Source: a virus. Taken from it: a DNA stretch of 64,000 bases. Both the position numbers and the translations under genes were made by a program. Numbering within the stretch: position 1 is the stretch's first letter; every line of letters starts with the position of its first letter. The stretch is taken from the UHGV virus genome UHGV-0287696. One strand, given 5' to 3'. Shown piece after piece: positions 1 through 64,000 of this stretch. The notes beneath the pieces were generated by a model that saw only the letters and a list, made by a program, of their open reading frames with translations, searched no databases and was not told the origin of the DNA.

Positions 1-830
1 CAGAAACCATTCGCCGGTGTACGGTCCGTGAGTATTATTACGTCTCTGAACGTGCCTGGACGGGCGGTGATACGCTACTGACACCGAAAGAATACCGTGC
101 GTTTTTGAAGGTTGTTGATGCGATTGCGGATATTGAACAGACTTATGTAAAACGGTTTTACGATGGGGAAACGGCAACGTTGCTTTTCCCGCACGATCGA
201 CACAGCGATGGGTTGCGTAGTCGCGCGTACTACGATGTGTTCTTAGCACAGTTTGTACGTTCTGTAGGCTTACGCACCGTCGGTAAAGATATTCAAATCT
301 ATCCACACCCGCCAATGCGTGTGGAAGATATTGAAACGGTCTGGACAGCGTTGTTAAATCAATCGCCAACGTTCTTAGCGGATTATAAACGTGATTCTAG
401 TGTCTGGCAGGTAAAAACCTTCCGTACGATGCAGCATCGGAATTCTGTGACCTGGTCATTAATTTCGGATACCCGATTCTTTACCGATGAATTAAAACCG
501 GGATATGGGATGGCGCAACGTTTCCCTGGACAGTGGCCGAAGTGGACGGAGTTTGAACCGGTTGAAATGGAGAACTATCGGGGTAATGAAGGCGAATCAA
601 TCCCTGCATTTCTACCACTGACTTACGAACCGTATTTGTTAAGCCCAACGTTCTACGAGGGCTCGTACAGTTCGTTATTAGAATACGGTTTATATCTCTA
701 TCTGAATAAACGCCCACTGTCAACGGTAATTGCATTACGGTTGTTTGAAGAAGTTTACCGTTTGCCGAAGGATGCGCAGTTCTACTATATTCCGATGGTG
801 TATTTGTTGTTACGGTATGCGAGGGATTAA
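1..830 (+). CDS. hypothetical protein (5'-truncated at window edge)
   Basis: Frame is open from the first bases of the window to TAA at 828-830; the track ORF 105..830 starts at an internal TTG, so the gene begins upstream of the window. Confidence 0.5.
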   Translation, partial: ETIRRCTVREYYYVSERAWTGGDTLLTPKEYRAFLKVVDAIADIEQTYVKRFYDGETATLLFPHDRHSDGLRSRAYYDVFLAQFVRSVGLRTVGKDIQIYPHPPMRVEDIETVWTALLNQSPTFLADYKRDSSVWQVKTFRTMQHRNSVTWSLISDTRFFTDELKPGYGMAQRFPGQWPKWTEFEPVEMENYRGNEGESIPAFLPLTYEPYLLSPTFYEGSYSSLLEYGLYLYLNKRPLSTVIALRLFEEVYRLPKDAQFYYIPMVYLLLRYARD

Positions 831-1371
831 CGTGGCTGAAAAACGTAGCGCAGCATTTATGCTGTTTCACAAGTGGGTGGGGTGGCGTGTCCCTGAATGG
901 ACGACGATTTCAACGTACATGTCTCAGGAACATGGGTTGTTCTTACCGGAAGACGAGAAAAAAGCACGCGCGATACTGCTCAATAAAAAGACTGTATACA
1001 TGCGACCTTTCGAAGTTGCGGTTTATGCAGAATCAGGCGCAGCATTAGACGTCCACGACCCACATGACGGGATCATCGTGTACGGGTATATCATGGAACA
1101 CTTAGCCGATTGGCTAAATTACATGCAGACCCCACACCTGACAACACGTAAAGTCCCTATGGAGGGCTTGCGTCAGTTTAATGCGTTAGCGCGTAAACTG
1201 TTCCCGGTAGCGAACCGTTACGGTTACTTTAAGAAACCCGAAGTAACAATGGCGGTTTCCGTACAAGCGTTATTTGGCGAAGTCCGATTGGAAACAGAAC
1301 GGCATCAGTTCAACGATACGATTATGCACCGTATTGAACAGATATACCGTAGACGTGGAGGAATTCTGTAA
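817..1371 (+). CDS. hypothetical protein
   Basis: ORF in track frame 730..1371; first ATG at 817 overlaps the upstream stop (ATGCGAGGGATTAA), suggesting translational coupling; start uncertain (GTG at 832 also possible). Confidence 0.45.
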   Translation: MRGINVAEKRSAAFMLFHKWVGWRVPEWTTISTYMSQEHGLFLPEDEKKARAILLNKKTVYMRPFEVAVYAESGAALDVHDPHDGIIVYGYIMEHLADWLNYMQTPHLTTRKVPMEGLRQFNALARKLFPVANRYGYFKKPEVTMAVSVQALFGEVRLETERHQFNDTIMHRIEQIYRRRGGIL

Positions 1372-2690
1372 TGTCGTTTGGTCGGTTACAGAACATAGCA
1401 AACGTGCACATTGCACAAGCGGCGGGATTACCGGCCATCGACTACGTACCCCTTATCACGGTCCGTGGGGTGACGATTGACGTTTACAAAACCATGTCGA
1501 TAATCCATGCCAGTAATTTCGCTCAGGATTTAACGACCATCACGCACCTCAGTGTGGTGATTCCACTGAGCCAGCAACGTATTCTTACGTCGTCGGCAGA
1601 AGGGGATTTATCAGTTAAAATCCTGATGCGGACAATGAACAAGAAAACCATTGCGCAACTGAACTACCGAGGAATTGTGGTTAACAACCACGATCCTGAT
1701 ATGGAATCACCTACAATGTTTTTGGGTGAATCTGACCAAAAAGGGTTGGGCGTGGTGACGTTGGAACTGATGGACGAATCGATGTGGTTCCTTCGCTGTC
1801 GGCAGGTAGGAGGGATTTACCACGAAACAGACGGATTAAGTGTCGTTCGTGCATTGCTTGCTGACACATTACCTACTGGGGATGCACCAGAAGGTCAGTT
1901 GGTTGGTGTGGAATACGAGGAAGAAGAACAACAGCCTTATCGTGACATTTTGATTCCCGATTCGCAAAGTTTTCTTTCGGTTTTCGATTTCATTCAGAAC
2001 CGTTACGGTGTGTATAGCCAAGGATTAGGTGTCTTCTTGTATAAACACCGTTGGCATATCTTTCAACCGTGGGATTCTAAGAAATTCTCTACGGCAAAAA
2101 AGAAACTGGTGGTGATTAACCTTCCCAGAGAGAAAGTTGCCTATCTAGATAAAACGTGTCACATTGCAGGTGACGTCATTTATCTGATTTGTGGTGGCGA
2201 TGTTCACACCTTCGAAGACAAAGACGCCCTCGCGTTAAATCAGGGAACGGGTTACCGCGTGGGTTCAATCCGTGCCTTAGATGGACGTGCAAGTTCTTTC
2301 TCTCCAGGCGACGTTTCAGCAACGACGTCAGATTCGTTTGTTTCGGCAGCAGACCCTACACAGTACCCAGGTGGTGTTGTTAATGCACCTATTGATCCAA
2401 ACGAGCACTTCAGCGACACGGATAAGCCTCGTCGTTCTAAGTTGGCTGCCGCCAGAGGGACACTGACCGCAACGACCTGGAACCGTTCAGCGTACGGTTT
2501 ATTGCAGCCGGGTATGGCAGTAAAATATCTGTATGCGAATAATTACGGTGTATACACTCGTTATGGGACGTTGGTTGGTGAAGTTTTCCAAGCTGCCGTT
2601 GACGGTGGTTCGATGGCGTCCCCACAATTTAATACCATTAGTCAATTGACGTTGTGGTTGACTAATGAAAAATTTACAACCGCTACGTAA
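1371..2690 (+). CDS. hypothetical protein (possible virion protein)
   Basis: 439-aa ORF; ATG at 1371 immediately follows the upstream TAA (coupled operon). Confidence 0.55.
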   Translation: MSFGRLQNIANVHIAQAAGLPAIDYVPLITVRGVTIDVYKTMSIIHASNFAQDLTTITHLSVVIPLSQQRILTSSAEGDLSVKILMRTMNKKTIAQLNYRGIVVNNHDPDMESPTMFLGESDQKGLGVVTLELMDESMWFLRCRQVGGIYHETDGLSVVRALLADTLPTGDAPEGQLVGVEYEEEEQQPYRDILIPDSQSFLSVFDFIQNRYGVYSQGLGVFLYKHRWHIFQPWDSKKFSTAKKKLVVINLPREKVAYLDKTCHIAGDVIYLICGGDVHTFEDKDALALNQGTGYRVGSIRALDGRASSFSPGDVSATTSDSFVSAADPTQYPGGVVNAPIDPNEHFSDTDKPRRSKLAAARGTLTATTWNRSAYGLLQPGMAVKYLYANNYGVYTRYGTLVGEVFQAAVDGGSMASPQFNTISQLTLWLTNEKFTTAT

Positions 2691-2722
2691 ATTATGTCGT
2701 CCGTAACCTAAAGGATTTGTTA

Positions 2723-3523
2723 ATGAGTAATCTACTTACTTTCAGAATGTCTGGCCAAACGTTAATTCAAATCGACAAGTTCGAAGAAGAGAATTTTTCG
2801 AAACCGTCGAAGTTGTTAGAACGTTGCCTTAATGTTATTCCTGGTGGCGAACAACGCCAGTTGGACTACATCATGGCGTCCAGTGCTGACAAAACGATTT
2901 CTGTTATCTATACCGTAGACGGTGTACAGAATTGTCGCTTATTACCAATCGAAGAAAAAGGGACGTTAGGTCATTTGTTGTTCCTGCACGCGATCACAAC
3001 CGCCGTGGTGTCTGGTGCTTTAGAAGCGCAATACGGCTTTGCTTATTGTTACTTCTATGCTCAGAAATTAGCTGCAGCGGTTATTCCAGGGCAACAAGAA
3101 ACCTATCCTCAGTATATTGAACGTATTCTCCCCTCTCACTTTAGTGAGTCGGAAGACTACGACTTCAATGCGTTTCGTTTTACCGTGGTGGGTGAAGCCC
3201 GCGATCCTGAATACACAACAGCGGTTCGTGCGGTGGTGCGCTATTCTGTTATTTCTACAGACAGCGGTACATCAAATAACTTTAATGAAGTGTATCCGGT
3301 CTTGCAGTTAGGTCCTTATGTGACTTTCAACAGCTATGTGCCATTCAGTTGTCAGCTTGTGGGTCCGCAGGATAACGATTCTATTCTCCCTGTTGCGGAA
3401 GAAAAGTCATTGTTTATTCGCGAATCTGTAGAAGCTATTAGCGATAAGCGCTTTATGATTTCTTCGAAGACGGGCATTAACGATCCTGAAATCGCTGTAA
3501 TGGATAAGATGCAAGGTCTGTAA
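2723..3523 (+). CDS. hypothetical protein
   Basis: ORF with ATG at 2723 preceded by AAAGGA (2710-2715); track start 2717 is a TTG; followed by intrinsic terminator. Confidence 0.55.
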   Translation: MSNLLTFRMSGQTLIQIDKFEEENFSKPSKLLERCLNVIPGGEQRQLDYIMASSADKTISVIYTVDGVQNCRLLPIEEKGTLGHLLFLHAITTAVVSGALEAQYGFAYCYFYAQKLAAAVIPGQQETYPQYIERILPSHFSESEDYDFNAFRFTVVGEARDPEYTTAVRAVVRYSVISTDSGTSNNFNEVYPVLQLGPYVTFNSYVPFSCQLVGPQDNDSILPVAEEKSLFIRESVEAISDKRFMISSKTGINDPEIAVMDKMQGL

Positions 3524-3526
3524 AAA

Positions 3527-3570
3527 CTTCCCGTTACCTCTATGGGTAACGGGAATACCTTTTATTTATT
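3527..3570 (+). terminator. intrinsic terminator
   Basis: Hairpin cttcccgttacc/ggtaacgggaa followed by ttttatttatt. Confidence 0.6.
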
Positions 3571-3684
3571 CCTAAACGACACGCAGAAGTCATTTAACCG
3601 TTAAGACGACTAATTACCCTTTAAAAAGAAAATCGCGTCAGAATGCGTTTTAGAGCGTTCTAGAGGGTATATGGATTCAAAAAG

Positions 3685-3713
3685 ATTTCAGATATATATT
3701 ACCTAGGTGAGAG
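3685..3713 (+). promoter_or_regulatory. conserved early-type promoter motif (TCAGATATATATTACCTAGGTGAGAG)
   Basis: One of five near-identical copies in the window, each 40-70 bp upstream of an RBS+ATG; TATATTAC core is what I recall as the phiKZ early promoter consensus. Confidence 0.55.
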
Positions 3714-3758
3714 TTTACGTAATACTCATTTATCGAATACCTAATTAGGAGTTATATC

Positions 3759-3902
3759 ATGATTTCTGTAAAACACAAAAAAGCTATCTTCGGTGTTGTT
3801 ATCGCTGTTGTTCTGGGTTGCCTGTATCTGGACATCGACAAAGGCTACGACACTTGCATCGACAACGGTAATTCCGTTGCACAGTGCACTGGTCGTGGTT
3901 AA
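3759..3902 (+). CDS. small membrane protein (47 aa), likely highly expressed early gene
   Basis: ATG at 3759 with RBS TAGGAG; MISVKHKKAIFGVVIAVVLGCLYLDIDKGYDTCIDNGNSVAQCTGRG; optimal-codon rich; below the 60-aa track cutoff; flanked by promoter motif and terminator. Confidence 0.5.
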   Translation: MISVKHKKAIFGVVIAVVLGCLYLDIDKGYDTCIDNGNSVAQCTGRG

Positions 3903-3907
3903 TGTAT

Positions 3908-3940
3908 AAGGCACCTTCGGGTGCCCTTAATTTTTTTATT
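3908..3940 (+). terminator. intrinsic terminator
   Basis: ggcacc-ttcg-ggtgcc hairpin followed by ttaattttttt. Confidence 0.65.
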
Positions 3941-3956
3941 AATTGGAGCATAAAAG

Positions 3957-4772
3957 ATGATTACCATTAAAGATTATTTTCCGCGTGGACTGAGCAATGA
4001 AAACTTCGTTCCAACTGAAGACATTGCCATCGTAACAGAGTCTAGTGATAAGTCTTTTAAACTCTACTTGAGTACGGCAGCAGGAAAATCCACTCTTATC
4101 CTTCGCGAACCTGAGGTGATAAGCATCTGCTCGTTTGGGGGCGGTGTAGAAGGAACGATTAATTGGTTGAAATCCAGAATGCATCGTTTGCTTATCGTGA
4201 ACACCGATCCTGTGATTCGTTTACAGCAATTGAAATCGTTGAATGAAGTTATCGTCGGATTATTGGAACATGAAACGTTTGGTAATGTTGCGATTGCGGA
4301 AGAGATTAAATCTGTAGAACTAATCGAGTGGAGTGATATCGAATACGAACGTGCTGCGTTATTCGCAATGTACGGTGACGATAATCCTGTTGTGTTTGCA
4401 CAAACATTAGATAACGTTACAGTAACAGCGCGCGTATTGTTTGGCTTACAGCGTGTTGAGTTTGAACTGAAACACGTTTATGTAAGTAATGCTCCAGAGA
4501 TGGTGGAAACGTTGACTCGTGCGTTCGCTTACCCGTTAGACGGAGAATGGGAACAGCAGATTAATGAAGCGTTAGGTGCGATGCTGTTCTTAGCAGGCAC
4601 ACTAAGGAAAGAAGAGAAATTAAAAGGTCGTGTCTATCCAGAATACGATTTTGTTTGTGAAGAATGTGGAGCACAGTATCAAATACGTGTTCCTTTAACC
4701 GGCCTGACAATCCCGAAAGCCAACGTGCAATGTAAGGAATGTGGCCATGTTCAATACGTAGCGACTAAATAA
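3957..4772 (+). CDS. hypothetical protein with C-terminal zinc-ribbon (CxxC...CxxC)
   Basis: 271-aa ORF, RBS GGAGCA upstream; C-terminus FVCEECGAQ...CKECGH. Confidence 0.55.
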   Translation: MITIKDYFPRGLSNENFVPTEDIAIVTESSDKSFKLYLSTAAGKSTLILREPEVISICSFGGGVEGTINWLKSRMHRLLIVNTDPVIRLQQLKSLNEVIVGLLEHETFGNVAIAEEIKSVELIEWSDIEYERAALFAMYGDDNPVVFAQTLDNVTVTARVLFGLQRVEFELKHVYVSNAPEMVETLTRAFAYPLDGEWEQQINEALGAMLFLAGTLRKEEKLKGRVYPEYDFVCEECGAQYQIRVPLTGLTIPKANVQCKECGHVQYVATK

Positions 4773-4776
4773 AAGC

Positions 4777-4822
4777 AACCCCTAATCCTTTTCGGGATTA
4801 GGGGTACACTTTATTTATTTTC
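4777..4822 (+). terminator. intrinsic terminator
   Basis: acccctaatcc-ttttc-gggattaggggt hairpin plus T-rich tract. Confidence 0.6.
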
Positions 4823-4848
4823 GCAAATTCAACATAGGGGATAAGTTC

Positions 4849-4977
4849 ATGAAACATGAACTGTTGTTTCGACGGTTAAACGAGTTGTCCGTAAAACAGC
4901 TCGAATTTCAACGAAGGGTTAGTGAAATAGCGCAACCAACGTTAACACAGCCCAAGAAACACCCAGTCGGTAGTTGA
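4849..4977 (+). CDS. small protein, putative degenerate member 0 of tandem paralog array
   Basis: 42-aa ORF with RBS AGGGG; KQLEFQRRVSEI resembles KQIQFNQRMDEY of the ORF at 5860; rare codons present. Confidence 0.3.
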   Translation: MKHELLFRRLNELSVKQLEFQRRVSEIAQPTLTQPKKHPVGS

Positions 4978-5026
4978 GAGGGGGTAACAACCTAAAGGGG
5001 GAATGCGCCAACACTCCCCATAGGCG

Positions 5027-5082
5027 CTTTATCTTTTCGAAAGAGAAGTTAAAGCAGTAGGGACTGCCTATACAGTCCCTAC
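5027..5082 (+). promoter_or_regulatory. conserved palindromic leader element plus hairpin (array unit 1)
   Basis: cttttcgaaagagaagttaaagca followed by hairpin gtagggactg...cagtccctac; same architecture at 5345 and 5742. Confidence 0.45.
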
Positions 5083-5138
5083 TTGTCGCTATTACCGGTA
5101 CGTAATAGCTTAATCCCCAACTCGTGTGAGGTTTTAAC

Positions 5139-5309
5139 ATGACTAACAACAATACACGTATCTTTACTTCTATCTCAAACAGCTATGCAGAACAAGCGAG
5201 GTTTAATGAACGACTAAGAGAGGTTCAACAACTCGGATTAAATAAAAGGCTTAAAGCCTCTAACAATCCTCGAGTACAGATCTTCACCGAAAGGAGAAGT
5301 AACTACTAA
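5139..5309 (+). CDS. small basic protein, tandem paralog 1 (56 aa)
   Basis: RBS GAGGT; MTNNNTRIFTSISNSYAEQARFNERLREVQQLGLNKRLKASNNPRVQIFTERRSNY; shares QLG(L/M)(N/D)KRLK...QIFTE(R/K)RS with paralog 2. Confidence 0.45.
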   Translation: MTNNNTRIFTSISNSYAEQARFNERLREVQQLGLNKRLKASNNPRVQIFTERRSNY

Positions 5310-5316
5310 ATAAAAT

Positions 5317-5341
5317 AAAGGGGTGCTGTCACACCCCTTTT
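5317..5341 (+). terminator. hairpin (weak terminator) after paralog 1
   Basis: aaaggggtgctgtcacacccctttt. Confidence 0.4.
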
Positions 5342-5344
5342 CTT

Positions 5345-5403
5345 AGCTTTAACTTTTCGAAAAGAGAAGTTAAAGCAGGGTACGCTGGTGCTACAGCGTA
5401 CCC
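5345..5403 (+). promoter_or_regulatory. conserved palindromic leader element plus hairpin (array unit 2)
   Basis: agctttaacttttcgaaaagagaagttaaagca (arms ctttaactt / aagttaaag) followed by hairpin gggtacgctg...cagcgtaccc. Confidence 0.45.
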
Positions 5404-5465
5404 TTTACAGCACCACCACGTTTCCGTAGTGGATTTCTTTAATCACCCTACAAAGAGGGCTTACC

Positions 5466-5639
5466 ATGAACAATGGTTACTACTTTACTGACAAAATGCT
5501 TGCAGAACAGAGTGCAGCAAAGACCAATTTACAGCAACGTATCTACAAGTATAGTCAGCTCGGCATGGATAAACGGTTAAAACCGTCTACCAACCGTTTC
5601 ACGCAGATATTCACCGAAAAGAGGAGTGAACACTACTAA
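5466..5639 (+). CDS. small basic protein, tandem paralog 2 (57 aa)
   Basis: RBS AGAGGG; MNNGYYFTDKMLAEQSAAKTNLQQRIYKYSQLGMDKRLKPSTNRFTQIFTEKRSEHY; differences from paralog 1 are partly synonymous. Confidence 0.45.
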   Translation: MNNGYYFTDKMLAEQSAAKTNLQQRIYKYSQLGMDKRLKPSTNRFTQIFTEKRSEHY

Positions 5640-5712
5640 CAAATAAAGAGGAGGCGTGTCAGCGCCTCCCCTCCTCGTACAGTAACCTGCCGAGATGGTG
5701 GTCGTAGGTATA

Positions 5713-5741
5713 AAAAAGGGTGCTTCACCACCCCTTTTCTT
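5713..5741 (+). terminator. hairpin (weak terminator) after paralog 2
   Basis: aaaaagggtgcttcaccaccccttttc. Confidence 0.4.
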
Positions 5742-5799
5742 AGCTTTAACTTTTCCGAAGAGAAGTTAAAGCAGCAGAGACTGTTCCGCCAGTCTCTGC
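5742..5799 (+). promoter_or_regulatory. conserved palindromic leader element plus hairpin (array unit 3)
   Basis: agctttaacttttccgaagagaagttaaagca followed by hairpin gcagagactg...cagtctctgc. Confidence 0.45.
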
Positions 5800-5830
5800 T
5801 GTACGGTGTCAACACATAAAGTTGTTGACG

Positions 5831-5840
5831 TTTTTACAAC
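5831..5840 (+). promoter_or_regulatory. TTTTTACAAC motif (candidate second promoter class)
   Basis: Exact 10-mer also at 32079 and 37613, each 20-45 bp upstream of a start codon. Confidence 0.25.
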
Positions 5841-5859
5841 ATTACGAAAGGTAATGAAA

Positions 5860-6021
5860 ATGAACGAATATCAAATACAGATGTTCAATACCGCGATGCG
5901 AAATCGTGAGAAACAAATTCAGTTTAACCAACGCATGGACGAATATGTTCGTCTCGGCCTCGTTGCGGCACCGAAAACGGTTAACAACCACAATGTTCAC
6001 CAACCACCTGTAAGGAGATAA
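5860..6021 (+). CDS. small basic protein, tandem paralog 3 (53 aa)
   Basis: ATG at 5860 after GAAAGG; MNEYQIQMFNTAMRNREKQIQFNQRMDEYVRLGLVAAPKTVNNHNVHQPPVRR; track start 5806 is an upstream GTG. Confidence 0.4.
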   Translation: MNEYQIQMFNTAMRNREKQIQFNQRMDEYVRLGLVAAPKTVNNHNVHQPPVRR

Positions 6022-6163
6022 GTTACTAACTAATAAAGGGGGTGTTGCTACCACCCCCTGCTTAGTTCGGTAGTTGTTTTCCATTCATAATTAATAGTCT
6101 TCTGTTTTTTTTTGCTTTCCGAGACGCATAAGGGGTTATAGGGGGAGCCGAAGCTCCCCAGAC

Positions 6164-7726
6164 TCAAAAGAGTTCGTCACCCATGCCGCCGGTAAATACG
6201 TTAATCGACGAGGCTGTTACAGTTTCTTCTTTATCACAATCCCATGGCAAAATGCCAACATCACGGAAAGGTATTACAGTATAATGATAAGCTTCTTTGG
6301 TATCAATAATTGTACGGTGTTTACCGCGTTGTACTTCTAAATAGCTGTGTCCGCTGACGACACGTTTGTTAAAATACATCTCACCGTCAGCTTCGTTGTC
6401 TAAGCTAGAGCAGTTGTCGTAAAGACCACGACCAGGTAAGCTCTTACAGAAACTTGCTGGGTCGAGTGCTTTTAATTTTTTGCCTTCTGGTGAGATTTGG
6501 TGTGGTGCTAAGAGGAAACCACGATTACGTACCACTTGGATGTTTCGCGCGATACGATAAATTTCTTTAATGTCACTACCCGCAATACCGTTACCGTGCC
6601 CTGCTTTGCTGATAGTACCGAAATAGTCTCCGCGTATTCCAGCTACATGATAACCTCGACGTTTTAAATCTAAAATCAAATCATTCAAATAGTGAATTTT
6701 AAAATCGGAGTTTGTGTGTTTTTGGAAAATATACTCCCAACCGTTTGCCCGCATTTTACTACAGAGGTAATCTGACATTTGTGCATTGTGTAGCGCTTTT
6801 TCTTCGTCAGTTGCCGTTTCAGGTGCAACCATTACCGGAGCTGTACCTTCAAAGTGTCCGTAAAGTGCTTGATACGCGTAAGCCAAGTTAACATCTAATT
6901 CGTTTTCTAAACTTAAATCCAGAATAACCGGTTGTAAGTCACCTTTAACATTTGCCATCACCTTTTCTGGGGTGTTGAATACAGGAATGCTAATAGAGAG
7001 CAATAAACTGAATAATGACTTACAGTTAAAAGGAAGAGCAGGCATTAGCCAGAGTTCTTCGGTGATCCCTTTGTTACAACCGAGCATTTGGTTAATTGCT
7101 TTCCAGCCCGTACGTAACCCGTTCCCTGCTGCTTTCTTACTGATAGAGTCGAATACATGTACGAAGGGTGCTTTATTGTCAGTAATCAATTCCCCTACCA
7201 GAGAAGGAATCTTATTATGAGAGCGTTCACTGAACGTGGATAAGGTATCCTTAAGGTCGTTGAGCGCCGTTTGTAAATCAACACGCGTTTCAGTGCCGTT
7301 CAGTGCGCCTAACGTACGACCCAATTTTTGTTTCAGTTGTACGCCTTGAATAGCTTGACGTAACTGAAAGTAGTATTGTGCTACTTGGCGATTAAGATGC
7401 TCGATGCGTGCTTCTGGTTCTTCTGGAATATCATCTTCCAGGAATTTGGTAATCGTATCGTATAGAGGACGTATTTGCGTAGTGGCCAGTTTCAAACGTT
7501 TCATGACGTTTGTGTGGTCGTAAGGCATACCGCCGTCTATGATGGATGTGATGATATCCTTGATTTCGACGAGGGCGGCACGTTCGTCACCTTCTTCTGC
7601 GTAATCAGGAAGCTTAGCCTCTAACAGCACTTTTCTTATGATGTCGTGGTCCTTTTCAGGATCGGTCAGAAGACTTTCAGCGTATAATGTGGCTAAGGCG
7701 GTTATCAACATCATTTTGTTATTCAT
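6164..7726 (-). CDS. hypothetical protein (520 aa)
   Basis: Long - strand ORF; RBS AAGGA upstream of ATG at 7726; no motif recognised. Confidence 0.6.
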   Translation of the reverse strand: MNNKMMLITALATLYAESLLTDPEKDHDIIRKVLLEAKLPDYAEEGDERAALVEIKDIITSIIDGGMPYDHTNVMKRLKLATTQIRPLYDTITKFLEDDIPEEPEARIEHLNRQVAQYYFQLRQAIQGVQLKQKLGRTLGALNGTETRVDLQTALNDLKDTLSTFSERSHNKIPSLVGELITDNKAPFVHVFDSISKKAAGNGLRTGWKAINQMLGCNKGITEELWLMPALPFNCKSLFSLLLSISIPVFNTPEKVMANVKGDLQPVILDLSLENELDVNLAYAYQALYGHFEGTAPVMVAPETATDEEKALHNAQMSDYLCSKMRANGWEYIFQKHTNSDFKIHYLNDLILDLKRRGYHVAGIRGDYFGTISKAGHGNGIAGSDIKEIYRIARNIQVVRNRGFLLAPHQISPEGKKLKALDPASFCKSLPGRGLYDNCSSLDNEADGEMYFNKRVVSGHSYLEVQRGKHRTIIDTKEAYHYTVIPFRDVGILPWDCDKEETVTASSINVFTGGMGDELF

Positions 7727-7739
7727 GGAGCATCCTTAA

Positions 7740-8264
7740 ATGCAAATTCGTTTTAGTCCACCGTGGGAAGTTCAACCTAACATAGATAAAGGCGCTGCCG
7801 TTAAAAGTATAGAATTGCTCCAGGCAGGGTTCTTTAACTGGTTATATGACTGTCCGAATGGTTTCAGTTCTATTATCTTACCTGAAGTAAGTCGTTCTGC
7901 TATTTATAAAGCACTGATGGCTCCGCCTGTGCTTCCAGGTAAATATTATGATCAGGTGTTACGTCTGGTCGAATCAGGCGAAAAGGTTTCCCTTGACGAT
8001 TTATATGGGGAAACAATTCCTTGTCGCGTACGTTGGGTGTTTACTCAACGTGGTGATACGATTGTGGCGTCATTTGCAGAAGCGAAGTCCGGTTCGGGTT
8101 TTTCTTCGGGTGAAGACCACGCTGCGAAAAAGATGTTCTGCGCAGAACTTTTTAAATATATGCGTACCAAGACTCGCGTCGTGGATGACTGCTTCAGTAC
8201 CTCAACGCAGTTTGCCGCTAACGAAGTGCTGACGCAATTATACGCATGTCATTTATCTCATTAA
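7740..8264 (+). CDS. hypothetical protein
   Basis: ATG at 7740, 13 nt from the divergent start at 7726; GGAG upstream. Confidence 0.55.
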   Translation: MQIRFSPPWEVQPNIDKGAAVKSIELLQAGFFNWLYDCPNGFSSIILPEVSRSAIYKALMAPPVLPGKYYDQVLRLVESGEKVSLDDLYGETIPCRVRWVFTQRGDTIVASFAEAKSGSGFSSGEDHAAKKMFCAELFKYMRTKTRVVDDCFSTSTQFAANEVLTQLYACHLSH

Positions 8265-8276
8265 GGTATTAAACAA

Positions 8277-10571
8277 ATGAAAGATACCCGAATCTCTAAT
8301 CTGGAGAAACTCGTACAAGCTGGTAACTCGCTGGTACAAAGCGTCATTAGTAACAACAGTGCTGGCGAAATGTGGAACACCATCGTTGCTGGTGAGTCTG
8401 TACGTAGCAACACGAAAGTTTTTGGTACCCTGCGTGACGATGCTGCACAGCACTACGCAAACGCGTTTGCTGGCGGTAAGAAAATGTCCCACGCTGCGGA
8501 AGTTGCTTCTGCAATGATTCTGGGTGCTGCTGGCCACGGTATGGACCTGCAAGAAAAAGTAGCGCAAGAATACGCTAAGCCAGAATTCCATAGCCGTTTT
8601 AACCTGGACGTTGCGATTCCTGGTTCCCAAGCTGGTAACGGCGACTGGGGCAAAGAGCGTATGGTTGTTGCTCAGGAATACTACACCAACAAAGATTACG
8701 ACAAAAACCTGGGTCTGACCTGGACGCTGAACGTACGTGCTCTGGAAACTCAGTCTCGTTTCGCTGAGACTCTGTTCCCGACCATCACCGTTGACACCAA
8801 CGATGTTGGTATTACCGTACGTACCAAAGTGACCACCGTTTCTCGTGGTGTCATGCACGCGTTACTGACCAAAGACGTTGTTGAAGATCATCGTCGTAAC
8901 CTGCACGAAGCGCTGACCGACCACACCGTTCTCCAGGACGAAGCGATCAACATCGTTCCTTACGTAATGGAAACCGGTGAAAACGCTGAATACTTCGTAA
9001 GCGAAGAACTGGTACCGAACGAATCTGTTCGTCTGGGCCGCGTACCTCCGTACCCGACTAACTACCTGAGCTTTGCTAAAGACACTCTGAACCTGTTCCA
9101 GCTGTCTGCGCATCCGGGTATCGTTCAGGAAGGTTACGACGAAACTGATGAAATCGCACCGGGTTGTGCTCTGGGCAGCCTGCTGATTTCCGTACGTAAA
9201 CCGACCGAAGAAGCGAAAGCAGGTAAATTCATCAAACTGCACGTTCGTGACATGCAGTTCGCAACCTTCCAGCGTCCTGCTGAAGGTGATGGCCGTGAGC
9301 TGGTACTGCAATTCCGTCGTACTGCGTTCTCTCTGAATGCGAAAACCACCGACTGGAAAGGCGAAGCTATTCCGGCACTGAAATCACTGGAACAGAACTC
9401 CTACACCCTGCGTTATGTGATCACCATCAACATGTCTCTGTTCACTACCGGTCAGTTCGGTGGTAAAGTTGACATCGCTGGTCACAAACTGGAAATCGAA
9501 GGTCTGTACGACGCTACTGGTAACAAAGTTGATACCAAATCTGGTACCGGCAAAGTTATCCTGGACGGTCTGAAACTTGAACTGATGGGCTGGCGCTTCG
9601 ATGGTACTCGTACCAACGAAAACCGTCGTACCCAGGGTCTGCTGCTTGACCCAATCTGGGAACAAGAAAACTACAAACTGCAATACGGTTCTCCGATCCT
9701 GACCAAGTCTCCGGTTGGCGTTGAATACGACGATACCGAACGTCTGGACGACCTGATTTCCGCAGTTAACATCCGTAACGAACAGCTGGCTATCACTCAG
9801 ACGCTGTCTTACACCGAAGCGGTACGTAACGCTGCTGCAAGCATGATCACTCCGTGGGACAAACCGGCCATTCGTGGTCTGGGCCGTCACTGGGTTGCTC
9901 CGTGGTTCAAAGAGTCTGACTACAACGTTGATGAAGTTGTACAGTCCCTGGATACCAAAGATGCACTGATCAACGCTCGTCAGGGCCTGGTACAGCGTAT
10001 CGGTAATCAGGTAACTCAGGCTATCCAGGAATCTCGCTTCATTCCTGCGCTGCGTCTGTACACTGCCGATCCGGACATTCTGCCGAAAGTTGTTATTGCA
10101 ACTGACGAACCGACTGCATCTATGCTGCTGCTGGTACAGGGCGACCAACGTCTGCTGGGCGATCGCTACGAATACGAAGTGATCACCACCAACGATGACC
10201 GCTGGCGTATCTACAACGCAGCTGACGGTTCCTGGACTCGTCGTCTGCAATGGTTCCTGAAAGTTCCGACTGCGGACGATGGTTCCTACAACGTGCTGAA
10301 CTGGGGTAACCACTTCTGGTCTCCGATCATGGTTACCAACATCAACATTCAGCGTAACGGTTCTACCTCTAAAGAGCTGGCCGTACAGCCGCGTAACGCG
10401 CACATCTGTCACTGCCCGATCACCGGTCTGATCTGGGTTAAAGGCATCACCAAACTGGTTGAAGAAAAACTGGCTTACAATGTTTCTGTTGAACAGAACG
10501 GTCAGAAACAAACCGAAGGTGGTGTAGCAGGTAACGTTGCTGGCGAAGGCAAAGCTGCTGCTGGTAAGTAA
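8277..10571 (+). CDS. major virion structural protein, most likely major capsid protein (tail sheath not excluded)
   Basis: 764-aa ORF with strongly optimised codons (ctg, cgt, ggt, aaa), strong downstream terminator; size matches the ~750-aa capsid proteins of phiKZ-like phages; no search run. Confidence 0.5.
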   Translation: MKDTRISNLEKLVQAGNSLVQSVISNNSAGEMWNTIVAGESVRSNTKVFGTLRDDAAQHYANAFAGGKKMSHAAEVASAMILGAAGHGMDLQEKVAQEYAKPEFHSRFNLDVAIPGSQAGNGDWGKERMVVAQEYYTNKDYDKNLGLTWTLNVRALETQSRFAETLFPTITVDTNDVGITVRTKVTTVSRGVMHALLTKDVVEDHRRNLHEALTDHTVLQDEAINIVPYVMETGENAEYFVSEELVPNESVRLGRVPPYPTNYLSFAKDTLNLFQLSAHPGIVQEGYDETDEIAPGCALGSLLISVRKPTEEAKAGKFIKLHVRDMQFATFQRPAEGDGRELVLQFRRTAFSLNAKTTDWKGEAIPALKSLEQNSYTLRYVITINMSLFTTGQFGGKVDIAGHKLEIEGLYDATGNKVDTKSGTGKVILDGLKLELMGWRFDGTRTNENRRTQGLLLDPIWEQENYKLQYGSPILTKSPVGVEYDDTERLDDLISAVNIRNEQLAITQTLSYTEAVRNAAASMITPWDKPAIRGLGRHWVAPWFKESDYNVDEVVQSLDTKDALINARQGLVQRIGNQVTQAIQESRFIPALRLYTADPDILPKVVIATDEPTASMLLLVQGDQRLLGDRYEYEVITTNDDRWRIYNAADGSWTRRLQWFLKVPTADDGSYNVLNWGNHFWSPIMVTNINIQRNGSTSKELAVQPRNAHICHCPITGLIWVKGITKLVEEKLAYNVSVEQNGQKQTEGGVAGNVAGEGKAAAGK

Positions 10572-10584
10572 TCTTGCTTAAAAA

Positions 10585-10630
10585 GAGTCTAAGCCCTTCG
10601 GGGCTTAGACCTTTTATTTTTTTTTTCTTT
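10585..10630 (+). terminator. intrinsic terminator
   Basis: gtctaagccc-ttcg-gggcttagac hairpin followed by a ~19-nt T-rich tract. Confidence 0.75.
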
Positions 10631-10754
10631 CTATTATTTTTTGGATAGATATTATTAAAGGGAGACGGCCAGTTGGTTTTAAAGGAGTATGTATGGAAAA
10701 AATACAGTTTAAACTAAAGATATGTGTCATCATTAAAATTTAGCTTGGGTTCCC

Positions 10755-11765
10755 ATGAAACGTCTTGATATTGATGTGGTGCCCAGTATCTCTGAACGCT
10801 CGTTATGTCAAACGTCTGGATTGAGGAAACTTGTTACGTTTGAAAATAACACTGGCGTGCCTATCCACGTCACTGAAACCAGTGGCGGTAGCTTTATTTT
10901 AAATGCTTCGAAAAACCCCGCTGATGAGCATGGGGTTATCGTTTACGTGACGTATCAATCATACGGAAGATGCGCGAATCTCAATGGGTTTGCTGAACTG
11001 ATGCCGGGAAAACAGTTTTCTCGCTTTTGCGACCAATTGAAAGAAAAAGGGGAGGTAACGTTAGAGTATGCAGTAAACGACGTTGGTGCGTTGCTGCGAG
11101 GAGATTTGGTTGTACTAAAGCAGTTAGGCTTTGCTTTCTCAACAACACCGATACGCTTAGATAGTAAACCCCCAACTATGCGCCCTGGAGGTGAGCGCAC
11201 TGAATTTACATTGGGTGTTGTTGTTGTGCAACGCTACGACGAGCCTGACAATTATCGGTGGCTACGTTTCTACGGTACGAAAATGAAAATCGAACCAATA
11301 ACGTCACGCTATTATGAACCGGGCGTTTACATGATAATAGGAGGTGGAACGAGGGTGGAAGGGAGTCGAATGATTCATTTTGAATTTGACGACATTACTT
11401 CACCGTTTAGATTATTTAAGGATGAGGCAGCGGCGGACGCGTTTCGATGGCAAGAAGCAGTTCCCGGTCTCTTTGAGATTAAGCAACGTTTAGAGGAGCA
11501 GTACAAAGAAAAATTAGAAAGCTTGGATTCGGCAAAAGACAAGTTAGAATTGGAACACAAGAAACAACTACAGAGCATGGCTTTAGAAAAGGAGCGATTG
11601 ACTTTAGCATTCAAGCAACAGGAATTGGAAGCGAAGTCACGGGCTGAGGCGCGTAAAGAATTCTACGAGACGCGTTCTTACATTCGTAAGGACGGCTCAG
11701 ACCTATTTAAATCTGTCCCTGCGTATTTGGCGGCGGGTGTCGCTTTTATAGGGATGCTAACGTAA
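10755..11765 (+). CDS. hypothetical protein with C-terminal coiled-coil and hydrophobic tail
   Basis: 336-aa ORF; C-terminal heptad-like KEKLESLDSAKDKLELEHKKQLQSMALEKERL and terminal AYLAAGVAFIGML. Confidence 0.5.
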   Translation: MKRLDIDVVPSISERSLCQTSGLRKLVTFENNTGVPIHVTETSGGSFILNASKNPADEHGVIVYVTYQSYGRCANLNGFAELMPGKQFSRFCDQLKEKGEVTLEYAVNDVGALLRGDLVVLKQLGFAFSTTPIRLDSKPPTMRPGGERTEFTLGVVVVQRYDEPDNYRWLRFYGTKMKIEPITSRYYEPGVYMIIGGGTRVEGSRMIHFEFDDITSPFRLFKDEAAADAFRWQEAVPGLFEIKQRLEEQYKEKLESLDSAKDKLELEHKKQLQSMALEKERLTLAFKQQELEAKSRAEARKEFYETRSYIRKDGSDLFKSVPAYLAAGVAFIGMLT

Positions 11766-11775
11766 GGAGCATGGC

Positions 11776-13551
11776 GTGTTTAAAGATGCAATCAAAAAGC
11801 TTAAAGAGAGTGGTAAAATAGTACCCTTTAACCGTGCGATTGCGGAAGGAGTCGGTTATACACAAGCCAAAGATGGTATTCACGATCGTGTACATCGTAT
11901 CTTGAAACGTGAGCTAGATTACCATCCTGTAGAGAACCCTCGTGTTCCTGAAGGCTTGGCCGTGTTGGGTGTTCGTTTAATGTCGCCGTTCGAAACTTTT
12001 ATCTATAAGCTGTCTCGTTCAGAGAGCAGCAGGATGGATAAACGTCGTGGGGTGATGTCTATCGCGAATACCGATGCGTATATGGTCATGTCGTCGTTCC
12101 GTATTCCTGGAGACTCAAGACCAATCTCAAGACCGATTAACTTGCCTTTCATTCGTCGTGGTGGGTTGATGAACTATTACGGAACAACGTATCATGTTGC
12201 ACCTGTTATTCATCAGCCGGGTATCTGTCGTGAGCACGGTGGGGTGTTTGTTAATTTTGACTTTAAACGTAAAGCGTCATTAAAATTCTGTAAGCACCCG
12301 GTACGGATTTTAGTGAACGGGAAGAAAGAAGAATTGTTCTTGCCCGGAACAAACAATTTGTTTAAAGCCAAAAACGCCACACATCCTGACACGGACGAAA
12401 AGCCGTTAATGTACTGGCTATTCGGACGTTATGGATTTAAGGAAGCCATCAAACGTTATACTGGCGTGGATGTGGAGATATACCCTGCATTCAAAGTACC
12501 TGAAATCGATCTCGATAAAAAAGTAGTAATCAGTTCAGGTGAGCCTAAACATAATCGGACGATTATGTACGTAGTGACGGTTCCTGCAGAGGCTTTACCA
12601 AATCTCGATAAAGCGGGATGGGATCAAAACGAGCACTTATTACTCGTGGCGATTTCTGCATTCTTTAAAGCAGCGCACTATTATTGCGGAAAGCAAGCGA
12701 TTAAAAACGGCAACGTTGTTCCTTTACCGCCGTTGTTTACCGCGATTAACGAACTTGCAATGGAGGACGATGTTGTAAACCTGAATTCCTCCGCAATTTG
12801 GCGGGAGATTTTGGGGAGAAGTATTGTTGGACTTAAACCGTCCGATATTGAACTGGCACACAGCATGACGAAACACTATACGGAGTGCGAACGCTACGTT
12901 AACTCAACATTCCGTGGTGAGTTAATGATGTCAGATCCCGATATCCCGGACGATATGGATATGTTTGATTTCTTCTGGTACGCGACGAAGTTGATGGTGA
13001 GAACACGCCTTACGAAACAAGGCGATATTCCGTCAATGTATGGAAAACGTCTGACCGTAACAGATTACCTGTTATTGGGTGAGCGTGGCTTTACGCCTAC
13101 CATCGCTGCGATTCGTTTCCACTTGGGACAAACGGAGAATAGAACACCGGAGTCTTGTGCGAACATGATACGCAGTGCGTTGAATAAAGACATTGTAACT
13201 AGCCTGGTATTACGCAACATTACCGGCAATGGCGGTGTAAGTTATTTCAACGCTTCTACCGAGTCTATGGTGCTGGGGGTTTCAACCCATGCTATCAGCC
13301 AGACAGAAACAGAATCTAAACGTAACAGCAAGGGCGGTAAGACGGTTAACCTTAATGACCGGACAAAACATGCCTCTGCATCTCATCTGGAATGTGGTAA
13401 CGTGTATTACATTCCGAAATCATCACCGTTTAAATCGGGTATTCTCAATCCGTATATGAAGACGAACACCCAACTGGTGATGGTACGTAATCCAAAACTC
13501 AACGAGTTGATCCAAGCAACCGAAGAAGACATTGCGAAGATTGGCCGTTAA
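11776..13551 (+). CDS. hypothetical protein (591 aa)
   Basis: GTG start with AAGGAG 6 nt upstream. Confidence 0.55.
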   Translation: MFKDAIKKLKESGKIVPFNRAIAEGVGYTQAKDGIHDRVHRILKRELDYHPVENPRVPEGLAVLGVRLMSPFETFIYKLSRSESSRMDKRRGVMSIANTDAYMVMSSFRIPGDSRPISRPINLPFIRRGGLMNYYGTTYHVAPVIHQPGICREHGGVFVNFDFKRKASLKFCKHPVRILVNGKKEELFLPGTNNLFKAKNATHPDTDEKPLMYWLFGRYGFKEAIKRYTGVDVEIYPAFKVPEIDLDKKVVISSGEPKHNRTIMYVVTVPAEALPNLDKAGWDQNEHLLLVAISAFFKAAHYYCGKQAIKNGNVVPLPPLFTAINELAMEDDVVNLNSSAIWREILGRSIVGLKPSDIELAHSMTKHYTECERYVNSTFRGELMMSDPDIPDDMDMFDFFWYATKLMVRTRLTKQGDIPSMYGKRLTVTDYLLLGERGFTPTIAAIRFHLGQTENRTPESCANMIRSALNKDIVTSLVLRNITGNGGVSYFNASTESMVLGVSTHAISQTETESKRNSKGGKTVNLNDRTKHASASHLECGNVYYIPKSSPFKSGILNPYMKTNTQLVMVRNPKLNELIQATEEDIAKIGR

Positions 13552-13590
13552 CGAATTAAATTATAGAAAAGACGTAACAGGAGTATAATA

Positions 13591-15243
13591 ATGGCAACTG
13601 TCAATAAAGACGTAATTCGTAACCACATCTATAGCACGATCTCCAGTGGTCGTGATGAACTTTTATCGTATCTTTGTAATCAAGCACGTGTTGCTGGATT
13701 GAATGACGACAAATACATGGATAATGCCGTTACCGTCGCCACGTGGTTTGTATACAACCGTCGTCCAGATAACGAAACTGCATCGGCGATTCTGGCAACT
13801 TTTAAATCGACGCTGTATAGTGACTTACTGGGACGTGGTATGCAGCCACTGGACCCGCGTATTCACAGCCAGCTGGAACAGGAATTCCGTACGGCGAATC
13901 AGTATGCGGTACAAGCTAAACAGCTTATGGCGCAATCGAGCACTTTTGGTGGCCCAGCAATGGGTGGGTCTCCGAGCTTAGCGATGCCAGCGTCTGGCTT
14001 CCCAGGCAACGGCTATGGTAGTCCACAACCAGCACCAGCGGTACAAGGGGGTTCTATCCCAATGTCAACTTACGATCCGCGCACAGCGGCACAGAAGCAA
14101 TCACCGCAACCGCAAGGTAACTTCGGCCAGCCTGCACAACAACCTGCACAGCAACCCGTGCAACAGGCACAGCCTAAACCGACTGTTTCGCAGTCTATGG
14201 TGGAAGCTAACAAGCCGCGTGAGCTCGACGAGAAAACTATCGAAGAACTTGTCGAACGTTACAATAAACCTATCATCGATCATTTCCGGGTGGAAATTGT
14301 GGAAGACTATTTAGATCACGAACTTAGAGAACAGATTAAGAAAAATATTCTTACGCCGAAAGAACTCAATGAACGCATCAAAAATTCACCGTATTCTAGC
14401 CATCACAATTGGTCAGAAAAGGTTGACGAAATCATCGATAATGAAGACGTCGATTATTGCGTTTATGATGAAGCGGATGTGATGGTGAAAACCGAAAGCG
14501 AGTATAAATTGTTCCCGATGGTGAGTACGGATTCGAGCAAAACTTACCTTCAAGAATTTTATACTGCCACCCGCCAGGCAATCGATGGTATCGAAGATAT
14601 TCGCGATATTGACGATCCGGAAGAAATGCTGAAGCGTACGATCGATGAGGTGTTCCGCATCCGTAAAATGTCTGAGCGCCTACTGCAATATTTCAATACT
14701 CAGGCAGAGGAGCCGGATACACTGAAACAAAGCTGTGTGGAGTTTTGTCAGCAGTTTAACGCAACACTCACTGTTTTGGTTCATAACGCGATTGCTGTTG
14801 CGACAAACTACGGTAAAGGAATTCCAGGTACGAAATTTGTACAATTCGATTGTAACTTAAGCGATCTCGAATACTTCCGTGACACGCTGTTCCCGCGCAC
14901 TATCGGTGAAAATGGCGTAACTACGGCTGCGGATTTCTTCCGCGAACTGTGCTTGCTGGTTGCACGTTCTGTTCGTAAGCTGCACTTCCGTCTGAAATCT
15001 AACGATCGTGCTATTGAAATTTGCCGCGTAACTTACACTATCCAACTGCCTGCGGATTACCCGTCTGCAAAAGGTCGCAATATCGTAGAGATTTCCTCCT
15101 TCGGTAATGCGTTTGAACCTATTGTCGGTATCTATGAAGCAATTAACCAACGCGCACCTGAAGCTATTGTGAAGCTGGCTACCCCGTCGGCATCCTATAC
15201 ACTGCTTAGCAATGGTGAAATTACCGCACCGGTGCGTTACTAA
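13591..15243 (+). CDS. hypothetical protein with Q/P/G-rich low-complexity linker (scaffold-like?)
   Basis: 550-aa ORF, RBS AGGAG; internal GGPAMGGSPSLAMPASGFPGNGYGSPQPAPAVQGG...QPAQQPAQQPVQQAQP. Confidence 0.55.
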   Translation: MATVNKDVIRNHIYSTISSGRDELLSYLCNQARVAGLNDDKYMDNAVTVATWFVYNRRPDNETASAILATFKSTLYSDLLGRGMQPLDPRIHSQLEQEFRTANQYAVQAKQLMAQSSTFGGPAMGGSPSLAMPASGFPGNGYGSPQPAPAVQGGSIPMSTYDPRTAAQKQSPQPQGNFGQPAQQPAQQPVQQAQPKPTVSQSMVEANKPRELDEKTIEELVERYNKPIIDHFRVEIVEDYLDHELREQIKKNILTPKELNERIKNSPYSSHHNWSEKVDEIIDNEDVDYCVYDEADVMVKTESEYKLFPMVSTDSSKTYLQEFYTATRQAIDGIEDIRDIDDPEEMLKRTIDEVFRIRKMSERLLQYFNTQAEEPDTLKQSCVEFCQQFNATLTVLVHNAIAVATNYGKGIPGTKFVQFDCNLSDLEYFRDTLFPRTIGENGVTTAADFFRELCLLVARSVRKLHFRLKSNDRAIEICRVTYTIQLPADYPSAKGRNIVEISSFGNAFEPIVGIYEAINQRAPEAIVKLATPSASYTLLSNGEITAPVRY

Positions 15244-15287
15244 GGGGCTTCGTGCCCCCTAATCTATAGACACCACAGGACAGTATC

Positions 15288-15536
15288 ATGGCAGCCTATG
15301 TTGATTACAGTAATACAAAAATTGAGTTAAAGGAGATTGATACCGCCGCTCGTTTAAAGCAACAGCTTAATCTGGAGTTATACCAACTCCAAGTTCGGAT
15401 GCACGAACGCGAACAGTTCATTGAAAAACGCCCAATTTTCATTGACGATCGCCAAGTGAAACTGATCACTGCGGAACTGGAGGTAATGGCCGCAGAGAAG
15501 TTGTTGTTAGAAGAACGTATTGCCGCTATTGTCTAA
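15288..15536 (+). CDS. hypothetical coiled-coil protein (82 aa)
   Basis: ATG with CAGGA RBS; followed by terminator. Confidence 0.45.
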   Translation: MAAYVDYSNTKIELKEIDTAARLKQQLNLELYQLQVRMHEREQFIEKRPIFIDDRQVKLITAELEVMAAEKLLLEERIAAIV

Positions 15537-15545
15537 TCGCCCCAC

Positions 15546-15580
15546 AGGAGAGCTTCGGCTCTCCTCCTTTATTTTTATTC
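15546..15580 (+). terminator. intrinsic terminator
   Basis: aggagagc-ttcg-gctctcct followed by tttatttttatt. Confidence 0.65.
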
Positions 15581-15623
15581 CCCAATTTATTATAGCCGCC
15601 CACTATAGTGAGGGAATGAGGAA

Positions 15624-15923
15624 ATGATTAAATATGTCGTTATTAATGTAGACTACGAACGTAGCCCACGTTTTCGTTTTGAGTTACCTGAAACCAAAGC
15701 AACCATGGAGTTTAATCGCTACTTATTAGAGCATTCAAACACCAAAATCAATCACGGTAGATACTGGCTTATCTACTATAATGCCCGCAATGAGCTACTG
15801 AAAGCCGTCAAGAAATCAGGTCAGTCGGAACTGTTAGCGAAACTGACGGCGTACGATAACGATCCCTTAGCAATAGGAGTGATGCTAGACCTTGCTATTA
15901 AGAAAGACGAGATAGCGTGGTGA
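15624..15923 (+). CDS. hypothetical protein (99 aa)
   Basis: ATG with GAGGGAATGAGG upstream. Confidence 0.45.
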   Translation: MIKYVVINVDYERSPRFRFELPETKATMEFNRYLLEHSNTKINHGRYWLIYYNARNELLKAVKKSGQSELLAKLTAYDNDPLAIGVMLDLAIKKDEIAW

Positions 15924-15986
15924 AAAAAAGAAAAGCCACTCCGACCCCAGAAGGGTCGGAGTAAGCTCGAATTATTTTTTTTTGCT
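15923..15986. terminator. bidirectional intrinsic terminator between convergent genes
   Basis: A-run, hairpin actccgaccc-cagaa-gggtcggagt, T-run; lies between the + gene ending 15923 and the - gene ending 15989. Confidence 0.7.
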
Positions 15987-15988
15987 AT

Positions 15989-18706
15989 TTAGAGAGTTTC
16001 GTCGGCGTTGTCGTCTGTACCGGTATCCGTCTCGTCTGTGTCTTCAGCAGAAACGTCTTCTTCCGTTGTCGTATCGGTTTCCGTCGTTTCATCATCAGAC
16101 ATGTCCAAGTCTTCATCACCGCCCATATCGTCACCACCTAAGTCCTCATCGCCCCCTAAGCCACCGTCGTCTTCAGAGCCGCCACCGAAGTCGCTACCCC
16201 CGCCGAAGTTATTGGCGTCCTCAGGATTCAAATCAGCCGCTTTTGCTAAGGTTTCAACTTTACCTGTTGTGCGTTTAGCTAACTGAATCAGCGTCTTCGA
16301 TGCTGCTGCGATTTCATCAGAAATCATCTTGACGTTTTCACCACGTTTATCTTCGTCGTAGATCAAATCAAACAGATCGGTTTCGATGCCTTGATTACGC
16401 AGCCAGTTACGCGTATAGAACGATTTAATCATCGTCTTGAGATCATCATGCTGCATTTCGATACCTTCATTCTGAAGCATATTCGAAATATCGTCGGTAA
16501 CAACCAGATCCGCCAGTTTCTCAATGAACTCATAGCGTTTATCAAACAGATCCGCTTGTGAAGAAGAAGCTGATGTGTCTGGTGGTGGTAAAGTGACCTT
16601 CATACCGTTGATGAACTTCGCCAGATACTCCGACGTTTGTTTGGTCAAGTCTTCACCTGTTACATTAGGATTTTGATTGCGAATATATTCAACAATAATA
16701 CGAACCAACTCTGCTTGTAATTTAGGAGAGGCTTGCAAACTGTTTGTCACGTAGCGTGTTAACGGCGTAGACAGAATTTCTTGTTTCTTCACGATTTGTT
16801 GAGTCACCAGCAGTGACTTGGAATAAATCTGCGAAGCAAATTCCAGGTTTTCCGGCGTCAAAACAAGATCCGGGTCTACACACGCGATGTGACAAGTACG
16901 ACGGAGTAAGTTTTCATCGATTTGTTGATCGGGCACTTTATACTCAGGCGTTGTGTCCGAAACGGACACTTTATGACTGGCGTAGTATTCATTACCCGTC
17001 ACGTTAAATGCAATCCCGGCATTAGCCCCCATCGACCAAGCGTCATTGATATCACCCCACATCGGTAAACGACGGTTATAGGAGTTAAGGATATCCGATT
17101 TAACTTGGTCAACCGTTTTCTGACCGTTCATGTCATCTGGCGATAACTCAATGTCGTATTGCATGTGACGTGCTGAGTTCAACACTGAAGAGTTCATCGT
17201 TGCGAACAACAGCGCCATCCTGACCGTAGAGATGATAAAGGAACGTTCAGTGATAGACACCCCAATACCATCTTCGTTAAAGTCCGTTGCAAAGTAGCAC
17301 AAGTTATTAACCGGGATATAGACAACCTGTGTGTGACGTTTTGCGAGGTGACGTGCCAGCAGAATACGACCGAAAGTTTCGGTAATTTTCATGCTGATTT
17401 CAGCTCCACCCAATGCCTGGCTTAACGCACGGGTAAATTCGTTCTCAGCAATCTCGCTACAACGGGCACTTAAACGGTTGGCGATCTCTGGCGTTATACG
17501 AGAGGTATTACCCAAACCTAAATTAGAGCGGTTGATAATACTGTCCGTCATGCCGTCGTTATTAAGGTAGTTCATAAAGTTCGCGTCCCCGTAAAGTGAA
17601 GAACGTGAGTTGATGAAGTTACCCATATCGTCAATAATGGTCAGAAACCCAATAGGGTTACGAACGTCGTCGCCGATAACCAACGGTGCGGTAGACTCAG
17701 CAGGCAATAGGCATTCGAAATATTCGATTTGGTTGTTTTCATTCATCGAAATAATCGGAATATCGCCATAAGTCTGAGTTTTTGGTGTACCTTTGTACGC
17801 TTCGTTCAGATCACCTAAGTTAATGAAGCCTTTTTCAGCCGCGTCACGCTGACGATCGTTAAACTGTTGATTAACTTCATACGGCGTGGCACCTGTCGGT
17901 GTGGCAGGCTTTTCATATGCGGCTTGCTCTAATTGGCCGTAGAGACCAGTACGTGCGTTCTCATGCGCGATTCGACGATAAGCATGGGGTAGTAACGTGA
18001 TACGTGGGTTGTCGGTGATCGAGATGTCCATTTCGAACTTATCTGAGAACATCTTATCGTGGTTACTGAAATTGATTTTCAGTGATTGTGGTCCTTTAAC
18101 AGGCCCACGGACACGACTCAGAATAGATTCCACACCCACCCGTTGCCCGTCATCTTGCCCGTTGATTGGACCGAGAATACCGAGCTGTTCTTCGAAATAG
18201 GCAGCTTGAGAACGACGTACGGATTCGGTAGCGACTTTGGCGTCTAAACCGAACAACTGGTCAAATCCGTTGTCCGAGATTATCATCACTGGACTTGCGC
18301 CTTTTGTTTTTAACGCGTCGTAAATCCACTGATATAATTTCTTAGGTAATTGACGCACGTTATCATGATAATCACGCGTTGGTGTCAGTAGGTCATTACG
18401 TAAGTCAATTGGAATGTCTGCGATGTTGTCGTAAATCAACGTGGTGTTGATTAAGTCTTTTGTCGACAGCAAGCTCGAAGTTGCAATGGTAACAATCGTT
18501 TCGAGTTCAGGTAACGCATCAAAGATACGTTCCGCATTTTTGATAGTACGAATACGCGAACTTACAATTCCTGCAAGTTCCTGACGTGTTGGCGTAGAAC
18601 CACCCTCGCTACGCGTACCGCGTTGTTGCTGGGGTGCTGGGCCCGTAGTTTTACGAAGAATTGCAGCTACGGCGGGGTCGCCCGTTAATTTACTAATATC
18701 GTCCAT
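15989..18706 (-). CDS. large virion protein, putative portal protein
   Basis: 905-aa - strand ORF a few genes from the putative capsid gene; C-terminal ~80 aa extremely acidic (GGDEDLGGDDMGGDEDLDMSDDETTETD...); size consistent with the ~100-kDa portals of phiKZ-like phages as I recall them; no motif proof. Confidence 0.4.
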   Translation of the reverse strand: MDDISKLTGDPAVAAILRKTTGPAPQQQRGTRSEGGSTPTRQELAGIVSSRIRTIKNAERIFDALPELETIVTIATSSLLSTKDLINTTLIYDNIADIPIDLRNDLLTPTRDYHDNVRQLPKKLYQWIYDALKTKGASPVMIISDNGFDQLFGLDAKVATESVRRSQAAYFEEQLGILGPINGQDDGQRVGVESILSRVRGPVKGPQSLKINFSNHDKMFSDKFEMDISITDNPRITLLPHAYRRIAHENARTGLYGQLEQAAYEKPATPTGATPYEVNQQFNDRQRDAAEKGFINLGDLNEAYKGTPKTQTYGDIPIISMNENNQIEYFECLLPAESTAPLVIGDDVRNPIGFLTIIDDMGNFINSRSSLYGDANFMNYLNNDGMTDSIINRSNLGLGNTSRITPEIANRLSARCSEIAENEFTRALSQALGGAEISMKITETFGRILLARHLAKRHTQVVYIPVNNLCYFATDFNEDGIGVSITERSFIISTVRMALLFATMNSSVLNSARHMQYDIELSPDDMNGQKTVDQVKSDILNSYNRRLPMWGDINDAWSMGANAGIAFNVTGNEYYASHKVSVSDTTPEYKVPDQQIDENLLRRTCHIACVDPDLVLTPENLEFASQIYSKSLLVTQQIVKKQEILSTPLTRYVTNSLQASPKLQAELVRIIVEYIRNQNPNVTGEDLTKQTSEYLAKFINGMKVTLPPPDTSASSSQADLFDKRYEFIEKLADLVVTDDISNMLQNEGIEMQHDDLKTMIKSFYTRNWLRNQGIETDLFDLIYDEDKRGENVKMISDEIAAASKTLIQLAKRTTGKVETLAKAADLNPEDANNFGGGSDFGGGSEDDGGLGGDEDLGGDDMGGDEDLDMSDDETTETDTTTEEDVSAEDTDETDTGTDDNADETL

Positions 18707-18717
18707 TGGGGTCTCCG

Positions 18718-20901
18718 ATGCAGAGATTTAACATATTTCGTGATCAGAACATCGCGTTGGCGAAATCGCTGATTATTAAATCAGAATCAATCGCACAACA
18801 GATGAATCTGGCAATAACCGAGAACGGCGGTTTCGTTTCCGATAACCGTAGTACGTGGCGATACTACCTGCATTTAGCAGGACAACGTCACGAAATGGAT
18901 AAACCCATTTACATCACGTCGCTCGACACGCAAGAGCAGATAGAATTAACGACAGCCAACCTGTCCCGTCATAAAAAGACCTCTAACGTTTTTCGTTCGA
19001 ACGTTGAGTATATCGAGGCGTTGATCGCAACTTATCCTGAATACGCGATTTATATTCGCGGCGTCTTTACGCCAATCGATTTAAATTACGCGTTACGTGT
19101 AGACGATTGTTCTATTTTGTACTACGACAGTTCGTTAGTAGAATCACAAGAGACGTCATTGATTAGCCGACTGGAAGCGAGAATTCGTGCAGCCCACGTC
19201 CGGTACATGGCTGAGGGTTGGAAGGTCCACAACGATGCGTTTGTGTTAGCTTTCTATTGCATGTTGTTTCCGCAGCTACCGGGTATAATTGGTTATATTC
19301 GTTCTTCTTTACAGCATACGACAGAAACACACTCTTTCTTCGTTACCGAATTTTTAGCTTCGCACCAGGAACTGCATGAGTTTATGCCGTACCTGACTCA
19401 GAAACAAAAATTCATTCTTTATCGAAATATTCGATACTGGGAACGCAATTCAGGGAAAGAGGAGATCTTCGATTGGCAAATCGATGCGCTACTGACAGGC
19501 TGGGGAATGCCTGCGGTTGGGTATAATGTTGCGCAGCAGATTCACGAGCCGAAAGATGATGACGATTCAACCTTAACGCCGTTGCCTATCGGTTATCAGC
19601 AATCTTTAAACTACACAGAGAAAGACTCTGGACGCGATTTGGATATTGTTACCACTACGGACATAATCCAAAAAGAGGTGGGGTTAGCGTACAACAACCC
19701 GGCGTACGAACCAGAGTACCAAGAAGACTTAGACACGCGACTGAGTCTGACACAATACCCCAACTTAACGACGAAGCTCGTAGAAGTAACCGCCGTTGAC
19801 CCAGAAGCTATTGAGCGTTTTGAATACACACATAACCTCTTTAATGAATGGGTACATTTGGTAGCGAAGGGAAAATACAACATCTACCACGAGATTCTTA
19901 ACCCGACAAACGGCGATACATTAAAGTTAAGTTCGAAAGAACTGTTGGCGCTGTTTTTGTACGCGGCGTATAAAGGTTACTCCGATGTTGCCCTTGAAGA
20001 AATCCCCGTATTTAACGTTTTTGATGTGTTGATTAAACGTTGGGTGCCTTTCGATGAGATGGAACAACATCTTATCCCGAGTTGGGAGCACCGTTTCGAC
20101 GCGCTGATTAACTACTACACCGACACCCACACCGAGGTGGTCGGGACCATTCTCAGTGCCGACGAACTTTACGATACGATTAATGAAATTATCTTACAGA
20201 AGCGACGCCGTTGGCGTTACAGCCAAAACCGCCGTAAGATTCCCGATCGTGCTGCGGGCTTAATGCTGTTCGATTACCATTATCGTGATTATCGCTGTGA
20301 TTTAAAGTTAAAGTATCGTAACTACGACGAGTTCTTTAAGACCTTTGGGTTAGACTATACGTTGGTCTCTGCAGAGACGTGGCAAGATATTGCAGTCGAT
20401 GCATTGAACACCGCAACAAACCTTGAAACGCGTGCAACCATTTCGCAATCTGAAATACAGCGCGCGATGGTTCGATTAATGACCACGCTTTCGTCGTATA
20501 CCGTACATTTTGCTGCACGGATGGGGTCAGATTCTTACGACGTTATGGACCCGCTTTGTCCAATCTTAGGGGATATCCCTATGAGTGGGGAGGGTACAGT
20601 TACCATCATTGAACCTCTCTTAGGCGTACAGTCAGTTACGCGACACCAATACATGACGACGGACAAAGTGCTTCCCGCAGCGCCGGTGATTAAAGAGCTG
20701 TCCATGCCGCAACACATCAAACTACGGATGAACATTTACATGGGTATCCGTGTGAGAGTGAATCAGCAAGTCGTGGTGGATATTAATGAACCGACCACCG
20801 GGGTTGTTAAGGTCAAGTCTTCACTTGACGACTGGGCGTTAAACGAACAGGTGAAAATTAACGATCTCGAAGGGTTTACGTTAGACCAGCTACCTAAGTG
20901 A
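18718..20901 (+). CDS. hypothetical protein (virion-associated?)
   Basis: First ATG at 18718 (track start 18706 is TTG); divergent from the - strand gene with starts 11 nt apart. Confidence 0.55.
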   Translation: MQRFNIFRDQNIALAKSLIIKSESIAQQMNLAITENGGFVSDNRSTWRYYLHLAGQRHEMDKPIYITSLDTQEQIELTTANLSRHKKTSNVFRSNVEYIEALIATYPEYAIYIRGVFTPIDLNYALRVDDCSILYYDSSLVESQETSLISRLEARIRAAHVRYMAEGWKVHNDAFVLAFYCMLFPQLPGIIGYIRSSLQHTTETHSFFVTEFLASHQELHEFMPYLTQKQKFILYRNIRYWERNSGKEEIFDWQIDALLTGWGMPAVGYNVAQQIHEPKDDDDSTLTPLPIGYQQSLNYTEKDSGRDLDIVTTTDIIQKEVGLAYNNPAYEPEYQEDLDTRLSLTQYPNLTTKLVEVTAVDPEAIERFEYTHNLFNEWVHLVAKGKYNIYHEILNPTNGDTLKLSSKELLALFLYAAYKGYSDVALEEIPVFNVFDVLIKRWVPFDEMEQHLIPSWEHRFDALINYYTDTHTEVVGTILSADELYDTINEIILQKRRRWRYSQNRRKIPDRAAGLMLFDYHYRDYRCDLKLKYRNYDEFFKTFGLDYTLVSAETWQDIAVDALNTATNLETRATISQSEIQRAMVRLMTTLSSYTVHFAARMGSDSYDVMDPLCPILGDIPMSGEGTVTIIEPLLGVQSVTRHQYMTTDKVLPAAPVIKELSMPQHIKLRMNIYMGIRVRVNQQVVVDINEPTTGVVKVKSSLDDWALNEQVKINDLEGFTLDQLPK

Positions 20902-20908
20902 GAGAATC

Positions 20909-21436
20909 ATGGCATATCGTGTCGATTTAACGAAAGCACCTAAACAAATTTTAGTAGACCGGATTAACTACGTATTTAGTCTATCCTATACTGCTGATAA
21001 CATCGAGTTTAACGCAAACGGCGTTCAACCACTAACTTTAGCAGAACGTCAACGTTACGGACTAGAATCAAAGGTTGCTGCCGTCTTCCGTAACGGCGTT
21101 GTCGGAAACCAGGAATTCATTTTAACTCGCGTTGATTTGGCAACGTTCCTGGCCGATGAACCGGTGAGTGTACCGAAAGGCGCAGTAACGTCCAGCGAAG
21201 AGTTGGCTGATTATATCGTTGCACAAACAGGGATTGACCTGCGTGCTGACGACATTATGATTGAGCCGATTTCAGAGGAGCTGGATTCTTATGATGTTCG
21301 TCTCGTCCTGAATCATTTGTCTTTTAAAGGAACGATTCCGGTCGTATTTACTGATTCCACCCCACGCAAATTGGCGTCTCTTGTGACGAAATTGGCGTTG
21401 GATGGGTTCCGCCCAGGAGAATTAATCAATGTCTAA
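20909..21436 (+). CDS. hypothetical protein; possible distant member of recurrent domain family
   Basis: Contains ADYIVAQTGIDLRADDIMIE resembling the DLLxxINxxxGxNLxxxD motif. Confidence 0.45.
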   Translation: MAYRVDLTKAPKQILVDRINYVFSLSYTADNIEFNANGVQPLTLAERQRYGLESKVAAVFRNGVVGNQEFILTRVDLATFLADEPVSVPKGAVTSSEELADYIVAQTGIDLRADDIMIEPISEELDSYDVRLVLNHLSFKGTIPVVFTDSTPRKLASLVTKLALDGFRPGELINV

Positions 21437-22316
21437 TGTCAAAGTTTACGACGGTAAACTCTCGACGGTAACGCTTAATGCGATGCGCTTGGCTACCGCA
21501 TTAATTACCGGTGCTGACGTGCAATACCCGCAAAAATCCACACTGAATGAGTTTTATAAACTCATGCAAACACCAGTGCCGGACGGTAAAGCGCGTCCTC
21601 ATTTGCAGTACATGGCAATTGGCAACCGTGGCCATATGGTCGACACCTCTGATGTGGTGGCTGACGTTGTGCCTGTAGGTAAAGAACCTATTGCTTCCGG
21701 GATGTTTTCCCGCGTTCCGTTTGTCCTGCGTACAAAAGACAATGATCTGTCTGACGAACAACGTAAGAACTACGCTTTTCGTACTTTGGAAACGTTTAAC
21801 AAACGCGAATACTGGGCGTATTATTTAAAACGCATCGACATGCGCGCTGTAAAAACCACCGATTACGATATCAGGCGTGAGAACGGTGTTGAGACCGTCG
21901 AAGACTTTGTGTACACAGACACGGAATTAAACCCCGTACCGAAAGTATTGCCGGACTACGATTACGACGACGATGGCACCGTTGCAATCCCAGATGGTCG
22001 TTATGTGGAGTCAGGTGCTGACCTGGTTATTCCGTGGACAGACTTTGATGTTCAGGAATATATGAACGTAACGAGCATTATGCGTGGTAGCCCGCGTAGT
22101 TCAATTATCTCTGAACTGGCGCTCTGCTCAGGGTTAGACCAGGTCGCGTCCGGGGACTCTGCAACCGGGTCTAAATTTAGCTATAACGAGGCGATCGGTG
22201 TTCAGGCGTTGTACTACATTTCGATGTTTACCAACCTGGCACAGACGAATGACAAATTGTCTTTGACCATTCGTATCGGACAGCCTGCACCGTTCTTCCT
22301 GGGGACAGCTAACTGA
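21429..22316 (+). CDS. hypothetical protein
   Basis: 295-aa ORF overlapping the upstream stop by 8 nt. Confidence 0.5.
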   Translation: MSNVKVYDGKLSTVTLNAMRLATALITGADVQYPQKSTLNEFYKLMQTPVPDGKARPHLQYMAIGNRGHMVDTSDVVADVVPVGKEPIASGMFSRVPFVLRTKDNDLSDEQRKNYAFRTLETFNKREYWAYYLKRIDMRAVKTTDYDIRRENGVETVEDFVYTDTELNPVPKVLPDYDYDDDGTVAIPDGRYVESGADLVIPWTDFDVQEYMNVTSIMRGSPRSSIISELALCSGLDQVASGDSATGSKFSYNEAIGVQALYYISMFTNLAQTNDKLSLTIRIGQPAPFFLGTAN

Positions 22317-22960
22317 TGTTGATACCCGAGCCGAGACTTCCAGATAAGATGGTAAGAATCGCGGCAATAGACCCCGGTACGAGCCATCTTGGTATGGCAG
22401 TATTGGATTGGGAATACGGCAGCGATCAAGCCGAAGTGGTTTGGGCTGATACCATGCATGTATTAGACCCAACGCATCCAAATGCGTTTGCAGAGTGTGT
22501 CGGTAAGCGTGACGATCGTTTAGTTAAGCTCGAAGCTTGTTACCGTGAATTTCTTCGGATTGCCTGCCCAACTTTCGTTGCAACAGAGACACCGTTTATG
22601 CGGAGAGCAAAACTCTCCGCTTATGAATCTGGTGTCGAACTACAATTAATGCTGCGACGTACTTTGTGGGACGTTTACCCGGAGAAAATTTTACACGGCT
22701 TCAATCCTATCATTGTAAAATCATTCGTTGGGGTGGAAGCGAAGGGGACGGATAAAACCGATATGTTTCGGGCCGTGACCAAGCTCTACCGCGAACATGC
22801 TTTGTTTGATATTACAACGTTAGATGAGCACAGTATTGATGCTGTGGCGGTGGGAAATATTTTCGTCAGGGTAAATCTGTTAAACTTAAACAGCCTGCTA
22901 CCGCCTAAACAAAAGTCGACTAAGACCTCCAGGCGGAGAAGGCGTCGGAGAAAACGATAA
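22316..22960 (+). CDS. putative RuvC-like Holliday junction resolvase
   Basis: N-terminal RIAAIDPGTSHLGMAV matches the RuvC motif (I/L)GIDPG; later ...ETPFM... and DAVAVG acidic positions; C-terminal poly-Arg tail KTSRRRRRRRKR. Confidence 0.45.
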   Translation: MLIPEPRLPDKMVRIAAIDPGTSHLGMAVLDWEYGSDQAEVVWADTMHVLDPTHPNAFAECVGKRDDRLVKLEACYREFLRIACPTFVATETPFMRRAKLSAYESGVELQLMLRRTLWDVYPEKILHGFNPIIVKSFVGVEAKGTDKTDMFRAVTKLYREHALFDITTLDEHSIDAVAVGNIFVRVNLLNLNSLLPPKQKSTKTSRRRRRRRKR

Positions 22961-23538
22961 TGGAACCGAGCACACAAGCACTACCCACTGAAATACTTGA
23001 CTTATTGATCCAAGCTGGAAACAGAAAGTTAAGTAAAGAACAGTCTGAACAGTTAACGAAACTCTTGAAAGCGGCGTATGGGGATGACGTCAACGTCGAC
23101 GTCACCCGTTCTGGAACAAAGATTCTTTCCGACTTACGCCCTACGCTAATCGATAACTTAGGCAAACTGTCAGAACAATTCCATCAGCAGGCAACTGACG
23201 CTGTGGAATCTCTAGGGGATGAGATTAGCAAAGAAACCATGCTAACCTTATGGCCGAAATTATCCGCTCCCCAGAAGTTCATTATTGCCCTTCTGACGTT
23301 AGCGACGGTTGTTGTAACCGGTTTCCTGGGTTACGACACGCATCAACATTTTCCAGAAGACAGTTTAGATGTTCTGATTGTGACGTTGGTACCGTTCTTT
23401 GCGTTGGTTGTTTTTGCGACTTGGCCGATTAAAACGTTGGCTTATAAGTCTCTTGAGATAGCCACAAAAGTTGTTGAGAAGAAGCTTGAGAAATCAGGCC
23501 AGCTTAAGTCGAAGACAGAAAGCCCAACAACGAAATAA
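22960..23538 (+). CDS. hypothetical membrane protein
   Basis: Two hydrophobic segments (FIIALLTLATVVVTGFLGY, VLIVTLVPFFALVVFATWPI). Confidence 0.5.
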   Translation: MEPSTQALPTEILDLLIQAGNRKLSKEQSEQLTKLLKAAYGDDVNVDVTRSGTKILSDLRPTLIDNLGKLSEQFHQQATDAVESLGDEISKETMLTLWPKLSAPQKFIIALLTLATVVVTGFLGYDTHQHFPEDSLDVLIVTLVPFFALVVFATWPIKTLAYKSLEIATKVVEKKLEKSGQLKSKTESPTTK

Positions 23539-23541
23539 CAT

Positions 23542-23582
23542 TAACCTCTACCTTCGGGTAGAGGTTACTTCTTTTTATTTTT
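23542..23582 (+). terminator. intrinsic terminator
   Basis: taacctctacc-ttcg-ggtagaggtta followed by cttctttttattttt. Confidence 0.7.
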
Positions 23583-23627
23583 ACAATTTTTAAACATACT
23601 GTGAGACTTAAAAGAAGGAGTGCTATT

Positions 23628-24281
23628 GTGGAACCATTACGCTTAATGACCAGAACGTTACTGATACCTATTCAGGAGCTGAAGGTTGGACCGTTGGTCA
23701 CCTCTAATGGGGAAATTGTTGATTTCGTTAAAGAGGAAAAAATTCTTACGGCGGCTTTTCAAGAGACGCTCCATCGCTATTATCGTGCAGTACCTTTATC
23801 CGGCAGTCTAGATTGTCCGGGTGTAGAGGGGAGTACGTCTGCGTTAATAGCGGAGCATTTAGAAAAGAAAGGGTTTGGGGTCGGGAAAGGACAGGTTTTT
23901 GTAGACACTGCCACACTGAACAAATACCAAAACGACCTAATGTTACAGATAAGGAGATTACTTGCCAGTTATGGTCTTTTCTCGATTAATTGTAAGTTTG
24001 ACGACGTTCGGATGTTAGACCACGGTTTTACTACCAGCCTTAAAATCTGTCGTGGTAAAAGATTCATACAGTTTACCTGGTGGGTGCCGTCCCTACGTGG
24101 TGAGAGAAAAACGGTGGAAGGGCTGTATGGTTGGGCTTTATGGGCCGAAGTTCCAGTAACGAAACTCGATGCGATTATTCCACAGCATCGAAACGTTCCA
24201 CTTAGCAGTTTATTTACTTCTGGTGGGAACACCACGTGGGATGAATTTGTTAAAAACGTTTTATCGATAGGGGAACAATAA
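23628..24281 (+). CDS. hypothetical protein
   Basis: GTG at 23628 with AAGGAG 7 nt upstream (track start 23601 is an earlier GTG). Confidence 0.45.
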   Translation: MEPLRLMTRTLLIPIQELKVGPLVTSNGEIVDFVKEEKILTAAFQETLHRYYRAVPLSGSLDCPGVEGSTSALIAEHLEKKGFGVGKGQVFVDTATLNKYQNDLMLQIRRLLASYGLFSINCKFDDVRMLDHGFTTSLKICRGKRFIQFTWWVPSLRGERKTVEGLYGWALWAEVPVTKLDAIIPQHRNVPLSSLFTSGGNTTWDEFVKNVLSIGEQ

Positions 24282-24757
24282 TGCAGCAGTTAGATATTAC
24301 CGAAGACAAAATTTCCGCTAAATTTCCTGAATTACGTGAATACGTCAAAGACTTAAATTCGATTCGGGAAACGCCAGTTAGAATCACGTTGGCCGTTGAA
24401 GACGATATTACACATGGGGTTGCAATCTGGGAGCCGGGGAATCTTATCTATCTGGTAGTGGCCGAAGGTTCTCGTCGTAGCGGCGTAGGTTCCTTTTTAC
24501 TGAAATACGTTCAACTTAATTCAGATCGTCAAATGGTGATGTGTCGTGTCCATCCCTCAAACATAGACGGGCTGTGTTTCTTTTCCAAAAAAGGCTTCCA
24601 AATAGACCGATGGTTTATTGCCAGTGACTCCCGTCGGTATTTTCGTATGACGAACAGTAACGTTGATTCGTCATACGCCCCGCCGGAAGAAGGATATTTG
24701 GTGGATTTTATTGAAAACACCCCCATCTTTCTCTCTGTTGCGGATAAGATTTATTAG
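24281..24757 (+). CDS. GNAT-family N-acetyltransferase
   Basis: Acetyl-CoA-binding motif A (R-x-x-G-x-G/A): VVAEGSRRSGVGSFLLKYV. Confidence 0.5.
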   Translation: MQQLDITEDKISAKFPELREYVKDLNSIRETPVRITLAVEDDITHGVAIWEPGNLIYLVVAEGSRRSGVGSFLLKYVQLNSDRQMVMCRVHPSNIDGLCFFSKKGFQIDRWFIASDSRRYFRMTNSNVDSSYAPPEEGYLVDFIENTPIFLSVADKIY

Positions 24758-24776
24758 AAACAGTTGAGAGCCCAAA

Positions 24777-25256
24777 ATGATTCGTGTCGAATATGAGACG
24801 CGGTGCTTGGAAGGCAATAAAGCAAAAGTGTTACGTTGCGTTGAAGTTATCCCCGCACACGAGGTTGACTTACGTACAGGTCGTGTTCGGGGAGTTCCTG
24901 TAACGATACTACAACATAATCCTTGTTCGCAATTTAAAGAGAAGGCAACTCCAGCAGTACGTTCTCGTCGTCGAGAGGACTTTTCTGATCTCCGCAAATC
25001 TTTTACACGGCACTACCGACGCAGTAAATGGAAAGTGTTGGTATTAATTTTAGTGGACGATTTTATTAAAGACTTGGTTTGGGAGGAGGTGCTAAAAGAG
25101 CGCGGTTTTACACCCAAACCTTTCTCGTATCACTGGGAACGTTTCAAAAAGAAATATCGTGAAGCGCTATGGTTTTCGCCGAACACACGGAATATGATTC
25201 CGCGTTTAGAGTCGATGCCATGGCTACGCGATCATCTTGATGAGGTAGACCGATGA
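24777..25256 (+). CDS. hypothetical protein
   Basis: 159-aa ORF with ATG start. Confidence 0.45.
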   Translation: MIRVEYETRCLEGNKAKVLRCVEVIPAHEVDLRTGRVRGVPVTILQHNPCSQFKEKATPAVRSRRREDFSDLRKSFTRHYRRSKWKVLVLILVDDFIKDLVWEEVLKERGFTPKPFSYHWERFKKKYREALWFSPNTRNMIPRLESMPWLRDHLDEVDR

Positions 25257-25645
25257 AACGAACTGTCATTACCCTATTTCTAACGTTACTTTCATTTTCC
25301 GCGTTCGCGGAATTTAAACCGCACGATATTAGTCGTTTTGAACCTACAGTGCCGGGCGATAAACCCGTCGTTTTTAAATCTACCGACCAGCCAGTTGTTG
25401 CAGTTCAAAACGATGAGTTCGCCACGGTAAATTACGGTAAAACCGAATTGTGCCCGGCAGGCGGCTACTATTTGGTAAACATCAAACGGCGTACATATCA
25501 GTTTGTTGATCCGGGTAGTTGTTCTGCCAGTGTAAAGGTAACGTTAGAAACTGTGCCCTACGCAAATAAAAGTATTAATGTTCAACGTTTAACTTTCTAT
25601 GTTGGTGATGAGATCACCGCACGGTACCCATTATACGGGTATTAG
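25253..25645 (+). CDS. hypothetical exported protein (signal peptide)
   Basis: N-terminus MKRTVITLFLTLLSFSAFA-EF is a typical Sec signal with AxA cleavage site. Confidence 0.5.
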   Translation: MKRTVITLFLTLLSFSAFAEFKPHDISRFEPTVPGDKPVVFKSTDQPVVAVQNDEFATVNYGKTELCPAGGYYLVNIKRRTYQFVDPGSCSASVKVTLETVPYANKSINVQRLTFYVGDEITARYPLYGY

Positions 25646-25668
25646 TGATTAACCCCCGCGGAGTTTGT

Positions 25669-26307
25669 ATGTCTTTTGTAATTGATTTTGAAGTTGGTCA
25701 TAGACAGAACTTACTCAACCTCGTTAGTTACTGTAATAGCGGCAGTGTACGTAAAAAGCTTTCGGCTGAGAAAGTGGATGTTTCTTTAATAGGCGCACCC
25801 ACACCGGAAGGTCGGTATCGAGTAAAGTTAACTAACCGCAATGATATTAACGACGCGGTGATGATATCTTACACGAAACTTCAATTGAATGACTTTCTTG
25901 ATATTCCCGGTAAGTATCTGGATTGGTTCGATTTCGAAAACGGCCAACCTAAAAATTACGATAAATGGGCAGAGTCCGCGAAAGTGTCGGTGGAGAAGAT
26001 GTGTCAAGACCGTGGTATGGTTTTGTCACGTGCATGGGACACGGGCTCGCAGTGTCACGTTGAGTATGATGAGGATCTCGAGCGCTATGTGGTAATTTAC
26101 GAATGTGATTCGTTTATTTATAGCGCACGAAATCGATTTATTCTACCGCTTCATATTGGGCAAATTATTACGAATAAAACCCTTGACGGACTTAATTACA
26201 ACAACGAACTGAATAAACGTCCTTTAGGGGGCTTAGATGGTGAGTTGGACGTCTGGATGGGCAAAGCGTTACTCGAGACCGTCGTTTTAAGTGGTTTAGA
26301 AGCGTGA
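25669..26307 (+). CDS. hypothetical protein
   Basis: ATG at 25669 with GGAG upstream (track start 25645 is GTG). Confidence 0.45.
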   Translation: MSFVIDFEVGHRQNLLNLVSYCNSGSVRKKLSAEKVDVSLIGAPTPEGRYRVKLTNRNDINDAVMISYTKLQLNDFLDIPGKYLDWFDFENGQPKNYDKWAESAKVSVEKMCQDRGMVLSRAWDTGSQCHVEYDEDLERYVVIYECDSFIYSARNRFILPLHIGQIITNKTLDGLNYNNELNKRPLGGLDGELDVWMGKALLETVVLSGLEA

Positions 26308-26320
26308 TAACATCACCGAT

Positions 26321-26364
26321 AGGAGAGAACCTTTTCAGGGTTCTCTCCTGCTTTCTTTTTTTTC
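26321..26364 (+). terminator. intrinsic terminator
   Basis: aggagagaacc-ttttca-gggttctctcct followed by gctttctttttttt. Confidence 0.7.
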
Positions 26365-26393
26365 ACTTCACAACTTCAGTATGGAGGTGACAA

Positions 26394-26942
26394 ATGTATA
26401 AAATTGCTATTATTGGTTCTCGAGAAACGCCCGAAGACACGATGCATGAAATGTTGGATGTGTTGCAACGTGGGTTCAAAATTCTTCGTAGTAAACAGCA
26501 CAGTATCGAAACCCGGTCAGGGGGTTGTTACAAAGGGCCAGACCAATTACAGTTTATGTTAGCACGTACTGAACCAGGTCCACATATTTGTTATTTGCCT
26601 GACGAACGTAAGTTGTGGTTACGTAAGTTACATCCGAAAGTGGATTTTCGCGTTATTCCACAAGACGTCCGTTATCGTGGGATTGTGGCATCGCTTCACC
26701 CTAATCCTGATAAGCTATCGGAAATAGCTTGGGCGTTGCATGGACGAAACTTAAATATTGTATCCGGTGATTCTTTGGACGATCATGTAGACGCCGTCTA
26801 TTATTACGCCGAGCATGATAAAAAGGGAAATCCAAAAGGGGGTACGGCGATGGGTGTTCGCTACGCACAGTCACTGAACATCCCTTGCTATTATCATGTT
26901 ACGGATGCATCTAAGTGGTTAGAAGACCTACGCTTATTATGA
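26394..26942 (+). CDS. DprA/SLOG-like Rossmann-fold protein (putative)
   Basis: N-terminal MYKIAIIGSRETP resembles the (I/V)xGSR motif of DprA/Smf and SLOG/DUF2493 proteins; glycine-rich GNPKGGTAMGVRYA near the C-terminus; RBS GGAGGTGA. Confidence 0.35.
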   Translation: MYKIAIIGSRETPEDTMHEMLDVLQRGFKILRSKQHSIETRSGGCYKGPDQLQFMLARTEPGPHICYLPDERKLWLRKLHPKVDFRVIPQDVRYRGIVASLHPNPDKLSEIAWALHGRNLNIVSGDSLDDHVDAVYYYAEHDKKGNPKGGTAMGVRYAQSLNIPCYYHVTDASKWLEDLRLL

Positions 26943-26992
26943 AGTTAGTCAGGGCGGGCTTCTCCCCGCTTTAGCTTAAAATGGGGTAAAGG

Positions 26993-28126
26993 ATGTCAAC
27001 ATTAGATTCCGATTTAGAAGTCCTTTGCGATGACTACGATCGTTTGGTCGCGTTAGAATCGCTTAATGTTAAAGACAATTATCCGGCGGTTGTCGCTATT
27101 CGAAAACGGTGGGCTTTAGATGATGTCCACGTTGCGTTGGAGTCCGCAGCGATGATGGAACGCGCGCAATTTGTTGCAGACACCGAGCCTTACGCAGGGG
27201 TAGGTAAAGCGGTCGCACGCGCGACCGGCAGAGCGGTTAAGGGAGTTGGACGCGTTGCTGGAAAAGCAGCAGTGGCAGGAGCCAAAGCGTCTGGAAAATT
27301 CGCAGGTAAACATTCTAAGCAGCTGGCCTTACGGTTTATCGACTTCGCGGAAGCCGCCGGTAAAGAAGTTATTAATGAACTGAAAGAAGCGACGTCCAAA
27401 GCATCGTCGCTAGAGCGCAAGCTGCAGAAGTTAGAAGCACGTTTAAGTTTACTCGGTATCAAGGACACTTTAGAACCGGTTGACTGTGACACGGGAAGTT
27501 GGACAACCAAAGTTTGTTTAGAAGACAAGCCTAACGTAAAAGCATGTATTGAGTTCAGTAAGAACCTGAGTGCAATGGATGCGATGGTCAACGAGTATAC
27601 CGTTAAAACACGTACTTTAATCGGTAAGAGCAAGAAAGTTACCGAGAGCGGTTTGGAGAAAGTGGGCCGGTCAACGAACTGGGCGATTAAACGAAGCGCA
27701 GGGCTGTTCGGTATTATCGATCCGTTTAAAACGGTGAAGGCATATCCGTGGCCAGGTAACGTGGTGGTCGTTGAACACGACAGCGGTAAGATTGAGTGGG
27801 CGATTGCCCGCGATGGTGATTTTGGCCACACAATTAAATCTCTGAACTTGCATGAAATCGGTTCAGCGCTCGACGCCGTTAGAAACATTATCCGAGCGTT
27901 ACGTCAGCGTGGTGCGAAACGACGTAGTGTTGGGTATACAGGAATTTATGATGAAATTCAACGTATGCGTAAGGAACTTAAGTCGCTTGAAGGGCGGGAG
28001 TTACGCGACGCTACCGTACGTTATAAAAACGCACTGCGATTAGAAGATGCGTTTACTACCTCGTTAGTGCGCGTTGCGGAAGGGTTACTGGAATGGTGCA
28101 GGTTGTCACTGATTGAGGTTAAATAA
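26993..28126 (+). CDS. hypothetical protein with Gly/Ala/Lys-rich segment
   Basis: 377-aa ORF; VGKAVARATGRAVKGVGRVAGKAAVAGAKASGKFAGK. Confidence 0.5.
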   Translation: MSTLDSDLEVLCDDYDRLVALESLNVKDNYPAVVAIRKRWALDDVHVALESAAMMERAQFVADTEPYAGVGKAVARATGRAVKGVGRVAGKAAVAGAKASGKFAGKHSKQLALRFIDFAEAAGKEVINELKEATSKASSLERKLQKLEARLSLLGIKDTLEPVDCDTGSWTTKVCLEDKPNVKACIEFSKNLSAMDAMVNEYTVKTRTLIGKSKKVTESGLEKVGRSTNWAIKRSAGLFGIIDPFKTVKAYPWPGNVVVVEHDSGKIEWAIARDGDFGHTIKSLNLHEIGSALDAVRNIIRALRQRGAKRRSVGYTGIYDEIQRMRKELKSLEGRELRDATVRYKNALRLEDAFTTSLVRVAEGLLEWCRLSLIEVK

Positions 28127-28593
28127 TGCGTATCACTATTATTCTCAAACCCGACAGTAAATACGGAAAGTTATACGGTGACCAGGTACTCAAACTGCAC
28201 AACATGTTGTTCGCAGAAGAGAAAGTGCGTATTAGTCAGTTAACAGGACGTGACACGTTCAACCCAATTGAACACTTAGAAGAGATCTGGCCCCAAGATT
28301 ATCTCTGTGCGTGTGCCGTGGATGACAACGAACAACTTCTGGGAATTATGACCTTTTCAATGGGTTCTTGCTCGAAGGACACATTTGTTTATATTGGGAA
28401 CTACTACGTGATTCCCGAAGCGCGTTCTCAAGGGGTGGGTCGTGCGCTTATGGACAAAGTCCGTGAATATGGAAAGTCCAAAGGTTGTGGTTGGATGAGT
28501 TTGGATGTGTTAGACAACAACGTTAAAGCTATCTCCTTGTATGAGAAAATGGGATTCCGTACTGAATGCAGGGAAATGATAAAGGAAATCTAA
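28126..28593 (+). CDS. GNAT-family N-acetyltransferase
   Basis: Motif A YYVIPEARSQGVGRALMDKV and overall GNAT length (155 aa). Confidence 0.55.
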   Translation: MRITIILKPDSKYGKLYGDQVLKLHNMLFAEEKVRISQLTGRDTFNPIEHLEEIWPQDYLCACAVDDNEQLLGIMTFSMGSCSKDTFVYIGNYYVIPEARSQGVGRALMDKVREYGKSKGCGWMSLDVLDNNVKAISLYEKMGFRTECREMIKEI

Positions 28594-28594
28594 A

Positions 28595-29227
28595 ATGGCT
28601 GCAAGATTCGTACCGTTTCACGACGGGTCTAGATATACTTTTGGTGTAGAGCGTTACGCTGTGGGTTTTCGTCCTGGTTGGAGAGTGGTACGAATCGATA
28701 AGGCGTGTTGGTATTTACCGACGGGCATTTTTGATTACTTTACACCTGAAGCTTTAACGCGGTTTGTTTCTCTGGGTTCACCCACCCAACGTGCTGCGTG
28801 GGAAAAGAATATTCGCTGTCGTTACTTGGGTAAAACTCGAAACGCCACAGTACGCGGTGTTTATCATGTTGGGAGTCGTTGGTTACATGTCGAACCGACA
28901 CACCCACGATGTGCAGTGACGCCCTTTAATGGGGAGTATAAAGGTCAGGTATACACAGGGTTGCATTTTGCTTTTCCAGACAACCCCGATCTTAATTACT
29001 TTTTAGCCACCCCGAAAGACGTTACGTTGGCTACGTTCTATAAATACCTTTTGTTCTATCCTGCGTATGTCGTTGCAGAATTTGAACACAAAGCATTTCC
29101 TCTACCTTACGGTAGAGACAGGAGATTAGCAGGATGTTCTATCGAGAACTTCAGCAATACACCGACGCTCTCCGAAAGGCGACCATCGATGCAGACAACA
29201 ACCTCAGAGATGTCGTTAGCGTTATAG
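28595..29227 (+). CDS. hypothetical protein (3' end uncertain)
   Basis: ORF overlaps the next gene by 94 nt in another frame. Confidence 0.4.
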   Translation: MAARFVPFHDGSRYTFGVERYAVGFRPGWRVVRIDKACWYLPTGIFDYFTPEALTRFVSLGSPTQRAAWEKNIRCRYLGKTRNATVRGVYHVGSRWLHVEPTHPRCAVTPFNGEYKGQVYTGLHFAFPDNPDLNYFLATPKDVTLATFYKYLLFYPAYVVAEFEHKAFPLPYGRDRRLAGCSIENFSNTPTLSERRPSMQTTTSEMSLAL

Positions 29228-29505
29228 AACAGTGTTCGGATGTATTGTATGCGGAAACGATTGAATCACCAACCCACGACGGTGTGAAATCGCTCCAGCT
29301 ACACGTTTGTAGTAAACACGGGAGTCTGTCGTTAAACTTCCGTGTAGGTTTAGATTATTACATGGTTCGTAAGAGCTATTTAAGTTGTGACGGCGACCTC
29401 TATCCGGTTGTCTGGAACAACGATTATTCTAAGTTTGTTTATCCGCTTGAAGAACACCGACGCACGGTTTACGAATTTGTGAAAGCTGTTCTTGAGGGGT
29501 TCTAA
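29134..29505 (+). CDS. hypothetical protein
   Basis: ATG at 29134 with AGGAG upstream. Confidence 0.45.
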   Translation: MFYRELQQYTDALRKATIDADNNLRDVVSVIEQCSDVLYAETIESPTHDGVKSLQLHVCSKHGSLSLNFRVGLDYYMVRKSYLSCDGDLYPVVWNNDYSKFVYPLEEHRRTVYEFVKAVLEGF

Positions 29506-29519
29506 GAGAGGGCCTTGTA

Positions 29520-30125
29520 ATGTCAGAGATGATTCTCGATTCATTACTATTGATTACAGTATCGTATATCAACAAAACAGGCAAGTTGCCTAAACGTGGC
29601 GTTACTATCGAACGTGACGGGTTTAAACACCGCTATCCCTTAACGAAAATTTTGGATTTAGCTGCACGTTTAGCCAAGATGCGTCGACCGAATAGCGAAG
29701 CGGCTCCGAAATACGTATTGCTGGTTTTACAACGCGCGATTTCTGAGGTGCGACGTAAACGTCGCCGTGCTGCGTTTCGATTTTATCCAAACTCGACGCA
29801 ACAAGTGGTGGGGGAATACAGCAATATGGTCGTTGATCTTCGTGCAGGCCGGAGTAATGTAACTGGGTTGGCGTATAACCGCCTTAAACGCATTCTGGAC
29901 GACAGTGATGCCTTAACCACACCGCAAGAGGGTCAAGCGGCTCTAACGCTTCTACGTGGCGCTGAGCTCGTTATTGTGGACACCGCCGTGGAGGCAGCAA
30001 GAATGCAACACTATCTTGCTAAACAAGGGTTAGTCTTGCTGTGCGTAACGTCTGCACAGGCTGCTAACCTCACCGCGCCGGAAACGTCAGAAGTGTGGAG
30101 TGGTCCGATTGTTGACCACCAATAA
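29520..30125 (+). CDS. hypothetical protein
   Basis: 201-aa ORF followed by terminator. Confidence 0.5.
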   Translation: MSEMILDSLLLITVSYINKTGKLPKRGVTIERDGFKHRYPLTKILDLAARLAKMRRPNSEAAPKYVLLVLQRAISEVRRKRRRAAFRFYPNSTQQVVGEYSNMVVDLRAGRSNVTGLAYNRLKRILDDSDALTTPQEGQAALTLLRGAELVIVDTAVEAARMQHYLAKQGLVLLCVTSAQAANLTAPETSEVWSGPIVDHQ

Positions 30126-30131
30126 AACCTT

Positions 30132-30170
30132 ACCCCTACTTAACGGTAGGGGCGGGTTTCTTTTTTTATT
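30132..30170 (+). terminator. intrinsic terminator
   Basis: cccctac-ttaacg-gtagggg followed by cgggtttcttttttt. Confidence 0.65.
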
Positions 30171-30215
30171 GTAAATTATTACAACTGTTACCCTCATTGT
30201 GAGAGGTTTCACTTA
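30170..30215 (+). promoter_or_regulatory. degenerate promoter-like element (ATTATTACAAC...GTGAGAG...CACTTAAC)
   Basis: Partial match to both the early motif and the TTTTTACAAC motif, upstream of the kinase gene. Confidence 0.25.
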
Positions 30216-30240
30216 ACGTGCGTAAAAAGGTAAAACAATA

Positions 30241-30864
30241 ATGCTTAAGACAGTGTCTATTGATGGTCCTGACTTTTCTGGGAAATCAACGTTGTGTAAA
30301 ATGGTAAAAGCGATGTTGGAATCCGCAGGATTAAAAGTGTGTATTCGGAACCATCCGACGTCTGAAACTGAGGCGGGAATTCGTGCACGCAGTTTGGTTG
30401 TACAGTCTGCCTCGAAAACAAAAATTGCTGAAGCAATGTGTGATGACTTCCTTCACACGTTAGACCATGTTGTTGACGAGTACGATGTCGTTATTTTCGA
30501 TCGTTTTTGCCCTTCAACGATTGTTTATCAGGGGACAGATGGCAAGGACGTAGTTTTCCAACGTAAGCTAACTCGTCATTTCCATACACCAGACCTTTAT
30601 ATTTGGACAGATGTTGATTACCCAACAGCGTTAGCGCGATTTAAGAAACGTGTAGAAGAACAAGGTAAGAATTGGGACGATGAGGTACTTACGGTTAAGT
30701 ACCTAAAGGACAACCAATCTTGGGATGGCTTACGCGACCATTATCGTTTCGCGCATCACATCTTAACAGAAGGAGGTTGTCTTCACGCATTATTACCAGT
30801 AACGCAGAATGACGATTACCGTTTGAAAGCCGCTGAGATTGTTACGCACATTTTAGCAAACTAA
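30241..30864 (+). CDS. P-loop nucleotide kinase, thymidylate/dNMP kinase-like
   Basis: Walker A at the N-terminus: SIDGPDFSGKSTL (compare Tmk IEGxxGxGKST); size 207 aa. Confidence 0.45.
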   Translation: MLKTVSIDGPDFSGKSTLCKMVKAMLESAGLKVCIRNHPTSETEAGIRARSLVVQSASKTKIAEAMCDDFLHTLDHVVDEYDVVIFDRFCPSTIVYQGTDGKDVVFQRKLTRHFHTPDLYIWTDVDYPTALARFKKRVEEQGKNWDDEVLTVKYLKDNQSWDGLRDHYRFAHHILTEGGCLHALLPVTQNDDYRLKAAEIVTHILAN

Positions 30865-30870
30865 CCGCTC

Positions 30871-30909
30871 AGGTACCACCGTTGGGTGGTACCTATATTT
30901 TATTTTTTC
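30871..30909 (+). terminator. intrinsic terminator
   Basis: aggtaccacc-gttg-ggtggtacct followed by atattttatttttt. Confidence 0.7.
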
Positions 30910-30937
30910 TCAGATATATTTTACTTAGGTGAGAGTT
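30909..30937 (+). promoter_or_regulatory. conserved early-type promoter motif (variant CTCAGATATATTTTACTTAGGTGAGAG)
   Basis: Copy 2 of the motif, immediately after a terminator and ~50 bp upstream of the HTH gene. Confidence 0.5.
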
Positions 30938-30984
30938 ACAACTAACTCTTTACACCGACTTGTTAACCTAAAGGAGTATTTACA

Positions 30985-31344
30985 ATGGCTTACAATCACA
31001 ATTCCATCGTTCTGGCAAAACGTAAATTCGGTCTTCACTTGTCTTACGTAATTCGTCATTTGACCACAAAAGACATTACTCAGCGTGAACTTGCCCAGCT
31101 TGCGAAAGTTTCACAACCTGTTATCTCGTCTATTAAGAACGATCACTCAGAACGTTTAAGCTTGCCGATTATGATGAAAGTTGCTGATGCGATTCGTCTG
31201 AAATACCAGATTAGTTTTAATTCCGTTAAGGGTCGTTGCTCAGTAACCGTTCACGTAGAGTCCGCGTTGGACTACGTTGCAAACACGTCCATTAAACGCA
31301 CCACGAAGAATGTGTGTTTTATCACTAACGCCGCAACGCACTAA
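30985..31344 (+). CDS. helix-turn-helix DNA-binding protein (putative early regulator)
   Basis: ITQRELAQLAKVSQPVISSIKN fits the XRE-type HTH pattern; first gene after a promoter motif; RBS AAAGGAG. Confidence 0.45.
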   Translation: MAYNHNSIVLAKRKFGLHLSYVIRHLTTKDITQRELAQLAKVSQPVISSIKNDHSERLSLPIMMKVADAIRLKYQISFNSVKGRCSVTVHVESALDYVANTSIKRTTKNVCFITNAATH

Positions 31345-31365
31345 TCAACCTGAAGGAGTATTATC

Positions 31366-32037
31366 ATGCCACCGAAAATTGGTAAAACTGTAATTGAAGA
31401 AACTGTAAAGAACGAGACTAAAGTTAACGAAGCACAACCGCCTGTGAAAGTTGAGCTTTTACCCTGCGTTAATGAAATACTCGGGGTGAAATTCTTAACT
31501 TTTAGCCCGTATACTGACCTGGTTTTCGAACTTTATCAAGACCAGCCTTTCAACTTATTCACACTTGTCTGCACTTATAATGGTGATGTTTTGGCGGTTG
31601 CACCTGGTCTCAATAGAGACAAATTACTTACAGGCACGGTTATTACTGAAATTCTTCTGCGGTTAATGCATAAGTTTGAAGGGCCTGAACTTGACAAAAT
31701 CGCTGTTAAGTTAGCGGACTTGCTAATCAATGCCGCCACCTGGTTGTGTTTTAACCCTTCTATCTATTTCCATTTCAGTACAAATATTCTTCACGCCGTA
31801 ACAGACGACGGTAAAAAGTATCGCATCTTAATTAAGGGTGGGGTGCAACAACCTTTGTTCTCTAGACAAAACTGCCATATTAAGTTTTCGCCTGACTTGG
31901 TAGAAGTTTACGGCCAGCGAGCAGCGGCTGGCCACTACGACGCCCATCTCAGATTTTTCAATTACCTGTATGAAAAATTAGGGAAAGCTGGCTTGACACC
32001 CAATCTTGCTTTTACAAACTCTGCCCCTTCTGCATGA
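31366..32037 (+). CDS. hypothetical protein
   Basis: 223-aa ORF with RBS GAAGGAG. Confidence 0.5.
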   Translation: MPPKIGKTVIEETVKNETKVNEAQPPVKVELLPCVNEILGVKFLTFSPYTDLVFELYQDQPFNLFTLVCTYNGDVLAVAPGLNRDKLLTGTVITEILLRLMHKFEGPELDKIAVKLADLLINAATWLCFNPSIYFHFSTNILHAVTDDGKKYRILIKGGVQQPLFSRQNCHIKFSPDLVEVYGQRAAAGHYDAHLRFFNYLYEKLGKAGLTPNLAFTNSAPSA

Positions 32038-32049
32038 TGTTTAATAATT

Positions 32050-32083
32050 GGGGAACTTCGGTTCCCCTTTCTTTTTTGTTTTT
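32050..32083 (+). terminator. intrinsic terminator
   Basis: ggggaac-ttcg-gttcccc followed by tttcttttttgttttt. Confidence 0.7.
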
Positions 32084-32088
32084 ACAAC
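32079..32088 (+). promoter_or_regulatory. TTTTTACAAC motif
   Basis: Exact copy of the 10-mer, 44 bp upstream of ATG 32132. Confidence 0.25.
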
Positions 32089-32131
32089 TTTAGCGTATTG
32101 TTTTGAGACGACCTTTTAAGGAGTAATTAAC

Positions 32132-33130
32132 ATGGCTTTTATGAAGATTATAAAACATACCGCCACGGATTTAACAGTAGGTCGGTTAGCACGTAGAGAT
32201 ATTCGCAATCCTCAACTTCAGACATGTTTATCGGGCCCTAACGGTGCTGTGATTCGTGAGGCGTTGTGCAATAGTGAACTGAATACGTTCTCTTTACAAA
32301 AAGGAAAAACAATCCAAGGGTTTATCATCACAAAACACATTTACGGCGACCCAACGTTACACTGCTTGTATATGCATGAAATTGTACCGGGTTGTTTGAA
32401 CAAACTGAACCTGTTACTGGTACTCGACTATACCGGTTTTACGTATCTTAATCGAATCGCCAGTGGTGTAGAAGAAATCGCTGAGCTTAATGACTTAGGA
32501 TTTAGACACACCCACACTACGTATCGTTTAGGTACACGCTCGTTATTGGATATCGCTCTACCAACAAACGTGAAGAACATCTCCGGCGATTTTTATAAAG
32601 AGCTAACCGCTGCACAACGTGAACAGCTTATGTTGCTTTTGGGTACGAGTGTCGTTGAAAACATCAACGGTGACCCTGTAGGTCGCACACGACAAATCAT
32701 GCCACAAGTCGAAACGTTGGTGGAGTTAGTACGTCATGTCAACCACCACACCTACGTTTGGATGGATGGCAATGATATTGTGGGCGCGGTGCAAGTTAAA
32801 TTGCGTAATCTTAACGAGTGTGAATTAAAAGCCATTGCGGTAAGTGAGACACATCGGGGTCGTGGTATCGGACGGACTTTATTGTATCGTGCTCTACAAA
32901 TTGCATCGACAACAGCGGCACCATTAGAGATAGGGTGTTTCAATAACAACCCTGCATTCAGGCACCTGGCCGTCGAATTATTTAAATTTCGCCCCTACGA
33001 ATACGAACTTGTTTTAGTGCGTGACGAAAACGTCGTCAGTTGGGAGCGTCAGAAAAATCATGTCAGATTGGTGTTAGTCGACGAAGTGTCATCGTTACAA
33101 GGCGGATATAATGCGGAAACCGATAATTAA
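32132..33130 (+). CDS. protein with C-terminal GNAT acetyltransferase domain
   Basis: C-terminal motif A AVSETHRGRGIGRTLLYRAL; N-terminal ~200 aa unassigned. Confidence 0.5.
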   Translation: MAFMKIIKHTATDLTVGRLARRDIRNPQLQTCLSGPNGAVIREALCNSELNTFSLQKGKTIQGFIITKHIYGDPTLHCLYMHEIVPGCLNKLNLLLVLDYTGFTYLNRIASGVEEIAELNDLGFRHTHTTYRLGTRSLLDIALPTNVKNISGDFYKELTAAQREQLMLLLGTSVVENINGDPVGRTRQIMPQVETLVELVRHVNHHTYVWMDGNDIVGAVQVKLRNLNECELKAIAVSETHRGRGIGRTLLYRALQIASTTAAPLEIGCFNNNPAFRHLAVELFKFRPYEYELVLVRDENVVSWERQKNHVRLVLVDEVSSLQGGYNAETDN

Positions 33131-33926
33131 ATGGATGGGTGGGAAAACACGCGTTTTGGGTGAATTACAAAAGGTCTTACCTAAACGTACAACCTTTGTA
33201 GAACCGTTTGTGGGCGCAGGGTCTGTTTTCCTAAATACGAATTACAGCCGGTATATTCTATCGGATTCTAACCCCGATTTGATACGCTTACTTTGTGTTG
33301 CGCGTGAACAGCCTGAAGAACTGATCGCTGCGTCGCAACCGTTGTTCTTAGACGGTAATACCACTGTAAAGTATATGGAACGTCGTGAACTGTTTAATAG
33401 CGGTAAAACGATGTCCGAAGTTGAACGTGCTGCAATGTTTTTATACTTAATGCGTCACGGCTATAACGGGATGTGTCGCTATAACAGTAGTGGTGGATTC
33501 AATGTTCCGTTTGGACGTTACCCGAATGGCGTTTATTATCCATTAGAAGAAATTCGGGATTGGGCTAAACGTTGCGCAGAAGTTGAGTATCTGGAAATTG
33601 TTTGTGAGGACTTTCGTTCTGTATTAGCACGGACACCTGAAGATGCCGTGATTTATGCTGATCCTCCTTATATTCCGTTATCGGATACCGCGAAACACGC
33701 TCAATATCACCGTAAAGAATTCTCACAAACGGATCATCGGGAATTAGCCAAGTTACTACAGCAGCAGGTGGAACGTGGCAACAGCGTCGTGCTGTCAAAT
33801 GCAGACACCCTACTCACCCGAGAAATTTATTACGGTTTTGAGTGGCGCAGTATTGAGGTTGGTCGCTATATGGGTGCGTCTGGTGCCGCTCGGAAAACAG
33901 TGACTGAATTACTGGGAGTGCTCTAA
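33111..33926 (+). CDS. dam: DNA adenine methyltransferase (Dam family, N6-adenine)
   Basis: SAM-binding motif I FVEPFVGAGSV, catalytic DPPY (YADPPYIP), N-terminal IIKWMGGK typical of Dam; 271 aa. Confidence 0.8.
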   Translation: MRKPIIKWMGGKTRVLGELQKVLPKRTTFVEPFVGAGSVFLNTNYSRYILSDSNPDLIRLLCVAREQPEELIAASQPLFLDGNTTVKYMERRELFNSGKTMSEVERAAMFLYLMRHGYNGMCRYNSSGGFNVPFGRYPNGVYYPLEEIRDWAKRCAEVEYLEIVCEDFRSVLARTPEDAVIYADPPYIPLSDTAKHAQYHRKEFSQTDHRELAKLLQQQVERGNSVVLSNADTLLTREIYYGFEWRSIEVGRYMGASGAARKTVTELLGVL

Positions 33927-34699
33927 TGCGCATAGTGGATATCCACGATTATCGTAATGACCATTTAGCAATCGGTGTGGATGGCAAAATGGTTTCGCTA
34001 ACCCGTGTACGGAAAGGGTTACTGGAAAAGGACGTCATTCGCGAATCTGAAGATCCGACCTTTATCATTCTTTCGAACACGAATCAGCTACAAGGAATCT
34101 TCTCCGGCCGTACCGATGGTAAGTTTTTCTACATGTCGGCAATCGTTATGGTTGAGAAGAAGAAAATTAATTTCGCACAACTCAAACGGTTGTTAAATGT
34201 GGAGGTGTTTGATATCACCTACCCTGCCAACGACCTAAAACGTCGTGATCAGTTAATGATGTTTTTGGGTATGCAGCCGACGTCTATCGACTATGACCTG
34301 ACGTTTACTGAAGAACCCGAAGTTTGCACCGATTTACCTGATGTAGTTGACATTGAATCTCTAACGTTAGAAGAAACGTTTACGATTCCTAAGGTGGCTA
34401 ATGTCAGTTTGGATACGTACTGCCTGGGTTTGTTAGCGATTGGGGCTGCCGAAGGGCTGTGCTGCCGTAAAGATGGTAAAGTTGAAGGTATCTTAGTCTA
34501 TTCGAAAATCAACGAAAAGACGTTTGCCACCGAAGGTTTCTTCTATAACGATTGTACTTACGGGAATGCACTCTTAACCACATACTGCCGTATTGCGTAT
34601 TTAAAGGGGGCAACCGTGCGTCTTACTTTTCCATATTCAGCACCTCCAGCGATGTCTGGTGTTGAAGCAGAAGCATTAACTGGCCATTTTATCTTTTAA
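33926..34699 (+). CDS. hypothetical protein
   Basis: 257-aa ORF, ATG overlapping the upstream stop. Confidence 0.5.
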   Translation: MRIVDIHDYRNDHLAIGVDGKMVSLTRVRKGLLEKDVIRESEDPTFIILSNTNQLQGIFSGRTDGKFFYMSAIVMVEKKKINFAQLKRLLNVEVFDITYPANDLKRRDQLMMFLGMQPTSIDYDLTFTEEPEVCTDLPDVVDIESLTLEETFTIPKVANVSLDTYCLGLLAIGAAEGLCCRKDGKVEGILVYSKINEKTFATEGFFYNDCTYGNALLTTYCRIAYLKGATVRLTFPYSAPPAMSGVEAEALTGHFIF

Positions 34700-34708
34700 G
34701 GACATTGA

Positions 34709-34936
34709 ATGGAAATCAAACGTATTGTAACCAAAGACAAAAAGATTACTTACGTCGCAGGTGATAACGAATTCTCGGCGGTTATTAATACTGAGAACGT
34801 GCTGATTATCGGTTATCCAGGTAAAGTCATTACTCGTAGCCATCAGCGCGTGATTGACAAGCTCATCGCCAAAGCAAAAGCGCGTGACGGTGTTGGTTCA
34901 GTAGAAACCCATACCGGGTTAACGTTGGCACTCTAA
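34709..34936 (+). CDS. hypothetical protein (75 aa)
   Basis: ORF with AAGGA RBS. Confidence 0.4.
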   Translation: MEIKRIVTKDKKITYVAGDNEFSAVINTENVLIIGYPGKVITRSHQRVIDKLIAKAKARDGVGSVETHTGLTLAL

Positions 34937-34974
34937 CCAGCAGGTAATATGACCTCTTAACTGGAGACTTAGAG

Positions 34975-35481
34975 ATGAAAGAGACTCTGGATTTTAATCA
35001 GCTTGAGCAGCACGATTTTGATCTCGGTGTTCGCGACTTAGAAGCTGACTATGAAACGCGTTGTAAAGAATTCTTTAATCGCTACGGGCAATTGATTACC
35101 GGGGCATCTGAAGACACCGAATTCTCGTTAGACGATTTCGAAAAGATTCTATCTTGCTTTATCACCGACAGCTTAGCGAAACAGGCGTTGCTGGTAGAAC
35201 AGAACCTGCAAATGGTGGAGCCTACGGATGCTCACGCCGTGCTAAAAGAATCCATTATTCCGAACGACGAAATTATGGATGCGGTAGCAGGTATTCGTGG
35301 TACGTTCGACAGCGCTGTGGAAGACTATACCGAGCAGCTTCGTGAGTCTGGGCTAACGTTGTGTGCACCTGCGGGCGAACAGTTACCTTCTGAAGAAGAA
35401 ACGGAAGAAGCACGCAGTCGTTTAGCGCGTTATGTGATTACTTCGATTTTAGTAGACGATCGCGAAGAAAACGTACTGTAA
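34975..35481 (+). CDS. hypothetical acidic protein
   Basis: 168-aa ORF, RBS GGAGA. Confidence 0.5.
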   Translation: MKETLDFNQLEQHDFDLGVRDLEADYETRCKEFFNRYGQLITGASEDTEFSLDDFEKILSCFITDSLAKQALLVEQNLQMVEPTDAHAVLKESIIPNDEIMDAVAGIRGTFDSAVEDYTEQLRESGLTLCAPAGEQLPSEEETEEARSRLARYVITSILVDDREENVL

Positions 35482-35486
35482 ACTTA

Positions 35487-35525
35487 CCCTCTCTCCGTTT
35501 GGAGAGAGGGAGTATTTATTTTTAC
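35487..35525 (+). terminator. intrinsic terminator
   Basis: ccctctctcc-gttt-ggagagaggg followed by T-run; near-identical hairpin at 36551. Confidence 0.7.
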
Positions 35526-35579
35526 GCTTTCGTGTCTAATTATGCACACGTAAACAAAATTAATTGAGGAACAGCTTAA

Positions 35580-35915
35580 ATGTGGTTAAGTGCGATTCAC
35601 CGTGATTTACCAAAACAAGAAATGGTATTTACCGTTGGGGAACCAGCAACTGTAGTAGGTGTTGCTAAGTTCGAAAGGGTGGAAGAAGGTCAATTCGTCG
35701 TAGTAGACGACAACGAGAACGAATTCATGTTGTTCCACCCTGAGGTCGATACCTCTGAAATCTGTGAGGGTTCTCTTTTGTTGTCCTGGCAAGATCCTGA
35801 AACCGGTGCATGGAAGTGGCGTGTCGCTAAACCGACGCTTGAAACAGAATCTGCATACGTGACTGAACACGTATACGTGTTTGGGGAAACTTATGTCGAG
35901 CCAAAACCACACTAA
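35580..35915 (+). CDS. hypothetical protein
   Basis: 111-aa ORF with GAGGA RBS. Confidence 0.45.
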   Translation: MWLSAIHRDLPKQEMVFTVGEPATVVGVAKFERVEEGQFVVVDDNENEFMLFHPEVDTSEICEGSLLLSWQDPETGAWKWRVAKPTLETESAYVTEHVYVFGETYVEPKPH

Positions 35916-36201
35916 TACCGATGAAACGAATTTACAGCGCTTGCAACGGGCACTAACTGCACCGCTAGGCGGTGAGATTCACGAACGTTGGGTAATTGCG
36001 AGGGTGGTAGAAATTGACTATTCTCAGGATCAGTTACTGTTAAACAACTGCTCGACGAACGTGTCTTTCACGTTACCGCGCGCTGTATTCCGTCTTACGC
36101 CCAACGTTGATGAAATACTGACTATTGACAGGAAACTTCTGTCGATAGAACTACAGCATTTCCCGCTACCTGGTAAGTCGGTTAACATCGCGCTATACTG
36201 A
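35893..36201 (+). CDS. hypothetical protein
   Basis: ATG at 35893 (track start 35881 is TTG); overlaps the upstream gene end. Confidence 0.4.
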   Translation: MSSQNHTNTDETNLQRLQRALTAPLGGEIHERWVIARVVEIDYSQDQLLLNNCSTNVSFTLPRAVFRLTPNVDEILTIDRKLLSIELQHFPLPGKSVNIALY

Positions 36202-36218
36202 TAATTGTCTAAAAAATT

Positions 36219-36257
36219 TAAGATATATTTCATCTATGTGAGAATTCTCACTTAACT
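36219..36257 (+). promoter_or_regulatory. conserved early-type promoter motif (variant) with downstream palindrome GTGAGAATTCTCAC
   Basis: TTAAGATATATTTCATCTATGTGAGAATTCTCACTTAAC; copy 3, upstream of ATG 36275. Confidence 0.45.
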
Positions 36258-36274
36258 AAATGGAGTAATCTAAA

Positions 36275-36544
36275 ATGGGTAAGATTTATATTGTTGAAAA
36301 ACGTGCAGGTAATGTTCTTTCCTATTACGAAGAAGGTAAACCTGAAAAGGTTAAAACACTCAAACTCGACGGCTTCAATGTGAAGAGTTTACGTAAGGGT
36401 GTGAAGATTACCTTTAAAGGTCTGATTCGCGCAGGTAACTTGCAGATTGTTAAGGACGACGGCACGATGGTTGCGTTAGCACCGGCCAGTGCTGCGAAAA
36501 CGACAGCAGGTTGTGGCTGCTACGGTAGCAGTCGTAAGATTTAA
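36275..36544 (+). CDS. hypothetical early protein (89 aa)
   Basis: Strong RBS context; follows the promoter motif; followed by terminator. Confidence 0.5.
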   Translation: MGKIYIVEKRAGNVLSYYEEGKPEKVKTLKLDGFNVKSLRKGVKITFKGLIRAGNLQIVKDDGTMVALAPASAAKTTAGCGCYGSSRKI

Positions 36545-36550
36545 GCAGTG

Positions 36551-36590
36551 CCCCTCTCTCCGTCTGGAGAGAGGGTACTTTTATTTTTCT
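36551..36590 (+). terminator. intrinsic terminator
   Basis: cccctctctcc-gtct-ggagagaggg followed by tacttttatttttctt. Confidence 0.7.
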
Positions 36591-36602
36591 TCGAGGTGCG
36601 TG

Positions 36603-37091
36603 ATGACAACGGTATTAGTAACAAAGGATTACATTTTAGCTGACCGACTTGTGGATTATGCTGGTACGGTTAAAGAATTGCCCAAACTGCATAAACACAA
36701 AAACAAGTTTGTTTTCTACACGGGTGAACGTGTACTGGACACCGAGTTTTGGAAAATGTCGATTACCGCTGCTATAGAAAAATATTTAGACGAGGATAAA
36801 CGTAAGAAAGTTGAGCCCCTGTTTGCAGATCTTATCGAAAAAGAGCGAATATACGATCAAATCGTCATTTTTACGGCTAGAGAAACACATTGGTTGACGT
36901 TAGTAGCAGATAAGTTTAAAACGTTTGTAATAAATAAAAATGCGGTTTGGACAACGGGTTCTGGTGGCGGCTTTGCGCGGGCTGCTTGGGCAACTGGAAT
37001 ATCAGAAAAGAAAATTATGCCATTGGTAGGTTCTATTGATCCATCTAGCTCGACCACCTATGACTTATTTTACAGGAAGCACTTACGATGA
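36603..37091 (+). CDS. HslV/proteasome-like Ntn-hydrolase (putative)
   Basis: ATG 36603 (RBS GAGGTG); predicted N-terminus M-TTVLVTKDYILADRLV places Thr directly after Met as in HslV (TTIVSVRR...); GSGG motif (WTTGSGGGFARAAWATG) where HslV has GSGGxYAxAAARAL. Confidence 0.35.
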   Translation: MTTVLVTKDYILADRLVDYAGTVKELPKLHKHKNKFVFYTGERVLDTEFWKMSITAAIEKYLDEDKRKKVEPLFADLIEKERIYDQIVIFTARETHWLTLVADKFKTFVINKNAVWTTGSGGGFARAAWATGISEKKIMPLVGSIDPSSSTTYDLFYRKHLR

Positions 37092-37609
37092 AGATAAACG
37101 CTGTCTTAATTGGCGATGAAATATTCGTTAATACAAAAACACAATATCTGTATTACGAAGGTATTACTGTAATAGACGATTATTACGGTAAGTACGGTTG
37201 GTGGATTCCGTCCCCTAACTCCTTACGATTAGAAGAAGCATTAACTGCTGAAGAGAACAAACTAGAAGGAGAGTGGACTTATATTAGTTCTATAATTGAT
37301 GTTAGTGGACGTATTAAAGACGTCTACTGGGCTAAAGAGTCAGGGTGGCGTGTTACGCTACACCAACCAACACCAGTAAGATTGTTGTACGACCATTCGG
37401 ATAGTTCAGAGTTAGCGTTTACCATTGAGACGCTCTCGGTACGTAAGGATCTAGACAACGTAGGGAAAGGGAAGTGGTCTATTGAGCGCATTGAGGAGAT
37501 TCTCAGCCACTTTAAAGCTAACAACCAATTTAAACGTTGGTGCACATTACCTGAGTTAGTAGAGGAGTTGAAAAAGCGGGATTGCAAACCGCTACCTTTT
37601 AACCCGTAG
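37088..37609 (+). CDS. hypothetical protein
   Basis: 173-aa ORF overlapping the upstream stop (ATGA). Confidence 0.5.
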   Translation: MKINAVLIGDEIFVNTKTQYLYYEGITVIDDYYGKYGWWIPSPNSLRLEEALTAEENKLEGEWTYISSIIDVSGRIKDVYWAKESGWRVTLHQPTPVRLLYDHSDSSELAFTIETLSVRKDLDNVGKGKWSIERIEEILSHFKANNQFKRWCTLPELVEELKKRDCKPLPFNP

Positions 37610-37612
37610 TCT

Positions 37613-37622
37613 TTTTTACAAC
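37613..37622 (+). promoter_or_regulatory. TTTTTACAAC motif
   Basis: Exact copy, 34 bp upstream of ATG 37656. Confidence 0.25.
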
Positions 37623-37655
37623 TGCGGCTATTTTAATGATTAGGAGAATATAGAG

Positions 37656-38051
37656 ATGACCGCAATAATAGGTATAATGTCAAGAAAAGCTGATGTCATT
37701 AAGACATTTATCGACCAATATAACAACTCACCGTATACGCGTCTTAGATTGCGTAAACCCCAGAATAGCACCGAATGGGTTCGCTGGTTTAATATTTGGG
37801 ATAAAACAATAAGTAAAATCAATCCGTTATTCAGAATTAGGATTGAGCCTGCTTATTGGATTGTAATGGAAATATCGCTATTACGTATTCTCGAAAAACG
37901 TCCTATAGACGTAAAGACGATGTTTGGGGTAGATACGTATAAAATGTTGAACAATGGTTTTGTGGGTAATGGGGAACACACATTGTATCAAGCGATGTTG
38001 GAAATGTGTTTGTTCGATTTAGTTACTTACGAATTGGGGATTTCAAAATGA
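37656..38051 (+). CDS. hypothetical protein
   Basis: 131-aa ORF, RBS AGGAGAA. Confidence 0.45.
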   Translation: MTAIIGIMSRKADVIKTFIDQYNNSPYTRLRLRKPQNSTEWVRWFNIWDKTISKINPLFRIRIEPAYWIVMEISLLRILEKRPIDVKTMFGVDTYKMLNNGFVGNGEHTLYQAMLEMCLFDLVTYELGISK

Positions 38052-38512
38052 ATTACTTCGAATCTAAAGAAATTGTTGAGTTGTTTAAACAGCGTGAGAA
38101 AACTGCTTTCCGTGACTTGTACGATTCTGATTATCGCCCACTGTTTGCGGTATTAATGCGACTGGATAAAGAACCCGAAGTCGCGTTAGCAGAGGTACAG
38201 CACCACCACGTCAGTTTCGTATTAACCGAAAACATGAGTCGGTGGGTAGATGGTATGCTGATCCGTATTGGGCTCTTGGAAACGCCGCATCGTTGGGAAG
38301 TGGTTATTCAGAAATCACTATTCCCACGGGAAGACATTTTCAACAAATATCGTCCGAAGCAGTATTACAATCACGACGGGTCACCAAAACGTCCTTTCCT
38401 GGCACCCCAACATTTTGTAACCTACGTAACACTACGTTATAAAGACACTGTGGTGCCGTTTGACACCTATCTGGAAATGCGTGAGATAATTTTAGGGAAG
38501 AATCCAACATGA
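38048..38512 (+). CDS. hypothetical protein
   Basis: ATG 38048 overlaps the upstream stop (track start 38006 is an alternative codon). Confidence 0.45.
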   Translation: MNYFESKEIVELFKQREKTAFRDLYDSDYRPLFAVLMRLDKEPEVALAEVQHHHVSFVLTENMSRWVDGMLIRIGLLETPHRWEVVIQKSLFPREDIFNKYRPKQYYNHDGSPKRPFLAPQHFVTYVTLRYKDTVVPFDTYLEMREIILGKNPT

Positions 38513-38991
38513 ATCAATTTTCTGTTGATGCAGAAAGACTAGCGTCATTTAAAGAGCGTAGTCAGTTTGCAGTTAAAAACGGCTATATTGAAAAAGGTGT
38601 TCGTGACACCTGCAAGCTAATCAACGACCATCCACACTTGGCGACAATGTGGAGTTGTGAAGGTCACGGTATGTATTCTAAGTCACCTGGAAATCTGCAT
38701 ATCGTTTTTGCAACAGACGCTATTGGAAGTCAGATTCCAATGCAGGTTATGACTGAACTTGCAAAATCGGATTTACCGAATTTCTGGAATCTTAGTTTGT
38801 GTCGTCTTTATATACCAGATGCATACACGGATTTGGTATATCTTGAACCTGATTACGGGTTAAATACCGACGACACTTCTTACTGGTCTTGGAAAATTGG
38901 ATACATGTGCTTGATTAATCGTCCCGCGTTAATTGAGACACGTCAAGCTCTTTACAAAGCATTTCATACAGTATTAGTTGAGAATAAATAA
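38509..38991 (+). CDS. hypothetical protein
   Basis: 160-aa ORF, coupled start. Confidence 0.45.
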   Translation: MNQFSVDAERLASFKERSQFAVKNGYIEKGVRDTCKLINDHPHLATMWSCEGHGMYSKSPGNLHIVFATDAIGSQIPMQVMTELAKSDLPNFWNLSLCRLYIPDAYTDLVYLEPDYGLNTDDTSYWSWKIGYMCLINRPALIETRQALYKAFHTVLVENK

Positions 38992-39683
38992 TGGCTACCA
39001 AACAAAAGAAACCGCGTAACAAAAAGTATAATCCGAAAGCCGCTGCTAACCGTACTGCGCACACCATTGCTGAAAATGCGCTAAACCGCATTACTTTCGT
39101 TGGTAGCTCTATTCGTCCTATCGGTCCGTACGCGGGCCGTGGTTTCCAGTTTACAACGTCACCGCGTATGCGCATGGCGGCTACCGATATGTTAATCGGT
39201 GGTTTGTTTGACGAGCCACGTAACTGGAAACTGTGGGTTGCGCATCTGTACGAAACAGATAATGGTGTGCAAGCAGAAACCATCGTGGCAACGCTTGACG
39301 ACTACACGTTAAGTGATTTCTGTCAACACGGTGACAAGATCATCAAGTCGCTACGCGAGACGGAAGAAAACTACTTCGGTTATGCTTTCGTTGCTGCACC
39401 TAACGAACGTTATGATTTTGACCAGGGAGAAGAACGCTTACTGGAAAACTTCATGCATTCGGGTCTGTTAGACAAATCCTTACACTTACCTGAAGAAGAA
39501 CTGATGGTTACACGTAAGGACATGGTAACGTTGCTGTTAGCTGATCGTGGTCGTTTTGATATTACCGAATCACATGTACGTAAAGTACAGAAACTTGTGG
39601 ATAAGGTAGACGAAACTGACCTGGACACTAACGAAGTCGCAACCCGTATCCAATCGGTAGTGAATCAGGAAGAGGATTACTAA
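38991..39683 (+). CDS. hypothetical protein (basic N-terminus)
   Basis: 230-aa ORF; N-terminal KQKKPRNKKYNPKAAANR; fairly optimised codons. Confidence 0.5.
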   Translation: MATKQKKPRNKKYNPKAAANRTAHTIAENALNRITFVGSSIRPIGPYAGRGFQFTTSPRMRMAATDMLIGGLFDEPRNWKLWVAHLYETDNGVQAETIVATLDDYTLSDFCQHGDKIIKSLRETEENYFGYAFVAAPNERYDFDQGEERLLENFMHSGLLDKSLHLPEEELMVTRKDMVTLLLADRGRFDITESHVRKVQKLVDKVDETDLDTNEVATRIQSVVNQEEDY

Positions 39684-39685
39684 GC

Positions 39686-40207
39686 GTGATAGCGCGACTT
39701 GCGAGTTGGTTTAAGCAACGTCGGGCAAAGGCGGTCGAATGGCCGCCTATTACGCACGATGAAAAGGTGGTTGCTTTTCTGAATTATAACAAAGACTTGA
39801 AAAGATTAGGCGAGTTAATGCGCTTAACGGAACGTCAGGTTTTTGCTAAGATTTCAAGCAGCGCGTTACGTAAAGAAGTGTTCCCACACTTATCCTTTAT
39901 GGAACAAATCCATGCTGAAAGTGTGGAGAAATTTCTTTCGTTAGTAAATAATGAAACTCCACGTATACGGTACTCGGTTACGGATTCATCTGATGCTGTC
40001 GGTACGGTCAATTTCGGACGATTGTATCAGAGCATTAAAGACGTGGGCCATATACATGTTAAACGAGTATCAGAAACATCTGTAGTGATTTATCACCATA
40101 CTGAGCATGATTTGTTAGGGTGCGTTATAACACTAACAAATTTACATAGTTTTTACGTTGATTTACTTACAGGGTTTTATCCAGAACCATGGTGTTTTAT
40201 ACGATGA
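39686..40207 (+). CDS. hypothetical protein
   Basis: GTG start with GGAAGAGGA upstream. Confidence 0.4.
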   Translation: MIARLASWFKQRRAKAVEWPPITHDEKVVAFLNYNKDLKRLGELMRLTERQVFAKISSSALRKEVFPHLSFMEQIHAESVEKFLSLVNNETPRIRYSVTDSSDAVGTVNFGRLYQSIKDVGHIHVKRVSETSVVIYHHTEHDLLGCVITLTNLHSFYVDLLTGFYPEPWCFIR

Positions 40208-40413
40208 AAAGAGCTAATGGATACATCATCTCAGCGATTGTTTCAACCGTGCTGGTTGTGACGATGCTGATGTTTTATGTCCGTGTGTCAGATGACTCGC
40301 GCAAAGAAAGTCTTTATCGTGAGTGTATGTCAGGAAAGACCGTAGACGATCCGCGTTACGCCGAATTAGTAATGGCGTGTACGGAATACGCTAAACGAAT
40401 GGGAGATGGATGA
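40204..40413 (+). CDS. small membrane protein (69 aa)
   Basis: ATG 40204 (ATGA overlap); single TM segment GYIISAIVSTVLVVTMLMFYV; paralogous layout to the next ORF. Confidence 0.4.
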   Translation: MKRANGYIISAIVSTVLVVTMLMFYVRVSDDSRKESLYRECMSGKTVDDPRYAELVMACTEYAKRMGDG

Positions 40414-40610
40414 TGAAAATTTGGTTGCCGATTCTAGTTTTTATCCTTATCGCAGGTGCACTAGCAAGTGCTGAGTACGATAATCGTGTTCTAGAAACAA
40501 AACGTGAATTGTATCAGGATTGTATAAAGGATTACACACCCGGTACAGAGCTTCATGCACAGGCTGTGAAAAGTTGTGCGTTGATGGCTGAATCGCAGAC
40601 TCGTTCCTAA
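40410..40610 (+). CDS. small membrane or secreted protein (66 aa)
   Basis: MMKIWLPILVFILIAGALASA signal/TM, then a Cys-containing domain similar to the preceding ORF. Confidence 0.4.
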   Translation: MMKIWLPILVFILIAGALASAEYDNRVLETKRELYQDCIKDYTPGTELHAQAVKSCALMAESQTRS

Positions 40611-40984
40611 TGCGTATCTGGACGTTACAGCTCGCTAAGTGGCGGTTAGCTAAGCAGAAAGGGTTTCACGCAGTGGATATCACTGTGAAGTCAGGGCGAA
40701 AGGAACTCGCCCCCGATTGGGATTTCTTGATGGCGTATAAAAACTCTGCAAAGGATGCAGCTGCTGAACGCGAGTACACGCTAAAGTATTTGTACAAACT
40801 CGAACGACTGTTAGATACCGACGCCGAAACTTTAGTGTCGTTACTTAGGCACGAAGATTTGGTTTTGATGTGTTATTGTCCCGCAGGCAAGTTTTGCCAT
40901 CGTCATCTACTGGCGAGCAAGCTTCAAGAAGTGGGATTGATGTTCGGTATCGACGTTGAGTTGTGTGGAGAATTAATCGAATGA
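40610..40984 (+). CDS. DUF4326-like protein (putative)
   Basis: C-terminal LVLMCYCPAGKFCHRHLLA resembles the CxC...CH motif I associate with DUF4326 phage proteins. Confidence 0.3.
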   Translation: MRIWTLQLAKWRLAKQKGFHAVDITVKSGRKELAPDWDFLMAYKNSAKDAAAEREYTLKYLYKLERLLDTDAETLVSLLRHEDLVLMCYCPAGKFCHRHLLASKLQEVGLMFGIDVELCGELIE

Positions 40985-41415
40985 AAGTAAAAGCAGAAAT
41001 AACGGTGATACCTGAAAGACAGGATATTAAAGTTAAAGGGTTATTATTGACATTACCTCGTTCGGATTTCTACGATCCTGAAAATCCCGCCGCAGCGTTT
41101 GCGCGCCTACTAAGACATCACATGAGCGTTTGTGAGGCTATTAAAGATCCTACAGAATTCAATACTGACTTTCCAAAAACTGTCAGTATTGAATTTTCTG
41201 GTGGCCATCTTACTGACATCATGGTGACAGCGGACGATAATAACGTTGAAGTTTATGGTGAGTTTTGTCCGGGTGGTGTATACGGTGACGATGTTCGAAA
41301 CTTTATTATTGAGCATGGTTACGTAGATCTAAAACCACGCATAATGTATCGCAACGATAAAATTTTAGAAATCCGATTCTTTGATATCAATCTAGCAAAG
41401 TCCGTTAAAGCGTAG
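40981..41415 (+). CDS. hypothetical protein
   Basis: ATG 40981 overlapping the upstream stop. Confidence 0.45.
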   Translation: MKVKAEITVIPERQDIKVKGLLLTLPRSDFYDPENPAAAFARLLRHHMSVCEAIKDPTEFNTDFPKTVSIEFSGGHLTDIMVTADDNNVEVYGEFCPGGVYGDDVRNFIIEHGYVDLKPRIMYRNDKILEIRFFDINLAKSVKA

Positions 41416-41448
41416 TAACTACTTCGATTTTTAGCTGTAAAATGACTG

Positions 41449-41492
41449 CCTACCGCCCGATTCTATGGGCGGTAGGTGTTTTTATTTTTTTT
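41449..41492 (+). terminator. intrinsic terminator
   Basis: cctaccgccc-gattctat-gggcggtagg followed by tgtttttattttttttg. Confidence 0.75.
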
Positions 41493-41508
41493 GATCTGGG
41501 AGGTTTTA

Positions 41509-42069
41509 GTGACTACTTACGTACCTGATTTAAGTCTGGCCTCAGCCGAATTAGTGGTCGCTTTAATCAACCACGATAACGGTTCACGGTTGTCTCTAAA
41601 CGAAATCCGTATTAGCAACATTATGGCAAACCCGTCCCCGACCACTTCGCGTCGTAACACACTGACAGAGATTACAAAAATCAGGAAACCTGATGGTGCT
41701 TCTGTGGTTGTTTATTACGACCGTTTGGATGCGGACGAAGTGTTAGCGTCTGAACCTATTTTGATTTCGTTAGACGGTACCGAAGACAACCTTCGTGACA
41801 TTTTAGGTGTTGTAAATGAATTCTGCGGAACGAACTTACAACCCGAAGATTTACGTGCTGCAGATATCACCTTAGGTAACGAACCCATTGCTGTTAACGT
41901 TGCTGACGATTCTCCTGCGTGGATGAATGCGTTTATGGTAACGTTATTCGATACAACCGAACGAGCATTAGCAAACGAAGATGACGCGATCTTCTGTATT
42001 GGTGATGATGCTGTTCTTACTTTTGAGGTTCCAGATGACGACACAGCTGAAGAAAACCCGGCTACATGA
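41509..42069 (+). CDS. tail-associated protein carrying the recurrent anchor-like domain
   Basis: GTG 41509 with GGGAGG RBS; ~160 aa homologous to the C-terminal domain of ORF 47464 (VVALINHD..VVYYDRLDA..DILGVVNEFCGTNLQPEDL..VLTF). Confidence 0.45.
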   Translation: MTTYVPDLSLASAELVVALINHDNGSRLSLNEIRISNIMANPSPTTSRRNTLTEITKIRKPDGASVVVYYDRLDADEVLASEPILISLDGTEDNLRDILGVVNEFCGTNLQPEDLRAADITLGNEPIAVNVADDSPAWMNAFMVTLFDTTERALANEDDAIFCIGDDAVLTFEVPDDDTAEENPAT

Positions 42070-42271
42070 ACTTGACCGTTTTACCGGTAATGGAGGCCAA
42101 CGCAAACTTTTATCAAAACTTAACAATCCCAAATCATGAAGCGCGGAGTTGGGCATCACTTTCACGTTAGAAGATGATGGATTAAAACCAGTATAATAAT
42201 CCGCTTATAAAAATGTTGAGGGGTAAAACACTTCCTCAGATCTTTTAGCTCCCGATAGAGAATTAAATATC

Positions 42272-45200
42272 ATGGCTAAAGCGGTAAAGAAAATTCGTTT
42301 ACACGATTTACGTCCATACACCGGGGATATCGGTGAAGGCGTTTTACTTTTTTCGAAAGACGAAAGGGATTATCAGTTACCTGTCCGCGAGATTGTTGCG
42401 GATATTGACACCGTCAGAAACGCGGTTGCCGACGCACAAACGGCGGCGGCCAAATCGCAACAGTCTGCAACAGAAGCCACACAAGCAAAAGACTTAGCAG
42501 AAACCGCGAAGCAACAAACTGACACGTTAGCTTCCACCGTTAGCGAGCAAGCGGGAACCGTTGCCACTAAAACTGCTGAGGTTAGCAAAAAACACGCTGA
42601 AGTTTTAGCCGCGAAAACTGCCGTAGATACTGTATTACAGTCGGTAAATGAGAAAGCTCAAGCTGTCGCTACAAGCGAACAATCGGTGACGGCTGCAGCG
42701 GCTGATGTAACTAAGAAAGCAGAAACGGTTACGCAACAGGCCGGACAAGTTCAACAGACGGCTACCGGTGTCGAGAATACTGCGGCTTCAGTTGAGGCCA
42801 GTAAGGGCGCAGTGGAGAAGATTGCTGCACAGGTCGCGAAAGATAAAGAAAGTTCAGAAGGCGCAGCAACACGTTCGGAGTCAGCTGCCTTACGTGCGGA
42901 GAAAATCGCTGCGCAGGGCTTAATCGACGCTAGTACAACCGGTAAAGGTATCGTTAAACTTAACGATACACTGACTAGCGAATCCGTGACTGAGGCTGCC
43001 ACACCGTCCACGGTTAAACAGCTGAATGACGAATTACAGTTAAAAGCCAATAAACATTCGCCGAATTTTACGGGTAAACCGTCATCCCCAACACCCCCGA
43101 AAGATTCAAACGACACGAGTATTTCCACAACGGCCTGGGTGCGTGACGCGATTGCGGAACTGGTTGGTTCTTCACCCGAGACGTTAAATACCTTAGCGGA
43201 ATTAGCTGAGGCGTTAGGTAATGACCCTAACTTCGCAACAACGATTACTGGGGAACTTGCGCAGAAACAACCCCTCAGTCCGTTGCTCACCGCCATTGCC
43301 GCAGTCACCACAGCGGCAAACAAACTCATGTATTTCACTGGCAGTAATAAAGTCGGATTAACGGATTTTACAGAAACGGCTAGATCCTTGTTAGCGAAAG
43401 GGTCAACTGCGGATATCATCAATTTCTTGGGATTAAAAGCCACTGTAGATAAAGCGAATAGCGCGTTACAGAAAAACTCTAACGGCGCTGATATCCCAGA
43501 TAAAGAAATGTTTGCTCGCAATATCGGTCTGTCTCCTGACACCTATCTGCGTTTCCGTGGCGAAATGCCAGTAGATGCCGATATTAACACATTTGCTCCT
43601 GATGCCAATTACACAGGAACGTGGGCTAAGTCGACGTCAACCAATGCGTCGATGGCAAAACATTTCCCAGAAGACGGTGCAGTCGGTTATCTGGAAGTGT
43701 ATAAAGCCGGTAATTACAGTGGCGCACAGCGTTTTACCTGCCGTAATGGTAACGTGTACAACCGTATGCTGAGTGGCGCGTGGAATGGTGCCAATGGACC
43801 CTGGTCACCGTGGAGAATGGTAACTACTGGTGTACGTCCGTTATCTACCTCTATAGACTTGAACAGTTTGGGTGGCGCTGAGCATATGGGTAACTGGCGA
43901 AACTCGTCCAGTTCGCTGGCTGTTTTTAGCAGACATTACCCTGAAGAAGGTGGTGGCGCGCAAGGCGTACTAGAAGTAATGGAAGGTGGTCTTTTCGGAC
44001 GGTTGCAACGATACACCACACGTCGTGGTACAATGTATGTCCGTGGTTTGACCGCAACGTGGGATTCATCAAACCCGCAATGGGAAGATTGGATTCAGGT
44101 TGGTTATCAGACTGACGGTGCTTTCTTTAAAGCCAATTTTGACGATCTCGTTAAACCGGGACGTTTCAGTGTCACTGGTGAAGCAACTAATGGTCCACTT
44201 ACCGGTTCTTCTGGTGAAACCATATTAGGCGTTTGTGAAGTTACCTTACGCTTAGACGGTACAGGGGTCGAACAGAATTATACTACATACGGTACGGGTG
44301 TAGAAACTAAAGGTCGTAAATTCCAACGTATCCGTACGGGTAACGCTTGGAGCGATTGGCGCGAGATTTTCACATCATATTCGCTTCCGTTAGTATTAGG
44401 TATAGGCGGTGAACGCGCGAATGTTGATCCTTTAGACTGGCAAACCTATGACTTTAAACCGGGTGAGTTAATCTGTACACCACTTAACACCATGAAAAAC
44501 ATTCCTGCGGGAATGGATTGGGGTGTTATTGACGGTAACTTAGTTAGCATTCTGGTTGGTCCATCAGATGGCGCATCCTCAGGCCGGAGTATGTTGGTTT
44601 GGCGTAGTACGGTGTCTACTGCCAACTATCGATTCTTTGCAGTACGTATCGCCGGTGAGAAAGGTAGTCGTACGATTACACCACGACAGATGCCTGTATT
44701 GAATGCAGCACACACCTGGGCAGAAAAACAGACCTTTGCAAAAGGGTTAGCAGGTGAGTTAACAGGCAATGCTTCAACCGCAACGAAATTAAAGACCGCA
44801 CGTAGAATTGGTGGAGTCGCTTTCGACGGCAGTGGTGATATTAACCTCCCAGGTGTTAACCAACAGGGTAATCAAAACACCACGGGTAATGCCGGTACAG
44901 CCACTAAACTTCAAACCGCCAGAAATATTAACGGTGTGAGGTTCGATGGTTCTGCTGACATCAATATCAACACCCTGGTAGGTCGTGGTCGGGTTACTGC
45001 ACTAACCGGTTCAAACAAAGGTACGCCTGGTATTCAGATGTACGAAGTTTACAATAACGGTTATCCGACCGCTTATGGTAACTTGCTGCATTTGGGCGGT
45101 TCTACTGCATTAGGTGAAGGTGAACTGTTAATCGGTTGGTCGGGCACGAGTGGTGCGCACGCACCCGTTTATATTCGTAGTCGACGTGATACAGCGGATG

Positions 45201-46870
45201 CGCCGTGGTCAGATTGGGCACAAGTTTATACTGCCCGTGATAGTATTCCTGGTGTAAATACCACCGGTAATCAAGATACTACTGGTAACGCTGCTACCGC
45301 GACGAAACTGAAAACTGCTCGCAGAATCGGGGGCGTTACCTTTGACGGTACTGGGGATATCAATTTACCGGGGGTTAACCAGCAAGGTAACCAGAATACG
45401 ACAGGTAATGCAGCAACCGCTACTAAGTTACAAACAGCACGTAAGATCGGCGGTGTTAACTTTGACGGTTCGCAAGACATTAGTCTGCCCGGTGTGAACC
45501 AAACCGGTAACCAATCGACTACGGGGAATGCTGCGACAGCGACTAAGCTCCAGACTGCGCGAAATATAGGTGGCGTAGCTTTTGATGGTACTAAAGACAT
45601 CAACTTACCTGGCGTAAACCAAACGGGTAATCAGTCGACCACCGGAAACGCGGCCACTGCAACAAAATTGCAGACAGCGCGTACCATTAACGGTATCGCA
45701 TTTGACGGCACTAAAAACATCGAAATAACGGCTGAAAGTTTAAATCTTGGTCAAACTGTAGAATTGGCCGGTGGGTCATTGCAGAAGAAACAGAACGGTG
45801 CCGATATTCCAGATAAGAGAAAATTCTTACGAAATGTTGGTGCCGCGAACACAACAACTGTGTCTTTTAATGGTGGTGCCGGATGGTTCAAACTGGCAAC
45901 TGTAACGATGCCGCAAGCCAGTTCCGTGGTTTACATAAGCCTGATTGGTGGTGCAGGGTTTAACGTTGGTTCCCCGCATCAAGCAGGTATCTCTGAGCTG
46001 GTTCTGCGTGCAGGAAATGGGAATCCAAAAGGTATTACTGGTGCGTTATGGCGACTGACTTCAGTCGGCTTCGCTAATTTTGCATGGGTGAATACATCTG
46101 GTGACACTTACGATATTTATGTTGAAATAGGTAATTACGCCACCGGTGTTACTATTCAGTGGGATTACACTAGTAATGCCAACGTAACGATTCATACATC
46201 GCCAAGTTATACGGCTAATAAACCCGCAGGACTAACAGACGGTACCGTCTATCTGATTTACAGCACACACAACAAGCCTAACGCTGGTGACATCGGTGCG
46301 TTACCGTCAGGGGGCGGTACTATAGGTGGCGATTTAACCGTTAACGGTAAATTGGTCACTAAGTACCCTGATTTTCGAATCGCTTACGGCAACTACGGCT
46401 TTATGTTACGTAACGATGGTGCCAATACCTATTTCTTAGTAACCGACGCCGGTCAAGCTGCAACGGGTTCCTGGAACGGTCTACGTCCGTTGTATTTTAA
46501 TAATGCTAACGGTCAAGTAACCTTTGGTCATAACGTTACTGGCAGCGGTAACGGTTCGTTTAACGACGTACAGATTCGTTCTGACCGTCGTAACAAACGT
46601 AATCTGGTGAAACTAGATAAAGCTTTGGATCGGTTAGAGTTACTAACCGGTTATTTGTACGAAATTCAGCATCCTGACGACGGCTGGCAGACCTCTGTAG
46701 GTTTAATTGCCCAAGACGCATTAGAAGCGTTACCTGAACTTGTGTCTGAGGACGACGATGCCATTTCAGGCGAAAAACGTTTACGTCTAAACTACAATGG
46801 CGTTATTGCGCTGTTAGTAGAGGGGATGAAATCCCTTCGCCAAGAGCTTAAAGAGCTTAAGGAGAAATAA
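42272..46870 (+). CDS. tail fibre protein with Ala-rich N-terminal region, ~40-aa tandem repeats and C-terminal S74 intramolecular chaperone domain
   Basis: 1532 aa; repeats NxTGNAATATKLQTARxIGGVxFDGxxDINLPGV about seven times; C-terminus SDRRNKRNLVKLDKALDRLELLTGYLYE...GLIAQDALEALPELV is the classic S74 auto-cleaving chaperone signature. Confidence 0.8.
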   Translation: MAKAVKKIRLHDLRPYTGDIGEGVLLFSKDERDYQLPVREIVADIDTVRNAVADAQTAAAKSQQSATEATQAKDLAETAKQQTDTLASTVSEQAGTVATKTAEVSKKHAEVLAAKTAVDTVLQSVNEKAQAVATSEQSVTAAAADVTKKAETVTQQAGQVQQTATGVENTAASVEASKGAVEKIAAQVAKDKESSEGAATRSESAALRAEKIAAQGLIDASTTGKGIVKLNDTLTSESVTEAATPSTVKQLNDELQLKANKHSPNFTGKPSSPTPPKDSNDTSISTTAWVRDAIAELVGSSPETLNTLAELAEALGNDPNFATTITGELAQKQPLSPLLTAIAAVTTAANKLMYFTGSNKVGLTDFTETARSLLAKGSTADIINFLGLKATVDKANSALQKNSNGADIPDKEMFARNIGLSPDTYLRFRGEMPVDADINTFAPDANYTGTWAKSTSTNASMAKHFPEDGAVGYLEVYKAGNYSGAQRFTCRNGNVYNRMLSGAWNGANGPWSPWRMVTTGVRPLSTSIDLNSLGGAEHMGNWRNSSSSLAVFSRHYPEEGGGAQGVLEVMEGGLFGRLQRYTTRRGTMYVRGLTATWDSSNPQWEDWIQVGYQTDGAFFKANFDDLVKPGRFSVTGEATNGPLTGSSGETILGVCEVTLRLDGTGVEQNYTTYGTGVETKGRKFQRIRTGNAWSDWREIFTSYSLPLVLGIGGERANVDPLDWQTYDFKPGELICTPLNTMKNIPAGMDWGVIDGNLVSILVGPSDGASSGRSMLVWRSTVSTANYRFFAVRIAGEKGSRTITPRQMPVLNAAHTWAEKQTFAKGLAGELTGNASTATKLKTARRIGGVAFDGSGDINLPGVNQQGNQNTTGNAGTATKLQTARNINGVRFDGSADININTLVGRGRVTALTGSNKGTPGIQMYEVYNNGYPTAYGNLLHLGGSTALGEGELLIGWSGTSGAHAPVYIRSRRDTADAPWSDWAQVYTARDSIPGVNTTGNQDTTGNAATATKLKTARRIGGVTFDGTGDINLPGVNQQGNQNTTGNAATATKLQTARKIGGVNFDGSQDISLPGVNQTGNQSTTGNAATATKLQTARNIGGVAFDGTKDINLPGVNQTGNQSTTGNAATATKLQTARTINGIAFDGTKNIEITAESLNLGQTVELAGGSLQKKQNGADIPDKRKFLRNVGAANTTTVSFNGGAGWFKLATVTMPQASSVVYISLIGGAGFNVGSPHQAGISELVLRAGNGNPKGITGALWRLTSVGFANFAWVNTSGDTYDIYVEIGNYATGVTIQWDYTSNANVTIHTSPSYTANKPAGLTDGTVYLIYSTHNKPNAGDIGALPSGGGTIGGDLTVNGKLVTKYPDFRIAYGNYGFMLRNDGANTYFLVTDAGQAATGSWNGLRPLYFNNANGQVTFGHNVTGSGNGSFNDVQIRSDRRNKRNLVKLDKALDRLELLTGYLYEIQHPDDGWQTSVGLIAQDALEALPELVSEDDDAISGEKRLRLNYNGVIALLVEGMKSLRQELKELKEK
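44761..44990 (+). repeat. tandem coding repeats (block 1) within tail fibre gene
   Basis: Two ~120-bp units encoding GNASTATKLKTARRIGGVAFDG.. and GNAGTATKLQTARNINGVRFDG.. Confidence 0.6.
45250..45720 (+). repeat. tandem coding repeats (block 2, about four units of ~120 bp) within tail fibre gene
   Basis: Repeated ggtaa(c/t)ca..ac(c/t)acgggtaatgc.gc.ac.gc.ac.aa..t.ca.ac.gc encoding GNQxTTGNAATATKLQTAR. Confidence 0.65.
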
Positions 46871-46872
46871 AA

Positions 46873-47376
46873 ATGGGGGTAGCATCTGGATGGGTCGGTT
46901 CTTCGGCCAAGAACGAAACGGGCGAACAATGGATGAGCGCTGCTGGTAGTAAATTAGGATTGGGTAGACCTTTTATGATGAGTCAAATGGTGGGACGATC
47001 AATGGGCTGTAAAATTGCAACTGCTGCATATAGCGATTCTTTAGGTAAGAAATGGGGCGCGGTAGGGCCAAGCTGGCCGTTAAACCAGAAAAATCAGGGA
47101 ACCATTCAAAACGCGGGTAACTGCGGGGTGGGAACTTTAGTAGGTATCGAGTTACAGTTAACGACGATAGTTGCTAACGCAAAACCCACTTTAGCGGTTT
47201 ACTTACAAGGTGGGAGAGCCTCTAACATTACCGTAAATTTAGGTGGCAACACTTGTACGCTGACCTATCAGCAGGTTATTAACGGACAGCATTATTACTG
47301 GACTAATAACATCAGCGCTGCGTTCCAAAACGTGATGAAATCAACCGGTACACTGAGAGATTTCAAAATTAGTTAA
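46873..47376 (+). CDS. hypothetical protein downstream of tail fibre (fibre accessory?)
   Basis: 167-aa Gly/Ser-rich ORF starting 3 nt after the fibre stop. Confidence 0.45.
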   Translation: MGVASGWVGSSAKNETGEQWMSAAGSKLGLGRPFMMSQMVGRSMGCKIATAAYSDSLGKKWGAVGPSWPLNQKNQGTIQNAGNCGVGTLVGIELQLTTIVANAKPTLAVYLQGGRASNITVNLGGNTCTLTYQQVINGQHYYWTNNISAAFQNVMKSTGTLRDFKIS

Positions 47377-47463
47377 TTATTTTTCAAGTGGAAGCGCTTG
47401 AAATCGTAATCGGGGGGATGTTTTAAAAGACTTTCTACGTCCCCCTAAACTTAAAGGTGTGTT

Positions 47464-49398
47464 ATGATGTTGGTGCGCGATATTAAAGATTACACCGAAC
47501 TAGCAACATACGCGTTAAATTCGTTGTTAACGCTTGACAAACCAGAAATACTCGACGAATCCGTCACGATAACGGTAGATCAAGAAACGAACTATGATTA
47601 CGTTGGCCAAGTCACTGGTCGTGTTTCTGTAGCTAGTCCCACTGAATATAAAATTGCGATGTATACCTATACAACGGGAGAGTACGCGCAAGGTGAATCA
47701 GCATTAAACGAATCGGGTGAGTTTAATTTTAAACGAACATGGCCGGGGACAAAACAATTTCGTTTAATTAGAATTGCTGATGGCAAATGGATTTCTACGT
47801 TAGAGTTCCCATTGTGCATCCGTAGTTACCATATGCCAGAAAACGCGGACCCTGAAACGATCAGGATTATGAAAGATCGGTGTTATACTTACGATCAGGC
47901 TGTTGCTGCTCTCGCATTAATGGTATACGGTCATGAAAAGGTAGAACAGTTTGTAAAAGGTCTTTTAGCGCTGGTCAATGAAGACGGGGGCGTTAAATTC
48001 TACGTAAACCGACTTTCAGCTAAATCTTCGCGAAATTATTACCGTATGGGTAACGTCGCGTGGGTACTTTACGCTTTAGCTTTTTATCTTGAAAAATTTC
48101 CTGCCGGAAATCTAGCGGCACAGGTTCGTGAAAAATTAACACTTTCCTTAACCTGGCTGGAAACTTACAAGGTAACGCAGGAGACAGATCGCCGCAAAGG
48201 TTTATATCTTGGTGGAAAGGGTCGTTTTGTTACTACCGAATCAGGCGAACGTGTTTTTGAAGAAGACTACGTTGCACCTTTTGCGGCTTTAGAACATCAG
48301 GTAGATATTTGGTTCCTGTTCGAATTACTAGGGCGCGTCGGTTTTGATGCATACCAACAAAAAGCAGCGGACTTCGGTAATAGAATAGTAGAAGCTTTTT
48401 GGATGGAAGACGAAGGACGTTTTCGTCAGGGTGTGAGAGAAACAGAAGATGATAACGCAGCTGCGTTAGATCAGTCCAGTTGGGGTGGGCTATTTGCGGC
48501 CAAATTTAAACCAGAGTACGCCGAACGTTGTCACGCTTTTATGGAGAAATTTCGCTCGGAAACCTCTGAGTGTCGTGGCTACACACCATACAAAACCGAG
48601 TTTGGTTACCCTAATGCTAAAGAAGGGGTGTGGGTTGAAGGTGCCGCCGGTGTTGCATTATTCGAACGTCAGTTAGGAAATGATAAACGTGCTGTTGAGA
48701 TCATTAACGACTTAGATGTTCTTTTATCAGAATACGGTTATCGTGATTCTTGCGATGATCCTACCTATGATACGCTGCCGCCGTGGTGGTCAACCACAAA
48801 CACTGCATGGGTGCTTTTAGTCTGTAAGCCAAGTAATTTTTGGCTTGTAGATAAGTCTCCTTTAACGGAGAGATATAATCCGCAGAATAAATTTTTACCA
48901 GATATTTCATTAAACTCTTTAAATCTTGTAATTTCGTTAGTGAATCACGATTTAAAAACAGATTACACGGAGTCTGATGTTGAAATCAGCAAGATTTCAC
49001 TTAGCACGGAAGAAAATCGTGACACAACAGCGATAATGGAAATAAGACGTCCTAATAAACGGTCGTTACAGATCTATTACAATCGTTTAACCGCAGAGCG
49101 GTGGTTAAACCAGCAACCTATTCTGGTAAAGGTCACCGGTAATGGTTTTACTACTCGCGATCTGATCGACGGAATTAATGCGGTCTGTGGTAGTAATTTA
49201 CAAGCCGACGATCTTACCGATAAAACATTTACCGTAGGGAGGGACGCTGTAACATTACAAGTTTCACCCAACTCGCTAGGTTATAAAGGCCAATTCTCCG
49301 TTCTGGTTTTCGGTAACGATGAAGAAGCCGCAGTAACAAAAGACAACGATTTAATCGTTACTGCAGATAACCGTGTCTTAACATTCGGAGGTCACTAA
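47464..49398 (+). CDS. tail-associated protein with glycosidase-like central region and C-terminal recurrent domain (putative depolymerase-type protein)
   Basis: 644 aa; central TYDQAVAALALMVYG...WVLYALAFYLEKF...WGGLFAAKF suggests an alpha-helical toroid glycosidase fold (inference); C-terminal 160 aa homologous to ORF 41509. Confidence 0.4.
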   Translation: MMLVRDIKDYTELATYALNSLLTLDKPEILDESVTITVDQETNYDYVGQVTGRVSVASPTEYKIAMYTYTTGEYAQGESALNESGEFNFKRTWPGTKQFRLIRIADGKWISTLEFPLCIRSYHMPENADPETIRIMKDRCYTYDQAVAALALMVYGHEKVEQFVKGLLALVNEDGGVKFYVNRLSAKSSRNYYRMGNVAWVLYALAFYLEKFPAGNLAAQVREKLTLSLTWLETYKVTQETDRRKGLYLGGKGRFVTTESGERVFEEDYVAPFAALEHQVDIWFLFELLGRVGFDAYQQKAADFGNRIVEAFWMEDEGRFRQGVRETEDDNAAALDQSSWGGLFAAKFKPEYAERCHAFMEKFRSETSECRGYTPYKTEFGYPNAKEGVWVEGAAGVALFERQLGNDKRAVEIINDLDVLLSEYGYRDSCDDPTYDTLPPWWSTTNTAWVLLVCKPSNFWLVDKSPLTERYNPQNKFLPDISLNSLNLVISLVNHDLKTDYTESDVEISKISLSTEENRDTTAIMEIRRPNKRSLQIYYNRLTAERWLNQQPILVKVTGNGFTTRDLIDGINAVCGSNLQADDLTDKTFTVGRDAVTLQVSPNSLGYKGQFSVLVFGNDEEAAVTKDNDLIVTADNRVLTFGGH

Positions 49399-50018
49399 TG
49401 GCTGAACTGGTAGGAAAGGTACGCGTTCACGAACTGCCGACACTTTCAGAAGACGTCACAGGTGTAGTCGTCTTAGCGTCTAAAGAACAAACTGAATACC
49501 AACTCCCGATTGAAAAATTAGGGGGTGGTGAGGTTACAGTGAGTCCGTCGGCGAATAACATCCTTAAGTCTAACAGTGATGGGTTGTTTGTTAATGGTGC
49601 GCACCCGATTGTACCAAAAATAGATGCAAAAACCGTATCGGGAAATATGGTAGTAGAAAAAACGTTGACGGGTGGTGCGGTAATCTGCAAAACAACGGTT
49701 GACGTTAATAACAGGCTGGGTGTTACGCAATTATCAGGGGTATCAATTTATAGCCAGTGTCTGTTGGAAAATAAATTGGTTTACCTGGCAGCAGATGGTG
49801 GTATTATTGATGCGTACTTCTACGTTAGTGGTACAAAAACCACAGCGAGTACAATAACCCACACCATTCGTGTTGTTTTAGCGAAGGTACCCTCTAAAGT
49901 TGTCGATATCACCGATTTGTCTGAAACCGAAGTACAATACGAGAATAGTAATTTACCTGTTAAGATCGTTATTAAACATCTTGCAGGGACAACACTTTCT
50001 CAGAACGGAATGAAATAA
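49398..50018 (+). CDS. tail fibre-related protein sharing the N-terminal domain of the large fibre
   Basis: MAELVGKVRVHELPTLSEDVTGVVVLASKEQTEYQLPIEKL aligns with fibre N-terminus MAKAVKKIRLHDLRPYTGDIGEGVLLFSKDERDYQLPVREI. Confidence 0.5.
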   Translation: MAELVGKVRVHELPTLSEDVTGVVVLASKEQTEYQLPIEKLGGGEVTVSPSANNILKSNSDGLFVNGAHPIVPKIDAKTVSGNMVVEKTLTGGAVICKTTVDVNNRLGVTQLSGVSIYSQCLLENKLVYLAADGGIIDAYFYVSGTKTTASTITHTIRVVLAKVPSKVVDITDLSETEVQYENSNLPVKIVIKHLAGTTLSQNGMK

Positions 50019-50024
50019 ATTTTA

Positions 50025-50069
50025 GGTAGTAGGGGCTAAGCCCCTACTACCTTTCTTTTTTTATTTTTT
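50025..50069 (+). terminator. intrinsic terminator
   Basis: ggtagtaggggc-taa-gcccctactacc followed by a ~18-nt T-rich tract. Confidence 0.75.
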
Positions 50070-50098
50070 CTCAGATATATATTACCTAGAGGAGAGCG
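50070..50098 (+). promoter_or_regulatory. conserved early-type promoter motif (CTCAGATATATATTACCTAGAGGAGAG)
   Basis: Copy 4, immediately after a terminator and 46 bp upstream of ATG 50144. Confidence 0.55.
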
Positions 50099-50143
50099 AA
50101 ATTTACGTTCACTCCATTAGTTATAGCCGAAAAGGAGGATTAG

Positions 50144-50995
50144 ATGCATCACCCGTATTATCTCCCGCACATTCTAGCAAATAGGGACCCCGCTTATTAT
50201 TACGGACAAACAGAAGGATCTTTTAATCGACTTTACATTCGTGAATTTAATACCGATGAAATGACGGACGACCAGTATCTGGAGTATCTAAAAGACCTTT
50301 ACGGTTTTTCAAAATCGAATAAAGATGGCTTTGGACGCCTCTCAGTCATTAGCGATGGTGAATATCGTCATTTAGCTAAGCCTGTTACGTACCCTATTAT
50401 TACACGCGCTTATACATCAGATAGGCAATATCTTGCTGAACTAAAAATTCCTCTACGGATAGACGGGCCCCAAATTAGCTGTATGGAGGTAGAAATTCAA
50501 CCGATTGCTGAAGACTATATTGAGGACTACTTCAAGAAAGCTAAAGACGTACTCGACGAGGGTTTAAGTTACTCTGAAGAAGGTACGATTTGTCTTCTCT
50601 CGCTACTCTCGAAGACTTATGTCACAGCAAATTTCCGTGTCTCTGATTCCAGTAACTACAATACACTTACTCCCTCTAAGACAAAACCGGTCTATTGGGA
50701 CGATCGGTTAGTCGACAGACACCGTTGGCTTACTATCTTAGATAAAGTAAAATTCGAACCCCCTAAACACACCGAAGACAATTTTACTTTATTACACAAC
50801 TTCGAACCGATCTATATCCCGACACATTTTGAACAAGCCTTACGTCATCGGTTGAAGTATGTGTTGGAATTACGGTACGGGAAGATAAATGGGCTAACCT
50901 GTTCTGGTGAATTGGGTGAAGAAGAACGCGAGAAAATAAAAATCGTGTTTGATAAGTTGGTTGAAGATTACATTAAGAAGGAAGGGCAATTATGA
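50144..50995 (+). CDS. hypothetical early protein
   Basis: 283-aa ORF, strong RBS AAAGGAGGA. Confidence 0.5.
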   Translation: MHHPYYLPHILANRDPAYYYGQTEGSFNRLYIREFNTDEMTDDQYLEYLKDLYGFSKSNKDGFGRLSVISDGEYRHLAKPVTYPIITRAYTSDRQYLAELKIPLRIDGPQISCMEVEIQPIAEDYIEDYFKKAKDVLDEGLSYSEEGTICLLSLLSKTYVTANFRVSDSSNYNTLTPSKTKPVYWDDRLVDRHRWLTILDKVKFEPPKHTEDNFTLLHNFEPIYIPTHFEQALRHRLKYVLELRYGKINGLTCSGELGEEEREKIKIVFDKLVEDYIKKEGQL

Positions 50996-51435
50996 AACCA
51001 AATACTACTAATGGCATTATGCTACTTTGTGATTCTGAAACGTTAGCAAACCGTATTCGTGGTTTGATGCAAGTACGTTGGCAGCAAAAAGTTCTCGTCG
51101 ACTATGCTGCCCCATTTGTTCACATTACCTGGTTGCCAGAAGCCAGCGATTTCAAAGAACGTATAACCACAAGAAGAATTAAAGAATGGTTATCGGCGAT
51201 CATTAATAAACAGATTACCGTCATCAATTTTCAACTTTTCGGTACCGCTGAAGAACATGAAATCTTGAAACAGTGTTTAAGAGCGTTGGCTGTTTCCTTT
51301 TCTGTTCGTGGTAGCTGCTATACGGCTTACTTTATCGGTTCGCTTGAACTGTTTAAGAATACGCTAATGCTTCAGCTAAAAGATGACTACAAACTTTTAG
51401 ATAAAATCGATTTCGAATTCCCAGGTATGATTTAA
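50992..51435 (+). CDS. hypothetical protein
   Basis: 147-aa ORF with ATGA overlap. Confidence 0.45.
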   Translation: MKPNTTNGIMLLCDSETLANRIRGLMQVRWQQKVLVDYAAPFVHITWLPEASDFKERITTRRIKEWLSAIINKQITVINFQLFGTAEEHEILKQCLRALAVSFSVRGSCYTAYFIGSLELFKNTLMLQLKDDYKLLDKIDFEFPGMI

Positions 51436-51481
51436 GGAACCGTAGCTTAATTACCCCACCATTTACCTAAAGGAGCATTAA

Positions 51482-51997
51482 ATGTCAGTAAATATTAACA
51501 TGAATCTTTATACTAAACGTGAACGTCAGATCCTGGCGAATCAACCTGGCGTTACGACCATCGACGGTAAGCCTATTGACCGTTTAAAAGTTATCGTTGC
51601 GCGAAATTGCCATGAACGCGATTGGGATATCACCTACTTCCGTTGCTGTTCGGTCGCAAACGCGCTTACCCAACTCTCCAACTATCACCCAGGACCGCTA
51701 TTAAAAGACTGGGTTTGGTTAGTCCCTAAAACTCCCTCAGCAATTGAGTATCCCGCTGGGTTAGTCTATATTCGACCTGTCGCTTACCCAGAACGTCTGA
51801 AAGAGTATCTTGAAGTTATCTGGAACCGTCCTCGTAAAGAGCTGGCGACGATTATTAATTTACTGCAACAGATCGATATCCCCGGTGTTTTGAATTTGAA
51901 ACTCACGTCTCGCGATATTAACCAGGCTTACTGGGAACTGGAGTGGACAGAACCGAAATTCGAAAACACTAACCGTATTTTCTTGCACCGGGGGTAA
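51482..51997 (+). CDS. hypothetical protein
   Basis: 171-aa ORF, RBS AAAGGAG. Confidence 0.45.
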   Translation: MSVNINMNLYTKRERQILANQPGVTTIDGKPIDRLKVIVARNCHERDWDITYFRCCSVANALTQLSNYHPGPLLKDWVWLVPKTPSAIEYPAGLVYIRPVAYPERLKEYLEVIWNRPRKELATIINLLQQIDIPGVLNLKLTSRDINQAYWELEWTEPKFENTNRIFLHRG

Positions 51998-51999
51998 AA

Positions 52000-52281
52000 A
52001 TGTTAGATTGGTTGTTGGGATTAATTAACTCACGTCAACAGGAGCTTTATAAAGAAAACACGCGATTACGGCAGGAGCTTAGTAACAATCGTCAAACCAA
52101 ACGACAATTAATTCGGATGGTAAAACAACAGGCGCGTTGTATACGTGATATCGATTATCAGTATCACCGTCTGAATACCTTAGACCCAACAACAAAAGCT
52201 TTAGGTAGTACGATTGGACACGCACGTAAAGTCAGTCACGATGCGTTAGTTCGAATCGATACAGTAGAAGAGAAACTGTGA
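52000..52281 (+). CDS. hypothetical protein (93 aa)
   Basis: ORF 3 nt after the upstream stop. Confidence 0.4.
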   Translation: MLDWLLGLINSRQQELYKENTRLRQELSNNRQTKRQLIRMVKQQARCIRDIDYQYHRLNTLDPTTKALGSTIGHARKVSHDALVRIDTVEEKL

Positions 52282-52324
52282 TATAACCCCTCTCAGGAAC
52301 TCCTGAGAGGGAGGAGAAAGAAAG

Positions 52325-52633
52325 ATGCACGGTATTTTGATTATTCTTAAAGCCAAACTATACAAAATTGCCTTTTCTTTGTTTTACGGCCGTATTGTAG
52401 AAGAGGTTGTATCGGAATCCGAACCCCATGAAGAAACAGTGATTCGTTTTGGAAAGGAATACACAGTCATGGTTCGAGATGTTGTGATAGACGTTTACTC
52501 TACCGGGGGAATCTTAAAAGGAAAACCTAAGCGTAGATTGTACGGTAAAAGACTTCCTTACATGAGAGATCATTTAATTCTGGGCTCGTTACAAGAATTT
52601 TTTAATTTAAGAGATAATGTAAGAAGTAAATGA
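52325..52633 (+). CDS. hypothetical protein
   Basis: 102-aa ORF, RBS GGGAGGAGAAAG. Confidence 0.4.
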   Translation: MHGILIILKAKLYKIAFSLFYGRIVEEVVSESEPHEETVIRFGKEYTVMVRDVVIDVYSTGGILKGKPKRRLYGKRLPYMRDHLILGSLQEFFNLRDNVRSK

Positions 52634-52636
52634 AAT

Positions 52637-53002
52637 ATGCTGAACAAAATTAAATATTGGTTAAACGATTCGTTTAAAACCTGGGCTTGTGGTGCGAATG
52701 TCAAAACAGTAGTTAAATCGGGCGACTGGTATACAGAGATTATTACGTTAGCAAACGGAGGATTGCAAAACATACAAGTTCGTAACGTTGTTGTTAGAAT
52801 AGGGCGCGAGGGAGGAGCAATCTTCAACTCTGAATACTATCTAGTTTCTGCCTTGGAATTGAAAAACGGCCCGATTCTATTTAATGCTACAGCACAGAAT
52901 CTTTACGACACGATGGTTAAGTTTGGTGAAAGAGTAAAACGTTTAAATGATTCGCTCAGTAAGTTTATTAAAGAAACTGAACGAACCACGGTGGAGATTT
53001 AA
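52637..53002 (+). CDS. hypothetical protein
   Basis: 121-aa ORF. Confidence 0.4.
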   Translation: MLNKIKYWLNDSFKTWACGANVKTVVKSGDWYTEIITLANGGLQNIQVRNVVVRIGREGGAIFNSEYYLVSALELKNGPILFNATAQNLYDTMVKFGERVKRLNDSLSKFIKETERTTVEI

Positions 53003-53005
53003 AAG

Positions 53006-53314
53006 ATGGAAAACAAAATCACAAACACATCGGTACCTGAGAACATCGTCAACTATATTCTCCGCGGTGGGTTGTTAGAAGACAATAAAGAAACGTGCGA
53101 TAAACTCGTTTCTCAACTACTGCCTATTCGTTCAGAATACTGCGAAATCGTTATCTTAGGTTCCGAGTATTGCGTACGCTCTTACTGCCGTCGTTTCGAA
53201 GCCTTACGCGTACCTCGTACGTTAGGCGGTGTGATCTTGCTGATTTCGTCTTTTCAAGACGCTCATGTGCGTGTGGCGACCTGGATTGCCAAAGGAGGCG
53301 ATAGTGGTTTTTAA
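53006..53314 (+). CDS. hypothetical protein
   Basis: 102-aa ORF. Confidence 0.4.
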   Translation: MENKITNTSVPENIVNYILRGGLLEDNKETCDKLVSQLLPIRSEYCEIVILGSEYCVRSYCRRFEALRVPRTLGGVILLISSFQDAHVRVATWIAKGGDSGF

Positions 53315-53591
53315 TTTATTTAAACGTAAGGAATGTCCTGTCTGCGAAACCAACGATAAAATTATCTCTACGCAAGATGAGCTAATAAAACAACAAGATA
53401 AGATGCTCACTGAAATGGGCGAACTTTATTTTAAACTTTGTGCTATTACCGAACTGATTAGTGAAGGTAAGTTATCGAAAGATGGTGGGTTAGAGTTGGT
53501 CAAGAAGGCAACGATTCACTGTCGTCCAGAAGTAGAAAAATATAAACTTGAAGTGAAACGTGAACTATGGGAGGTTATTAATGAAGCGTGA
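53304..53591 (+). CDS. hypothetical protein with CxxC motif
   Basis: GTG 53304 with AAAGGAGG 5 nt upstream (track start 53265 lies inside the upstream gene); KECPVCETN. Confidence 0.35.
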   Translation: MVFNLFKRKECPVCETNDKIISTQDELIKQQDKMLTEMGELYFKLCAITELISEGKLSKDGGLELVKKATIHCRPEVEKYKLEVKRELWEVINEA

Positions 53592-53862
53592 AACAGTTGT
53601 ATTTCGTAGTAATGGTGATGTGGTTTTGTATCGTGGTAAGAAACGTATTCGTACGTTAGAATACCGAGAAGCAAAACGTTTCGTTGAAGAGTGTGCCTGG
53701 TTAATGCATTACGAAGGGAACTATCGTGCCATCTTAGAAGCGCCGCGTTTAGAACGTGCAGTTGCGCAGATGGCAATAGGTAATCCTAAGAACTGTTACC
53801 TGGCACGTAAGCCAAAATACCTACAACGTGTCTCGCTAGGCAGTTTTATTGCGGGATTTTAA
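53581..53862 (+). CDS. hypothetical protein
   Basis: ATG 53581 with GGGAGG upstream (track start 53560 is an alternative codon). Confidence 0.4.
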   Translation: MKRETVVFRSNGDVVLYRGKKRIRTLEYREAKRFVEECAWLMHYEGNYRAILEAPRLERAVAQMAIGNPKNCYLARKPKYLQRVSLGSFIAGF

Positions 53863-53873
53863 TAAAAATAATT

Positions 53874-53912
53874 TCAGATATATATTACTTAGGTGAGAGT
53901 ACAAAAGCTCTC
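53874..53912 (+). promoter_or_regulatory. conserved early-type promoter motif with downstream palindrome (GTGAGAGTACAAAAGCTCTCAC)
   Basis: TTCAGATATATATTACTTAGGTGAGAG; copy 5, 44 bp upstream of ATG 53944. Confidence 0.55.
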
Positions 53913-53943
53913 ACTTAACTAAACCATTTTAGGAGAATATACC

Positions 53944-54210
53944 ATGAACTTCACTAAAGCTGATTATGCTAAAGAATTCGTTTCTAAAGAAGATTACAAG
54001 TTTACTGTTGAACTAGACTACGTATTAACCGAAGATGAAAAAGATGCGCTGTATAAAGCGTTCCGCAAACACTTCGGTGCGTTGTTCTTTATGGGTTTCC
54101 GTAAAGACTCTATCGATATTGGCTATACTGTCGCAGTACGTACCGATGAGGAAATGTTCAATATGGTGTGCGAAATCGTCAGTACCATTACTGCTAAACG
54201 TGCGATTTAA
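53944..54210 (+). CDS. hypothetical early protein (88 aa)
   Basis: RBS TAGGAGAA; follows the promoter motif. Confidence 0.5.
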   Translation: MNFTKADYAKEFVSKEDYKFTVELDYVLTEDEKDALYKAFRKHFGALFFMGFRKDSIDIGYTVAVRTDEEMFNMVCEIVSTITAKRAI

Positions 54211-54291
54211 CTTCAGCGTTTAATTACACTACAGGGTAAGGGAATCCCTTACCCTATTATTTCGATATGTAAAACTAAAAGGAAAATAAAA

Positions 54292-55068
54292 ATGAAAACT
54301 GTTGAGTTTAAAAATAGCAGTCTTTGGGCATACTCGCACATCATTACGAGTTTCCTGAAAAACGTTACTTCGCACCTCGCTTATCAGTTTTGTGGAAATG
54401 AGCTCACTATCGGTGGTTTTAACGAGGAAGAATTAAAACGTGCAAAAGAGTTCATTGTCGATGTTCTTCATGGTGATGCGACGTGTTTAGTTGTGAGTTA
54501 CGTTGCTAAAGACAAAGGAAGATTAAACATCATGGGAATCTTCAGGACACTCTCCGAAAAAGTATACGAAGTTGAGAAGGTTAGTCATGGCGTTTATATT
54601 GTTTACTTTAAACGTTCGGCGGAGAAAAACGCTGATAAACTTCTGGAGTATTTCGACTGTAACCCAGGGGAAGGTATGGATGTTTATACGCTCGGTTATG
54701 ATGGGGTACCTCACCGGAATAACCTTATTCGTATTGACGAACCTTTTTCAGTCAATGATAACTCCACGCCTATAGAGTTGGTTCTGGTACACAAAGATCG
54801 ATTCGCGCATTACGATTCCGATACTATTCAACGTGTCCTGAACAACGTTAATATACAGTTTTCACAAACCGAGCACCTGGTACGTGCTTGTGTTAGGTCT
54901 AACGGCACAACATCTTTTTTCCTCGAACGTCAAATCGTTTGGCAGACTTATCTGGCTTTGATGGAAGAACTCGATAGGATCGAACCAGTTCAGGTTGGTA
55001 CAAATTGCTTATATTGGATAAAAACAAAGGGGTTCATGAATGAAAACACTCAATTCAGATTTGCGTGA
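54292..55068 (+). CDS. hypothetical protein
   Basis: 258-aa ORF, RBS AAAGGAAAA. Confidence 0.5.
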   Translation: MKTVEFKNSSLWAYSHIITSFLKNVTSHLAYQFCGNELTIGGFNEEELKRAKEFIVDVLHGDATCLVVSYVAKDKGRLNIMGIFRTLSEKVYEVEKVSHGVYIVYFKRSAEKNADKLLEYFDCNPGEGMDVYTLGYDGVPHRNNLIRIDEPFSVNDNSTPIELVLVHKDRFAHYDSDTIQRVLNNVNIQFSQTEHLVRACVRSNGTTSFFLERQIVWQTYLALMEELDRIEPVQVGTNCLYWIKTKGFMNENTQFRFA

Positions 55069-55468
55069 TTATATCCGTAAGTATCCAGCCAGTATTCCTG
55101 TACTGGCTTCACTTACGCTTTCAGGTACTGACGTTAACGTCTTAACTGTGGAACAATTTCACGAGATAATAAAAACCGCATATAACTCCATTACCGCAAC
55201 GTCAGTACGTAAACGTTGCGATTATCCCGACGGTCCTTTCGGCACAGAGATGTTTACCGATTACGCGGTTGCGTTTCTGTTAGGCCGACACTGTCTCGAT
55301 AAACTTAACACTGCTGTAGAAGGGGAAACAGTGACGGAAATAGTCAATGCTTGGCAGCAACGTATTCTGAATGACCCTTACTGCCGCCAAGCGTTAAAAC
55401 GTATGTCCACAACGGCGATTACAAACGACCAGCGTGCTTTAGAGTTCTTTAAGCACAACTACAGCTAA
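55040..55468 (+). CDS. hypothetical protein, paralog of ORF 56721
   Basis: LRDYIRKYPASIPVLASL / ILNDPYCRQALKRMSTTAITNDQRALEFFKHN aligns with IRNYIRNNPIALGVLAGF / VYNDPTASALLSQMSQTSRDIDTRTLMYLAHN. Confidence 0.5.
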   Translation: MKTLNSDLRDYIRKYPASIPVLASLTLSGTDVNVLTVEQFHEIIKTAYNSITATSVRKRCDYPDGPFGTEMFTDYAVAFLLGRHCLDKLNTAVEGETVTEIVNAWQQRILNDPYCRQALKRMSTTAITNDQRALEFFKHNYS

Positions 55469-55490
55469 TTTACCAAAAAGGAAAAAAGAC

Positions 55491-56651
55491 ATGTTTAATA
55501 TCGAAATTACCCCGCTCGTTAAAACTGAAATCCGTCCGGTTCCCGAAGCACAATTACTCGATCAACTTTATCGCATATTCCTGGATAAAGGTGTACATTT
55601 CCGTGTAGAACAAGTCAATGATGAAAGCATCGTGTTCTACTGGACTCACAGCAATGATTACCTTTGTGACACTATTGCGGCGGAAATCGGTGAGTTGCTC
55701 AACCCGGTAGCCGAGAACGCCAAGGTAAAAGCGACCGAGGCTGAGCAACCGAATGCCGAGGTTGAAAAACAACAGTGGGCTGAAACCAGCGCCGACAAAC
55801 CGCTCGTCTATCGGTATGATGCCGAAACGAACGAGAAAATTAAAGAAGCGTTAGAAGCTCTCTATCCTGATTATTTAACCGTCGGTCAACAATGCGACAC
55901 GTTAATTGTCTGGATGAATGATTTCGAACCTAAGCTCATTAAAGCCATACGCATCACTGTTGCACTGATCGTCAAAGACGCCGTTCGCCTTATTTCGTTT
56001 GGAGGTATCGGTCGACGTGACGCGGATGATTTCATGCGTGATGCCGTTCACGAACACAAGGAGAATATTCTTCGGTCTAATTATGTTGGTGACACTCTAA
56101 CTGTACTTGTTGTTAATGACCCTGTTGTTATTAATCAGCTACGCACCCGTATGGATGGGTTAGTAAAGAAAAATTCACGTAAATGCGCCGAAAGACAGGA
56201 TGACGTTAATTATACTGGCCCAAAGGCCAAGGTGATTAATGATACCTTGACAGCATTCTACTCTAGCAGGGTAGAAACTAAACTCGAGACCGAACGACTC
56301 ACCATTAAGTTCCAGTTAGACGACATTTCCCTGCAAGATGAAATTCATAGCCTCATTGATGGGTTTGTTAACAAGCGCCTACGTCTTCTAACGATCAATA
56401 CTATCGGGGAAGAAGATGCTGATCTGTTTATGGGTGAGATTCTTCACACGTTTCCTGAGAAAGTCCGTCAGTGGACTTACACAGACAATACACTTACCAT
56501 TCTACTCAACTATGAGCCTGGTCTTATTAAAAATTTAGAACGCCGTCTAGAGGATTTGTCGCTCAAACGTTTTCTTAAGGATGGCGCACGTTCAGTCCTT
56601 AAAGGATTATTTTCTGATTGCAACTGCCCTATTTGTCAGAAGCATCGCTAA
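55491..56651 (+). CDS. hypothetical protein with internal domain duplication
   Basis: Two copies of a ~70-aa unit (ISFGGIGRRDADDFMRDAVHEHKENILRSNYVGDTLTVLVVN vs LTINTIGEEDADLFMGEILHTFPEKVRQWTYTDNTLTILLNY). Confidence 0.5.
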   Translation: MFNIEITPLVKTEIRPVPEAQLLDQLYRIFLDKGVHFRVEQVNDESIVFYWTHSNDYLCDTIAAEIGELLNPVAENAKVKATEAEQPNAEVEKQQWAETSADKPLVYRYDAETNEKIKEALEALYPDYLTVGQQCDTLIVWMNDFEPKLIKAIRITVALIVKDAVRLISFGGIGRRDADDFMRDAVHEHKENILRSNYVGDTLTVLVVNDPVVINQLRTRMDGLVKKNSRKCAERQDDVNYTGPKAKVINDTLTAFYSSRVETKLETERLTIKFQLDDISLQDEIHSLIDGFVNKRLRLLTINTIGEEDADLFMGEILHTFPEKVRQWTYTDNTLTILLNYEPGLIKNLERRLEDLSLKRFLKDGARSVLKGLFSDCNCPICQKHR

Positions 56652-56720
56652 TTAACTAAATTCATCTAAGGGGTGGTAATCCGCCCCTCTATTATTGTAT
56701 TTACCTAAAGGAGTATTAAA

Positions 56721-57152
56721 ATGTTTTTCGTACTAAAAGATGAAATCCGTAACTACATTCGTAACAACCCGATTGCTCTGGGCGTTTTAGCAGGTTTCTG
56801 TCGTCCAAATACTGATTTCGATTTAGTTAAGTTAGAAGAATATCAGGAAATTGTGAATACTAACTACTTGCACATCTGTAGCTGGGGTAAACGTCCTCGC
56901 GAAGAGTACCCTGTAGGTGAGTTAGGTGACACTATGCACCGTGACCAGAATCTGATGCACGAATTCGTTGAATACACACTGGAAAATCTTAACTATCCGC
57001 TTCTGGTCGACACTGTACCAGAAATGGTTGACGAGTGGTTAAGTCGTGTTTACAATGACCCTACTGCCAGCGCTCTACTGAGCCAGATGTCACAAACTTC
57101 TCGTGATATCGACACCCGTACCCTGATGTACTTAGCACACAACGTTCGTTAA
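56721..57152 (+). CDS. hypothetical protein, paralog of ORF 55040
   Basis: RBS AAAGGAG; paralogy as above; codon usage fairly optimised. Confidence 0.5.
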   Translation: MFFVLKDEIRNYIRNNPIALGVLAGFCRPNTDFDLVKLEEYQEIVNTNYLHICSWGKRPREEYPVGELGDTMHRDQNLMHEFVEYTLENLNYPLLVDTVPEMVDEWLSRVYNDPTASALLSQMSQTSRDIDTRTLMYLAHNVR

Positions 57153-57159
57153 TCTCGCT

Positions 57160-57216
57160 CCGCTATAGGCTTCGGTCTATAGCGGAATTAATTTTCTTTC
57201 CCTTTTCTTTTTTGTT
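57160..57216 (+). terminator. intrinsic terminator
   Basis: ccgctatag-gcttcggt-ctatagcgg followed by a long T-rich tract. Confidence 0.7.
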
Positions 57217-57318
57217 ATTTTGACACTACTTTGCTTACTCTCTACTCGACTATTCCTATGCTGGCTGAGGGATGTAAAACGACCTCTTAAACCTTTTTAC
57301 TTATTGTGAGTTAACGCG

Positions 57319-58167
57319 ATGTCTCTTACGTCAAAACAGAAACTGCTAAAACTCATCAACACTGAAAACAATATTGTTCCGCCATTGACCTTCAGTGATG
57401 TTGATATCGGCGAACCTACTGGTACTGGGGTTGATACCCAGGTGGTTCTGACTTCTAAACTCAAAGGCGATGAGTCTACTACTTTAACTGTGACTTATCA
57501 TCGTCGTAATTTGCCCGAATACCTAACAGGTGAGTTGGTATTCGGTAACGATGGTGTTGTAACCGCTACAGATTTGCTTAATGCAATCAACGCAAAATAC
57601 GATTTAAATATCCTGCCGTCGGATATCGTTGATGCGAAAGTTGAAGGTGAAACCCATCAGCTTACCGCTAACGAGAAATCCTACGAATGGTGTGGCGAGG
57701 TGACACTTACGCTACGCGACCCTATTGATTTGGCTAAACTGTTACCTGTTACTCAATTAGAAAACCTGGTAGAGTATCCGTCCACTAAGAAAGGTAACGC
57801 AGCGGTTTATTCTTATCCAATTGACTTCACCGCAGAAAAAGATTACCTCGATCCGATTACCATTAACGACACTGTCGACCTGGCTGAGTTAGCCACTAAA
57901 CTGGTCAACGTCGTTGATGAGAAATGGGTAAGTGTACCTAAAAACGCTGCTAATAACCTCTACGGTGCTAAGGTTATCTACGATGGCCCTACCGCAGGTT
58001 ACGAAGGCGCAAATACGAAGTACACGCGTGTGCTGGTACTCGCACTCAGTGGACTGTGTGCTAACCTGACCGGTAATCTGTTAATCCACTTTAACGGTAC
58101 CGATCGTCCGAAGTCGAAGATTGAATTAGCTAAAACTAATTCGGTCTTACCGGGATTCTTAGATTAA
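57319..58167 (+). CDS. virion-type protein, member of recurrent domain family
   Basis: N-terminal LLKLINTENNIVPPLTFSDVDIGEP..VDTQVVLTSK..TVTYHRRNL..DLLNAINAKYDLNILPSDIVD matches the family signature. Confidence 0.5.
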   Translation: MSLTSKQKLLKLINTENNIVPPLTFSDVDIGEPTGTGVDTQVVLTSKLKGDESTTLTVTYHRRNLPEYLTGELVFGNDGVVTATDLLNAINAKYDLNILPSDIVDAKVEGETHQLTANEKSYEWCGEVTLTLRDPIDLAKLLPVTQLENLVEYPSTKKGNAAVYSYPIDFTAEKDYLDPITINDTVDLAELATKLVNVVDEKWVSVPKNAANNLYGAKVIYDGPTAGYEGANTKYTRVLVLALSGLCANLTGNLLIHFNGTDRPKSKIELAKTNSVLPGFLD

Positions 58168-58180
58168 GAGGATTACAGTA

Positions 58181-58657
58181 ATGACCAGTCAAGAAACTAT
58201 CTTCGACCTTATTAAAAAGGCTAACCCAGACGCTGAGCTCGACACCGCCAAAGTTACATTGGGTGAGCCCGTCGTAAGTACCGGTGCGTACAACACCGAA
58301 GTTACGGTTGCGTCAATTAAGAATCTCGGTTATGCTAATAAGCAAACGTTCCAGTATAACCGCATTGATGCAGGTTTGTATTTCCTCAACGTATTGCCGA
58401 AACTGTTAGTTGAATCAGCAACTACGACTGCGGACCTGTTGCCTGTAATTAACGAACAATATGGCTTAACCCTTACTGAAGACGACGTATGGGTAGAGCA
58501 GGTTGGTGAGTTACCGCTGGACGGCAGTACAATCGAGCACGGCATTTTCTTCCGTCCTGAGTGCCTAACCTGGGTCGGTGGTTTTACAGTGCGCGTTGCG
58601 CGTAAGCCGACTGTTGAAACACCGCCAGCTAATCCATCGCGCGCTAAGAAGAAATAA
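58181..58657 (+). CDS. virion-type protein, member of recurrent domain family
   Basis: IFDLIKKANPDAELDTAKVTLGEP..NTEVTVASIK..FQYNRIDAG..DLLPVINEQYGLTLTEDDVWV. Confidence 0.5.
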   Translation: MTSQETIFDLIKKANPDAELDTAKVTLGEPVVSTGAYNTEVTVASIKNLGYANKQTFQYNRIDAGLYFLNVLPKLLVESATTTADLLPVINEQYGLTLTEDDVWVEQVGELPLDGSTIEHGIFFRPECLTWVGGFTVRVARKPTVETPPANPSRAKKK

Positions 58658-58661
58658 CGAC

Positions 58662-58697
58662 AGGGTGGGGTAATCCCACCCTCTTTTCTTTTTTTGT
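58662..58697 (+). terminator. intrinsic terminator
   Basis: agggtggg-gtaat-cccaccct followed by cttttctttttttg. Confidence 0.7.
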
Positions 58698-58718
58698 GTA
58701 AAAGAGGAGTTAAACAAA

Positions 58719-59309
58719 ATGGCCGAACGTTGGACTAAAGAAGGTATTATTGCTTCGAAAACAGATTTAGAAGGCGGGTACGTAAACGACCCTGACGATA
58801 AAGGTGGGGAAACCTGTCACGGTGTAACACTAACAACTGCGCGCGAATACGGGTATAAAGGAAGAATGAAGGATCTGACCCGTGCGCAAGCGTTTGATAT
58901 TTACGATCGCGGTTGGTGGAAGAAACTTAAACTCGATGAGATTTTAGCTATCTCACCCTTACTCGCAGACCGGATGTTTGATTTTGCTATTAACTCTGGC
59001 CGCGTTAACTGCGTGAAATCGTTACAACGTATTCTCAACGTTTTAAATAACGAAGGGAAACTTTACGCAGATATTGACACCGACGGCGGTATGGGACCTA
59101 AAACGCTAGGTGCCCTGAATGCTTATCTGAATTACCGTAAAGACGAAGGATTAGGCATCTTAATCTTTGCCTTAATCTCACACCAGGTAACTTACTACAC
59201 AGAAATCTCCGAAAAGCGTAAGAAGAATGAAAAATTCGCTTACGGCTGGTACGCACGTGTGTTCAGGGAAATGCCGGATTATGTGGCGAAGGCGGGGTTA
59301 GTAAAATGA
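58719..59309 (+). CDS. endolysin, GH108-type N-terminal domain plus peptidoglycan-binding domain
   Basis: EGGYVNDPDDKGGETCHGVT is the GH108 signature (catalytic Glu in EGGY); C-terminal ...DTDGGMGPKTLGALNAYL resembles PG_binding_3; RBS AGAGGAG. Confidence 0.8.
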   Translation: MAERWTKEGIIASKTDLEGGYVNDPDDKGGETCHGVTLTTAREYGYKGRMKDLTRAQAFDIYDRGWWKKLKLDEILAISPLLADRMFDFAINSGRVNCVKSLQRILNVLNNEGKLYADIDTDGGMGPKTLGALNAYLNYRKDEGLGILIFALISHQVTYYTEISEKRKKNEKFAYGWYARVFREMPDYVAKAGLVK

Positions 59310-59410
59310 ACTGGTTTGCTAAACTCTTAGCGTTATTGTGGAAAGCGTTAACGTCTGGGCGGAAACGTAAAGACGAAAAGCGTGGATACGAATTTTTCTG
59401 GTTTCTATAA
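59306..59410 (+). CDS. small amphipathic peptide (34 aa) overlapping endolysin stop
   Basis: ATGA overlap; MNWFAKLLALLWKALTSGRKRKDEKRGYEFFWFL; below the track size cutoff. Confidence 0.3.
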   Translation: MNWFAKLLALLWKALTSGRKRKDEKRGYEFFWFL

Positions 59411-59425
59411 GGGAAGGTGTGGGTA

Positions 59426-60091
59426 ATGGAGAAGCTTCAATATAAACGTTTAGACAATAAGTGGTTTGTATTAACGGAGGATTACCATTATCCGTTTACG
59501 TTACGTGAAATTTATCACGACCACGTACACTTAGACCGTGCGGTTTATTTAACGGGTGTATTGCCTGACACACAACTGTGGTTAACGGCACCGAAAGGGT
59601 TCGTTACCGATTTAGCGTCGATTCCTGAACACCTCCAGGGAATCTTCCATCCTGACGGACCGTGGGCACCTGCGGCCTGCATTCACGACCTACTTTATCA
59701 AAAATGTAGTACGGAACGGAGCTATCCCATGACACCGGGTGGTAACGTTTCGCGTTTTATCGATAAAGAGTTCTCTGATTTAACGTTCCTGCGTATTATG
59801 CAGTCGTTGGAAATCTCGCCTTATATCTGCCAAACATTTTATAAGGCCGTCGTTGAATTCGGCTGGGATTCCTACGTAGATCCTAATGCAATGCCATCCT
59901 ACAACACTAACGCGTTTCGTACGTTAGATTACAATCGAAACTATTTATTCGTTCGCGAGTTTAAGGAACCTGCAATCCCTGACCACGAACGTATTGATAT
60001 CACCACAGATCAGCCCGTTAATGTCAAATACCTGAACATCAAACGTGCTTTTCTGTCTGGGAGGGAAGATGTTTCATCCAAATCCGAGTAA
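59426..60091 (+). CDS. DUF1353-like protein
   Basis: ATG 59426 (RBS GGGAAGG); PKGFVTDLASIP and AACIHDLLY match DUF1353 motifs as I recall them. Confidence 0.45.
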   Translation: MEKLQYKRLDNKWFVLTEDYHYPFTLREIYHDHVHLDRAVYLTGVLPDTQLWLTAPKGFVTDLASIPEHLQGIFHPDGPWAPAACIHDLLYQKCSTERSYPMTPGGNVSRFIDKEFSDLTFLRIMQSLEISPYICQTFYKAVVEFGWDSYVDPNAMPSYNTNAFRTLDYNRNYLFVREFKEPAIPDHERIDITTDQPVNVKYLNIKRAFLSGREDVSSKSE

Positions 60092-60584
60092 CTTTAAACT
60101 CAAAGAGTTAGTACCACAGTCTTATATTGCCAAATACGGCGATTCTGCAATTCGGTTTATGAATCCGCTGTTAATGATTTCGCTACAACAGATTCGTAAC
60201 CGTTTCGGTAGAATGGTCATTAACTCAACCGCTGCGCAACAGCGTGGCCTAAGAACCTTAGACTTCTTTATTAATCAAGAAAAGCCTAAAGGCGGTAACT
60301 ATAAACAACGTGCTTTACAACTCTACTCTGATTCAGGAAGTCAACACAAATTCGGTAACGCAATTGACGCAACGTTGTTGGACAGTACCGTAAAGCAGGT
60401 TCACGACTACATCGCTGCTAACCCTGATGAGTTTCCGTTCATTCACTTTATTGAATGTGACATCAGTTGGTTACACATCGACGTTCGTAACCAACCTAAC
60501 ATTACTTTCTGGTCACCGAATCGCGGTACTGTGAAAGTGGTTAAGCAAAAACCAATCGACTGGAGCGCCTTAGTCGAGATTTAA
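60069..60584 (+). CDS. peptidase M15-like (zinc D-Ala-D-Ala carboxypeptidase/endopeptidase fold), putative second peptidoglycan hydrolase
   Basis: ATG 60069; SQHKFGNAIDA fits SxHxxGxAxD and WLHIDVR fits the C-terminal H-x-D zinc ligand motif of M15 peptidases. Confidence 0.45.
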   Translation: MFHPNPSNFKLKELVPQSYIAKYGDSAIRFMNPLLMISLQQIRNRFGRMVINSTAAQQRGLRTLDFFINQEKPKGGNYKQRALQLYSDSGSQHKFGNAIDATLLDSTVKQVHDYIAANPDEFPFIHFIECDISWLHIDVRNQPNITFWSPNRGTVKVVKQKPIDWSALVEI

Positions 60585-60669
60585 CTATTTCTAAGGTGTT
60601 TATACCTTATTTCGTATAAAGACGCTTAGAATGCGTTCTACGCACGATTTGGCGGTTAAAATGAATATA

Positions 60670-60706
60670 CCCTACTCCTTAACGGGAGTAGGGTAGTTTT
60701 TATTAT
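60670..60706. terminator. hairpin terminator shared by convergent genes
   Basis: ccctactcc-ttaac-gggagtaggg followed by tagtttttatt; abuts the stop of the - strand lipoprotein gene. Confidence 0.6.
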
Positions 60707-61182
60707 TCCGCAGGATGGAGCATTGTTCCGGTGTCAGGAGCTACGCCTTCCTTACAGTGGAAGAAAGTAATGCCTTTACCATCACCCGTTTTATATTCTA
60801 AAGTAGAATACGCAAACGTTGGCGTTTTTGAAAGTAACCCATTTACACGGTAGTAACGTTGCCCCGTGATAGGATCGATATTTCCATTAACTTTACCTAA
60901 TAAATCTTTATAAAGTTGGGGTGACTCAATCTTACCATTTGGCCAAGTGGCTACCCAGTTAGCGCCAGTATCGATTACAGTTACTGAACCTAACATTAGG
61001 TTAGTCGAACTGACGACAGGTTTGTAATTTACAAAATCCTGCTCTACACCCATACAGGTGTAAATAACCATGTCGTGTGGCTCTACGGGTACAGTTGAGA
61101 ATTGGCCATTACTATTCGGTTGTAAAGCACATCCTGCTAATGAAAAAACACCAACCATAGCGATAAGAAAACGTTTTAGCAT
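60703..61182 (-). CDS. putative lipoprotein (moron; possible superinfection exclusion factor)
   Basis: Start at internal ATG (MLKRFLIAMVGVFSLAGC, lipobox LAGC) with RBS AAGGTG; only - strand gene inside a + strand block. Confidence 0.5.
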   Translation of the reverse strand: MLKRFLIAMVGVFSLAGCALQPNSNGQFSTVPVEPHDMVIYTCMGVEQDFVNYKPVVSSTNLMLGSVTVIDTGANWVATWPNGKIESPQLYKDLLGKVNGNIDPITGQRYYRVNGLLSKTPTFAYSTLEYKTGDGKGITFFHCKEGVAPDTGTMLHPAE

Positions 61183-61320
61183 GTTTTCACCTTTTATAAA
61201 AAAGTTAAAAATAATAATTTTACAGACGACCCTTACTGCCATCTGTCATAACTATTAAAACCACTTCTATAATCCGAACAATACTATGCAATCCACCCTG
61301 CCACACACGAGGTAAAAACG

Positions 61321-61866
61321 ATGGCTAAAGCTTTCAATCTGCAGCTCATTGAAGCTGTTAAAGCTAAAAACCCTGAAACTGCTTCTAAACTGACCGTAAA
61401 TGATGTCGATTTCGGGGCCGTAGAAGCTTACACCCCGACCGGTAAAAGCGACGCCCGTAACACTAAAGTTGTCCTGACAGCGAAGAGCACGAGTGCTAAC
61501 TTCACCGGTAATAAAGAATTTCATTACATCCGTCTGGCATCCGCTAACCTGATTGGGGCCAAAGCTTACCAGCAGGAAGGTAGCCTCGACCTGGAAAATG
61601 ACGCCATCGTAACCAAACTCAATCAAGAAATGGTTACTAAAGGTTATGCCGATGACGCGTTCGCTGTAGGTGAACTCACTATTGAGAAAACTAATGGCGA
61701 GAGCGGTGCTAAGGTTTACACTATCAAAGTAAACGAAGGTCACATCAAATTCTTAGCCGGTACCATTGCTACCTTCACCTATACCAACCCGGTTCCTCCG
61801 AAGGTAGCTCTGAGCGGCCTGGAAGGTGAACTGGATGGTTTCACCGCACCGTCTCCTAAAGAGTAA
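61321..61866 (+). CDS. abundant virion-type protein, member of recurrent domain family
   Basis: Strongly optimised codons; QLIEAVKAKNPETASKLTVNDVDFGA..NTKVVLTAK..FHYIRLA..GELDGFTAPS. Confidence 0.55.
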   Translation: MAKAFNLQLIEAVKAKNPETASKLTVNDVDFGAVEAYTPTGKSDARNTKVVLTAKSTSANFTGNKEFHYIRLASANLIGAKAYQQEGSLDLENDAIVTKLNQEMVTKGYADDAFAVGELTIEKTNGESGAKVYTIKVNEGHIKFLAGTIATFTYTNPVPPKVALSGLEGELDGFTAPSPKE

Positions 61867-61869
61867 TTA

Positions 61870-61904
61870 AATCGGGGAGGGGGTAACCTCCCCGATATTT
61901 CTTT
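61870..61904 (+). terminator. intrinsic terminator
   Basis: atcggggagg-gggtaa-cctccccgat followed by atttcttt. Confidence 0.6.
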
Positions 61905-61931
61905 AACTCGTACTATTAAGGATTTAAGATA

Positions 61932-62462
61932 ATGGCAGCTACTAACCAGATGATGTTGGTCGCGCTTTACAATGCTGCTAACACCGAGCTACCACATCAG
62001 GTAACTGATAAAGAAGTGTCCTTTGGTCTCCCTACTGCGCTGGAAGGCGAAGGTAAGAATACCAAAGTTACCATGACTGCACTACCAGGTTCTGAGAATT
62101 TCAAAGGCGCAATCGAACTGAAATACGATCGTCTGGAACCGGGTGTTGTAGGGCGTATTGAACTAACTGACGATCTGTCTCGTTGGGAAGATCAAAACGA
62201 ATTGCGCGCATGGTTACAATATTACATCAATAAAGTTAAACCGGACGATGCTATTCATCCAGCGGACGTTTCTTATTCTACCGAAGACCAGAAAGACGAA
62301 CATGAAAACGTCACTCTGCGTACGGTAACGTGCACCGTTACTGAAAAGAACCTCCGTTATAAACCAGGTGTAATGGCAACTTTCGTAATTACGCCGAAAG
62401 TTGTTGATAATCGTATTGACCTGGCCACCACCAACGGTGAGCTGGACGGCTTTACGTCCTAA
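61932..62462 (+). CDS. abundant virion-type protein, member of recurrent domain family
   Basis: Optimised codons; MLVALYNAANTELPHQVTDKEVSFGLP..NTKVTMTAL..LKYDRLE..GELDGFTS. Confidence 0.55.
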   Translation: MAATNQMMLVALYNAANTELPHQVTDKEVSFGLPTALEGEGKNTKVTMTALPGSENFKGAIELKYDRLEPGVVGRIELTDDLSRWEDQNELRAWLQYYINKVKPDDAIHPADVSYSTEDQKDEHENVTLRTVTCTVTEKNLRYKPGVMATFVITPKVVDNRIDLATTNGELDGFTS

Positions 62463-62521
62463 GAAAAAAATAAAAAATACCTACCTCCTATTACGGGAGG
62501 TAGGTATACTATTTTTTTTTT
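62463..62521. terminator. bidirectional intrinsic terminator
   Basis: A-run, hairpin atacctacctcc-tattac-gggaggtaggtat, T-run; between convergent genes. Confidence 0.75.
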
Positions 62522-62530
62522 CGCTGTCGA

Positions 62531-63202
62531 TTACAGCCCTTGCTCTAACGCAAACGCTTTAATTGAATCGTAATCACGTGCTTCAGCCCAAGCCCTGACT
62601 TCTCTTTTCTGCTCAGACATTGCGTGGTGTAGTCTTTGATCGCGCTCAACGATTGCTGCCAGCAACGTCTTGCACTGTTCTAACGTAAACGGTTCGATAC
62701 GGGTGTTGTTAGCCGTTAACCAATACGCAGGCGCAGTTTCTGACTGGATATAACGACTCAGTGCTACCTGTGACTTCTCATCTGCCTGGAAAGTGAAATC
62801 ACCTACCTGAATCTCAGCATAGCGTGCATCTTGATAACGGAATTCCAAAGCGCTTAGAATTTTCTGAACATCGGTAAAGATGTACCGCACCGTGGAACGT
62901 AAACCTGTACGAATTTCTTCCAGGTCAATCCCCAACGTGTCGTTAACAAAGTCTTTCGCTTTCTGTAGCGTAAACCGTGCTTCGATTTCAGACATGTCGT
63001 AGTTACGCATTTGTTCCAATGCTTCGCGATCAGACATCCCATCAATCAACTTATAGTGCAGTAACGCACAAAACCCTGTACGGCCGTGATCTTCGCTACC
63101 GATTTTCTCCATGTAGTTACCATGGCGGTCAATCGGTAAATCGTGCGCAAAATAACGGCGACGGATTTCTTCTTTCGTTAAGCCTTCACCAGTAGCAGAC
63201 AT
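62531..63202 (-). CDS. hypothetical protein
   Basis: 223-aa - strand ORF with strong RBS AAAGGAG upstream of ATG 63202. Confidence 0.5.
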   Translation of the reverse strand: MSATGEGLTKEEIRRRYFAHDLPIDRHGNYMEKIGSEDHGRTGFCALLHYKLIDGMSDREALEQMRNYDMSEIEARFTLQKAKDFVNDTLGIDLEEIRTGLRSTVRYIFTDVQKILSALEFRYQDARYAEIQVGDFTFQADEKSQVALSRYIQSETAPAYWLTANNTRIEPFTLEQCKTLLAAIVERDQRLHHAMSEQKREVRAWAEARDYDSIKAFALEQGL

Positions 63203-63750
63203 TCATCGTCTCCTTTAATCAACCCTAATTCGATTAACAGTTCAAAATCGATATGACGGAATCTTGTGTCGAAGTCCGATTCCCAATCGATACGGATACC
63301 CTGGCATTCTTCTGGCGTTAGCTCAGGAAAAATCACGCTATTAAATTTCTCCCGCTCATCGTAAAACCCATCAATCGGTGAGTTCGGGTTACGTGTTGCG
63401 AAGATAGTAATGCCGGGGAAGGACAATGCCAACACAGTGATAGATTCTGCGCTGGGTTCGCTTAAAGAGCGGCGTAGAAACGCAATTTTGTGACGTGGGA
63501 AATCCAATACCCGTTCTTCAAACCCTGGGTTACGTTTTTCAATTTCCGCGACCGACAGGTCAGTAAGTTCGGTGCAGTACATTGGGATGATTACAGTCAC
63601 ACCGTGACGTATCAGCAAGCGTTTTACGTCATCGGTAAAATCTTCACCGTTAATCACCACATAACAACCGAATAGCTTACTGTTTTCCAGAAACTTATCC
63701 AGAAGTCGAATTCTACGCTTCGTAATATTGTTGATCAGAATTGGTTTCAT
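63178..63750 (-). CDS. hypothetical protein
   Basis: 190-aa - strand ORF overlapping the downstream gene start by 25 nt. Confidence 0.5.
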   Translation of the reverse strand: MKPILINNITKRRIRLLDKFLENSKLFGCYVVINGEDFTDDVKRLLIRHGVTVIIPMYCTELTDLSVAEIEKRNPGFEERVLDFPRHKIAFLRRSLSEPSAESITVLALSFPGITIFATRNPNSPIDGFYDEREKFNSVIFPELTPEECQGIRIDWESDFDTRFRHIDFELLIELGLIKGDDECLLLVKA

Positions 63751-64000
63751 CTTTGGCTTCTCTTAATAATTTTTCCTTTTGGGCACGTTCACGAACACAG
63801 CGTGGGCAATAACACATGCTCGTGTCGTGGAACGCTTTTGCTGACGTCGTACCCATCTTCTGTTTCCAGTATTCCGCCACCATCAGTTTCGCTGTCGTCC
63901 AGCCACACTGACGTCGTTCAGCGTGATACGCTTTACGGTCTTCTAACGTTCCTTCCCCGTTCTCGTAAGAAGCCGCCGCGCAGCTACCACAAGCGTGTTT
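63713..64000 (-). CDS. hypothetical protein with Cys-rich motifs (3' part only; gene starts beyond window)
   Basis: - strand frame open from the window edge to TAG at 63713-63715; contains HACGSC and CYCPRC; not in the ORF track because no start codon lies in the window. Confidence 0.4.
   Translation of the reverse strand, partial: KHACGSCAAASYENGEGTLEDRKAYHAERRQCGWTTAKLMVAEYWKQKMGTTSAKAFHDTSMCYCPRCVRERAQKEKLLREAKDETNSDQQYYEA

Follow-up and report, generated by a model that had tools for sequence, protein, structure and literature searches.

Host recognition is poorly understood in nucleus-forming jumbo phages; in recent cryo-EM structures of them, resolution is poorest at the outer baseplate and the fibres. 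The gene cluster at positions 41509-50018 of the 64,000-nt stretch of DNA analysed here (the window) raises the question of which host-recognition parts such a phage carries, how they are held on the virion and how they are exchanged. The source is an uncultivated chimallivirus related to Seoulvirus and Erskinevirus (SPN3US-related), a jumbo phage of Enterobacteriaceae: the capsid/RNAP region has 76-78% nucleotide identity with Asesino, SPN3US and their relatives, the gene order is syntenic with SPN3US and Asesino, and Seoulvirus is a member of the Chimalliviridae. All the ORFs reported in a preliminary description of this DNA were recovered at their positions (Table 1).

Organization of the locus

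The cluster is a modular multi-RBP locus, a familiar type of system in which some of the parts are new. It is operon-like, 8.6 kb long and bracketed by two strong terminator-like hairpins, both missed previously, the left one closing the upstream unit. A sigma-70 promoter scan found 20 candidates against 17.6 expected, which is chance level, and sigma-70 is not expected to apply in this phage group. Taken as a whole, we consider it likely that the locus is an exchangeable host-recognition operon made of two cassettes, with putative docking modules and recombinational exchange. According to this, one cassette would be present twice, each time as a gp122-type DUF7941 gene and, right behind it, a gene whose product begins with a ~45-aa N-terminal module (N-module). 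The first would comprise the 186-aa DUF7941 protein, the dead relic of an ancestral small N-module gene and the 1532-aa fibre, and the second a DUF7941 unit with an acquired N-terminal (alpha/alpha)6 glycosidase-like domain, followed by the 206-aa N-module protein.

Table 1. Features of the host-recognition locus and its borders (window positions).
Feature	Positions	Strand	Basis or remarks
Terminator-like hairpin, left border	41447..41478	+	13-bp stem, 8 GC pairs, T-run; closes upstream unit
gp122-type DUF7941 protein, 186 aa (ORF 41509)	41509..42069	+	PF25613; N-terminal globular domain and ~30-aa acidic tail; proposed socket/adaptor
34-codon relic of gp123-type N-module gene (MTTQLKKTRLHELDRFTGN...)	42035..42139	+	HMM E 3.6e-8; overlaps 3' end of ORF 41509
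Mosaic long fibre, 1532 aa	42272..46870	+	ORF list, domain matches, alignment with relatives
Fibre N-module, clade-specific N-terminal anchor (aa 1-45)	42272..42406	+	BLASTP, HMM
Ala-rich region (aa 46-215)	42407..42916	+	Composition
P2 gpH/lambda Stf/Mu S-like shaft (aa ~221-420)	42932..43531	+	Includes Phage_fiber_2, aa 221-261
Duplicated ~85-aa knob-like domain (aa 432-517, 524-610)	43565..44101	+	Copies 35-39% identical
40-aa repeat block 1, 2 units (aa 825-904)	44744..44983	+	Motif, windowed comparison
40-aa repeat block 2, 4 units (aa 998-1157)	45263..45742	+	Motif, windowed comparison
Exchangeable domain (aa ~1170-1331)	45779..46263	+	Nucleotide matches, alignment with relatives
Gp34_trimer-like trimerisation domain (aa 1342-1408)	46295..46495	+	Also matches Mu S and T4 gp34 structures
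Peptidase_S74 intramolecular chaperone (aa 1437-1532)	46580..46867	+	PF13884, 6f45_A, cleavage motif
Short gp38-like tip adhesin (putative), 167 aa (ORF 46873)	46873..47376	+	PF21721, phrog_1121, 6f45_D aa 1-62, AF2/Foldseek
Fusion protein, 644 aa (ORF 47464)	47464..49398	+	aa 7-470 beta-sandwich and (alpha/alpha)6 glycosidase-like; aa 476-644 gp122-type DUF7941
Short N-module protein, 206 aa (ORF 49398)	49398..50018	+	N-module aa 1-45; portable tip domain aa 47-206
Terminator-like hairpin, right border	50024..50052	+	13-bp stem, T-run

A predicted self-cleaving fibre and its putative tip adhesin

The preliminary description had proposed a C-terminal self-cleaving chaperone of the S74 type for the fibre, and similarity to this family was clearly detected: PF13884 scored 40.8 bits (curated cutoff 22) over aa 1437-1491, PDB 6f45_A (the S16 gp37 tip plus chaperone) aligned with aa 1378-1531 (E 8e-13), and the Ser-Lys dyad (S-x4-K) is present as S1437 and K1442 in SDRRNK. 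The S74 fold forms only in the trimer. Self-cleavage is predicted between R1436 and S1437 (DVQIR/SDRRNK, the slash marking the cut), a motif that matches the experimentally mapped site of S16 gp37 (DLNVS/SDRRIKK) and the fPS site (DVYIR/SDGRLK), both quoted in PMC7917993. The trimeric fibre would thus fold by means of its chaperone and then shed it, and the tip so exposed would carry the 167-aa gp38-like protein, which would make the contact with the receptor. This protein was overlooked previously, and the fibre itself is probably not the receptor binder.

The gp38-like ORF lies directly downstream of the fibre stop, which ends at 46870. It scored 72.1 bits against PF21721 (Gp38_N; cutoff 25) and matched phrog_1121, and its residues W7 and W20 align with the tryptophan prongs of S16 gp38. 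Its residues 46-167 form a beta-sandwich in the AF2 model, the nearest folds being short Gp38_N proteins of T4-like Proteus phages; a Foldseek search of the model against the PDB returned nothing significant. No glycine-rich motifs were found in the protein, the alignment with 6f45_D ending at residue 62. Because it has neither a glycine-rich receptor-binding sandwich nor a solved relative, its role is assigned by analogy, according to which it should be a gp38-like tip adhesin. Most relatives have a second, classical gp38 beside the short protein; the window does not, and there, as in the related contigs L015 and L021, the short protein is the only gp38.

It could be argued that this protein acts off the virion as a fibre assembly factor like the T4 gp38 chaperone, leaving receptor binding to the fibre tip, since the annotation of its structural relatives in T4-like Proteus phages reads "distal long tail fiber assembly catalyst", glycine-rich motifs are missing and a classical adhesin is also present in most relatives. 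However, such annotations are often mere transfers from T4, the fibre has its own intramolecular chaperone, the protein retains the attachment domain and the two tryptophans by which S16 gp38 is held on the cleaved tip, and three of the genomes have the short protein as their sole gp38, so we regard an assembly role as improbable. The arrangement resembles the T2/S16-type tip (PDB 6F45) in its C-terminal S74-type chaperone with a near-identical cleavage motif, in a fibre C-terminus that aligns with S16 gp37, and in a next gene whose product has the two anchoring tryptophans in a Gp38_N attachment domain. It differs in that the phage is a chimallivirus and not a member of the Straboviridae, that the adhesin has 167 aa and a predicted beta-sandwich whereas the S16 type has a beta-helix and a polyglycine sandwich, and that the fibre is a single 1532-aa chain with another N-terminal anchor.

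The fibre shaft and its 40-aa repeats

The fibre is indeed Ala-rich near its N-terminus, as had been described: alanine makes up 25.3% of aa 46-215, against 6-12% elsewhere. This region, presumed to be a helical stalk, had no match among isolated phages. A self-BLAST of the whole fibre gave the identity match alone and was uninformative, the internal duplications being seen afterwards by windowed comparison. Further along the chain, the exchangeable domain shares 85-88% nucleotide identity with a Mu-like Yersinia phage and with the E. coli phage CMS-2020a, and just 10-21% amino acid identity with the relative L004.

About seven ~40-aa repeats in two blocks had been reported. The two blocks were recovered, with a count of six: six copies of the motif TGNAxTATKL were found, with an exact 40-aa period, as two units and four units on either side of a 93-aa domain. 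As repeats they are recognizable only in the protein sequence. Their units are 48-88% identical as protein and 46-72% as DNA, and the longest exact run between units is at most 10 nt; Tandem Repeats Finder reported nothing over the repeat region, and a DNA repeat search of 41-51 kb found no array, just weak families of 20-30 nt. The only PDB sequence-search matches to the repeats were designed "Cake" propeller proteins, which we rejected as periodicity artefacts, no stretch having passed alone.

The suggestion that the repeats could drive recombinational length variation is weakly supported. In its favour, there is a clean, in-register difference of one 40-aa unit between relatives, L009, L005 and L006 having five units (three in block 2, the aligner placing the 40-aa gap at aa 1059-1099) and the window, L004 and L015 six. 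Nevertheless, one unit among seven fibres is a modest difference, and the mosaic breakpoints fall at the array end and at a separate junction motif, none inside the array. Furthermore, because their nucleotide identity is so low, despite protein identities of up to 88%, and no longer run is shared, the units are poor recombination substrates in the window, and we doubt that they are an active device for varying fibre length.

The N-module and the relic of a deleted gene

The preliminary description had noted that the fibre and ORF 49398 begin with the same ~45-aa module. Both the direct alignment (BLASTP, 39% identity over 41 aa, E 8e-8) and an independent HMM, built only from SPN3US, Asesino and L005 proteins, were significant. 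Run on the 627 ORF fragments of the window, this HMM gave exactly three matches, to the fibre (1.3e-15), ORF 49398 (4.8e-10) and a 34-codon relic (3.6e-8), the next best having an E of 2.5. The module, with the motif MAxxVKKxRLHELxxxxGDxxxxVLLxSKDxKEYQLP, starts at residue 1 of both proteins and corresponds to no Pfam family. It is rare: among 1.84 billion representatives it matched 19 clusters, about 17 of them genuine, always at residue 1 of proteins of 31 to 1494 aa, one cluster bearing a SASA esterase. ORF 49398 itself gave no tblastn match among isolated phages and nothing useful in a PDB sequence search.

The relic, also present in L021, is the scar of a ~3.4-kb deletion in which a gp123-like gene and a 1001-aa gp124-like gene were lost; the window DNA is collinear with L005 up to 42075 and resumes at 42158, which corresponds to L005 position 13950. 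SPN3US gp123 and gp124 have been detected in virions (PMC5694885 supplement). The SPN3US gp122-gp123-gp124 locus (Asesino gp139-141) is syntenic with this one, has the DUF7941 protein in common with it and likewise carries the N-module on the gene that follows. In the window, by contrast, gp123 and gp124 are reduced to the relic, and there is in addition a second cassette, a gp38-like gene and a fibre of T-even/P2/Mu-like type.

The N-module proteins may, as had been suggested, dock to one virion site. As the genomes of the clade encode two to four N-module proteins each, these are co-deployed and not strictly alternative. Hence, of the "alternative receptor-binding proteins" proposed at the outset, the shuffling stands and strict alternation does not.

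DUF7941 proteins as possible partners of the N-module

ORFs 41509 and 47464 had been said to share a different domain, which proved to be DUF7941 (PF25613), with scores of 69.9 bits (profile positions 3-153 of 276) and 51.9 bits, both above the curated cutoff of 27. They are 34% identical over 169 aa (E 6e-31), and ORF 41509, which starts with GTG five bases past a GGGAGG motif, is 45-47% identical to SPN3US gp122 and Asesino gp139. The family is chimallivirus-specific, with at least seven paralogs in the window. ORF 41509 had been counted among the alternative receptor-binding proteins; being a bare DUF7941 unit without a binding domain, and one of so many paralogs, it fits the role of an adaptor, or of a subunit of a filament, better.

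At every locus examined (the window, SPN3US, Asesino, L004-L009, L015, L017, L020 and L021), an N-module gene or its relic comes after each gp122-type DUF7941 gene at a distance of -35 to +10 nt. The other DUF7941 paralogs have no such neighbour; pairing with N-module genes is unique to the gp122-type subfamily. In the window the partners are ORF 49398, whose start overlaps the stop of ORF 47464 (TAATG), and the relic, the fibre starting 133 bases after the latter. The link between the two modules, made of adjacency and start/stop overlap, is circumstantial.

Through the N-module, each fibre would be plugged into the virion, the most likely site being the partner DUF7941 protein at the peripheral baseplate, or a place next to it. 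More specifically, it is possible, though we hold this only tentatively, that the two form a dedicated socket-and-plug pair of the Seoulvirus/Erskinevirus lineage that hangs acquired fibres and enzymes on a DUF7941 filament or on the peripheral baseplate.

The DUF7941 proteins, including the C-terminal part of ORF 47464, could otherwise be head or ejected proteins, their link to fibres being mere neighbourhood, with the N-module docking elsewhere, for instance on baseplate/fibre-network proteins of the phiKZ gp131 type. In SPN3US this family is "paralog family B", assigned to the head as its members were found in a tailless mutant, and gp122, which was put forward as another member, was hardly seen in virions. 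But ORF 47464 fuses DUF7941 to a domain otherwise found in tail fibres, a preprint on Goslar, which proposes baseplate-anchored filaments, describes DUF7941 fusions with carbohydrate-binding and hydrolase domains, the N-terminal domain of phiKZ gp127 has been modelled in the outer baseplate (PMC13250141), and the gp122-type/N-module gene pair is strictly conserved. A head location is therefore unlikely in our judgement. The DUF7941 profile itself matched phiKZ gp127 weakly among PDB sequences (E 0.11), a literature lead and not evidence.

Compared with the other Chimalliviridae proteins of this family (Goslar gp22/gp23 and fusions, phiKZ gp126/gp127, SPN3US paralog family B), ORF 41509 and the C-terminal third of ORF 47464 are like Goslar gp23 in matching the N-terminal domain of PF25613 and having a short tail. 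ORF 47464 also recalls the Goslar fusions, its DUF7941 being joined to a sugar-active-looking domain, but in reversed order, the Goslar proteins having DUF7941 N-terminal and the accessory domain C-terminal.

A glycosidase-like fusion

The glycosidase-like domain fused upstream of DUF7941 in ORF 47464 had been overlooked. In the AF2 model, pLDDT is >90 over aa 10-470 and <50 in the DUF7941 part. Foldseek related its (alpha/alpha)6 barrel with probability 1.0 to 4xhc, 5x32, 5goo, 4wvc and 4boj (rhamnosidase, invertase, GH63 and GH76; target TM-scores 0.42-0.62), at only 8-14% sequence identity to the solved enzymes; a PDB sequence search returned nothing useful. The domain probably binds or cuts a surface polysaccharide. 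We considered whether it is a gp124-type remnant; as ORF 47464 has no similarity to SPN3US gp124, it is not a leftover of the deleted gene.

Comparison with relatives points to a domain fusion as the origin of ORF 47464: in L004, L005 and L015 the DUF7941 part stands alone (171 aa, 79% identical to its counterpart). The ~460-aa domain also occurs in prophage tail fibres of E. coli, Citrobacter, Salmonella and Yersinia (e.g. the phiSTEC1575-Stx2k tail protein), and in most homologues it is 49-61% identical to aa 7-470. Of the 96 other homologues, nearly all have it at the C-terminus, preceded by an established fibre anchor (PF08400, PF12571, PF18668 or PF03406), whereas in ORF 47464 it is N-terminal, ahead of DUF7941.

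Exchange of modules and significance

The proposal of a modular receptor-binding cluster with domain shuffling was borne out by the swapped tip, the ORF 47464 fusion and an esterase replacement. Related contigs differ by fibre tip swaps, by loss or gain of a gp38 gene and by deletion of two genes, and among the relatives a 706-aa SASA-esterase protein with the same N-module replaces the 206-aa protein. Nucleotide matches to Mu-like and CMS-2020a phages reach 85-94%. As these comparisons show, recombination, both with relatives and with temperate phages that are unrelated, exchanges all that lies downstream of the N-module, and also the fibre tip along with its adhesins. Parts are swapped, fused and deleted around two lineage-specific, putative docking modules, the N-module and DUF7941.

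Multi-RBP loci with shared N-terminal adaptors occur in CBA120 (TSP1-4), G7C (gp63.1/gp66) and the Klebsiella jumbo phages ΦK64-1 and RaK2, and the present locus resembles them in its side-by-side host-recognition genes, conserved N-terminal anchors and freely exchanged distal domains. The anchors differ from those of CBA120 and G7C, being the N-module and DUF7941; none of the six cluster proteins gave a Pfam match to an N-terminal adaptor domain of the T4 gp10-like or TSP kind, and the resemblance is functional only.

The locus indicates that a device of the T2/S16 type, a fibre predicted to cleave itself and a putative adhesin at its tip, has moved into a chimallivirus, and that a short, uncharacterised gp38 class may serve as the sole tip protein. 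If the socket-and-plug pairing were true, the hung parts would be trimeric fibres of the conventional kind, and enzymes, taken over from T-even, P2, Mu and lambdoid phages; the "DUF7941 fibre cloud" of a recent proposal would act as scaffold for a plug-in receptor-binding system; and ORF 47464, whose accessory domain is N-terminal, could take a place as a subunit inside the filament rather than cap it. The locus offers a concrete parts list, with a rare anchor at the N-terminus, the DUF7941 gene that constantly accompanies it and natural swaps that mark the module limits, and such module boundaries are needed for host-range engineering in jumbo phages.

Results

Borders of the cluster and identity of the phage

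All the ORFs named in the preliminary description were found in place, and the cluster is flanked exactly by two hairpins that it had missed. The window belongs to a jumbo phage: its 6-22 kb region (capsid, virion RNA polymerase and helicase) shows 76-78% nucleotide identity with Asesino, a phage of Erwinia, and with the SPN3US group of Salmonella phages (Seoulvirus, classified in the Chimalliviridae). The 8.7-kb cluster region was unmatched among the isolated phages of the collection except for three short patches, and close uncultivated relatives of 150-227 kb were found in IMG/VR and other public assemblies. An enterobacterial host is indicated because some of the relatives' contigs come from assemblies that bear the label Salmonella, Shigella or E. 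coli. Proteins near-identical to those of the cluster (P0099, P0105, P0108, P0114, P0117, P0120, and P0122) are encoded on 150-226-kb contigs labelled Salmonella Chester, Kentucky or Typhimurium, Shigella boydii or sonnei, or E. coli; such copies in bacterial assemblies suggest carrier-state infection or phage contamination of isolates, and the labels also point to the host range. A 150-aa ORF with weak PHROG matches to head maturation protease lies directly upstream of the cluster. In SPN3US and Asesino a gene annotated "head maturation protease" precedes the gp122-type gene by several genes, and it may be the truncated protease paralog reported from SPN3US.

Coordinates of features in and around the cluster
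Coordinates	Feature	Detail
20909-21436	DUF7941 paralog	outside cluster
40963-41415	150-aa ORF	weak PHROG matches to head maturation protease
41447-41478	hairpin	13-bp stem, T-run
41509	ORF, 186 aa	DUF7941
41990-42069	acidic tail of gp122-type DUF7941	DDAVLTFEVPDDD
42035-42139	34-codon ORF	ATG start, overlaps 3' end of ORF 41509
42272-46870	fibre, 1532 aa
43427-43561	NGADIPDK motif, first copy	fibre aa 386-430
44744-45742	repeat units	protein conservation (up to 88%) far above DNA (up to 72%)
45740-45874	NGADIPDK motif, second copy	fibre aa 1157-1201
45779-46263	nucleotide patch	shared with other phages
46842-46864	9-nt tandem repeat, x2.6	AAGAGCTTA, encodes KELKELKEK
46873	ORF, 167 aa	short gp38-like gene
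46873-47025	nucleotide patch	shared with other phages
47464	ORF, 644 aa	chimera
49398	ORF, 206 aa	N-module
50024-50052	hairpin	13-bp stem, T-run
57319-58167	DUF7941 paralog	outside cluster
58181-58657	DUF7941 paralog	outside cluster
58719-59309	endolysin-like protein	Glyco_hydro_108 + PG_binding_3; adjoins DUF7941 array
59417-60091	DUF1353 protein	adjoins DUF7941 array
61321-61866	DUF7941 paralog	outside cluster
61932-62462	DUF7941 paralog	outside cluster

The fibre and its candidate tip protein

The Ala-rich N-terminal region attributed to the fibre is present (25% Ala at aa 46-215), and from about aa 195 onward the shaft is similar to those of P2 gpH, lambda Stf, and Mu S. About seven repeats of about 40 aa in two blocks had been proposed; the two blocks stand, with a period of exactly 40 aa, but there are six units, two and four on either side of a 93-aa domain. 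The C-terminal S74 domain scores above the Pfam curated cutoff, the expected Ser/Lys dyad is there (S1437 and K1442), and the last 155 residues align to 6F45, a solved structure of the tip and chaperone of S16 gp37 (E 8e-13 to 4e-14). The predicted scissile bond, DVQIR/SDRRNK, matches both the mapped S16 site DLNVS/SDRRIKK and the fPS-phage site DVYIR/SDGRLK (PMC7917993).

Three bases past the fibre stop begins the overlooked ORF 46873, which carries a Gp38_N attachment domain (72 bits) and keeps both tryptophans by which S16 gp38 is held in the fibre tip once the chaperone has been cleaved off. Unlike classical gp38, it is without glycine-rich motifs; for the remainder a beta-sandwich is predicted with confidence (pLDDT about 90) that has no relative among solved structures, its sole fold matches being short Gp38_N proteins of T4-like phages. 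Most relatives (L004, L005, L006, L009, and L017) have two tandem gp38 genes 3' of the fibre that encode this attachment domain, one of the classical, glycine-rich type (gp38a, 212-263 aa) and a short one (gp38b, 167-170 aa), and the T4-like Edwardsiella phage PEi20 has two short ones in tandem.

DUF7941 proteins and the N-module

The domain that ORFs 41509 and 47464 had been said to share is real (34% identity over 169 aa, E 6e-31) and corresponds to DUF7941 (PF25613). It is not peculiar to this cluster, since the window holds at least seven paralogs, which correspond to "paralog family B" of SPN3US. ORF 47464 is a chimera, which had also been missed. Its residues 7-470 match a domain (49-61% identity for most homologues) that sits behind four different known anchors in the tail fibres of enterobacterial prophages; their predicted fold is a beta-sandwich followed by an (alpha/alpha)6 barrel, with likeness to rhamnosidase, invertase, GH63, and GH76 enzymes. 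Residues 476-644 form the DUF7941 unit, whose counterpart in L004, L005, and L015 is free-standing (171 aa, 79% identical); the DUF7941 fusions of phage Goslar have the opposite domain order.

The N-terminus common to the fibre and ORF 49398, here called the N-module, is modest in pairwise comparison (39% over 41 aa, E 8e-8) and unambiguous by an independent profile. This HMM, built only from SPN3US gp123, Asesino gp140, and one IMG/VR homologue, detected among 627 window ORF fragments the fibre (1.3e-15), ORF 49398 (4.8e-10), and the 34-codon ORF overlapping ORF 41509 (3.6e-8), the next score being E 2.5. Neither Pfam nor PHROG has a family for it, and a two-sequence profile recovered only 19 clusters from 1.84 billion representative proteins, about 17 of them genuine and always with the module at residue 1. 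These proteins are 31 to 1494 aa long (lengths of 133, 154-156, 188, 205, 259-273, 706-710, and 1494 aa are among those of complete proteins); one carries a SASA carbohydrate esterase and DUF6645, and others Ig-like domains. At all loci examined, the gp122-type DUF7941 gene has an N-module gene or relic next to it on the 3' side, at a spacing of -35 to +10 nt, and in the window no N-module gene follows the five DUF7941 paralogs outside the cluster.

Comparison with relatives

Gene order in the window and related loci (numbers are aa; DUF, DUF7941; N-mod, N-module)
Locus	Order
Window	186 / relic / fibre 1532 / gp38b 167 / 644 / 206
L009	fibre 1540 / gp38a 263 / gp38b 167 / 644 / 206
L004	DUF / fibre 1480 / gp38a 260 / gp38b 170 / DUF 171 / 206
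L005	DUF / N-mod 153 / 1001 / fibre 1493 / gp38a 212 / gp38b 168 / DUF 171 / 206
L017	fibre 1497 / two gp38 / DUF 170 / N-mod-SASA 706
L021	DUF 186 / relic / fibre 1438 / gp38b 167 / N-mod 273 / DUF4376 / DUF 170 / N-mod 709 / DUF4376
L020	fibre 1306, Caudo_TAP chaperone in place of S74 / DUF 171 / N-mod 207 / N-mod 710

At the syntenic site, SPN3US and Asesino have gp122 (DUF7941), gp123 (156 aa, N-module), and gp124 (1005 aa), and in SPN3US mass spectrometry identified both gp123 and gp124 in the virion (PMC5694885). The window is collinear with L005 until 42075 and again from 42158, and its lineage has lost 3.4 kb with the gp123-like gene and the gene for the 1001-aa protein; the 34-codon ORF is what is left of the ancestral gene of gp123 type. 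This deletion is common to the window, L003/L009, L004, and L021, and absent from L005/L006. The classical gp38a was probably also lost in the window lineage; the window and L005 part ways at the 9-nt tandem repeat at the extreme 3' end of the fibre gene, immediately ahead of the absent gp38a, and this repeat may belong to the junction of the deletion. The C-terminus of SPN3US gp124 (ASLDITFTIPDD, L002 16000-16052) is similar to the acidic tail of the gp122-type DUF7941, which may reflect a common docking strand or, the motif being short, mere coincidence.

The fibre itself is a patchwork. It is 96-100% identical to that of L009 up to aa 1020 and 30-37% across the tip and chaperone, whereas against L005 aa 1141-1500 are 100% identical and the Ala-rich stalk 61-71%; against L004, identity falls to 10-21% at aa 1141-1320, a segment whose DNA is 85-88% identical to that of E. 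coli phage CMS-2020a and of a Mu-like phage of Yersinia. The two nucleotide patches shared with these phages (85-94% identity; CMS-2020a, 107-109 kb) indicate a recent exchange of fibre/adhesin modules between the lytic jumbo lineage and temperate phages.

Six repeat units are found in the fibres of the window, L004, and L015 and five in those of L009, L005, and L006, and the copy number thus varies, the difference being one clean gap of 40 aa within block two. However, unit pairs of up to 88% protein identity are in this window only 67-72% identical in DNA, with a longest shared run of at most 10 bases, and the array is now a poor substrate for homologous recombination; the suggestion that the repeats drive recombinational length variation is weakly supported. 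The contrast between protein and DNA fits old duplications under purifying selection at the protein level, or selection against recombinogenic DNA identity. No mosaic junction lies inside the array; they occur at its end, adjoining a separate duplicated 45-aa NGADIPDK motif (51% identity between copies), which may be a recombination linker, since a mosaic breakpoint between relatives falls at its second copy. This motif also occurs in the Mu tail fibre S.

Discussion

The view that this is a modular receptor-binding cluster with domain shuffling is upheld: the cluster appears to be a genuine, well-delimited host-recognition locus, and its exchange history can be followed across relatives. The sequence shows the domain identities, cleavage motif, attachment domain, conserved gene pairing, and exchange history; the mechanism proposed is the following. 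The fibre would trimerise and shed aa 1437-1532, the 167-aa protein would then cap its tip and contact the receptor, and the glycosidase-like domain of ORF 47464 could act on surface polysaccharide. The N-module would be the plug by which fibres attach to the virion, and the site would probably be the partner DUF7941 protein or a place beside it.

The main alternative is that the DUF7941 family is located in the head, as the SPN3US authors assigned "paralog family B"; head or baseplate is in dispute between two papers. The phiKZ atlas models the N-terminal domain of gp127 in the outer baseplate (PMC13250141), and a 2026 preprint on Goslar describes DUF7941 as chimallivirus-specific, composed of a globular N-terminal domain with a linker, forming head-to-tail filaments in vitro, and proposes a "fibre cloud" hanging from the peripheral baseplate.

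Modular receptor-binding clusters in which anchors are conserved and distal parts swapped are a familiar kind. What is unfamiliar here is the pairing of a rare, unnamed N-module with a DUF7941 subfamily, the reversed DUF7941 fusion, and a T2/S16-type tip that has moved into a chimallivirus, where a short non-canonical gp38 would be the only tip protein.

Follow-up and report, generated by a model that had tools for sequence, protein, structure and literature searches.

A putative chimallivirus virion accessory protein with a prophage tail-fibre head fused to a C-terminal DUF7941 module

A 644-aa protein encoded by an uncultured phage (UHGV-0287696) was found to consist of two modules, a head (aa 1-471) related to prophage tail fibres and a C-terminal DUF7941 module (aa 477-644). 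We consider it probable that the protein is an accessory component of the virion built from two modules, in which a prophage-fibre head is carried on a DUF7941 anchor, is displayed on the virion, and binds or degrades polysaccharide. Catalysis by the 644-aa protein and its location on the virion are suggested by analogy with related proteins, as detailed below.

The fused gene and its surroundings

The analysis was performed on a window of 64,000 nucleotides, the whole stretch of DNA examined, in which the major capsid protein (8277..10571) was about 80% identical to those of Asesino, phiEaH2, and SPN3US and matched 227 phiKZ-like records. The PHROG profile of other genes in the window agreed with a phiKZ-like phage. 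Judged from these sequences, the phage appears to be an uncultured SPN3US/Asesino-like chimallivirus of about 225 kb that is nucleus-forming.

The open reading frame on which the original prediction was based was present exactly as described, occupying 47464..49398 (+, stop codon included) and encoding 644 aa between an ATG start and a TAA stop; the peptide strings quoted from it were located at aa 140-146 (CYTYDQA), aa 196-201 (GNVAWV), and aa 335-342 (LDQSSWGG). A Shine-Dalgarno-like AGGTG was read from the sequence at 47455..47459 (+), 4 nt 5′ of the ATG. The fused gene was located inside a tail-fibre cluster, with a gene for a 1532-aa fibre (42272..46870) and a gp38-like gene (46873..47376) upstream in the same window, and its stop codon overlapped by 1 nt (TAATG) the start of a downstream gene for a 206-aa protein (49398..50018, +), an arrangement that makes translational coupling of the two genes possible. 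The first 41 aa of the 206-aa protein resemble the N-terminus of the 1532-aa fibre, and its gene adjoins the DUF7941 gene in relatives as well. A bidirectional hairpin resembling an intrinsic terminator, with a 13-bp stem, was positioned 3′ of this two-gene pair (50024..50052).

Predicted fold, conservation and origin of the head module

The AF2 model of the head, with a pLDDT of about 97 across aa 10-470, revealed (i) an N-terminal helix (aa 10-23; 47491..47532, +), with which the imported head starts; (ii) a beta-sandwich domain (aa 35-114; 47566..47805, +) with a pLDDT of 96-98; and (iii) a barrel of 12 helices (aa 130-454; 47851..48825, +), which was also recovered by Foldseek. The 12 helices were modelled as six inner/outer hairpins in a double barrel, the layout of the six-hairpin (alpha/alpha)6 superfamily. 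Foldseek matches to GH78, GH100, and GH63 structures were obtained at E-values of 1e-9 to 1e-5; the top match, the GH78 rhamnosidase 4xhc, extended over 521 aligned columns, more than the barrel alone, and presumably takes in the beta-sandwich of that enzyme. The model thus depicts the head with a beta-sandwich in front of a six-hairpin (alpha/alpha)6 barrel, an arrangement of two domains also seen in bacterial GH15/GH78-type enzymes. An (alpha/alpha)6 barrel had been guessed in the original prediction from the helix pattern, with structure prediction proposed as a check; the guess proved right, the model and Foldseek both placing such a barrel after the beta-sandwich.

Near-invariant residues of the barrel (Y143, G196, G251, E277, H278, D281, L335, D336, W340, E392, G393, and W449) were found at or near the N-terminal ends of helices 2, 4, 6, 8, 10, and 12; the exception was G251, which is in a strand. 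The head family comprised 474 representatives, and three acidic residues were invariant in 70 distant ones (about 22% identity). These correspond to E277, D336, and E392, which were near-invariant in an alignment of 100 sequences. D281 and D144 were highly conserved in the family, and a histidine and several tryptophans were likewise invariant or nearly so across the relatives of about 22% identity. The placing of the conserved carboxylates in the barrel pocket is a prediction from the helix ends of the model.

Links to known carbohydrate-active enzymes were found at the level of structure but not of sequence. The expected match to CAZy or six-hairpin glycosidases was borne out in its structural half by the Foldseek matches to six-hairpin enzymes, whereas no CAZy-type sequence family was recovered from Pfam, NCBIfam, or the PDB. 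Pfam identified no curated GH family in the 644-aa protein, DUF7941 being the single domain detected, and Pfam searches of 70 head relatives returned only sub-threshold matches to MGH1-like_GH (4 of the 70, best E-value 0.001) and GH127 (1 of the 70). The NCBIfam search of the head gave no match, and nothing significant was found by phmmer or profile searches of the head against the PDB, which produced only weak matches to other alpha/alpha proteins (e.g., terpene cyclases and cellobiose epimerase). Sugar epimerases, isomerases, terpene cyclases, and thioester domains, which have the same fold and other functions, are also present in the hit lists. The head shares a fold with the six-hairpin enzymes MmpH endo-alpha-mannosidase (7qsj), GH15 glucoamylase and glucodextranase, GH76, GH63, GH100, GH78, and the AGE epimerases but is unlike them in sequence, with 8-15% identity and every family profile below threshold.

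A comparison with phage depolymerases placed the head in a rare fold class. The alpha/alpha toroid accounts for 11 of 984 predicted phage depolymerases in the DepoScope survey of the general phage database INPHARED (PMC11326577) and for 29 of about 3,900 predicted depolymerase domains in a survey of Klebsiella prophages (PMC12491483), or about 1% of predicted phage depolymerases; both surveys consist of predictions only, and neither describes the present head family or a chimallivirus context. The 644-aa protein departs from the classical tailspike/depolymerase layout of an N-terminal particle anchor and a C-terminal enzyme, in that 4 residues precede the head and the anchor-type module is C-terminal. 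It also differs in its predicted alpha/alpha toroid from the classical catalytic domain, a trimeric right-handed beta-helix or a beta-propeller.

The closest relatives of the head were 45-60% identical over aa 5-470 and included more than 90 prophage proteins. Their source annotations and PHROGs both assign the closest relatives to phage tail or tail-fibre proteins, and in most of them the head forms the C-terminal part of an enterobacterial prophage tail fibre. PHROG tail-fibre families 13714, 7032, and 4128 matched aa 7-471 by their C-terminal residues, about 460 in number (E-values 2.8e-181, 1.8e-146, and 3.3e-50, respectively). Head homologues bear PF08400, PF12571, PF18668, or PF03406 anchors, with the head after the anchor regions in the aligned homologues, and the helix of aa 10-23 aligned with the segment after the anchors of prophage fibres. 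The 644-aa protein keeps ..RY, with which the head naturally ends. The same helix, beta-sandwich, barrel, and conserved residues are found in the tail protein of Escherichia phage phiSTEC1575-Stx2k and in WAE77027.1 of Asteriusvirus ph0011. In most of the prophage-fibre relatives the head stands behind N-terminal anchors, and a few consist of the head by itself (482-494 aa); unlike the 644-aa protein, the relatives have neither DUF7941 nor any other domain past the head. No chimallivirus was among the head matches when a phage collection was searched by tblastn. By these sequence comparisons, the head appears to be an import from temperate phages and their pool of tail fibres. No experimentally tested activity was found for any of the prophage-fibre head matches. 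The literature on six-hairpin folds and tail fibres yielded nothing on the head family, and that on PF08400 yielded only a paper on collagen-like prophage proteins. EP335 gp13 (PMC8217332) was considered as a related protein and rejected as a different, T4 gp12-like fibre.

The DUF7941 module and the mosaic allele

The recurrent family domain noted in the original prediction at the C-terminus was identified as Pfam DUF7941, which four further proteins of the window also have. PF25613 matched aa 482-616 at 51.9 bits against a cut-off of 27 (E-value 1e-13; profile positions 5-152 of 276), while profile positions 153-276, the DUF7941 C-domain, had no match in the 644-aa protein. The N-terminal globular domain was delimited to aa 477-617 (48892..49314, +) based on PF25613, PDB 9xqd, and AF2, and the block-mean pLDDT of aa 480-617 in the AF2 model (m3a5bd55700b7) was mostly 73-92, with two blocks at 55-64. 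The DUF7941 profile of the phage group matched PHIKZ127 (PDB 9xqd chain 0) over residues 16-158 at an E-value of 1.2e-9. The reading of this domain as an anchor was upheld in that DUF7941 is a chimallivirus-specific virion module matching the peripheral-baseplate protein gp127 of phiKZ. The domain is followed by a low-confidence C-terminal tail (aa 618-644, ..DNRVLTFGGH; 49315..49395, +; pLDDT < 50), the VLTF motif of which is common to the paralog at 41476; by analogy with the Goslar model, this tail is a candidate for the DUF7941 'linker', the element proposed to dock on the adjoining protomer. Overall, aa 477-644 make up an entire DUF7941 of the short form, in which, as in Goslar gp23, a flexible tail follows a globular N-domain.

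The closest paralog (197 aa; 41476..42069, +; phmmer E-value 3e-30, Pfam E-value 4e-19) is encoded just upstream of the 1532-aa fibre gene. A DUF7941 gene pair at 57319..58657 (+), composed of a 282-aa full-length protein (57319..58167) and a 158-aa short form (58181..58657) with Pfam E-values of 1e-53 and 1e-29, respectively, has the same layout as Goslar gp22/gp23, which are abundant filament subunits. The fifth DUF7941 protein of the window has 175 aa (20909..21436, +). As a separate observation, phrog_20090 matched the 644-aa protein via profile positions 220-315 of 354, which hints at another protein with a C-terminal DUF7941.

In a preprint on phage Goslar (bioRxiv 10.64898/2026.04.21.720040), DUF7941 proteins were detected in virions by mass spectrometry, gp22 was found to form filaments, head-to-tail DUF7941 filaments on the baseplate were proposed, and gp127 was assigned to the phiKZ outer peripheral baseplate; the filament model comes from this one preprint and is built on AlphaFold predictions and negative stain of one protein. 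The same preprint describes Goslar gp86, gp92, and gp161 as fusions of DUF7941 to CBM, GH, or LRR domains. The 644-aa protein is like these in belonging to the Chimalliviridae, in its DUF7941 module, and in a carbohydrate-directed effector placed on a peripheral-baseplate/filament 'cloud' module; however, DUF7941 is N-terminal and the effector follows in the Goslar proteins, whereas the effector comes first (aa 1-471) and DUF7941 is C-terminal in the 644-aa protein. The fused protein is thus of the DUF7941-effector type described for Goslar, with a reversed domain order that is new. Its C-terminal 170 aa are homologous to phiKZ gp127/gp126 and to the SPN3US virion structural protein YP_009153416 (about 31% identity to the latter), which are also encoded just upstream of tail-fibre genes but are small, stand-alone, and without an N-terminal extension. 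The homologue search with the DUF7941 alignment was saturated by orthologues of the same phage group, giving no wider view of domain order, and the IMG/VR scan found only close relatives of the fused protein.

The five-residue fusion junction, NPQNK (aa 472-476; 48877..48891, +), connects the ..RY C-terminus of the head to the stand-alone DUF7941 sequence (F[L/V]PD..) from its residue 4 onwards. In syntenic relatives, phages of about 222-226 kb, the same site is occupied by a stand-alone DUF7941 gene encoding 171 aa. When compared by blastn with three of these unfused-allele relatives (L003, L004, and L005), the flanks were about 95% identical up to 47396 and again from 49016, and the 1.6-kb block between them (47397..49015, +) had no DNA similarity to their syntenic locus. 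This block contains the intergenic hairpin region, the entire head module, and the first 40 or so codons of the DUF7941 part, and it takes the place of the upstream spacer and of the start of the stand-alone DUF7941 gene. At the protein level, aa 536-644 were 100% identical to the protein P0242, as compared with 52% (32/61) for aa 475-535. A de novo fusion in the present genome was rejected, as these first 60 or so DUF7941 residues represent a diverged allele, and the fused cassette therefore came by recombination.

The fused allele was represented by 52 protein variants (643 or 644 aa) from independent samples in Logan, ENA, NCBI, and JGI; the contigs that encode it reach 226 kb and differ in genomic background. 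Examples are IMGVR_UViG_3300029126_000001 and HAR9089025.1, the latter from a Salmonella isolate. Two sublineages about 9% apart were found to share an identical junction. The head had a dN/dS ratio of about 0.13 and the DUF7941 part one of 0.14, low values that show purifying selection on both modules in the fused state. The stand-alone 171-aa form accounted for 48 clusters versus one for the fused form. No near-identity DNA match of the fused gene was found in the cultured-phage collection, and DNA matches in complete E. coli genomes and PLSDB were confined to the conserved 3′ portion of DUF7941. Taken together, the fused gene is best described as a polymorphic mosaic allele. It probably had a single origin and spreads among related phages by recombination, one crossover falling in the intergenic hairpin region 5′ of the gene and the second within the DUF7941 gene.

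Proposed function and alternative readings

According to our proposal, the DUF7941 part would build the protein into a baseplate or filament array, possibly in partnership with the fibre-like 206-aa protein of the overlapping downstream gene. The barrel pocket, lined by E277, D336, and E392, would bind a polysaccharide of the host surface, such as O-antigen or capsule, and most probably cleave it, and this binding or cleavage may aid adsorption to particular host serotypes. Three points sit uneasily with this proposal: (i) a large head directly in front of the DUF7941 N-domain could obstruct the docking surface of that domain; (ii) the effector comes after the anchor in every other known case; and (iii) fibre heads are often trimeric, which may be hard to reconcile with DUF7941 modelled as a chain of monomers. 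More tentatively, a head placed before an intact DUF7941 could let the protein serve as an internal subunit of the chain and not solely as its end, and so stud the baseplate filaments, possibly of micron length, with enzyme. Incorporation within the chain would be possible because the protein retains both its own C-terminal tail and the N-domain on which a neighbour's tail would dock. Under this speculative scheme, chimalliviruses in general could take over ready-made receptor-binding heads from the tail fibres of temperate phages, one in-frame insertion 5′ of a small DUF7941 gene being enough, and the cassette could move between related jumbo phages by recombination inside that gene.

The lack of a curated GH family in Pfam and NCBIfam would also suit a head that is a non-catalytic, lectin-like receptor-binding domain, with the protein a pure adhesin on a DUF7941 scaffold. 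Phage receptor-binding proteins often bind without cleaving, and the neighbouring gp38-like and 1532-aa fibre genes encode adhesins and not enzymes. This seems rather unlikely, in that the three carboxylates, the histidine, and the tryptophans, (near-)invariant at about 22% identity, look more like an active site than a variable binding surface, and the best structural matches are enzymes. Some of those matches are cellobiose 2-epimerases, mannose and sulfoquinovose isomerases, a dextran dextrinase (transglycosylase), and phosphorylases, and H278 is nearly invariant; the barrel might accordingly perform other sugar chemistry, as an AGE-like epimerase/isomerase, lyase, phosphorylase, or transglycosylase that modifies the glycan and does not hydrolyse it. 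AGE enzymes, however, act on free small sugars in the cytoplasm, a poor fit for a tail-fibre head, and have two catalytic histidines where the head conserves one, while three invariant carboxylates suit acid/base glycosidase catalysis, which leaves this chemistry distinctly unlikely.

The reversed domain order, which is without precedent among the described DUF7941 effector proteins, could alternatively mean that the protein is not part of the virion but a soluble enzyme, freed at lysis or intracellular, with DUF7941 a passenger left from the insertion. We regard this as very unlikely: the fused protein retains a complete DUF7941 part on which purifying selection acts, the junction keeps both modules to the residue, and the stop codon overlaps a fibre-like gene inside a tail-fibre cluster. 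An artefact, whether an assembly chimera, a frameshift joining two genes, or a decaying pseudogene, might be suspected from the apparently wider spread of the stand-alone form and from the missing near DNA match among cultured phages. Such an origin of the long ORF is extremely improbable and was effectively refuted by the 52 variants from independent samples and sources, by the junction shared between sublineages, and by the low dN/dS, in addition to the presence of an RBS.

Preferring the reading of a virion-displayed, polysaccharide-directed protein, we consider the way in which a giant phage of enterobacteria gained a host-recognition tool here to be new but unsurprising, as the shuffling of receptor-binding modules is well known. 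The head family, with its 470+ cluster representatives and three invariant carboxylates, lies outside Pfam and NCBIfam and is a candidate for a new glycoside-hydrolase family as well as a candidate module for phage host-range engineering. Little is understood of host recognition by nucleus-forming jumbo phages, and the proposal of a DUF7941 'fibre cloud' dates from no earlier than 2026. The locus provides a natural experiment, in which phages of about 225 kb with flanks about 95% identical are with or without a 470-aa head on one DUF7941 gene, and comparing phages with the fused and unfused alleles would bear on DUF7941 proteins as host-range determinants. It also shows the crossing of receptor-binding heads between temperate lambdoid-type prophages and strictly lytic chimalliviruses.

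The fused gene and the phage that carries it

The original prediction of an ORF at 47464..49398 (+) was borne out, and the gene was found to encode a 644-aa protein (ATG start, TAA stop) with an N-terminal head (aa 1-471) and a C-terminal DUF7941 part (aa 477-644). The sequence AGGTG is located 4 bases 5′ of the ATG, the TAA shares a base with the start codon of the following gene (TAATG), and the strings quoted in the prediction were located at aa 140-146, 196-201, and 335-342.

The major head protein of the window (8277..10571, 764 aa) was found to match 227 phiKZ-like records and to be about 80% identical to that of Erwinia phage Asesino, phiEaH2, and Salmonella phage SPN3US. Other large ORFs of the window were assigned to PHROG families of major head, virion structural, and internal head proteins, a DnaB-like helicase, and a polymerase, a content consistent with a large myovirus. 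A DNA-level search of cultured phages revealed no close relative. Contigs of 221-226 kb from the same phage type were detected in many assemblies of read archives and metagenomes, and also in those of Salmonella, Shigella, and E. coli isolates. Based on these findings, the window derives from an uncultured SPN3US/Asesino-like member of Chimalliviridae. Members of this group (~222-kb chimalliviruses) were also found deposited as circular 'plasmids' of complete bacterial genomes, including NZ_CP173450.1 (L006; E. coli 98232, urine) and NZ_CP134650.1 (H54; Enterobacter ludwigii, gull). Together with the contigs in isolate assemblies, these deposits suggest that isolates carry a nucleus-forming jumbo phage with them, in a carrier state or by pseudolysogeny.

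Fold and relatives of the N-terminal head

The N-terminal 471 residues had no match in Pfam, NCBIfam, or PDB sequence searches. Residues 7-470 were instead found to align to the C-terminal ends of three PHROG 'tail fiber protein' families (E-values 3e-181, 2e-146, and 3e-50). The best relatives in a collection of 5.8 billion proteins (45-60% identity) were prophage tail-fiber proteins of E. coli, Citrobacter, Salmonella, and Yersinia, most of which have an N-terminal anchor (PF08400, PF12571, PF18668, or PF03406) ahead of the head region, while in a few the region stands alone at 482-494 aa. Occurrences in cultured phages included an Stx2k prophage 'tail protein' and Asteriusvirus ph0011, with minor tail proteins of Microbacterium phages and Thermus jumbo phages as distant relatives. 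HMMER, run exhaustively against 1.84 billion cluster representatives, identified 474 relatives at E-values up to 0.001.

Structure prediction, one of the checks called for by the original prediction, confirmed its (alpha/alpha)6-barrel fold. The AlphaFold2 model, built on a 100-sequence alignment, had a pLDDT of ~97 across aa 10-470 and displayed a helix (10-23), a beta-sandwich (35-114), and 12 helices (within 130-454). Foldseek was concordant, with the GH78 rhamnosidase 4xhc as top match; the alignment spans 521 columns, more than the barrel by itself, and presumably takes in the beta-sandwich of 4xhc, a layout of bacterial GH15- and GH78-type enzymes. Near-invariant positions in the 100-sequence alignment were Y143, G196, G251, E277, H278, D281, L335, D336, W340, E392, G393, and W449, and the positions invariant in 70 distant members (~22% identity) included three acidic residues, corresponding to E277, D336, and E392. 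Most of these conserved residues were at the N-terminal ends of helices 2, 4, 6, 8, 10, and 12 or close to them; from the topology of this fold, those ends would converge on one barrel mouth. The family has the look of sugar-acting enzymes, for which hydrolysis would be the most likely chemistry; sub-threshold Pfam matches to MGH1-like_GH and GH127, detected in a few relatives only, point the same way. By structure, the head is a six-hairpin superfamily member, yet it falls in no curated GH family. Its fold was common to just a handful of proteins in a viral structure library, and about 1% of predicted phage depolymerase domains adopt the alpha/alpha toroid (PMC11326577, PMC12491483).

The DUF7941 part and its fiber neighborhood

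The C-terminal domain, predicted to be recurrent, is indeed so: Pfam DUF7941 (PF25613) was detected on aa 482-616 (score 51.9 bits, cut-off 27; positions 5-152 of the 276-position profile) and in four other window proteins, encoded at 20909..21436, 41476..42069, 57319..58167 (full length, 282 aa), and 58181..58657 (short, 158 aa). Searching PDB with a profile built from this phage group's DUF7941 proteins returned PHIKZ127 (9xqd; E-value 1.2e-9). A separate AlphaFold2 model of aa 471-644 revealed a moderately confident globular domain followed by ~28 low-confidence residues, which makes this part the short 'N-domain plus linker' form. The C-terminal tail ends ..VLTFGGH, compared with ..VLTFEVP in the closest paralog. 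The anchor is a bona fide DUF7941.

DUF7941 is described as chimallivirus-specific in a 2026 preprint on phage Goslar, in which each virion is reported to contain hundreds to thousands of copies of full-length gp22 and short gp23, filaments form from purified gp22, AlphaFold predicts that the linker of one protomer docks on the N-domain of the next in a head-to-tail manner, and phiKZ gp127 is placed in the outer peripheral baseplate (bioRxiv 10.64898/2026.04.21.720040); the filament model comes from this one preprint. Linking DUF7941 to a carbohydrate-directed domain is already known from Goslar, where three proteins carry carbohydrate-binding, glycoside-hydrolase, or LRR domains behind an N-terminal DUF7941 (bioRxiv 10.64898/2026.04.21.720040). 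The order, however, is reversed, with DUF7941 before the effector in Goslar and after it in the fused protein; relatives of the head likewise have their anchor ahead of it or none. PHROG family 20090 hints that DUF7941 is found elsewhere in non-N-terminal positions. The 282-aa and 158-aa genes lie side by side, resembling the gp22/gp23 layout of Goslar, with a GH108 plus PG_binding_3 endolysin-type gene (58719..59309) directly 3′ of the pair.

The gene downstream of the fused gene (49398..50018, 206 aa, 1-base overlap) encodes a protein whose first 41 residues are related to the N-terminus of the 1532-aa fiber (39% identity, E-value 8e-8; 49398..49520 versus 42272..42394). Since each of these genes comes after a small DUF7941 gene (the fused gene and 41476, respectively), an adaptor-fiber pairing may be conserved, including in SPN3US, where the same order of small DUF7941 protein, 'tail fiber protein', and 'tail protein' was observed (9031..13055). 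Further features of this cluster were (i) a strong bidirectional terminator (50024..50052), whose perfect hairpin has a 13-bp stem with T-runs flanking it on either strand and is conserved in relatives; (ii) a 167-aa protein (46873..47376) with only the Gp38_N domain (PF21721) of T2/T6-type tail-fiber adhesins, to whose counterpart relatives add a full Gp38 gene; (iii) an upstream fiber ending in a Gp34-type trimerization domain and S74 chaperone, a T4-like mix of fiber parts unusual for a chimallivirus; and (iv) internal repeats in the fiber gene (45271..45721), with units of ~100-120 bp encoding ..TTGNAATATKLQTAR..GG..FDG.., within which a minus-strand ORF (45271..45603, 110 aa) is probably not a gene.

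Origin and maintenance of the fused allele

The C-terminal part had only stand-alone proteins of ~171 aa as its closest relatives (63-83% identity), encoded at loci syntenic with the window in the order DUF7941 (186 aa), fiber (~1480 aa, S74 chaperone), one or two gp38-like adhesin genes, DUF7941 (171 aa), and genes of 206, 283, 147, and 171 aa. DNA identity to L003, a syntenic relative with the unfused allele, was ~95% up to 47396 and resumed from 49016, with the intervening 1619 bases of the window in place of 201 bases of L003. The left end of this block lies in an intergenic hairpin region and the right end within the DUF7941 gene. Fusion within this genome was considered and rejected: aa 536-644 were 100% identical to the comparison protein P0242, whereas the preceding ~60 DUF7941 residues were just ~52% identical, which means that the fused cassette, carrying a diverged 5′ part of a DUF7941 gene, came in by recombination. 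The two parts meet exactly: the head ends ..LTERY, where prophage homologs have ..RY and a stop; NPQNK follows, and the first DUF7941 residue corresponds to residue 4 of its stand-alone counterpart (F[L/V]PD..). The intergenic region 47377..47463, within which the left breakpoint falls, forms two hairpins when folded (−27.5 kcal/mol, z −3.6); in relatives this position also shows a G-run then a C-run, in a different sequence.

An artefact or pseudogene was ruled out because the fused protein was found in a 90% cluster of 52 variants (Logan, ENA, NCBI, and JGI; contigs up to 226 kb), in two sublineages (644 and 643 aa, heads ~91% identical) of identical junction structure, and in differing backgrounds with the 206-aa gene present or absent, and because a comparison of the window with the L007 allele of 643 aa gave a low dN/dS (head 0.13, barrel 0.11, DUF7941 part 0.14). 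Both halves matter in the fused protein. Among relatives with flanks ~90-95% identical (L003 to L007), the tail-fiber cluster (41476..50052) is a mosaic hot spot: they differ in the number of gp38-like adhesin genes (one or two), in whether they have the 206-aa gene and the 283-aa gene, in an extra tail protein of 1001 aa, and in whether the DUF7941 gene is fused or unfused.

Overall, three aspects are new: the reversed domain order, a head derived from temperate-phage tail fibers, and its presence/absence polymorphism among nearly identical jumbo phages. The small DUF7941 proteins may be baseplate-peripheral adaptors or chain subunits beside the fibers and, if so, the fused protein would put a carbohydrate-active head on the DUF7941 scaffold. 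As neither its DUF7941 N-domain nor its own tail is disrupted, the protein might, speculatively, be built in within a chain and not only at the chain end.

Follow-up and report, generated by a model that had tools for sequence, protein, structure and literature searches.

A compact operon of an SPN3US-like jumbo phage encodes a predicted envelope-degrading set that may aid host lysis

Our analyses identified a compact, conserved and presumably late operon of an SPN3US-like jumbo phage that probably provides an envelope-degrading set, directed against glycan, peptide and lipid, whose most likely role is to aid host lysis. In the mechanism that we propose, the first product, a TtsA-type GH108 muramidase, would cut the glycan strands, while the last, an M15/LAS zinc peptidase whose translation appears to be coupled to that of the preceding gene, would cut the peptide bonds of peptidoglycan, the two dismantling the sacculus after a membrane lesion lets them through. 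Between them, a disruptin-like cationic amphipathic peptide of 34 aa, with translation probably coupled to that of the endolysin, and/or a DUF1353 phospholipase would weaken membranes, the outer one being a plausible target.

The window (the whole stretch of 64,000 nucleotides analysed, from virus genome UHGV-0287696) belongs to a relative of SPN3US, a giant phage of the Salmonella/Erwinia type, with which the cluster is syntenic; this placement was obtained with blastn in 'distant' mode, megablast against phages returning only two fragments of 75% identity. All four ORFs of the cluster are present (Table 1), spaced by an ATGA overlap, a 15-nt gap and a 23-nt overlap, and hairpin terminators occur at both flanks. 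The upstream hairpin lies 36 nt 5' of the endolysin ATG and terminates the preceding virion-protein genes, while the downstream one, between the M15-like gene and a convergent lipoprotein gene, marks the end of the four-ORF unit. The cluster as a whole is surrounded by DUF7941 virion-protein paralogues. The order endolysin, small ORF(s), DUF1353, with or without M15, recurs in Seoulvirus, Erskinevirus, Machinavirus and uncultured relatives, and every GH108-bearing relative examined carries at least one tiny predicted membrane-active ORF between the endolysin and DUF1353. CR5/Phobos-type relatives keep DUF1353 and M15 without GH108, the pair adjoining a DUF4376 gene, and the M15 gene is absent from Asesino-type phages and hence dispensable.

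Table 1. Features of the four-ORF cluster and its flanks (positions in the window)
Feature	Position	Strand	Basis or details
Terminator-like GC hairpin with T-run	58662..58682	+	9-pair stem, 6 GC pairs, CTTTTCTTTT tail
ORF1, GH108 muramidase with C-terminal PG_binding_3, TtsA/Sen1395-type endolysin	58719..59309	+	Pfam, PHROG, PDB
34-aa cationic peptide MNWFAKLLALLWKALTSGRKRKDEKRGYEFFWFL	59306..59410	+	Orthologues, pN/pS, composition
ORF3, DUF1353 protein, TtaP-family phospholipase-A2-like	59426..60091	+	Pfam DUF1353
ORF4, LAS-fold (Hedgehog/DD-peptidase) zinc peptidase, M15 clan	60069..60584	+	Homologues, motifs, fold
Bidirectional terminator-like hairpin	60668..60695	.	12-pair and 11-pair stems, T-runs on both strands
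159-aa predicted outer-membrane lipoprotein	60703..61182	-	Lipobox LAGC, Ala at +2

The original prediction had described a GH108 endolysin with a PG-binding C-terminus, a DUF1353-like protein and a protein with M15-type zinc motifs, and these domain calls were borne out by Pfam for ORF1 and ORF3 and by alignment for ORF4; the ORF starting at 59426 matches DUF1353, and the motifs of that starting at 60069 fall on invariant columns. ORF1 (196 aa) is preceded by a strong SD (AAGAGGAG) and matches Glyco_hydro_108 (E 1e-23; score 84.1 bits, cut-off 21.2). A PG_binding_3 domain at its C-terminus (PF09374, E 1.6e-16) likewise exceeds the curated cut-off, and the protein matches the endolysins of PHROG 315 at 2.6e-43. 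Its residues 6-179 align with the TtsA structure 6v40 (E 1e-44, 46.6% identity over 174 aa), and identity to 6v3z is 45.5%. The N-terminal EGGY motif (LEGGYVNDPDDKGG, residues 17-30) aligns with REGGYVDHPDDRGG of TtsA, and its Glu is presumably the catalytic residue of the GH108 family. These features suggest that ORF1 acts as an N-acetylmuramidase that cuts glycan strands. It displays neither a signal peptide nor a TMD, its maximum 19-residue Kyte-Doolittle mean being 1.20 against a threshold of 1.6.

The amphipathic 34-aa ORF, previously proposed to overlap the endolysin stop, does so through the ATGA, and residues 2-15 have a hydrophobic moment of 0.51. Its product has a net charge of +5 and combines an amphipathic helix at the N-terminus with an RKRK cluster and a tail of aromatic residues. 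The same hydropathy measure reaches a best value of 0.51, by which a transmembrane holin was ruled out. Orthologues lie over the endolysin stop in Asesino (gp172), phiEaH2 and SPN3US, where the ORF is unannotated. A comparison of six sequences of the window lineage gave a pN/pS of 0.08 for the frame of the peptide and of 0.95 and 1.16 for the other frames, with values of 0.04-0.11 for the neighbouring genes; the ORF is thus under purifying selection and no chance reading frame. The motif NWF..L...[WG][KR]AL....R[KR]KR is moreover kept across lineages whose flanking proteins are just ~60% identical. It is very improbable that the ORF makes no functional peptide and just links the translation of the endolysin and DUF1353 or keeps the two apart, or that it is a decayed remnant. 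Its very short length and weak SD (GGCGGGG), its absence from Machinavirus-type and CR5-type relatives, and a C-terminus that in the window lineage is apparently the leftover of an overlapping type B ORF truncated by deletion would all suit such a view, but it is difficult to reconcile with the frame-specific constraint and with the conservation of the motif between otherwise diverged loci. A published screen for disruptin candidates required fewer than 80 aa and a charge of at least +4 (10.1101/515445). With 34 aa, a charge of +5, an amphipathic helix, no signal and a position next to the endolysin, the peptide falls within that class, and by analogy it may be disruptin-like and act on membranes.

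ORF3 (221 aa) matches DUF1353 in Pfam (E 1.5e-14; score 53.8 bits, cut-off 22.5); its ATG at 59426 is backed by the N-termini of homologues, a GTG at 59417 also being open, and its N- and C-terminal extensions are specific to the jumbo-phage clade. An alignment of 39 members of the family showed no variation at H87 and D118 and almost none at D88 and Y91, an HDxxY...D pattern that resembles that of group XIV PLA2. Its helical core can be superposed on group XIII/XIV secreted PLA2, with a structure match at 25% identity; a single-sequence phmmer search of ORF3 against PDB gave noise only, and its family profile had no match there. The DUF1353 protein TtaP has been experimentally demonstrated to be a phospholipase A2 (PMC11525133), so that the function of the family is no longer blank and the cluster would target lipid besides peptidoglycan. 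This phospholipase link had been missed in the original prediction. The catalytic residues of TtaP are the H70-D71 pair and the distal D85, to which H87, D88 and D118 of ORF3 probably correspond, as judged from the family pattern rather than a direct alignment with TtaP. Phospholipase activity of ORF3 is thus probable, with sn-2 hydrolysis shown for TtaP alone (PMC11525133). Deletion of TtaP in S. Typhi produced no envelope phenotype. A search of the literature on DUF1353 or phospholipases in phage lysis, SPN3US lysis genes and EPI-vesicle lipases returned the TtaP paper as the only relevant one.

ORF4 (171 aa) has GGGAGGGAAG ahead of its ATG, which lies within the 3' end of the DUF1353 gene. 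Direct profile searches with this protein gave no Pfam match at E <= 0.1 and no NCBIfam match (every NCBIfam match in the cluster was under cut-off), single-sequence phmmer against PDB yielded noise only, and its profile against PDB retrieved nothing but a spurious A32 match and VanX at E 1.3. The term M15-like consequently rests on homologues, motifs and fold. PF08291 was matched by 16 of 25 homologues (best 6.8e-8) and PF13539 by 11 of 25, ORF4 being closest to Peptidase_M15_3/M15A. The motifs noticed at the outset are real, SQHKFGNAID corresponding to SxHxxGxAxD and WLHID to HxD, and alignment of 24-25 sequences left H93, G96, A98, D100, E129, W134, H136 and D138 invariant, including the zinc-ligand motif H-x6-D with a distal His (H93, D100, H136). 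ORF4 also has the Hedgehog/DD-peptidase fold, and such a protein may be expected to cleave peptide bonds of peptidoglycan. Known members of the M15/LAS set include Ply500, T5 Lys, LysB4, the S. albus Zn DD-peptidase, VanXY and MepK-type Peptidase_M15_3; ORF4 differs from them in being too divergent for a direct Pfam match and in lacking a cell-wall-binding domain, and its catalytic arrangement is H-x-D, as in PF08291, instead of [ED]-x-x-H. No export signal or TMD was detected in ORF3 or ORF4, the hydropathy maxima of the enzymes being at most 1.2 (threshold 1.6).

It had also been suggested that one of the two hydrolases might be virion-associated and used for entry, a proposal that the proteomics of SPN3US does not sustain. 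Its virions never yielded the homologues gp156 and gp157, and the M15-like gp158, represented by 2-3 spectra and by none in the wild-type virions of a later study, was judged a non-specific contaminant; on these data a virion or entry role for the M15-like protein was rejected. A related alternative assigns DUF1353, and possibly also the M15-like protein, to tail or tail-fibre assembly or to entry, leaves GH108 as the sole lysis protein, and treats their adjacency as a by-product of a structural module. PHROG 1158 carries the label 'tail assembly chaperone', for which we found no experimental basis in the literature, and the location amid DUF7941 paralogues would fit a structural module. In smaller phages, what lies upstream of DUF1353 belongs mostly to tail-fibre or fibre-assembly families, and in CR5 the tail-fibre-associated DUF4376 gene lies directly 5' of it. 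However, amidase or endolysin families also occur upstream (three family rows, one member each), and the commonest downstream neighbour in those phages is a holin, immediately 3' of DUF1353 in 9 of 48 loci. The few gp158 spectra came from SPN3US virions and none from tailless particles, which would favour a tail role, yet their authors dismissed them and gp157 was missing throughout. Since the invariant HD...D residues, the PLA2 structure match and the activity of TtaP all point to an enzyme, we regard a tail role as improbable. The four products, made in the cytoplasm, carry no export signals and, to judge from the SPN3US homologues, do not belong to the virion; their most probable site of action is therefore the inside of the cell, as infection ends.

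In the usual view, lysis of Gram-negative hosts takes a holin, an endolysin and a spanin, the last being replaced in rare cases by a disruptin. The earlier observation that no holin or spanin adjoins the cluster proved right when hydropathy and lipoboxes were examined: its interior encodes no transmembrane or lipobox protein, the 64-kb window has no gene with an N-terminal TMD followed or overlapped by a lipoprotein gene, as in two-component spanins, and the Pharokka annotation of an SPN3US-like genome includes neither a holin nor a spanin. In relatives, ORFs of 30-52 aa with a single TMD are found between the endolysin and DUF1353, and the window lineage is without them; fusion of one of these (the type C TMD peptide of L015) to DUF1353 was ruled out by their different frames.

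SPN3US-type relatives possess a separate locus ~40-44 kb away that bears on the role of the operon. In SPLA1a/SPN3US it encodes an SLT transglycosylase with a signal peptide (186027-186749), an 88-aa protein with two TMDs and an i-/o-spanin-like pair, namely an N-terminal-TMD coiled-coil protein followed by a lipobox lipoprotein. The TMD protein occurs in 73 phage records and in window-lineage contigs, ~44 kb downstream of the cluster; a locus search with a single protein recovered the spanin-like gene in SPN3US only, and alignment was needed for the wider set. Lysis could accordingly be carried out by a phiKZ-like system at this locus, the GH108/PLA2/M15 operon being an accessory that boosts or broadens envelope breakdown, for example against LD-crosslinked or stationary-phase walls. 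Besides the make-up and spread of the distal genes, the same logic in the phiKZ cassette (PMC12894885), the dispensability of M15 in Asesino-type and of GH108 in CR5-type phages, and the specificity of TtsA for LD-crosslinked peptidoglycan speak in its favour. We nonetheless hold it to be rather unlikely, as the distal genes have no lysis annotation or family match, a cleavable signal peptide is atypical of a timed endolysin, and in 4 of 4 window-lineage contigs the lipobox of the pair's second member no longer has its cysteine (VGLVSN[SG]YG), so that this protein cannot be a canonical o-spanin there. This alternative overlaps with our preferred explanation of an operon that degrades the envelope, and the two are not mutually exclusive.

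Set beside this loss of the lipobox, a further reading can be advanced tentatively, in which DUF1353 represents an unrecognised class of phage lysis PLA2 that would open the membrane(s) for GH108 together with the micro-peptide, the two replacing or backing up spanins and holins, and in which TtsA/TtaP of the typhoid-toxin islet would be a domesticated remnant of this very phage module. Were it true, it would supply a direct, testable model for the function of TtaP.

Among the closest known counterparts of the cluster is the typhoid-toxin islet of Salmonella Typhi, where GH108 and DUF1353 families are likewise encoded together. TtsA and ORF1 have a common GH108 and PG_binding_3 architecture, TtaP and ORF3 a common Pfam family and a probably equivalent HD...D signature, and neither has a secretion signal. 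In contrast, the genes of the cluster belong to a lytic jumbo phage and share their operon with those for a cationic peptide and an M15 peptidase, and ORF3 (221 aa against 125 aa in TtaP) is extended at both its N- and C-terminal ends. No lysis results from the islet, and no phenotype of TtaP is known. For typhoid toxin to be released through the homologous TtsA, the outer membrane must be perturbed by cationic peptides from outside or by bile salts, and to this we liken the outer-membrane step that the phage peptide and/or phospholipase would perform. Similarly, the peptide resembles phiKT gp28, a disruptin that is akin to cationic antimicrobial peptides and replaces spanins in lysis, in being small, cationic, predicted amphipathic-helical, signal-less and endolysin-adjacent, but it is shorter and less charged (34 aa, +5, against 56 aa, +7), has no sequence similarity to gp28 and consists of one predicted helix with an aromatic tail. 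As in lambda S-R-Rz/Rz1 and phiKZ gp141-gp144, the endolysin gene is grouped with small ORFs that overlap or are coupled, and the endolysin is soluble and would depend on a membrane lesion. Unlike these cassettes, the cluster lacks holin, i-spanin and o-spanin, and it contains a second peptidoglycan hydrolase and a lipase-like enzyme; the endolysin of phiKZ is an SLT, whereas that of the cluster is a GH108 protein. Mycobacteriophage LysB, a lipolytic enzyme encoded beside the endolysin, detaches the outer mycomembrane to complete lysis, and the likeness to ORF3 is one of concept only, that of a phage lipid esterase for an outer lipid layer, as LysB has an unrelated fold (a cutinase-like serine esterase), a mycolyl-arabinogalactan substrate and a host with another envelope.

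An operon that unites a TtsA-type muramidase, a PLA2-family enzyme, a conserved cationic micro-peptide and another wall hydrolase suggests that one step of lysis is aimed at lipid. It also places in a phage setting the pairing of TtsA with TtaP in typhoid-toxin secretion, for which outer-membrane perturbation is required. The small soluble enzymes and the 34-aa peptide are also candidate antibacterial parts against Enterobacteriaceae.

Two further sets of membrane-associated genes were considered in the window. The convergent lipoprotein gene downstream of the cluster is the only neighbour of membrane or lipobox kind, and its product matches PHROG 9559 (unknown function, 2.4e-66). It was rejected as an o-spanin on account of its opposite strand, its 140-aa mature part and the lack of a TMD partner. 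Synteny with the cluster extends to this gene in SPN3US- and Asesino-type phages, the gene being adjacent in loci L001-L012, displaced in L013-L017 and absent nearby in L018-L020, and its membership of the module is uncertain. The two small membrane proteins at 40204 and 40410, which had been put forward as lysis candidates, have no family matches and lie 18 kb from the cluster; they are real paralogues, each with an N-terminal TMD or signal and a 2-Cys domain.

The window holds, between 58719 and 60584, four ORFs on one strand, namely a GH108 endolysin (ORF1), a 34-aa ORF, a DUF1353 protein (ORF3) and an M15-like protein (ORF4), and because of the hairpins flanking them they look like one compact transcription unit. 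We infer all functions of this cluster, and consider it reasonably probable that it constitutes a conserved late operon whose products would attack the glycan, peptide and lipid of the envelope from inside the host. The original prediction of a lysis cassette with two peptidoglycan hydrolases and an overlapping 34-aa peptide was confirmed as an observation, while its interpretation was supported in part only.

Coordinates of the operon, its flanking features and related loci (window positions unless stated otherwise)
Feature	Coordinates	Strand	Remarks
GC hairpin and T-run	58662-58682		directly upstream of the four ORFs
ORF1, 196 aa	58719-59309	+	ORF call
34-aa ORF	59306-59410	+	ATG overlaps ORF1 TGA as ATGA
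ORF3, 221 aa	ATG at 59426	+	start 15 nt past stop of 34-aa ORF
ORF4, 171 aa	ATG at 60069	+	GGGAGGGAAG ahead of ATG; 23-nt overlap with ORF3
Bidirectional hairpin	60668-60695		directly downstream of the four ORFs
Lipoprotein gene, 159 aa	60703-61182	-	lipobox LAGC; converges on the four-ORF unit
Distal locus, SPLA1a (OR413578.1)	186027-191945
Distal locus, window-lineage contig (L099)	2560-8963		locus coordinates
Extra tiny ORFs, SPN3US locus	4388-4573; 4537-4629		locus coordinates
Extra tiny ORF, Asesino locus	3613-3741		locus coordinates
Extra tiny ORFs, loci L013-L017	about 4850-5010		locus coordinates

No close DNA-level match to the window was found in the phage collection; a more sensitive blastn mode matched 71 jumbo phages at ~68% identity (Salmonella SPN3US-like, Erwinia Asesino/phiEaH2-like and Cronobacter CR5-like). 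The same genes occur in uncultured IMG/VR contigs of 220-225 kb with 94-98% protein identity, and the cluster shares synteny with SPN3US_0156 to SPN3US_0158. It is already present in published SPN3US-like genomes, where it is uncharacterised and partly mis-annotated or unannotated, and its composition is a new variant of lysis cassette.

ORF1 matched Glyco_hydro_108 (E 1e-23) and PG_binding_3 (E 1.6e-16), its best solved relatives being TtsA (6v40; 46.6% identity across 174 residues, E 1e-44), the muramidase required for typhoid-toxin secretion, and Sen1395 (6v3z; 45.5% identity). ORF4 itself had no Pfam match; it matched PHROG 894 'endolysin' (3.6e-28), and among 25 homologues Peptidase_M15_3 was matched by 16 and Peptidase_M15_4 by 11. 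The SxHxxGxAxD and HxD motifs originally proposed for ORF4 fall within the invariant columns of the homologue alignment (H93, G96, A98, D100, E129, W134, H136 and D138), and ORF4 is a predicted LAS-fold zinc peptidase of the M15 clan. Using simple scripts of this analysis for hydropathy and lipobox calls, in place of SignalP, LipoP or TMHMM, no signal peptide or TMD was detected in ORF1, ORF3 or ORF4, nor any hydrophobic segment in ORF1; the three enzymes therefore fit cytoplasmic proteins, whose access to their substrates would depend on a membrane lesion.

ORF3 scored well above the Pfam cut-off for DUF1353. In full text, DUF1353 and phage were found mentioned together in three papers only. 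One of them (PMC11525133) shows that TtaP, a 125-aa DUF1353 protein encoded in the typhoid-toxin islet, acts as a phospholipase A2 through catalytic residues H70, D71 and D85, and that it is a distant relative of group XIV secreted PLA2. An alignment of 39 family members shows no variation at ORF3 positions H87, D118, G58, D62, S65 and P67 and almost none at D88 and Y91; H87, D88 and D118 are the presumed equivalents of the catalytic TtaP residues. In the phage operon, the genes for a TtsA-like enzyme, a cationic peptide and a TtaP-like enzyme are neighbours, a parallel with the islet that is suggestive, not proof.

Comparison of gene content among relatives identified DUF1353 as the constant member of the cluster: Asesino-type phages lack the M15 gene, and CR5/Phobos-type phages keep DUF1353 and M15, with GH108 absent and a DUF4376 gene in front. 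In smaller phages (48-50), tail-fibre genes lie upstream of DUF1353 and a holin lies downstream in 9/48 loci. DUF1353 thus occupies a tail/lysis module boundary. A role of DUF1353 and M15 in tail-fibre assembly or entry is quite unlikely: this tail context and the PHROGs label of the ORF3 family, 'tail assembly chaperone', would suit it; no experimental basis for the label was found in the literature, and SPN3US virion proteomics points the other way. There, gp156 and gp157 were absent. For gp158, two preparations yielded 2-3 spectra, and particles without tails or without vRNAP yielded none; in a later study it was missing from wild-type virions and was judged non-specific. A DUF4376-type gene (PHROG 8169, weak tail-fibre PHROG matches) also lies inverted 2 kb downstream of the operon (62531-63202, minus strand); in CR5-type phages its homologue (L019 4273-4929, locus coordinates) immediately precedes a co-oriented DUF1353 gene, and in small phages its PHROGs are again found upstream of DUF1353, a recurrent linkage.

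The 34-aa ORF (MNWFAKLLALLWKALTSGRKRKDEKRGYEFFWFL; net charge +5) is, judging from its sequence conservation, a real gene. In six closely related, non-independent window-lineage sequences, pN/pS was 0.08 in frame vs 0.95 and 1.16 in the two other frames, with 0.04-0.11 in neighbouring genes, and three further lineages, Asesino (annotated gp172), phiEaH2 and SPN3US (unannotated), also have a peptide of NWF...AL...RRKR pattern lying over the endolysin stop. Residues 2-15 are amphipathic (hydrophobic moment 0.51). A transmembrane helix was rejected, the peptide being too polar (19-residue Kyte-Doolittle mean 0.51). By size and charge the peptide falls within the range proposed for disruptin screening (<80 aa, charge >= +4; 10.1101/515445); the founding disruptin, phiKT gp28 (56 aa, charge +7), has its gene between those for endolysin and holin. 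That the small ORF is a coupling device only appears very unlikely given its conservation as a peptide. The cluster would carry greater weight if a phospholipase or peptide role in lysis proved true. Further tiny ORFs, most unannotated, sit between endolysin and DUF1353 in relatives: type B, a second amphipathic basic peptide (SGFFKLLRAIFxRRV) overlapping the first in another frame (Asesino, phiEaH2, SPN3US), and type C, of 30-52 aa, which combines a DDDPPP motif with a single clear TMD and whose ORF abuts or overlaps the start of DUF1353 (SPN3US, Machinavirus-type contigs). The window lineage has the first peptide only, type B being truncated there by deletion. The N-termini of SPN3US type B and Machinavirus type C are similar, suggesting frame-shift or fusion evolution.

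The lack of a holin or spanin pair, originally noted near the cluster, extends to the whole 64-kb window, and none is annotated in one complete Pharokka-annotated SPN3US-like genome; the cassette of phiKZ, by contrast, is canonical and comprises spanins, holin, regulator and SLT endolysin (PMC12894885). The products of 40189-40413 and 40410-40610 are adjacent paralogues (N-terminal TMD or signal, ~45-aa domain with two conserved cysteines), with no family or PHROG matches and no link to the cluster; a similar 69-aa protein occurs in SPLA1a (115445-115654). Scanning the Pharokka-annotated genome revealed a second candidate envelope locus ~40-44 kb downstream, outside the window and known from relatives alone. 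This distal locus encodes an SLT transglycosylase whose signal peptide is cleavable and a two-TMD protein of 88 aa. It also holds a predicted i-/o-spanin-like pair, in which a coiled-coil protein with an N-terminal TMD precedes a lipoprotein. The coiled-coil member of this pair is conserved across 73 jumbo-phage records and also occurs in the window lineage; its partner has lost the lipobox cysteine in 4/4 window-lineage contigs and kept the signal peptide. In a somewhat unlikely alternative, favoured by this gene content and partly compatible with an envelope-attacking operon, lysis would depend mainly on the distal locus and the GH108 operon would be accessory.

Elsewhere in the window, a 192-aa protein (22960-23538; PHROG 8722, unknown function) is strongly hydrophobic in two segments near residues 101-155 and is conserved in SPLA1a (97546-98118) beside a RuvC-like resolvase gene. 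The gene converging on the operon encodes a predicted outer-membrane lipoprotein (PHROG 9559, unknown function) and keeps its synteny with the cluster in phages of the SPN3US and Asesino types; immunity, hydrolase inhibition or superinfection exclusion are only guesses at its role. A DUF7941 paralogue array ('virion structural protein') surrounds the operon (57319-58167, 58181-58657, 61321-61866, 61932-62462), its SPN3US counterparts belonging to the large family of head-protein paralogues, with gp160 abundant in heads. Strong hairpin terminators, one bidirectional, also lie between short DUF7941 genes (61871-61896, 62477-62507), and a 5.4-kb stretch here contains 11 terminator-like sites vs 4.8 expected from shuffles. 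A 1532-aa tail-fibre-like protein (42272-46870) carries several near-identical repeats, NQ.GNQ.TTGNA.TATKLQTAR.I.GV.FDG..DI.LPGV.
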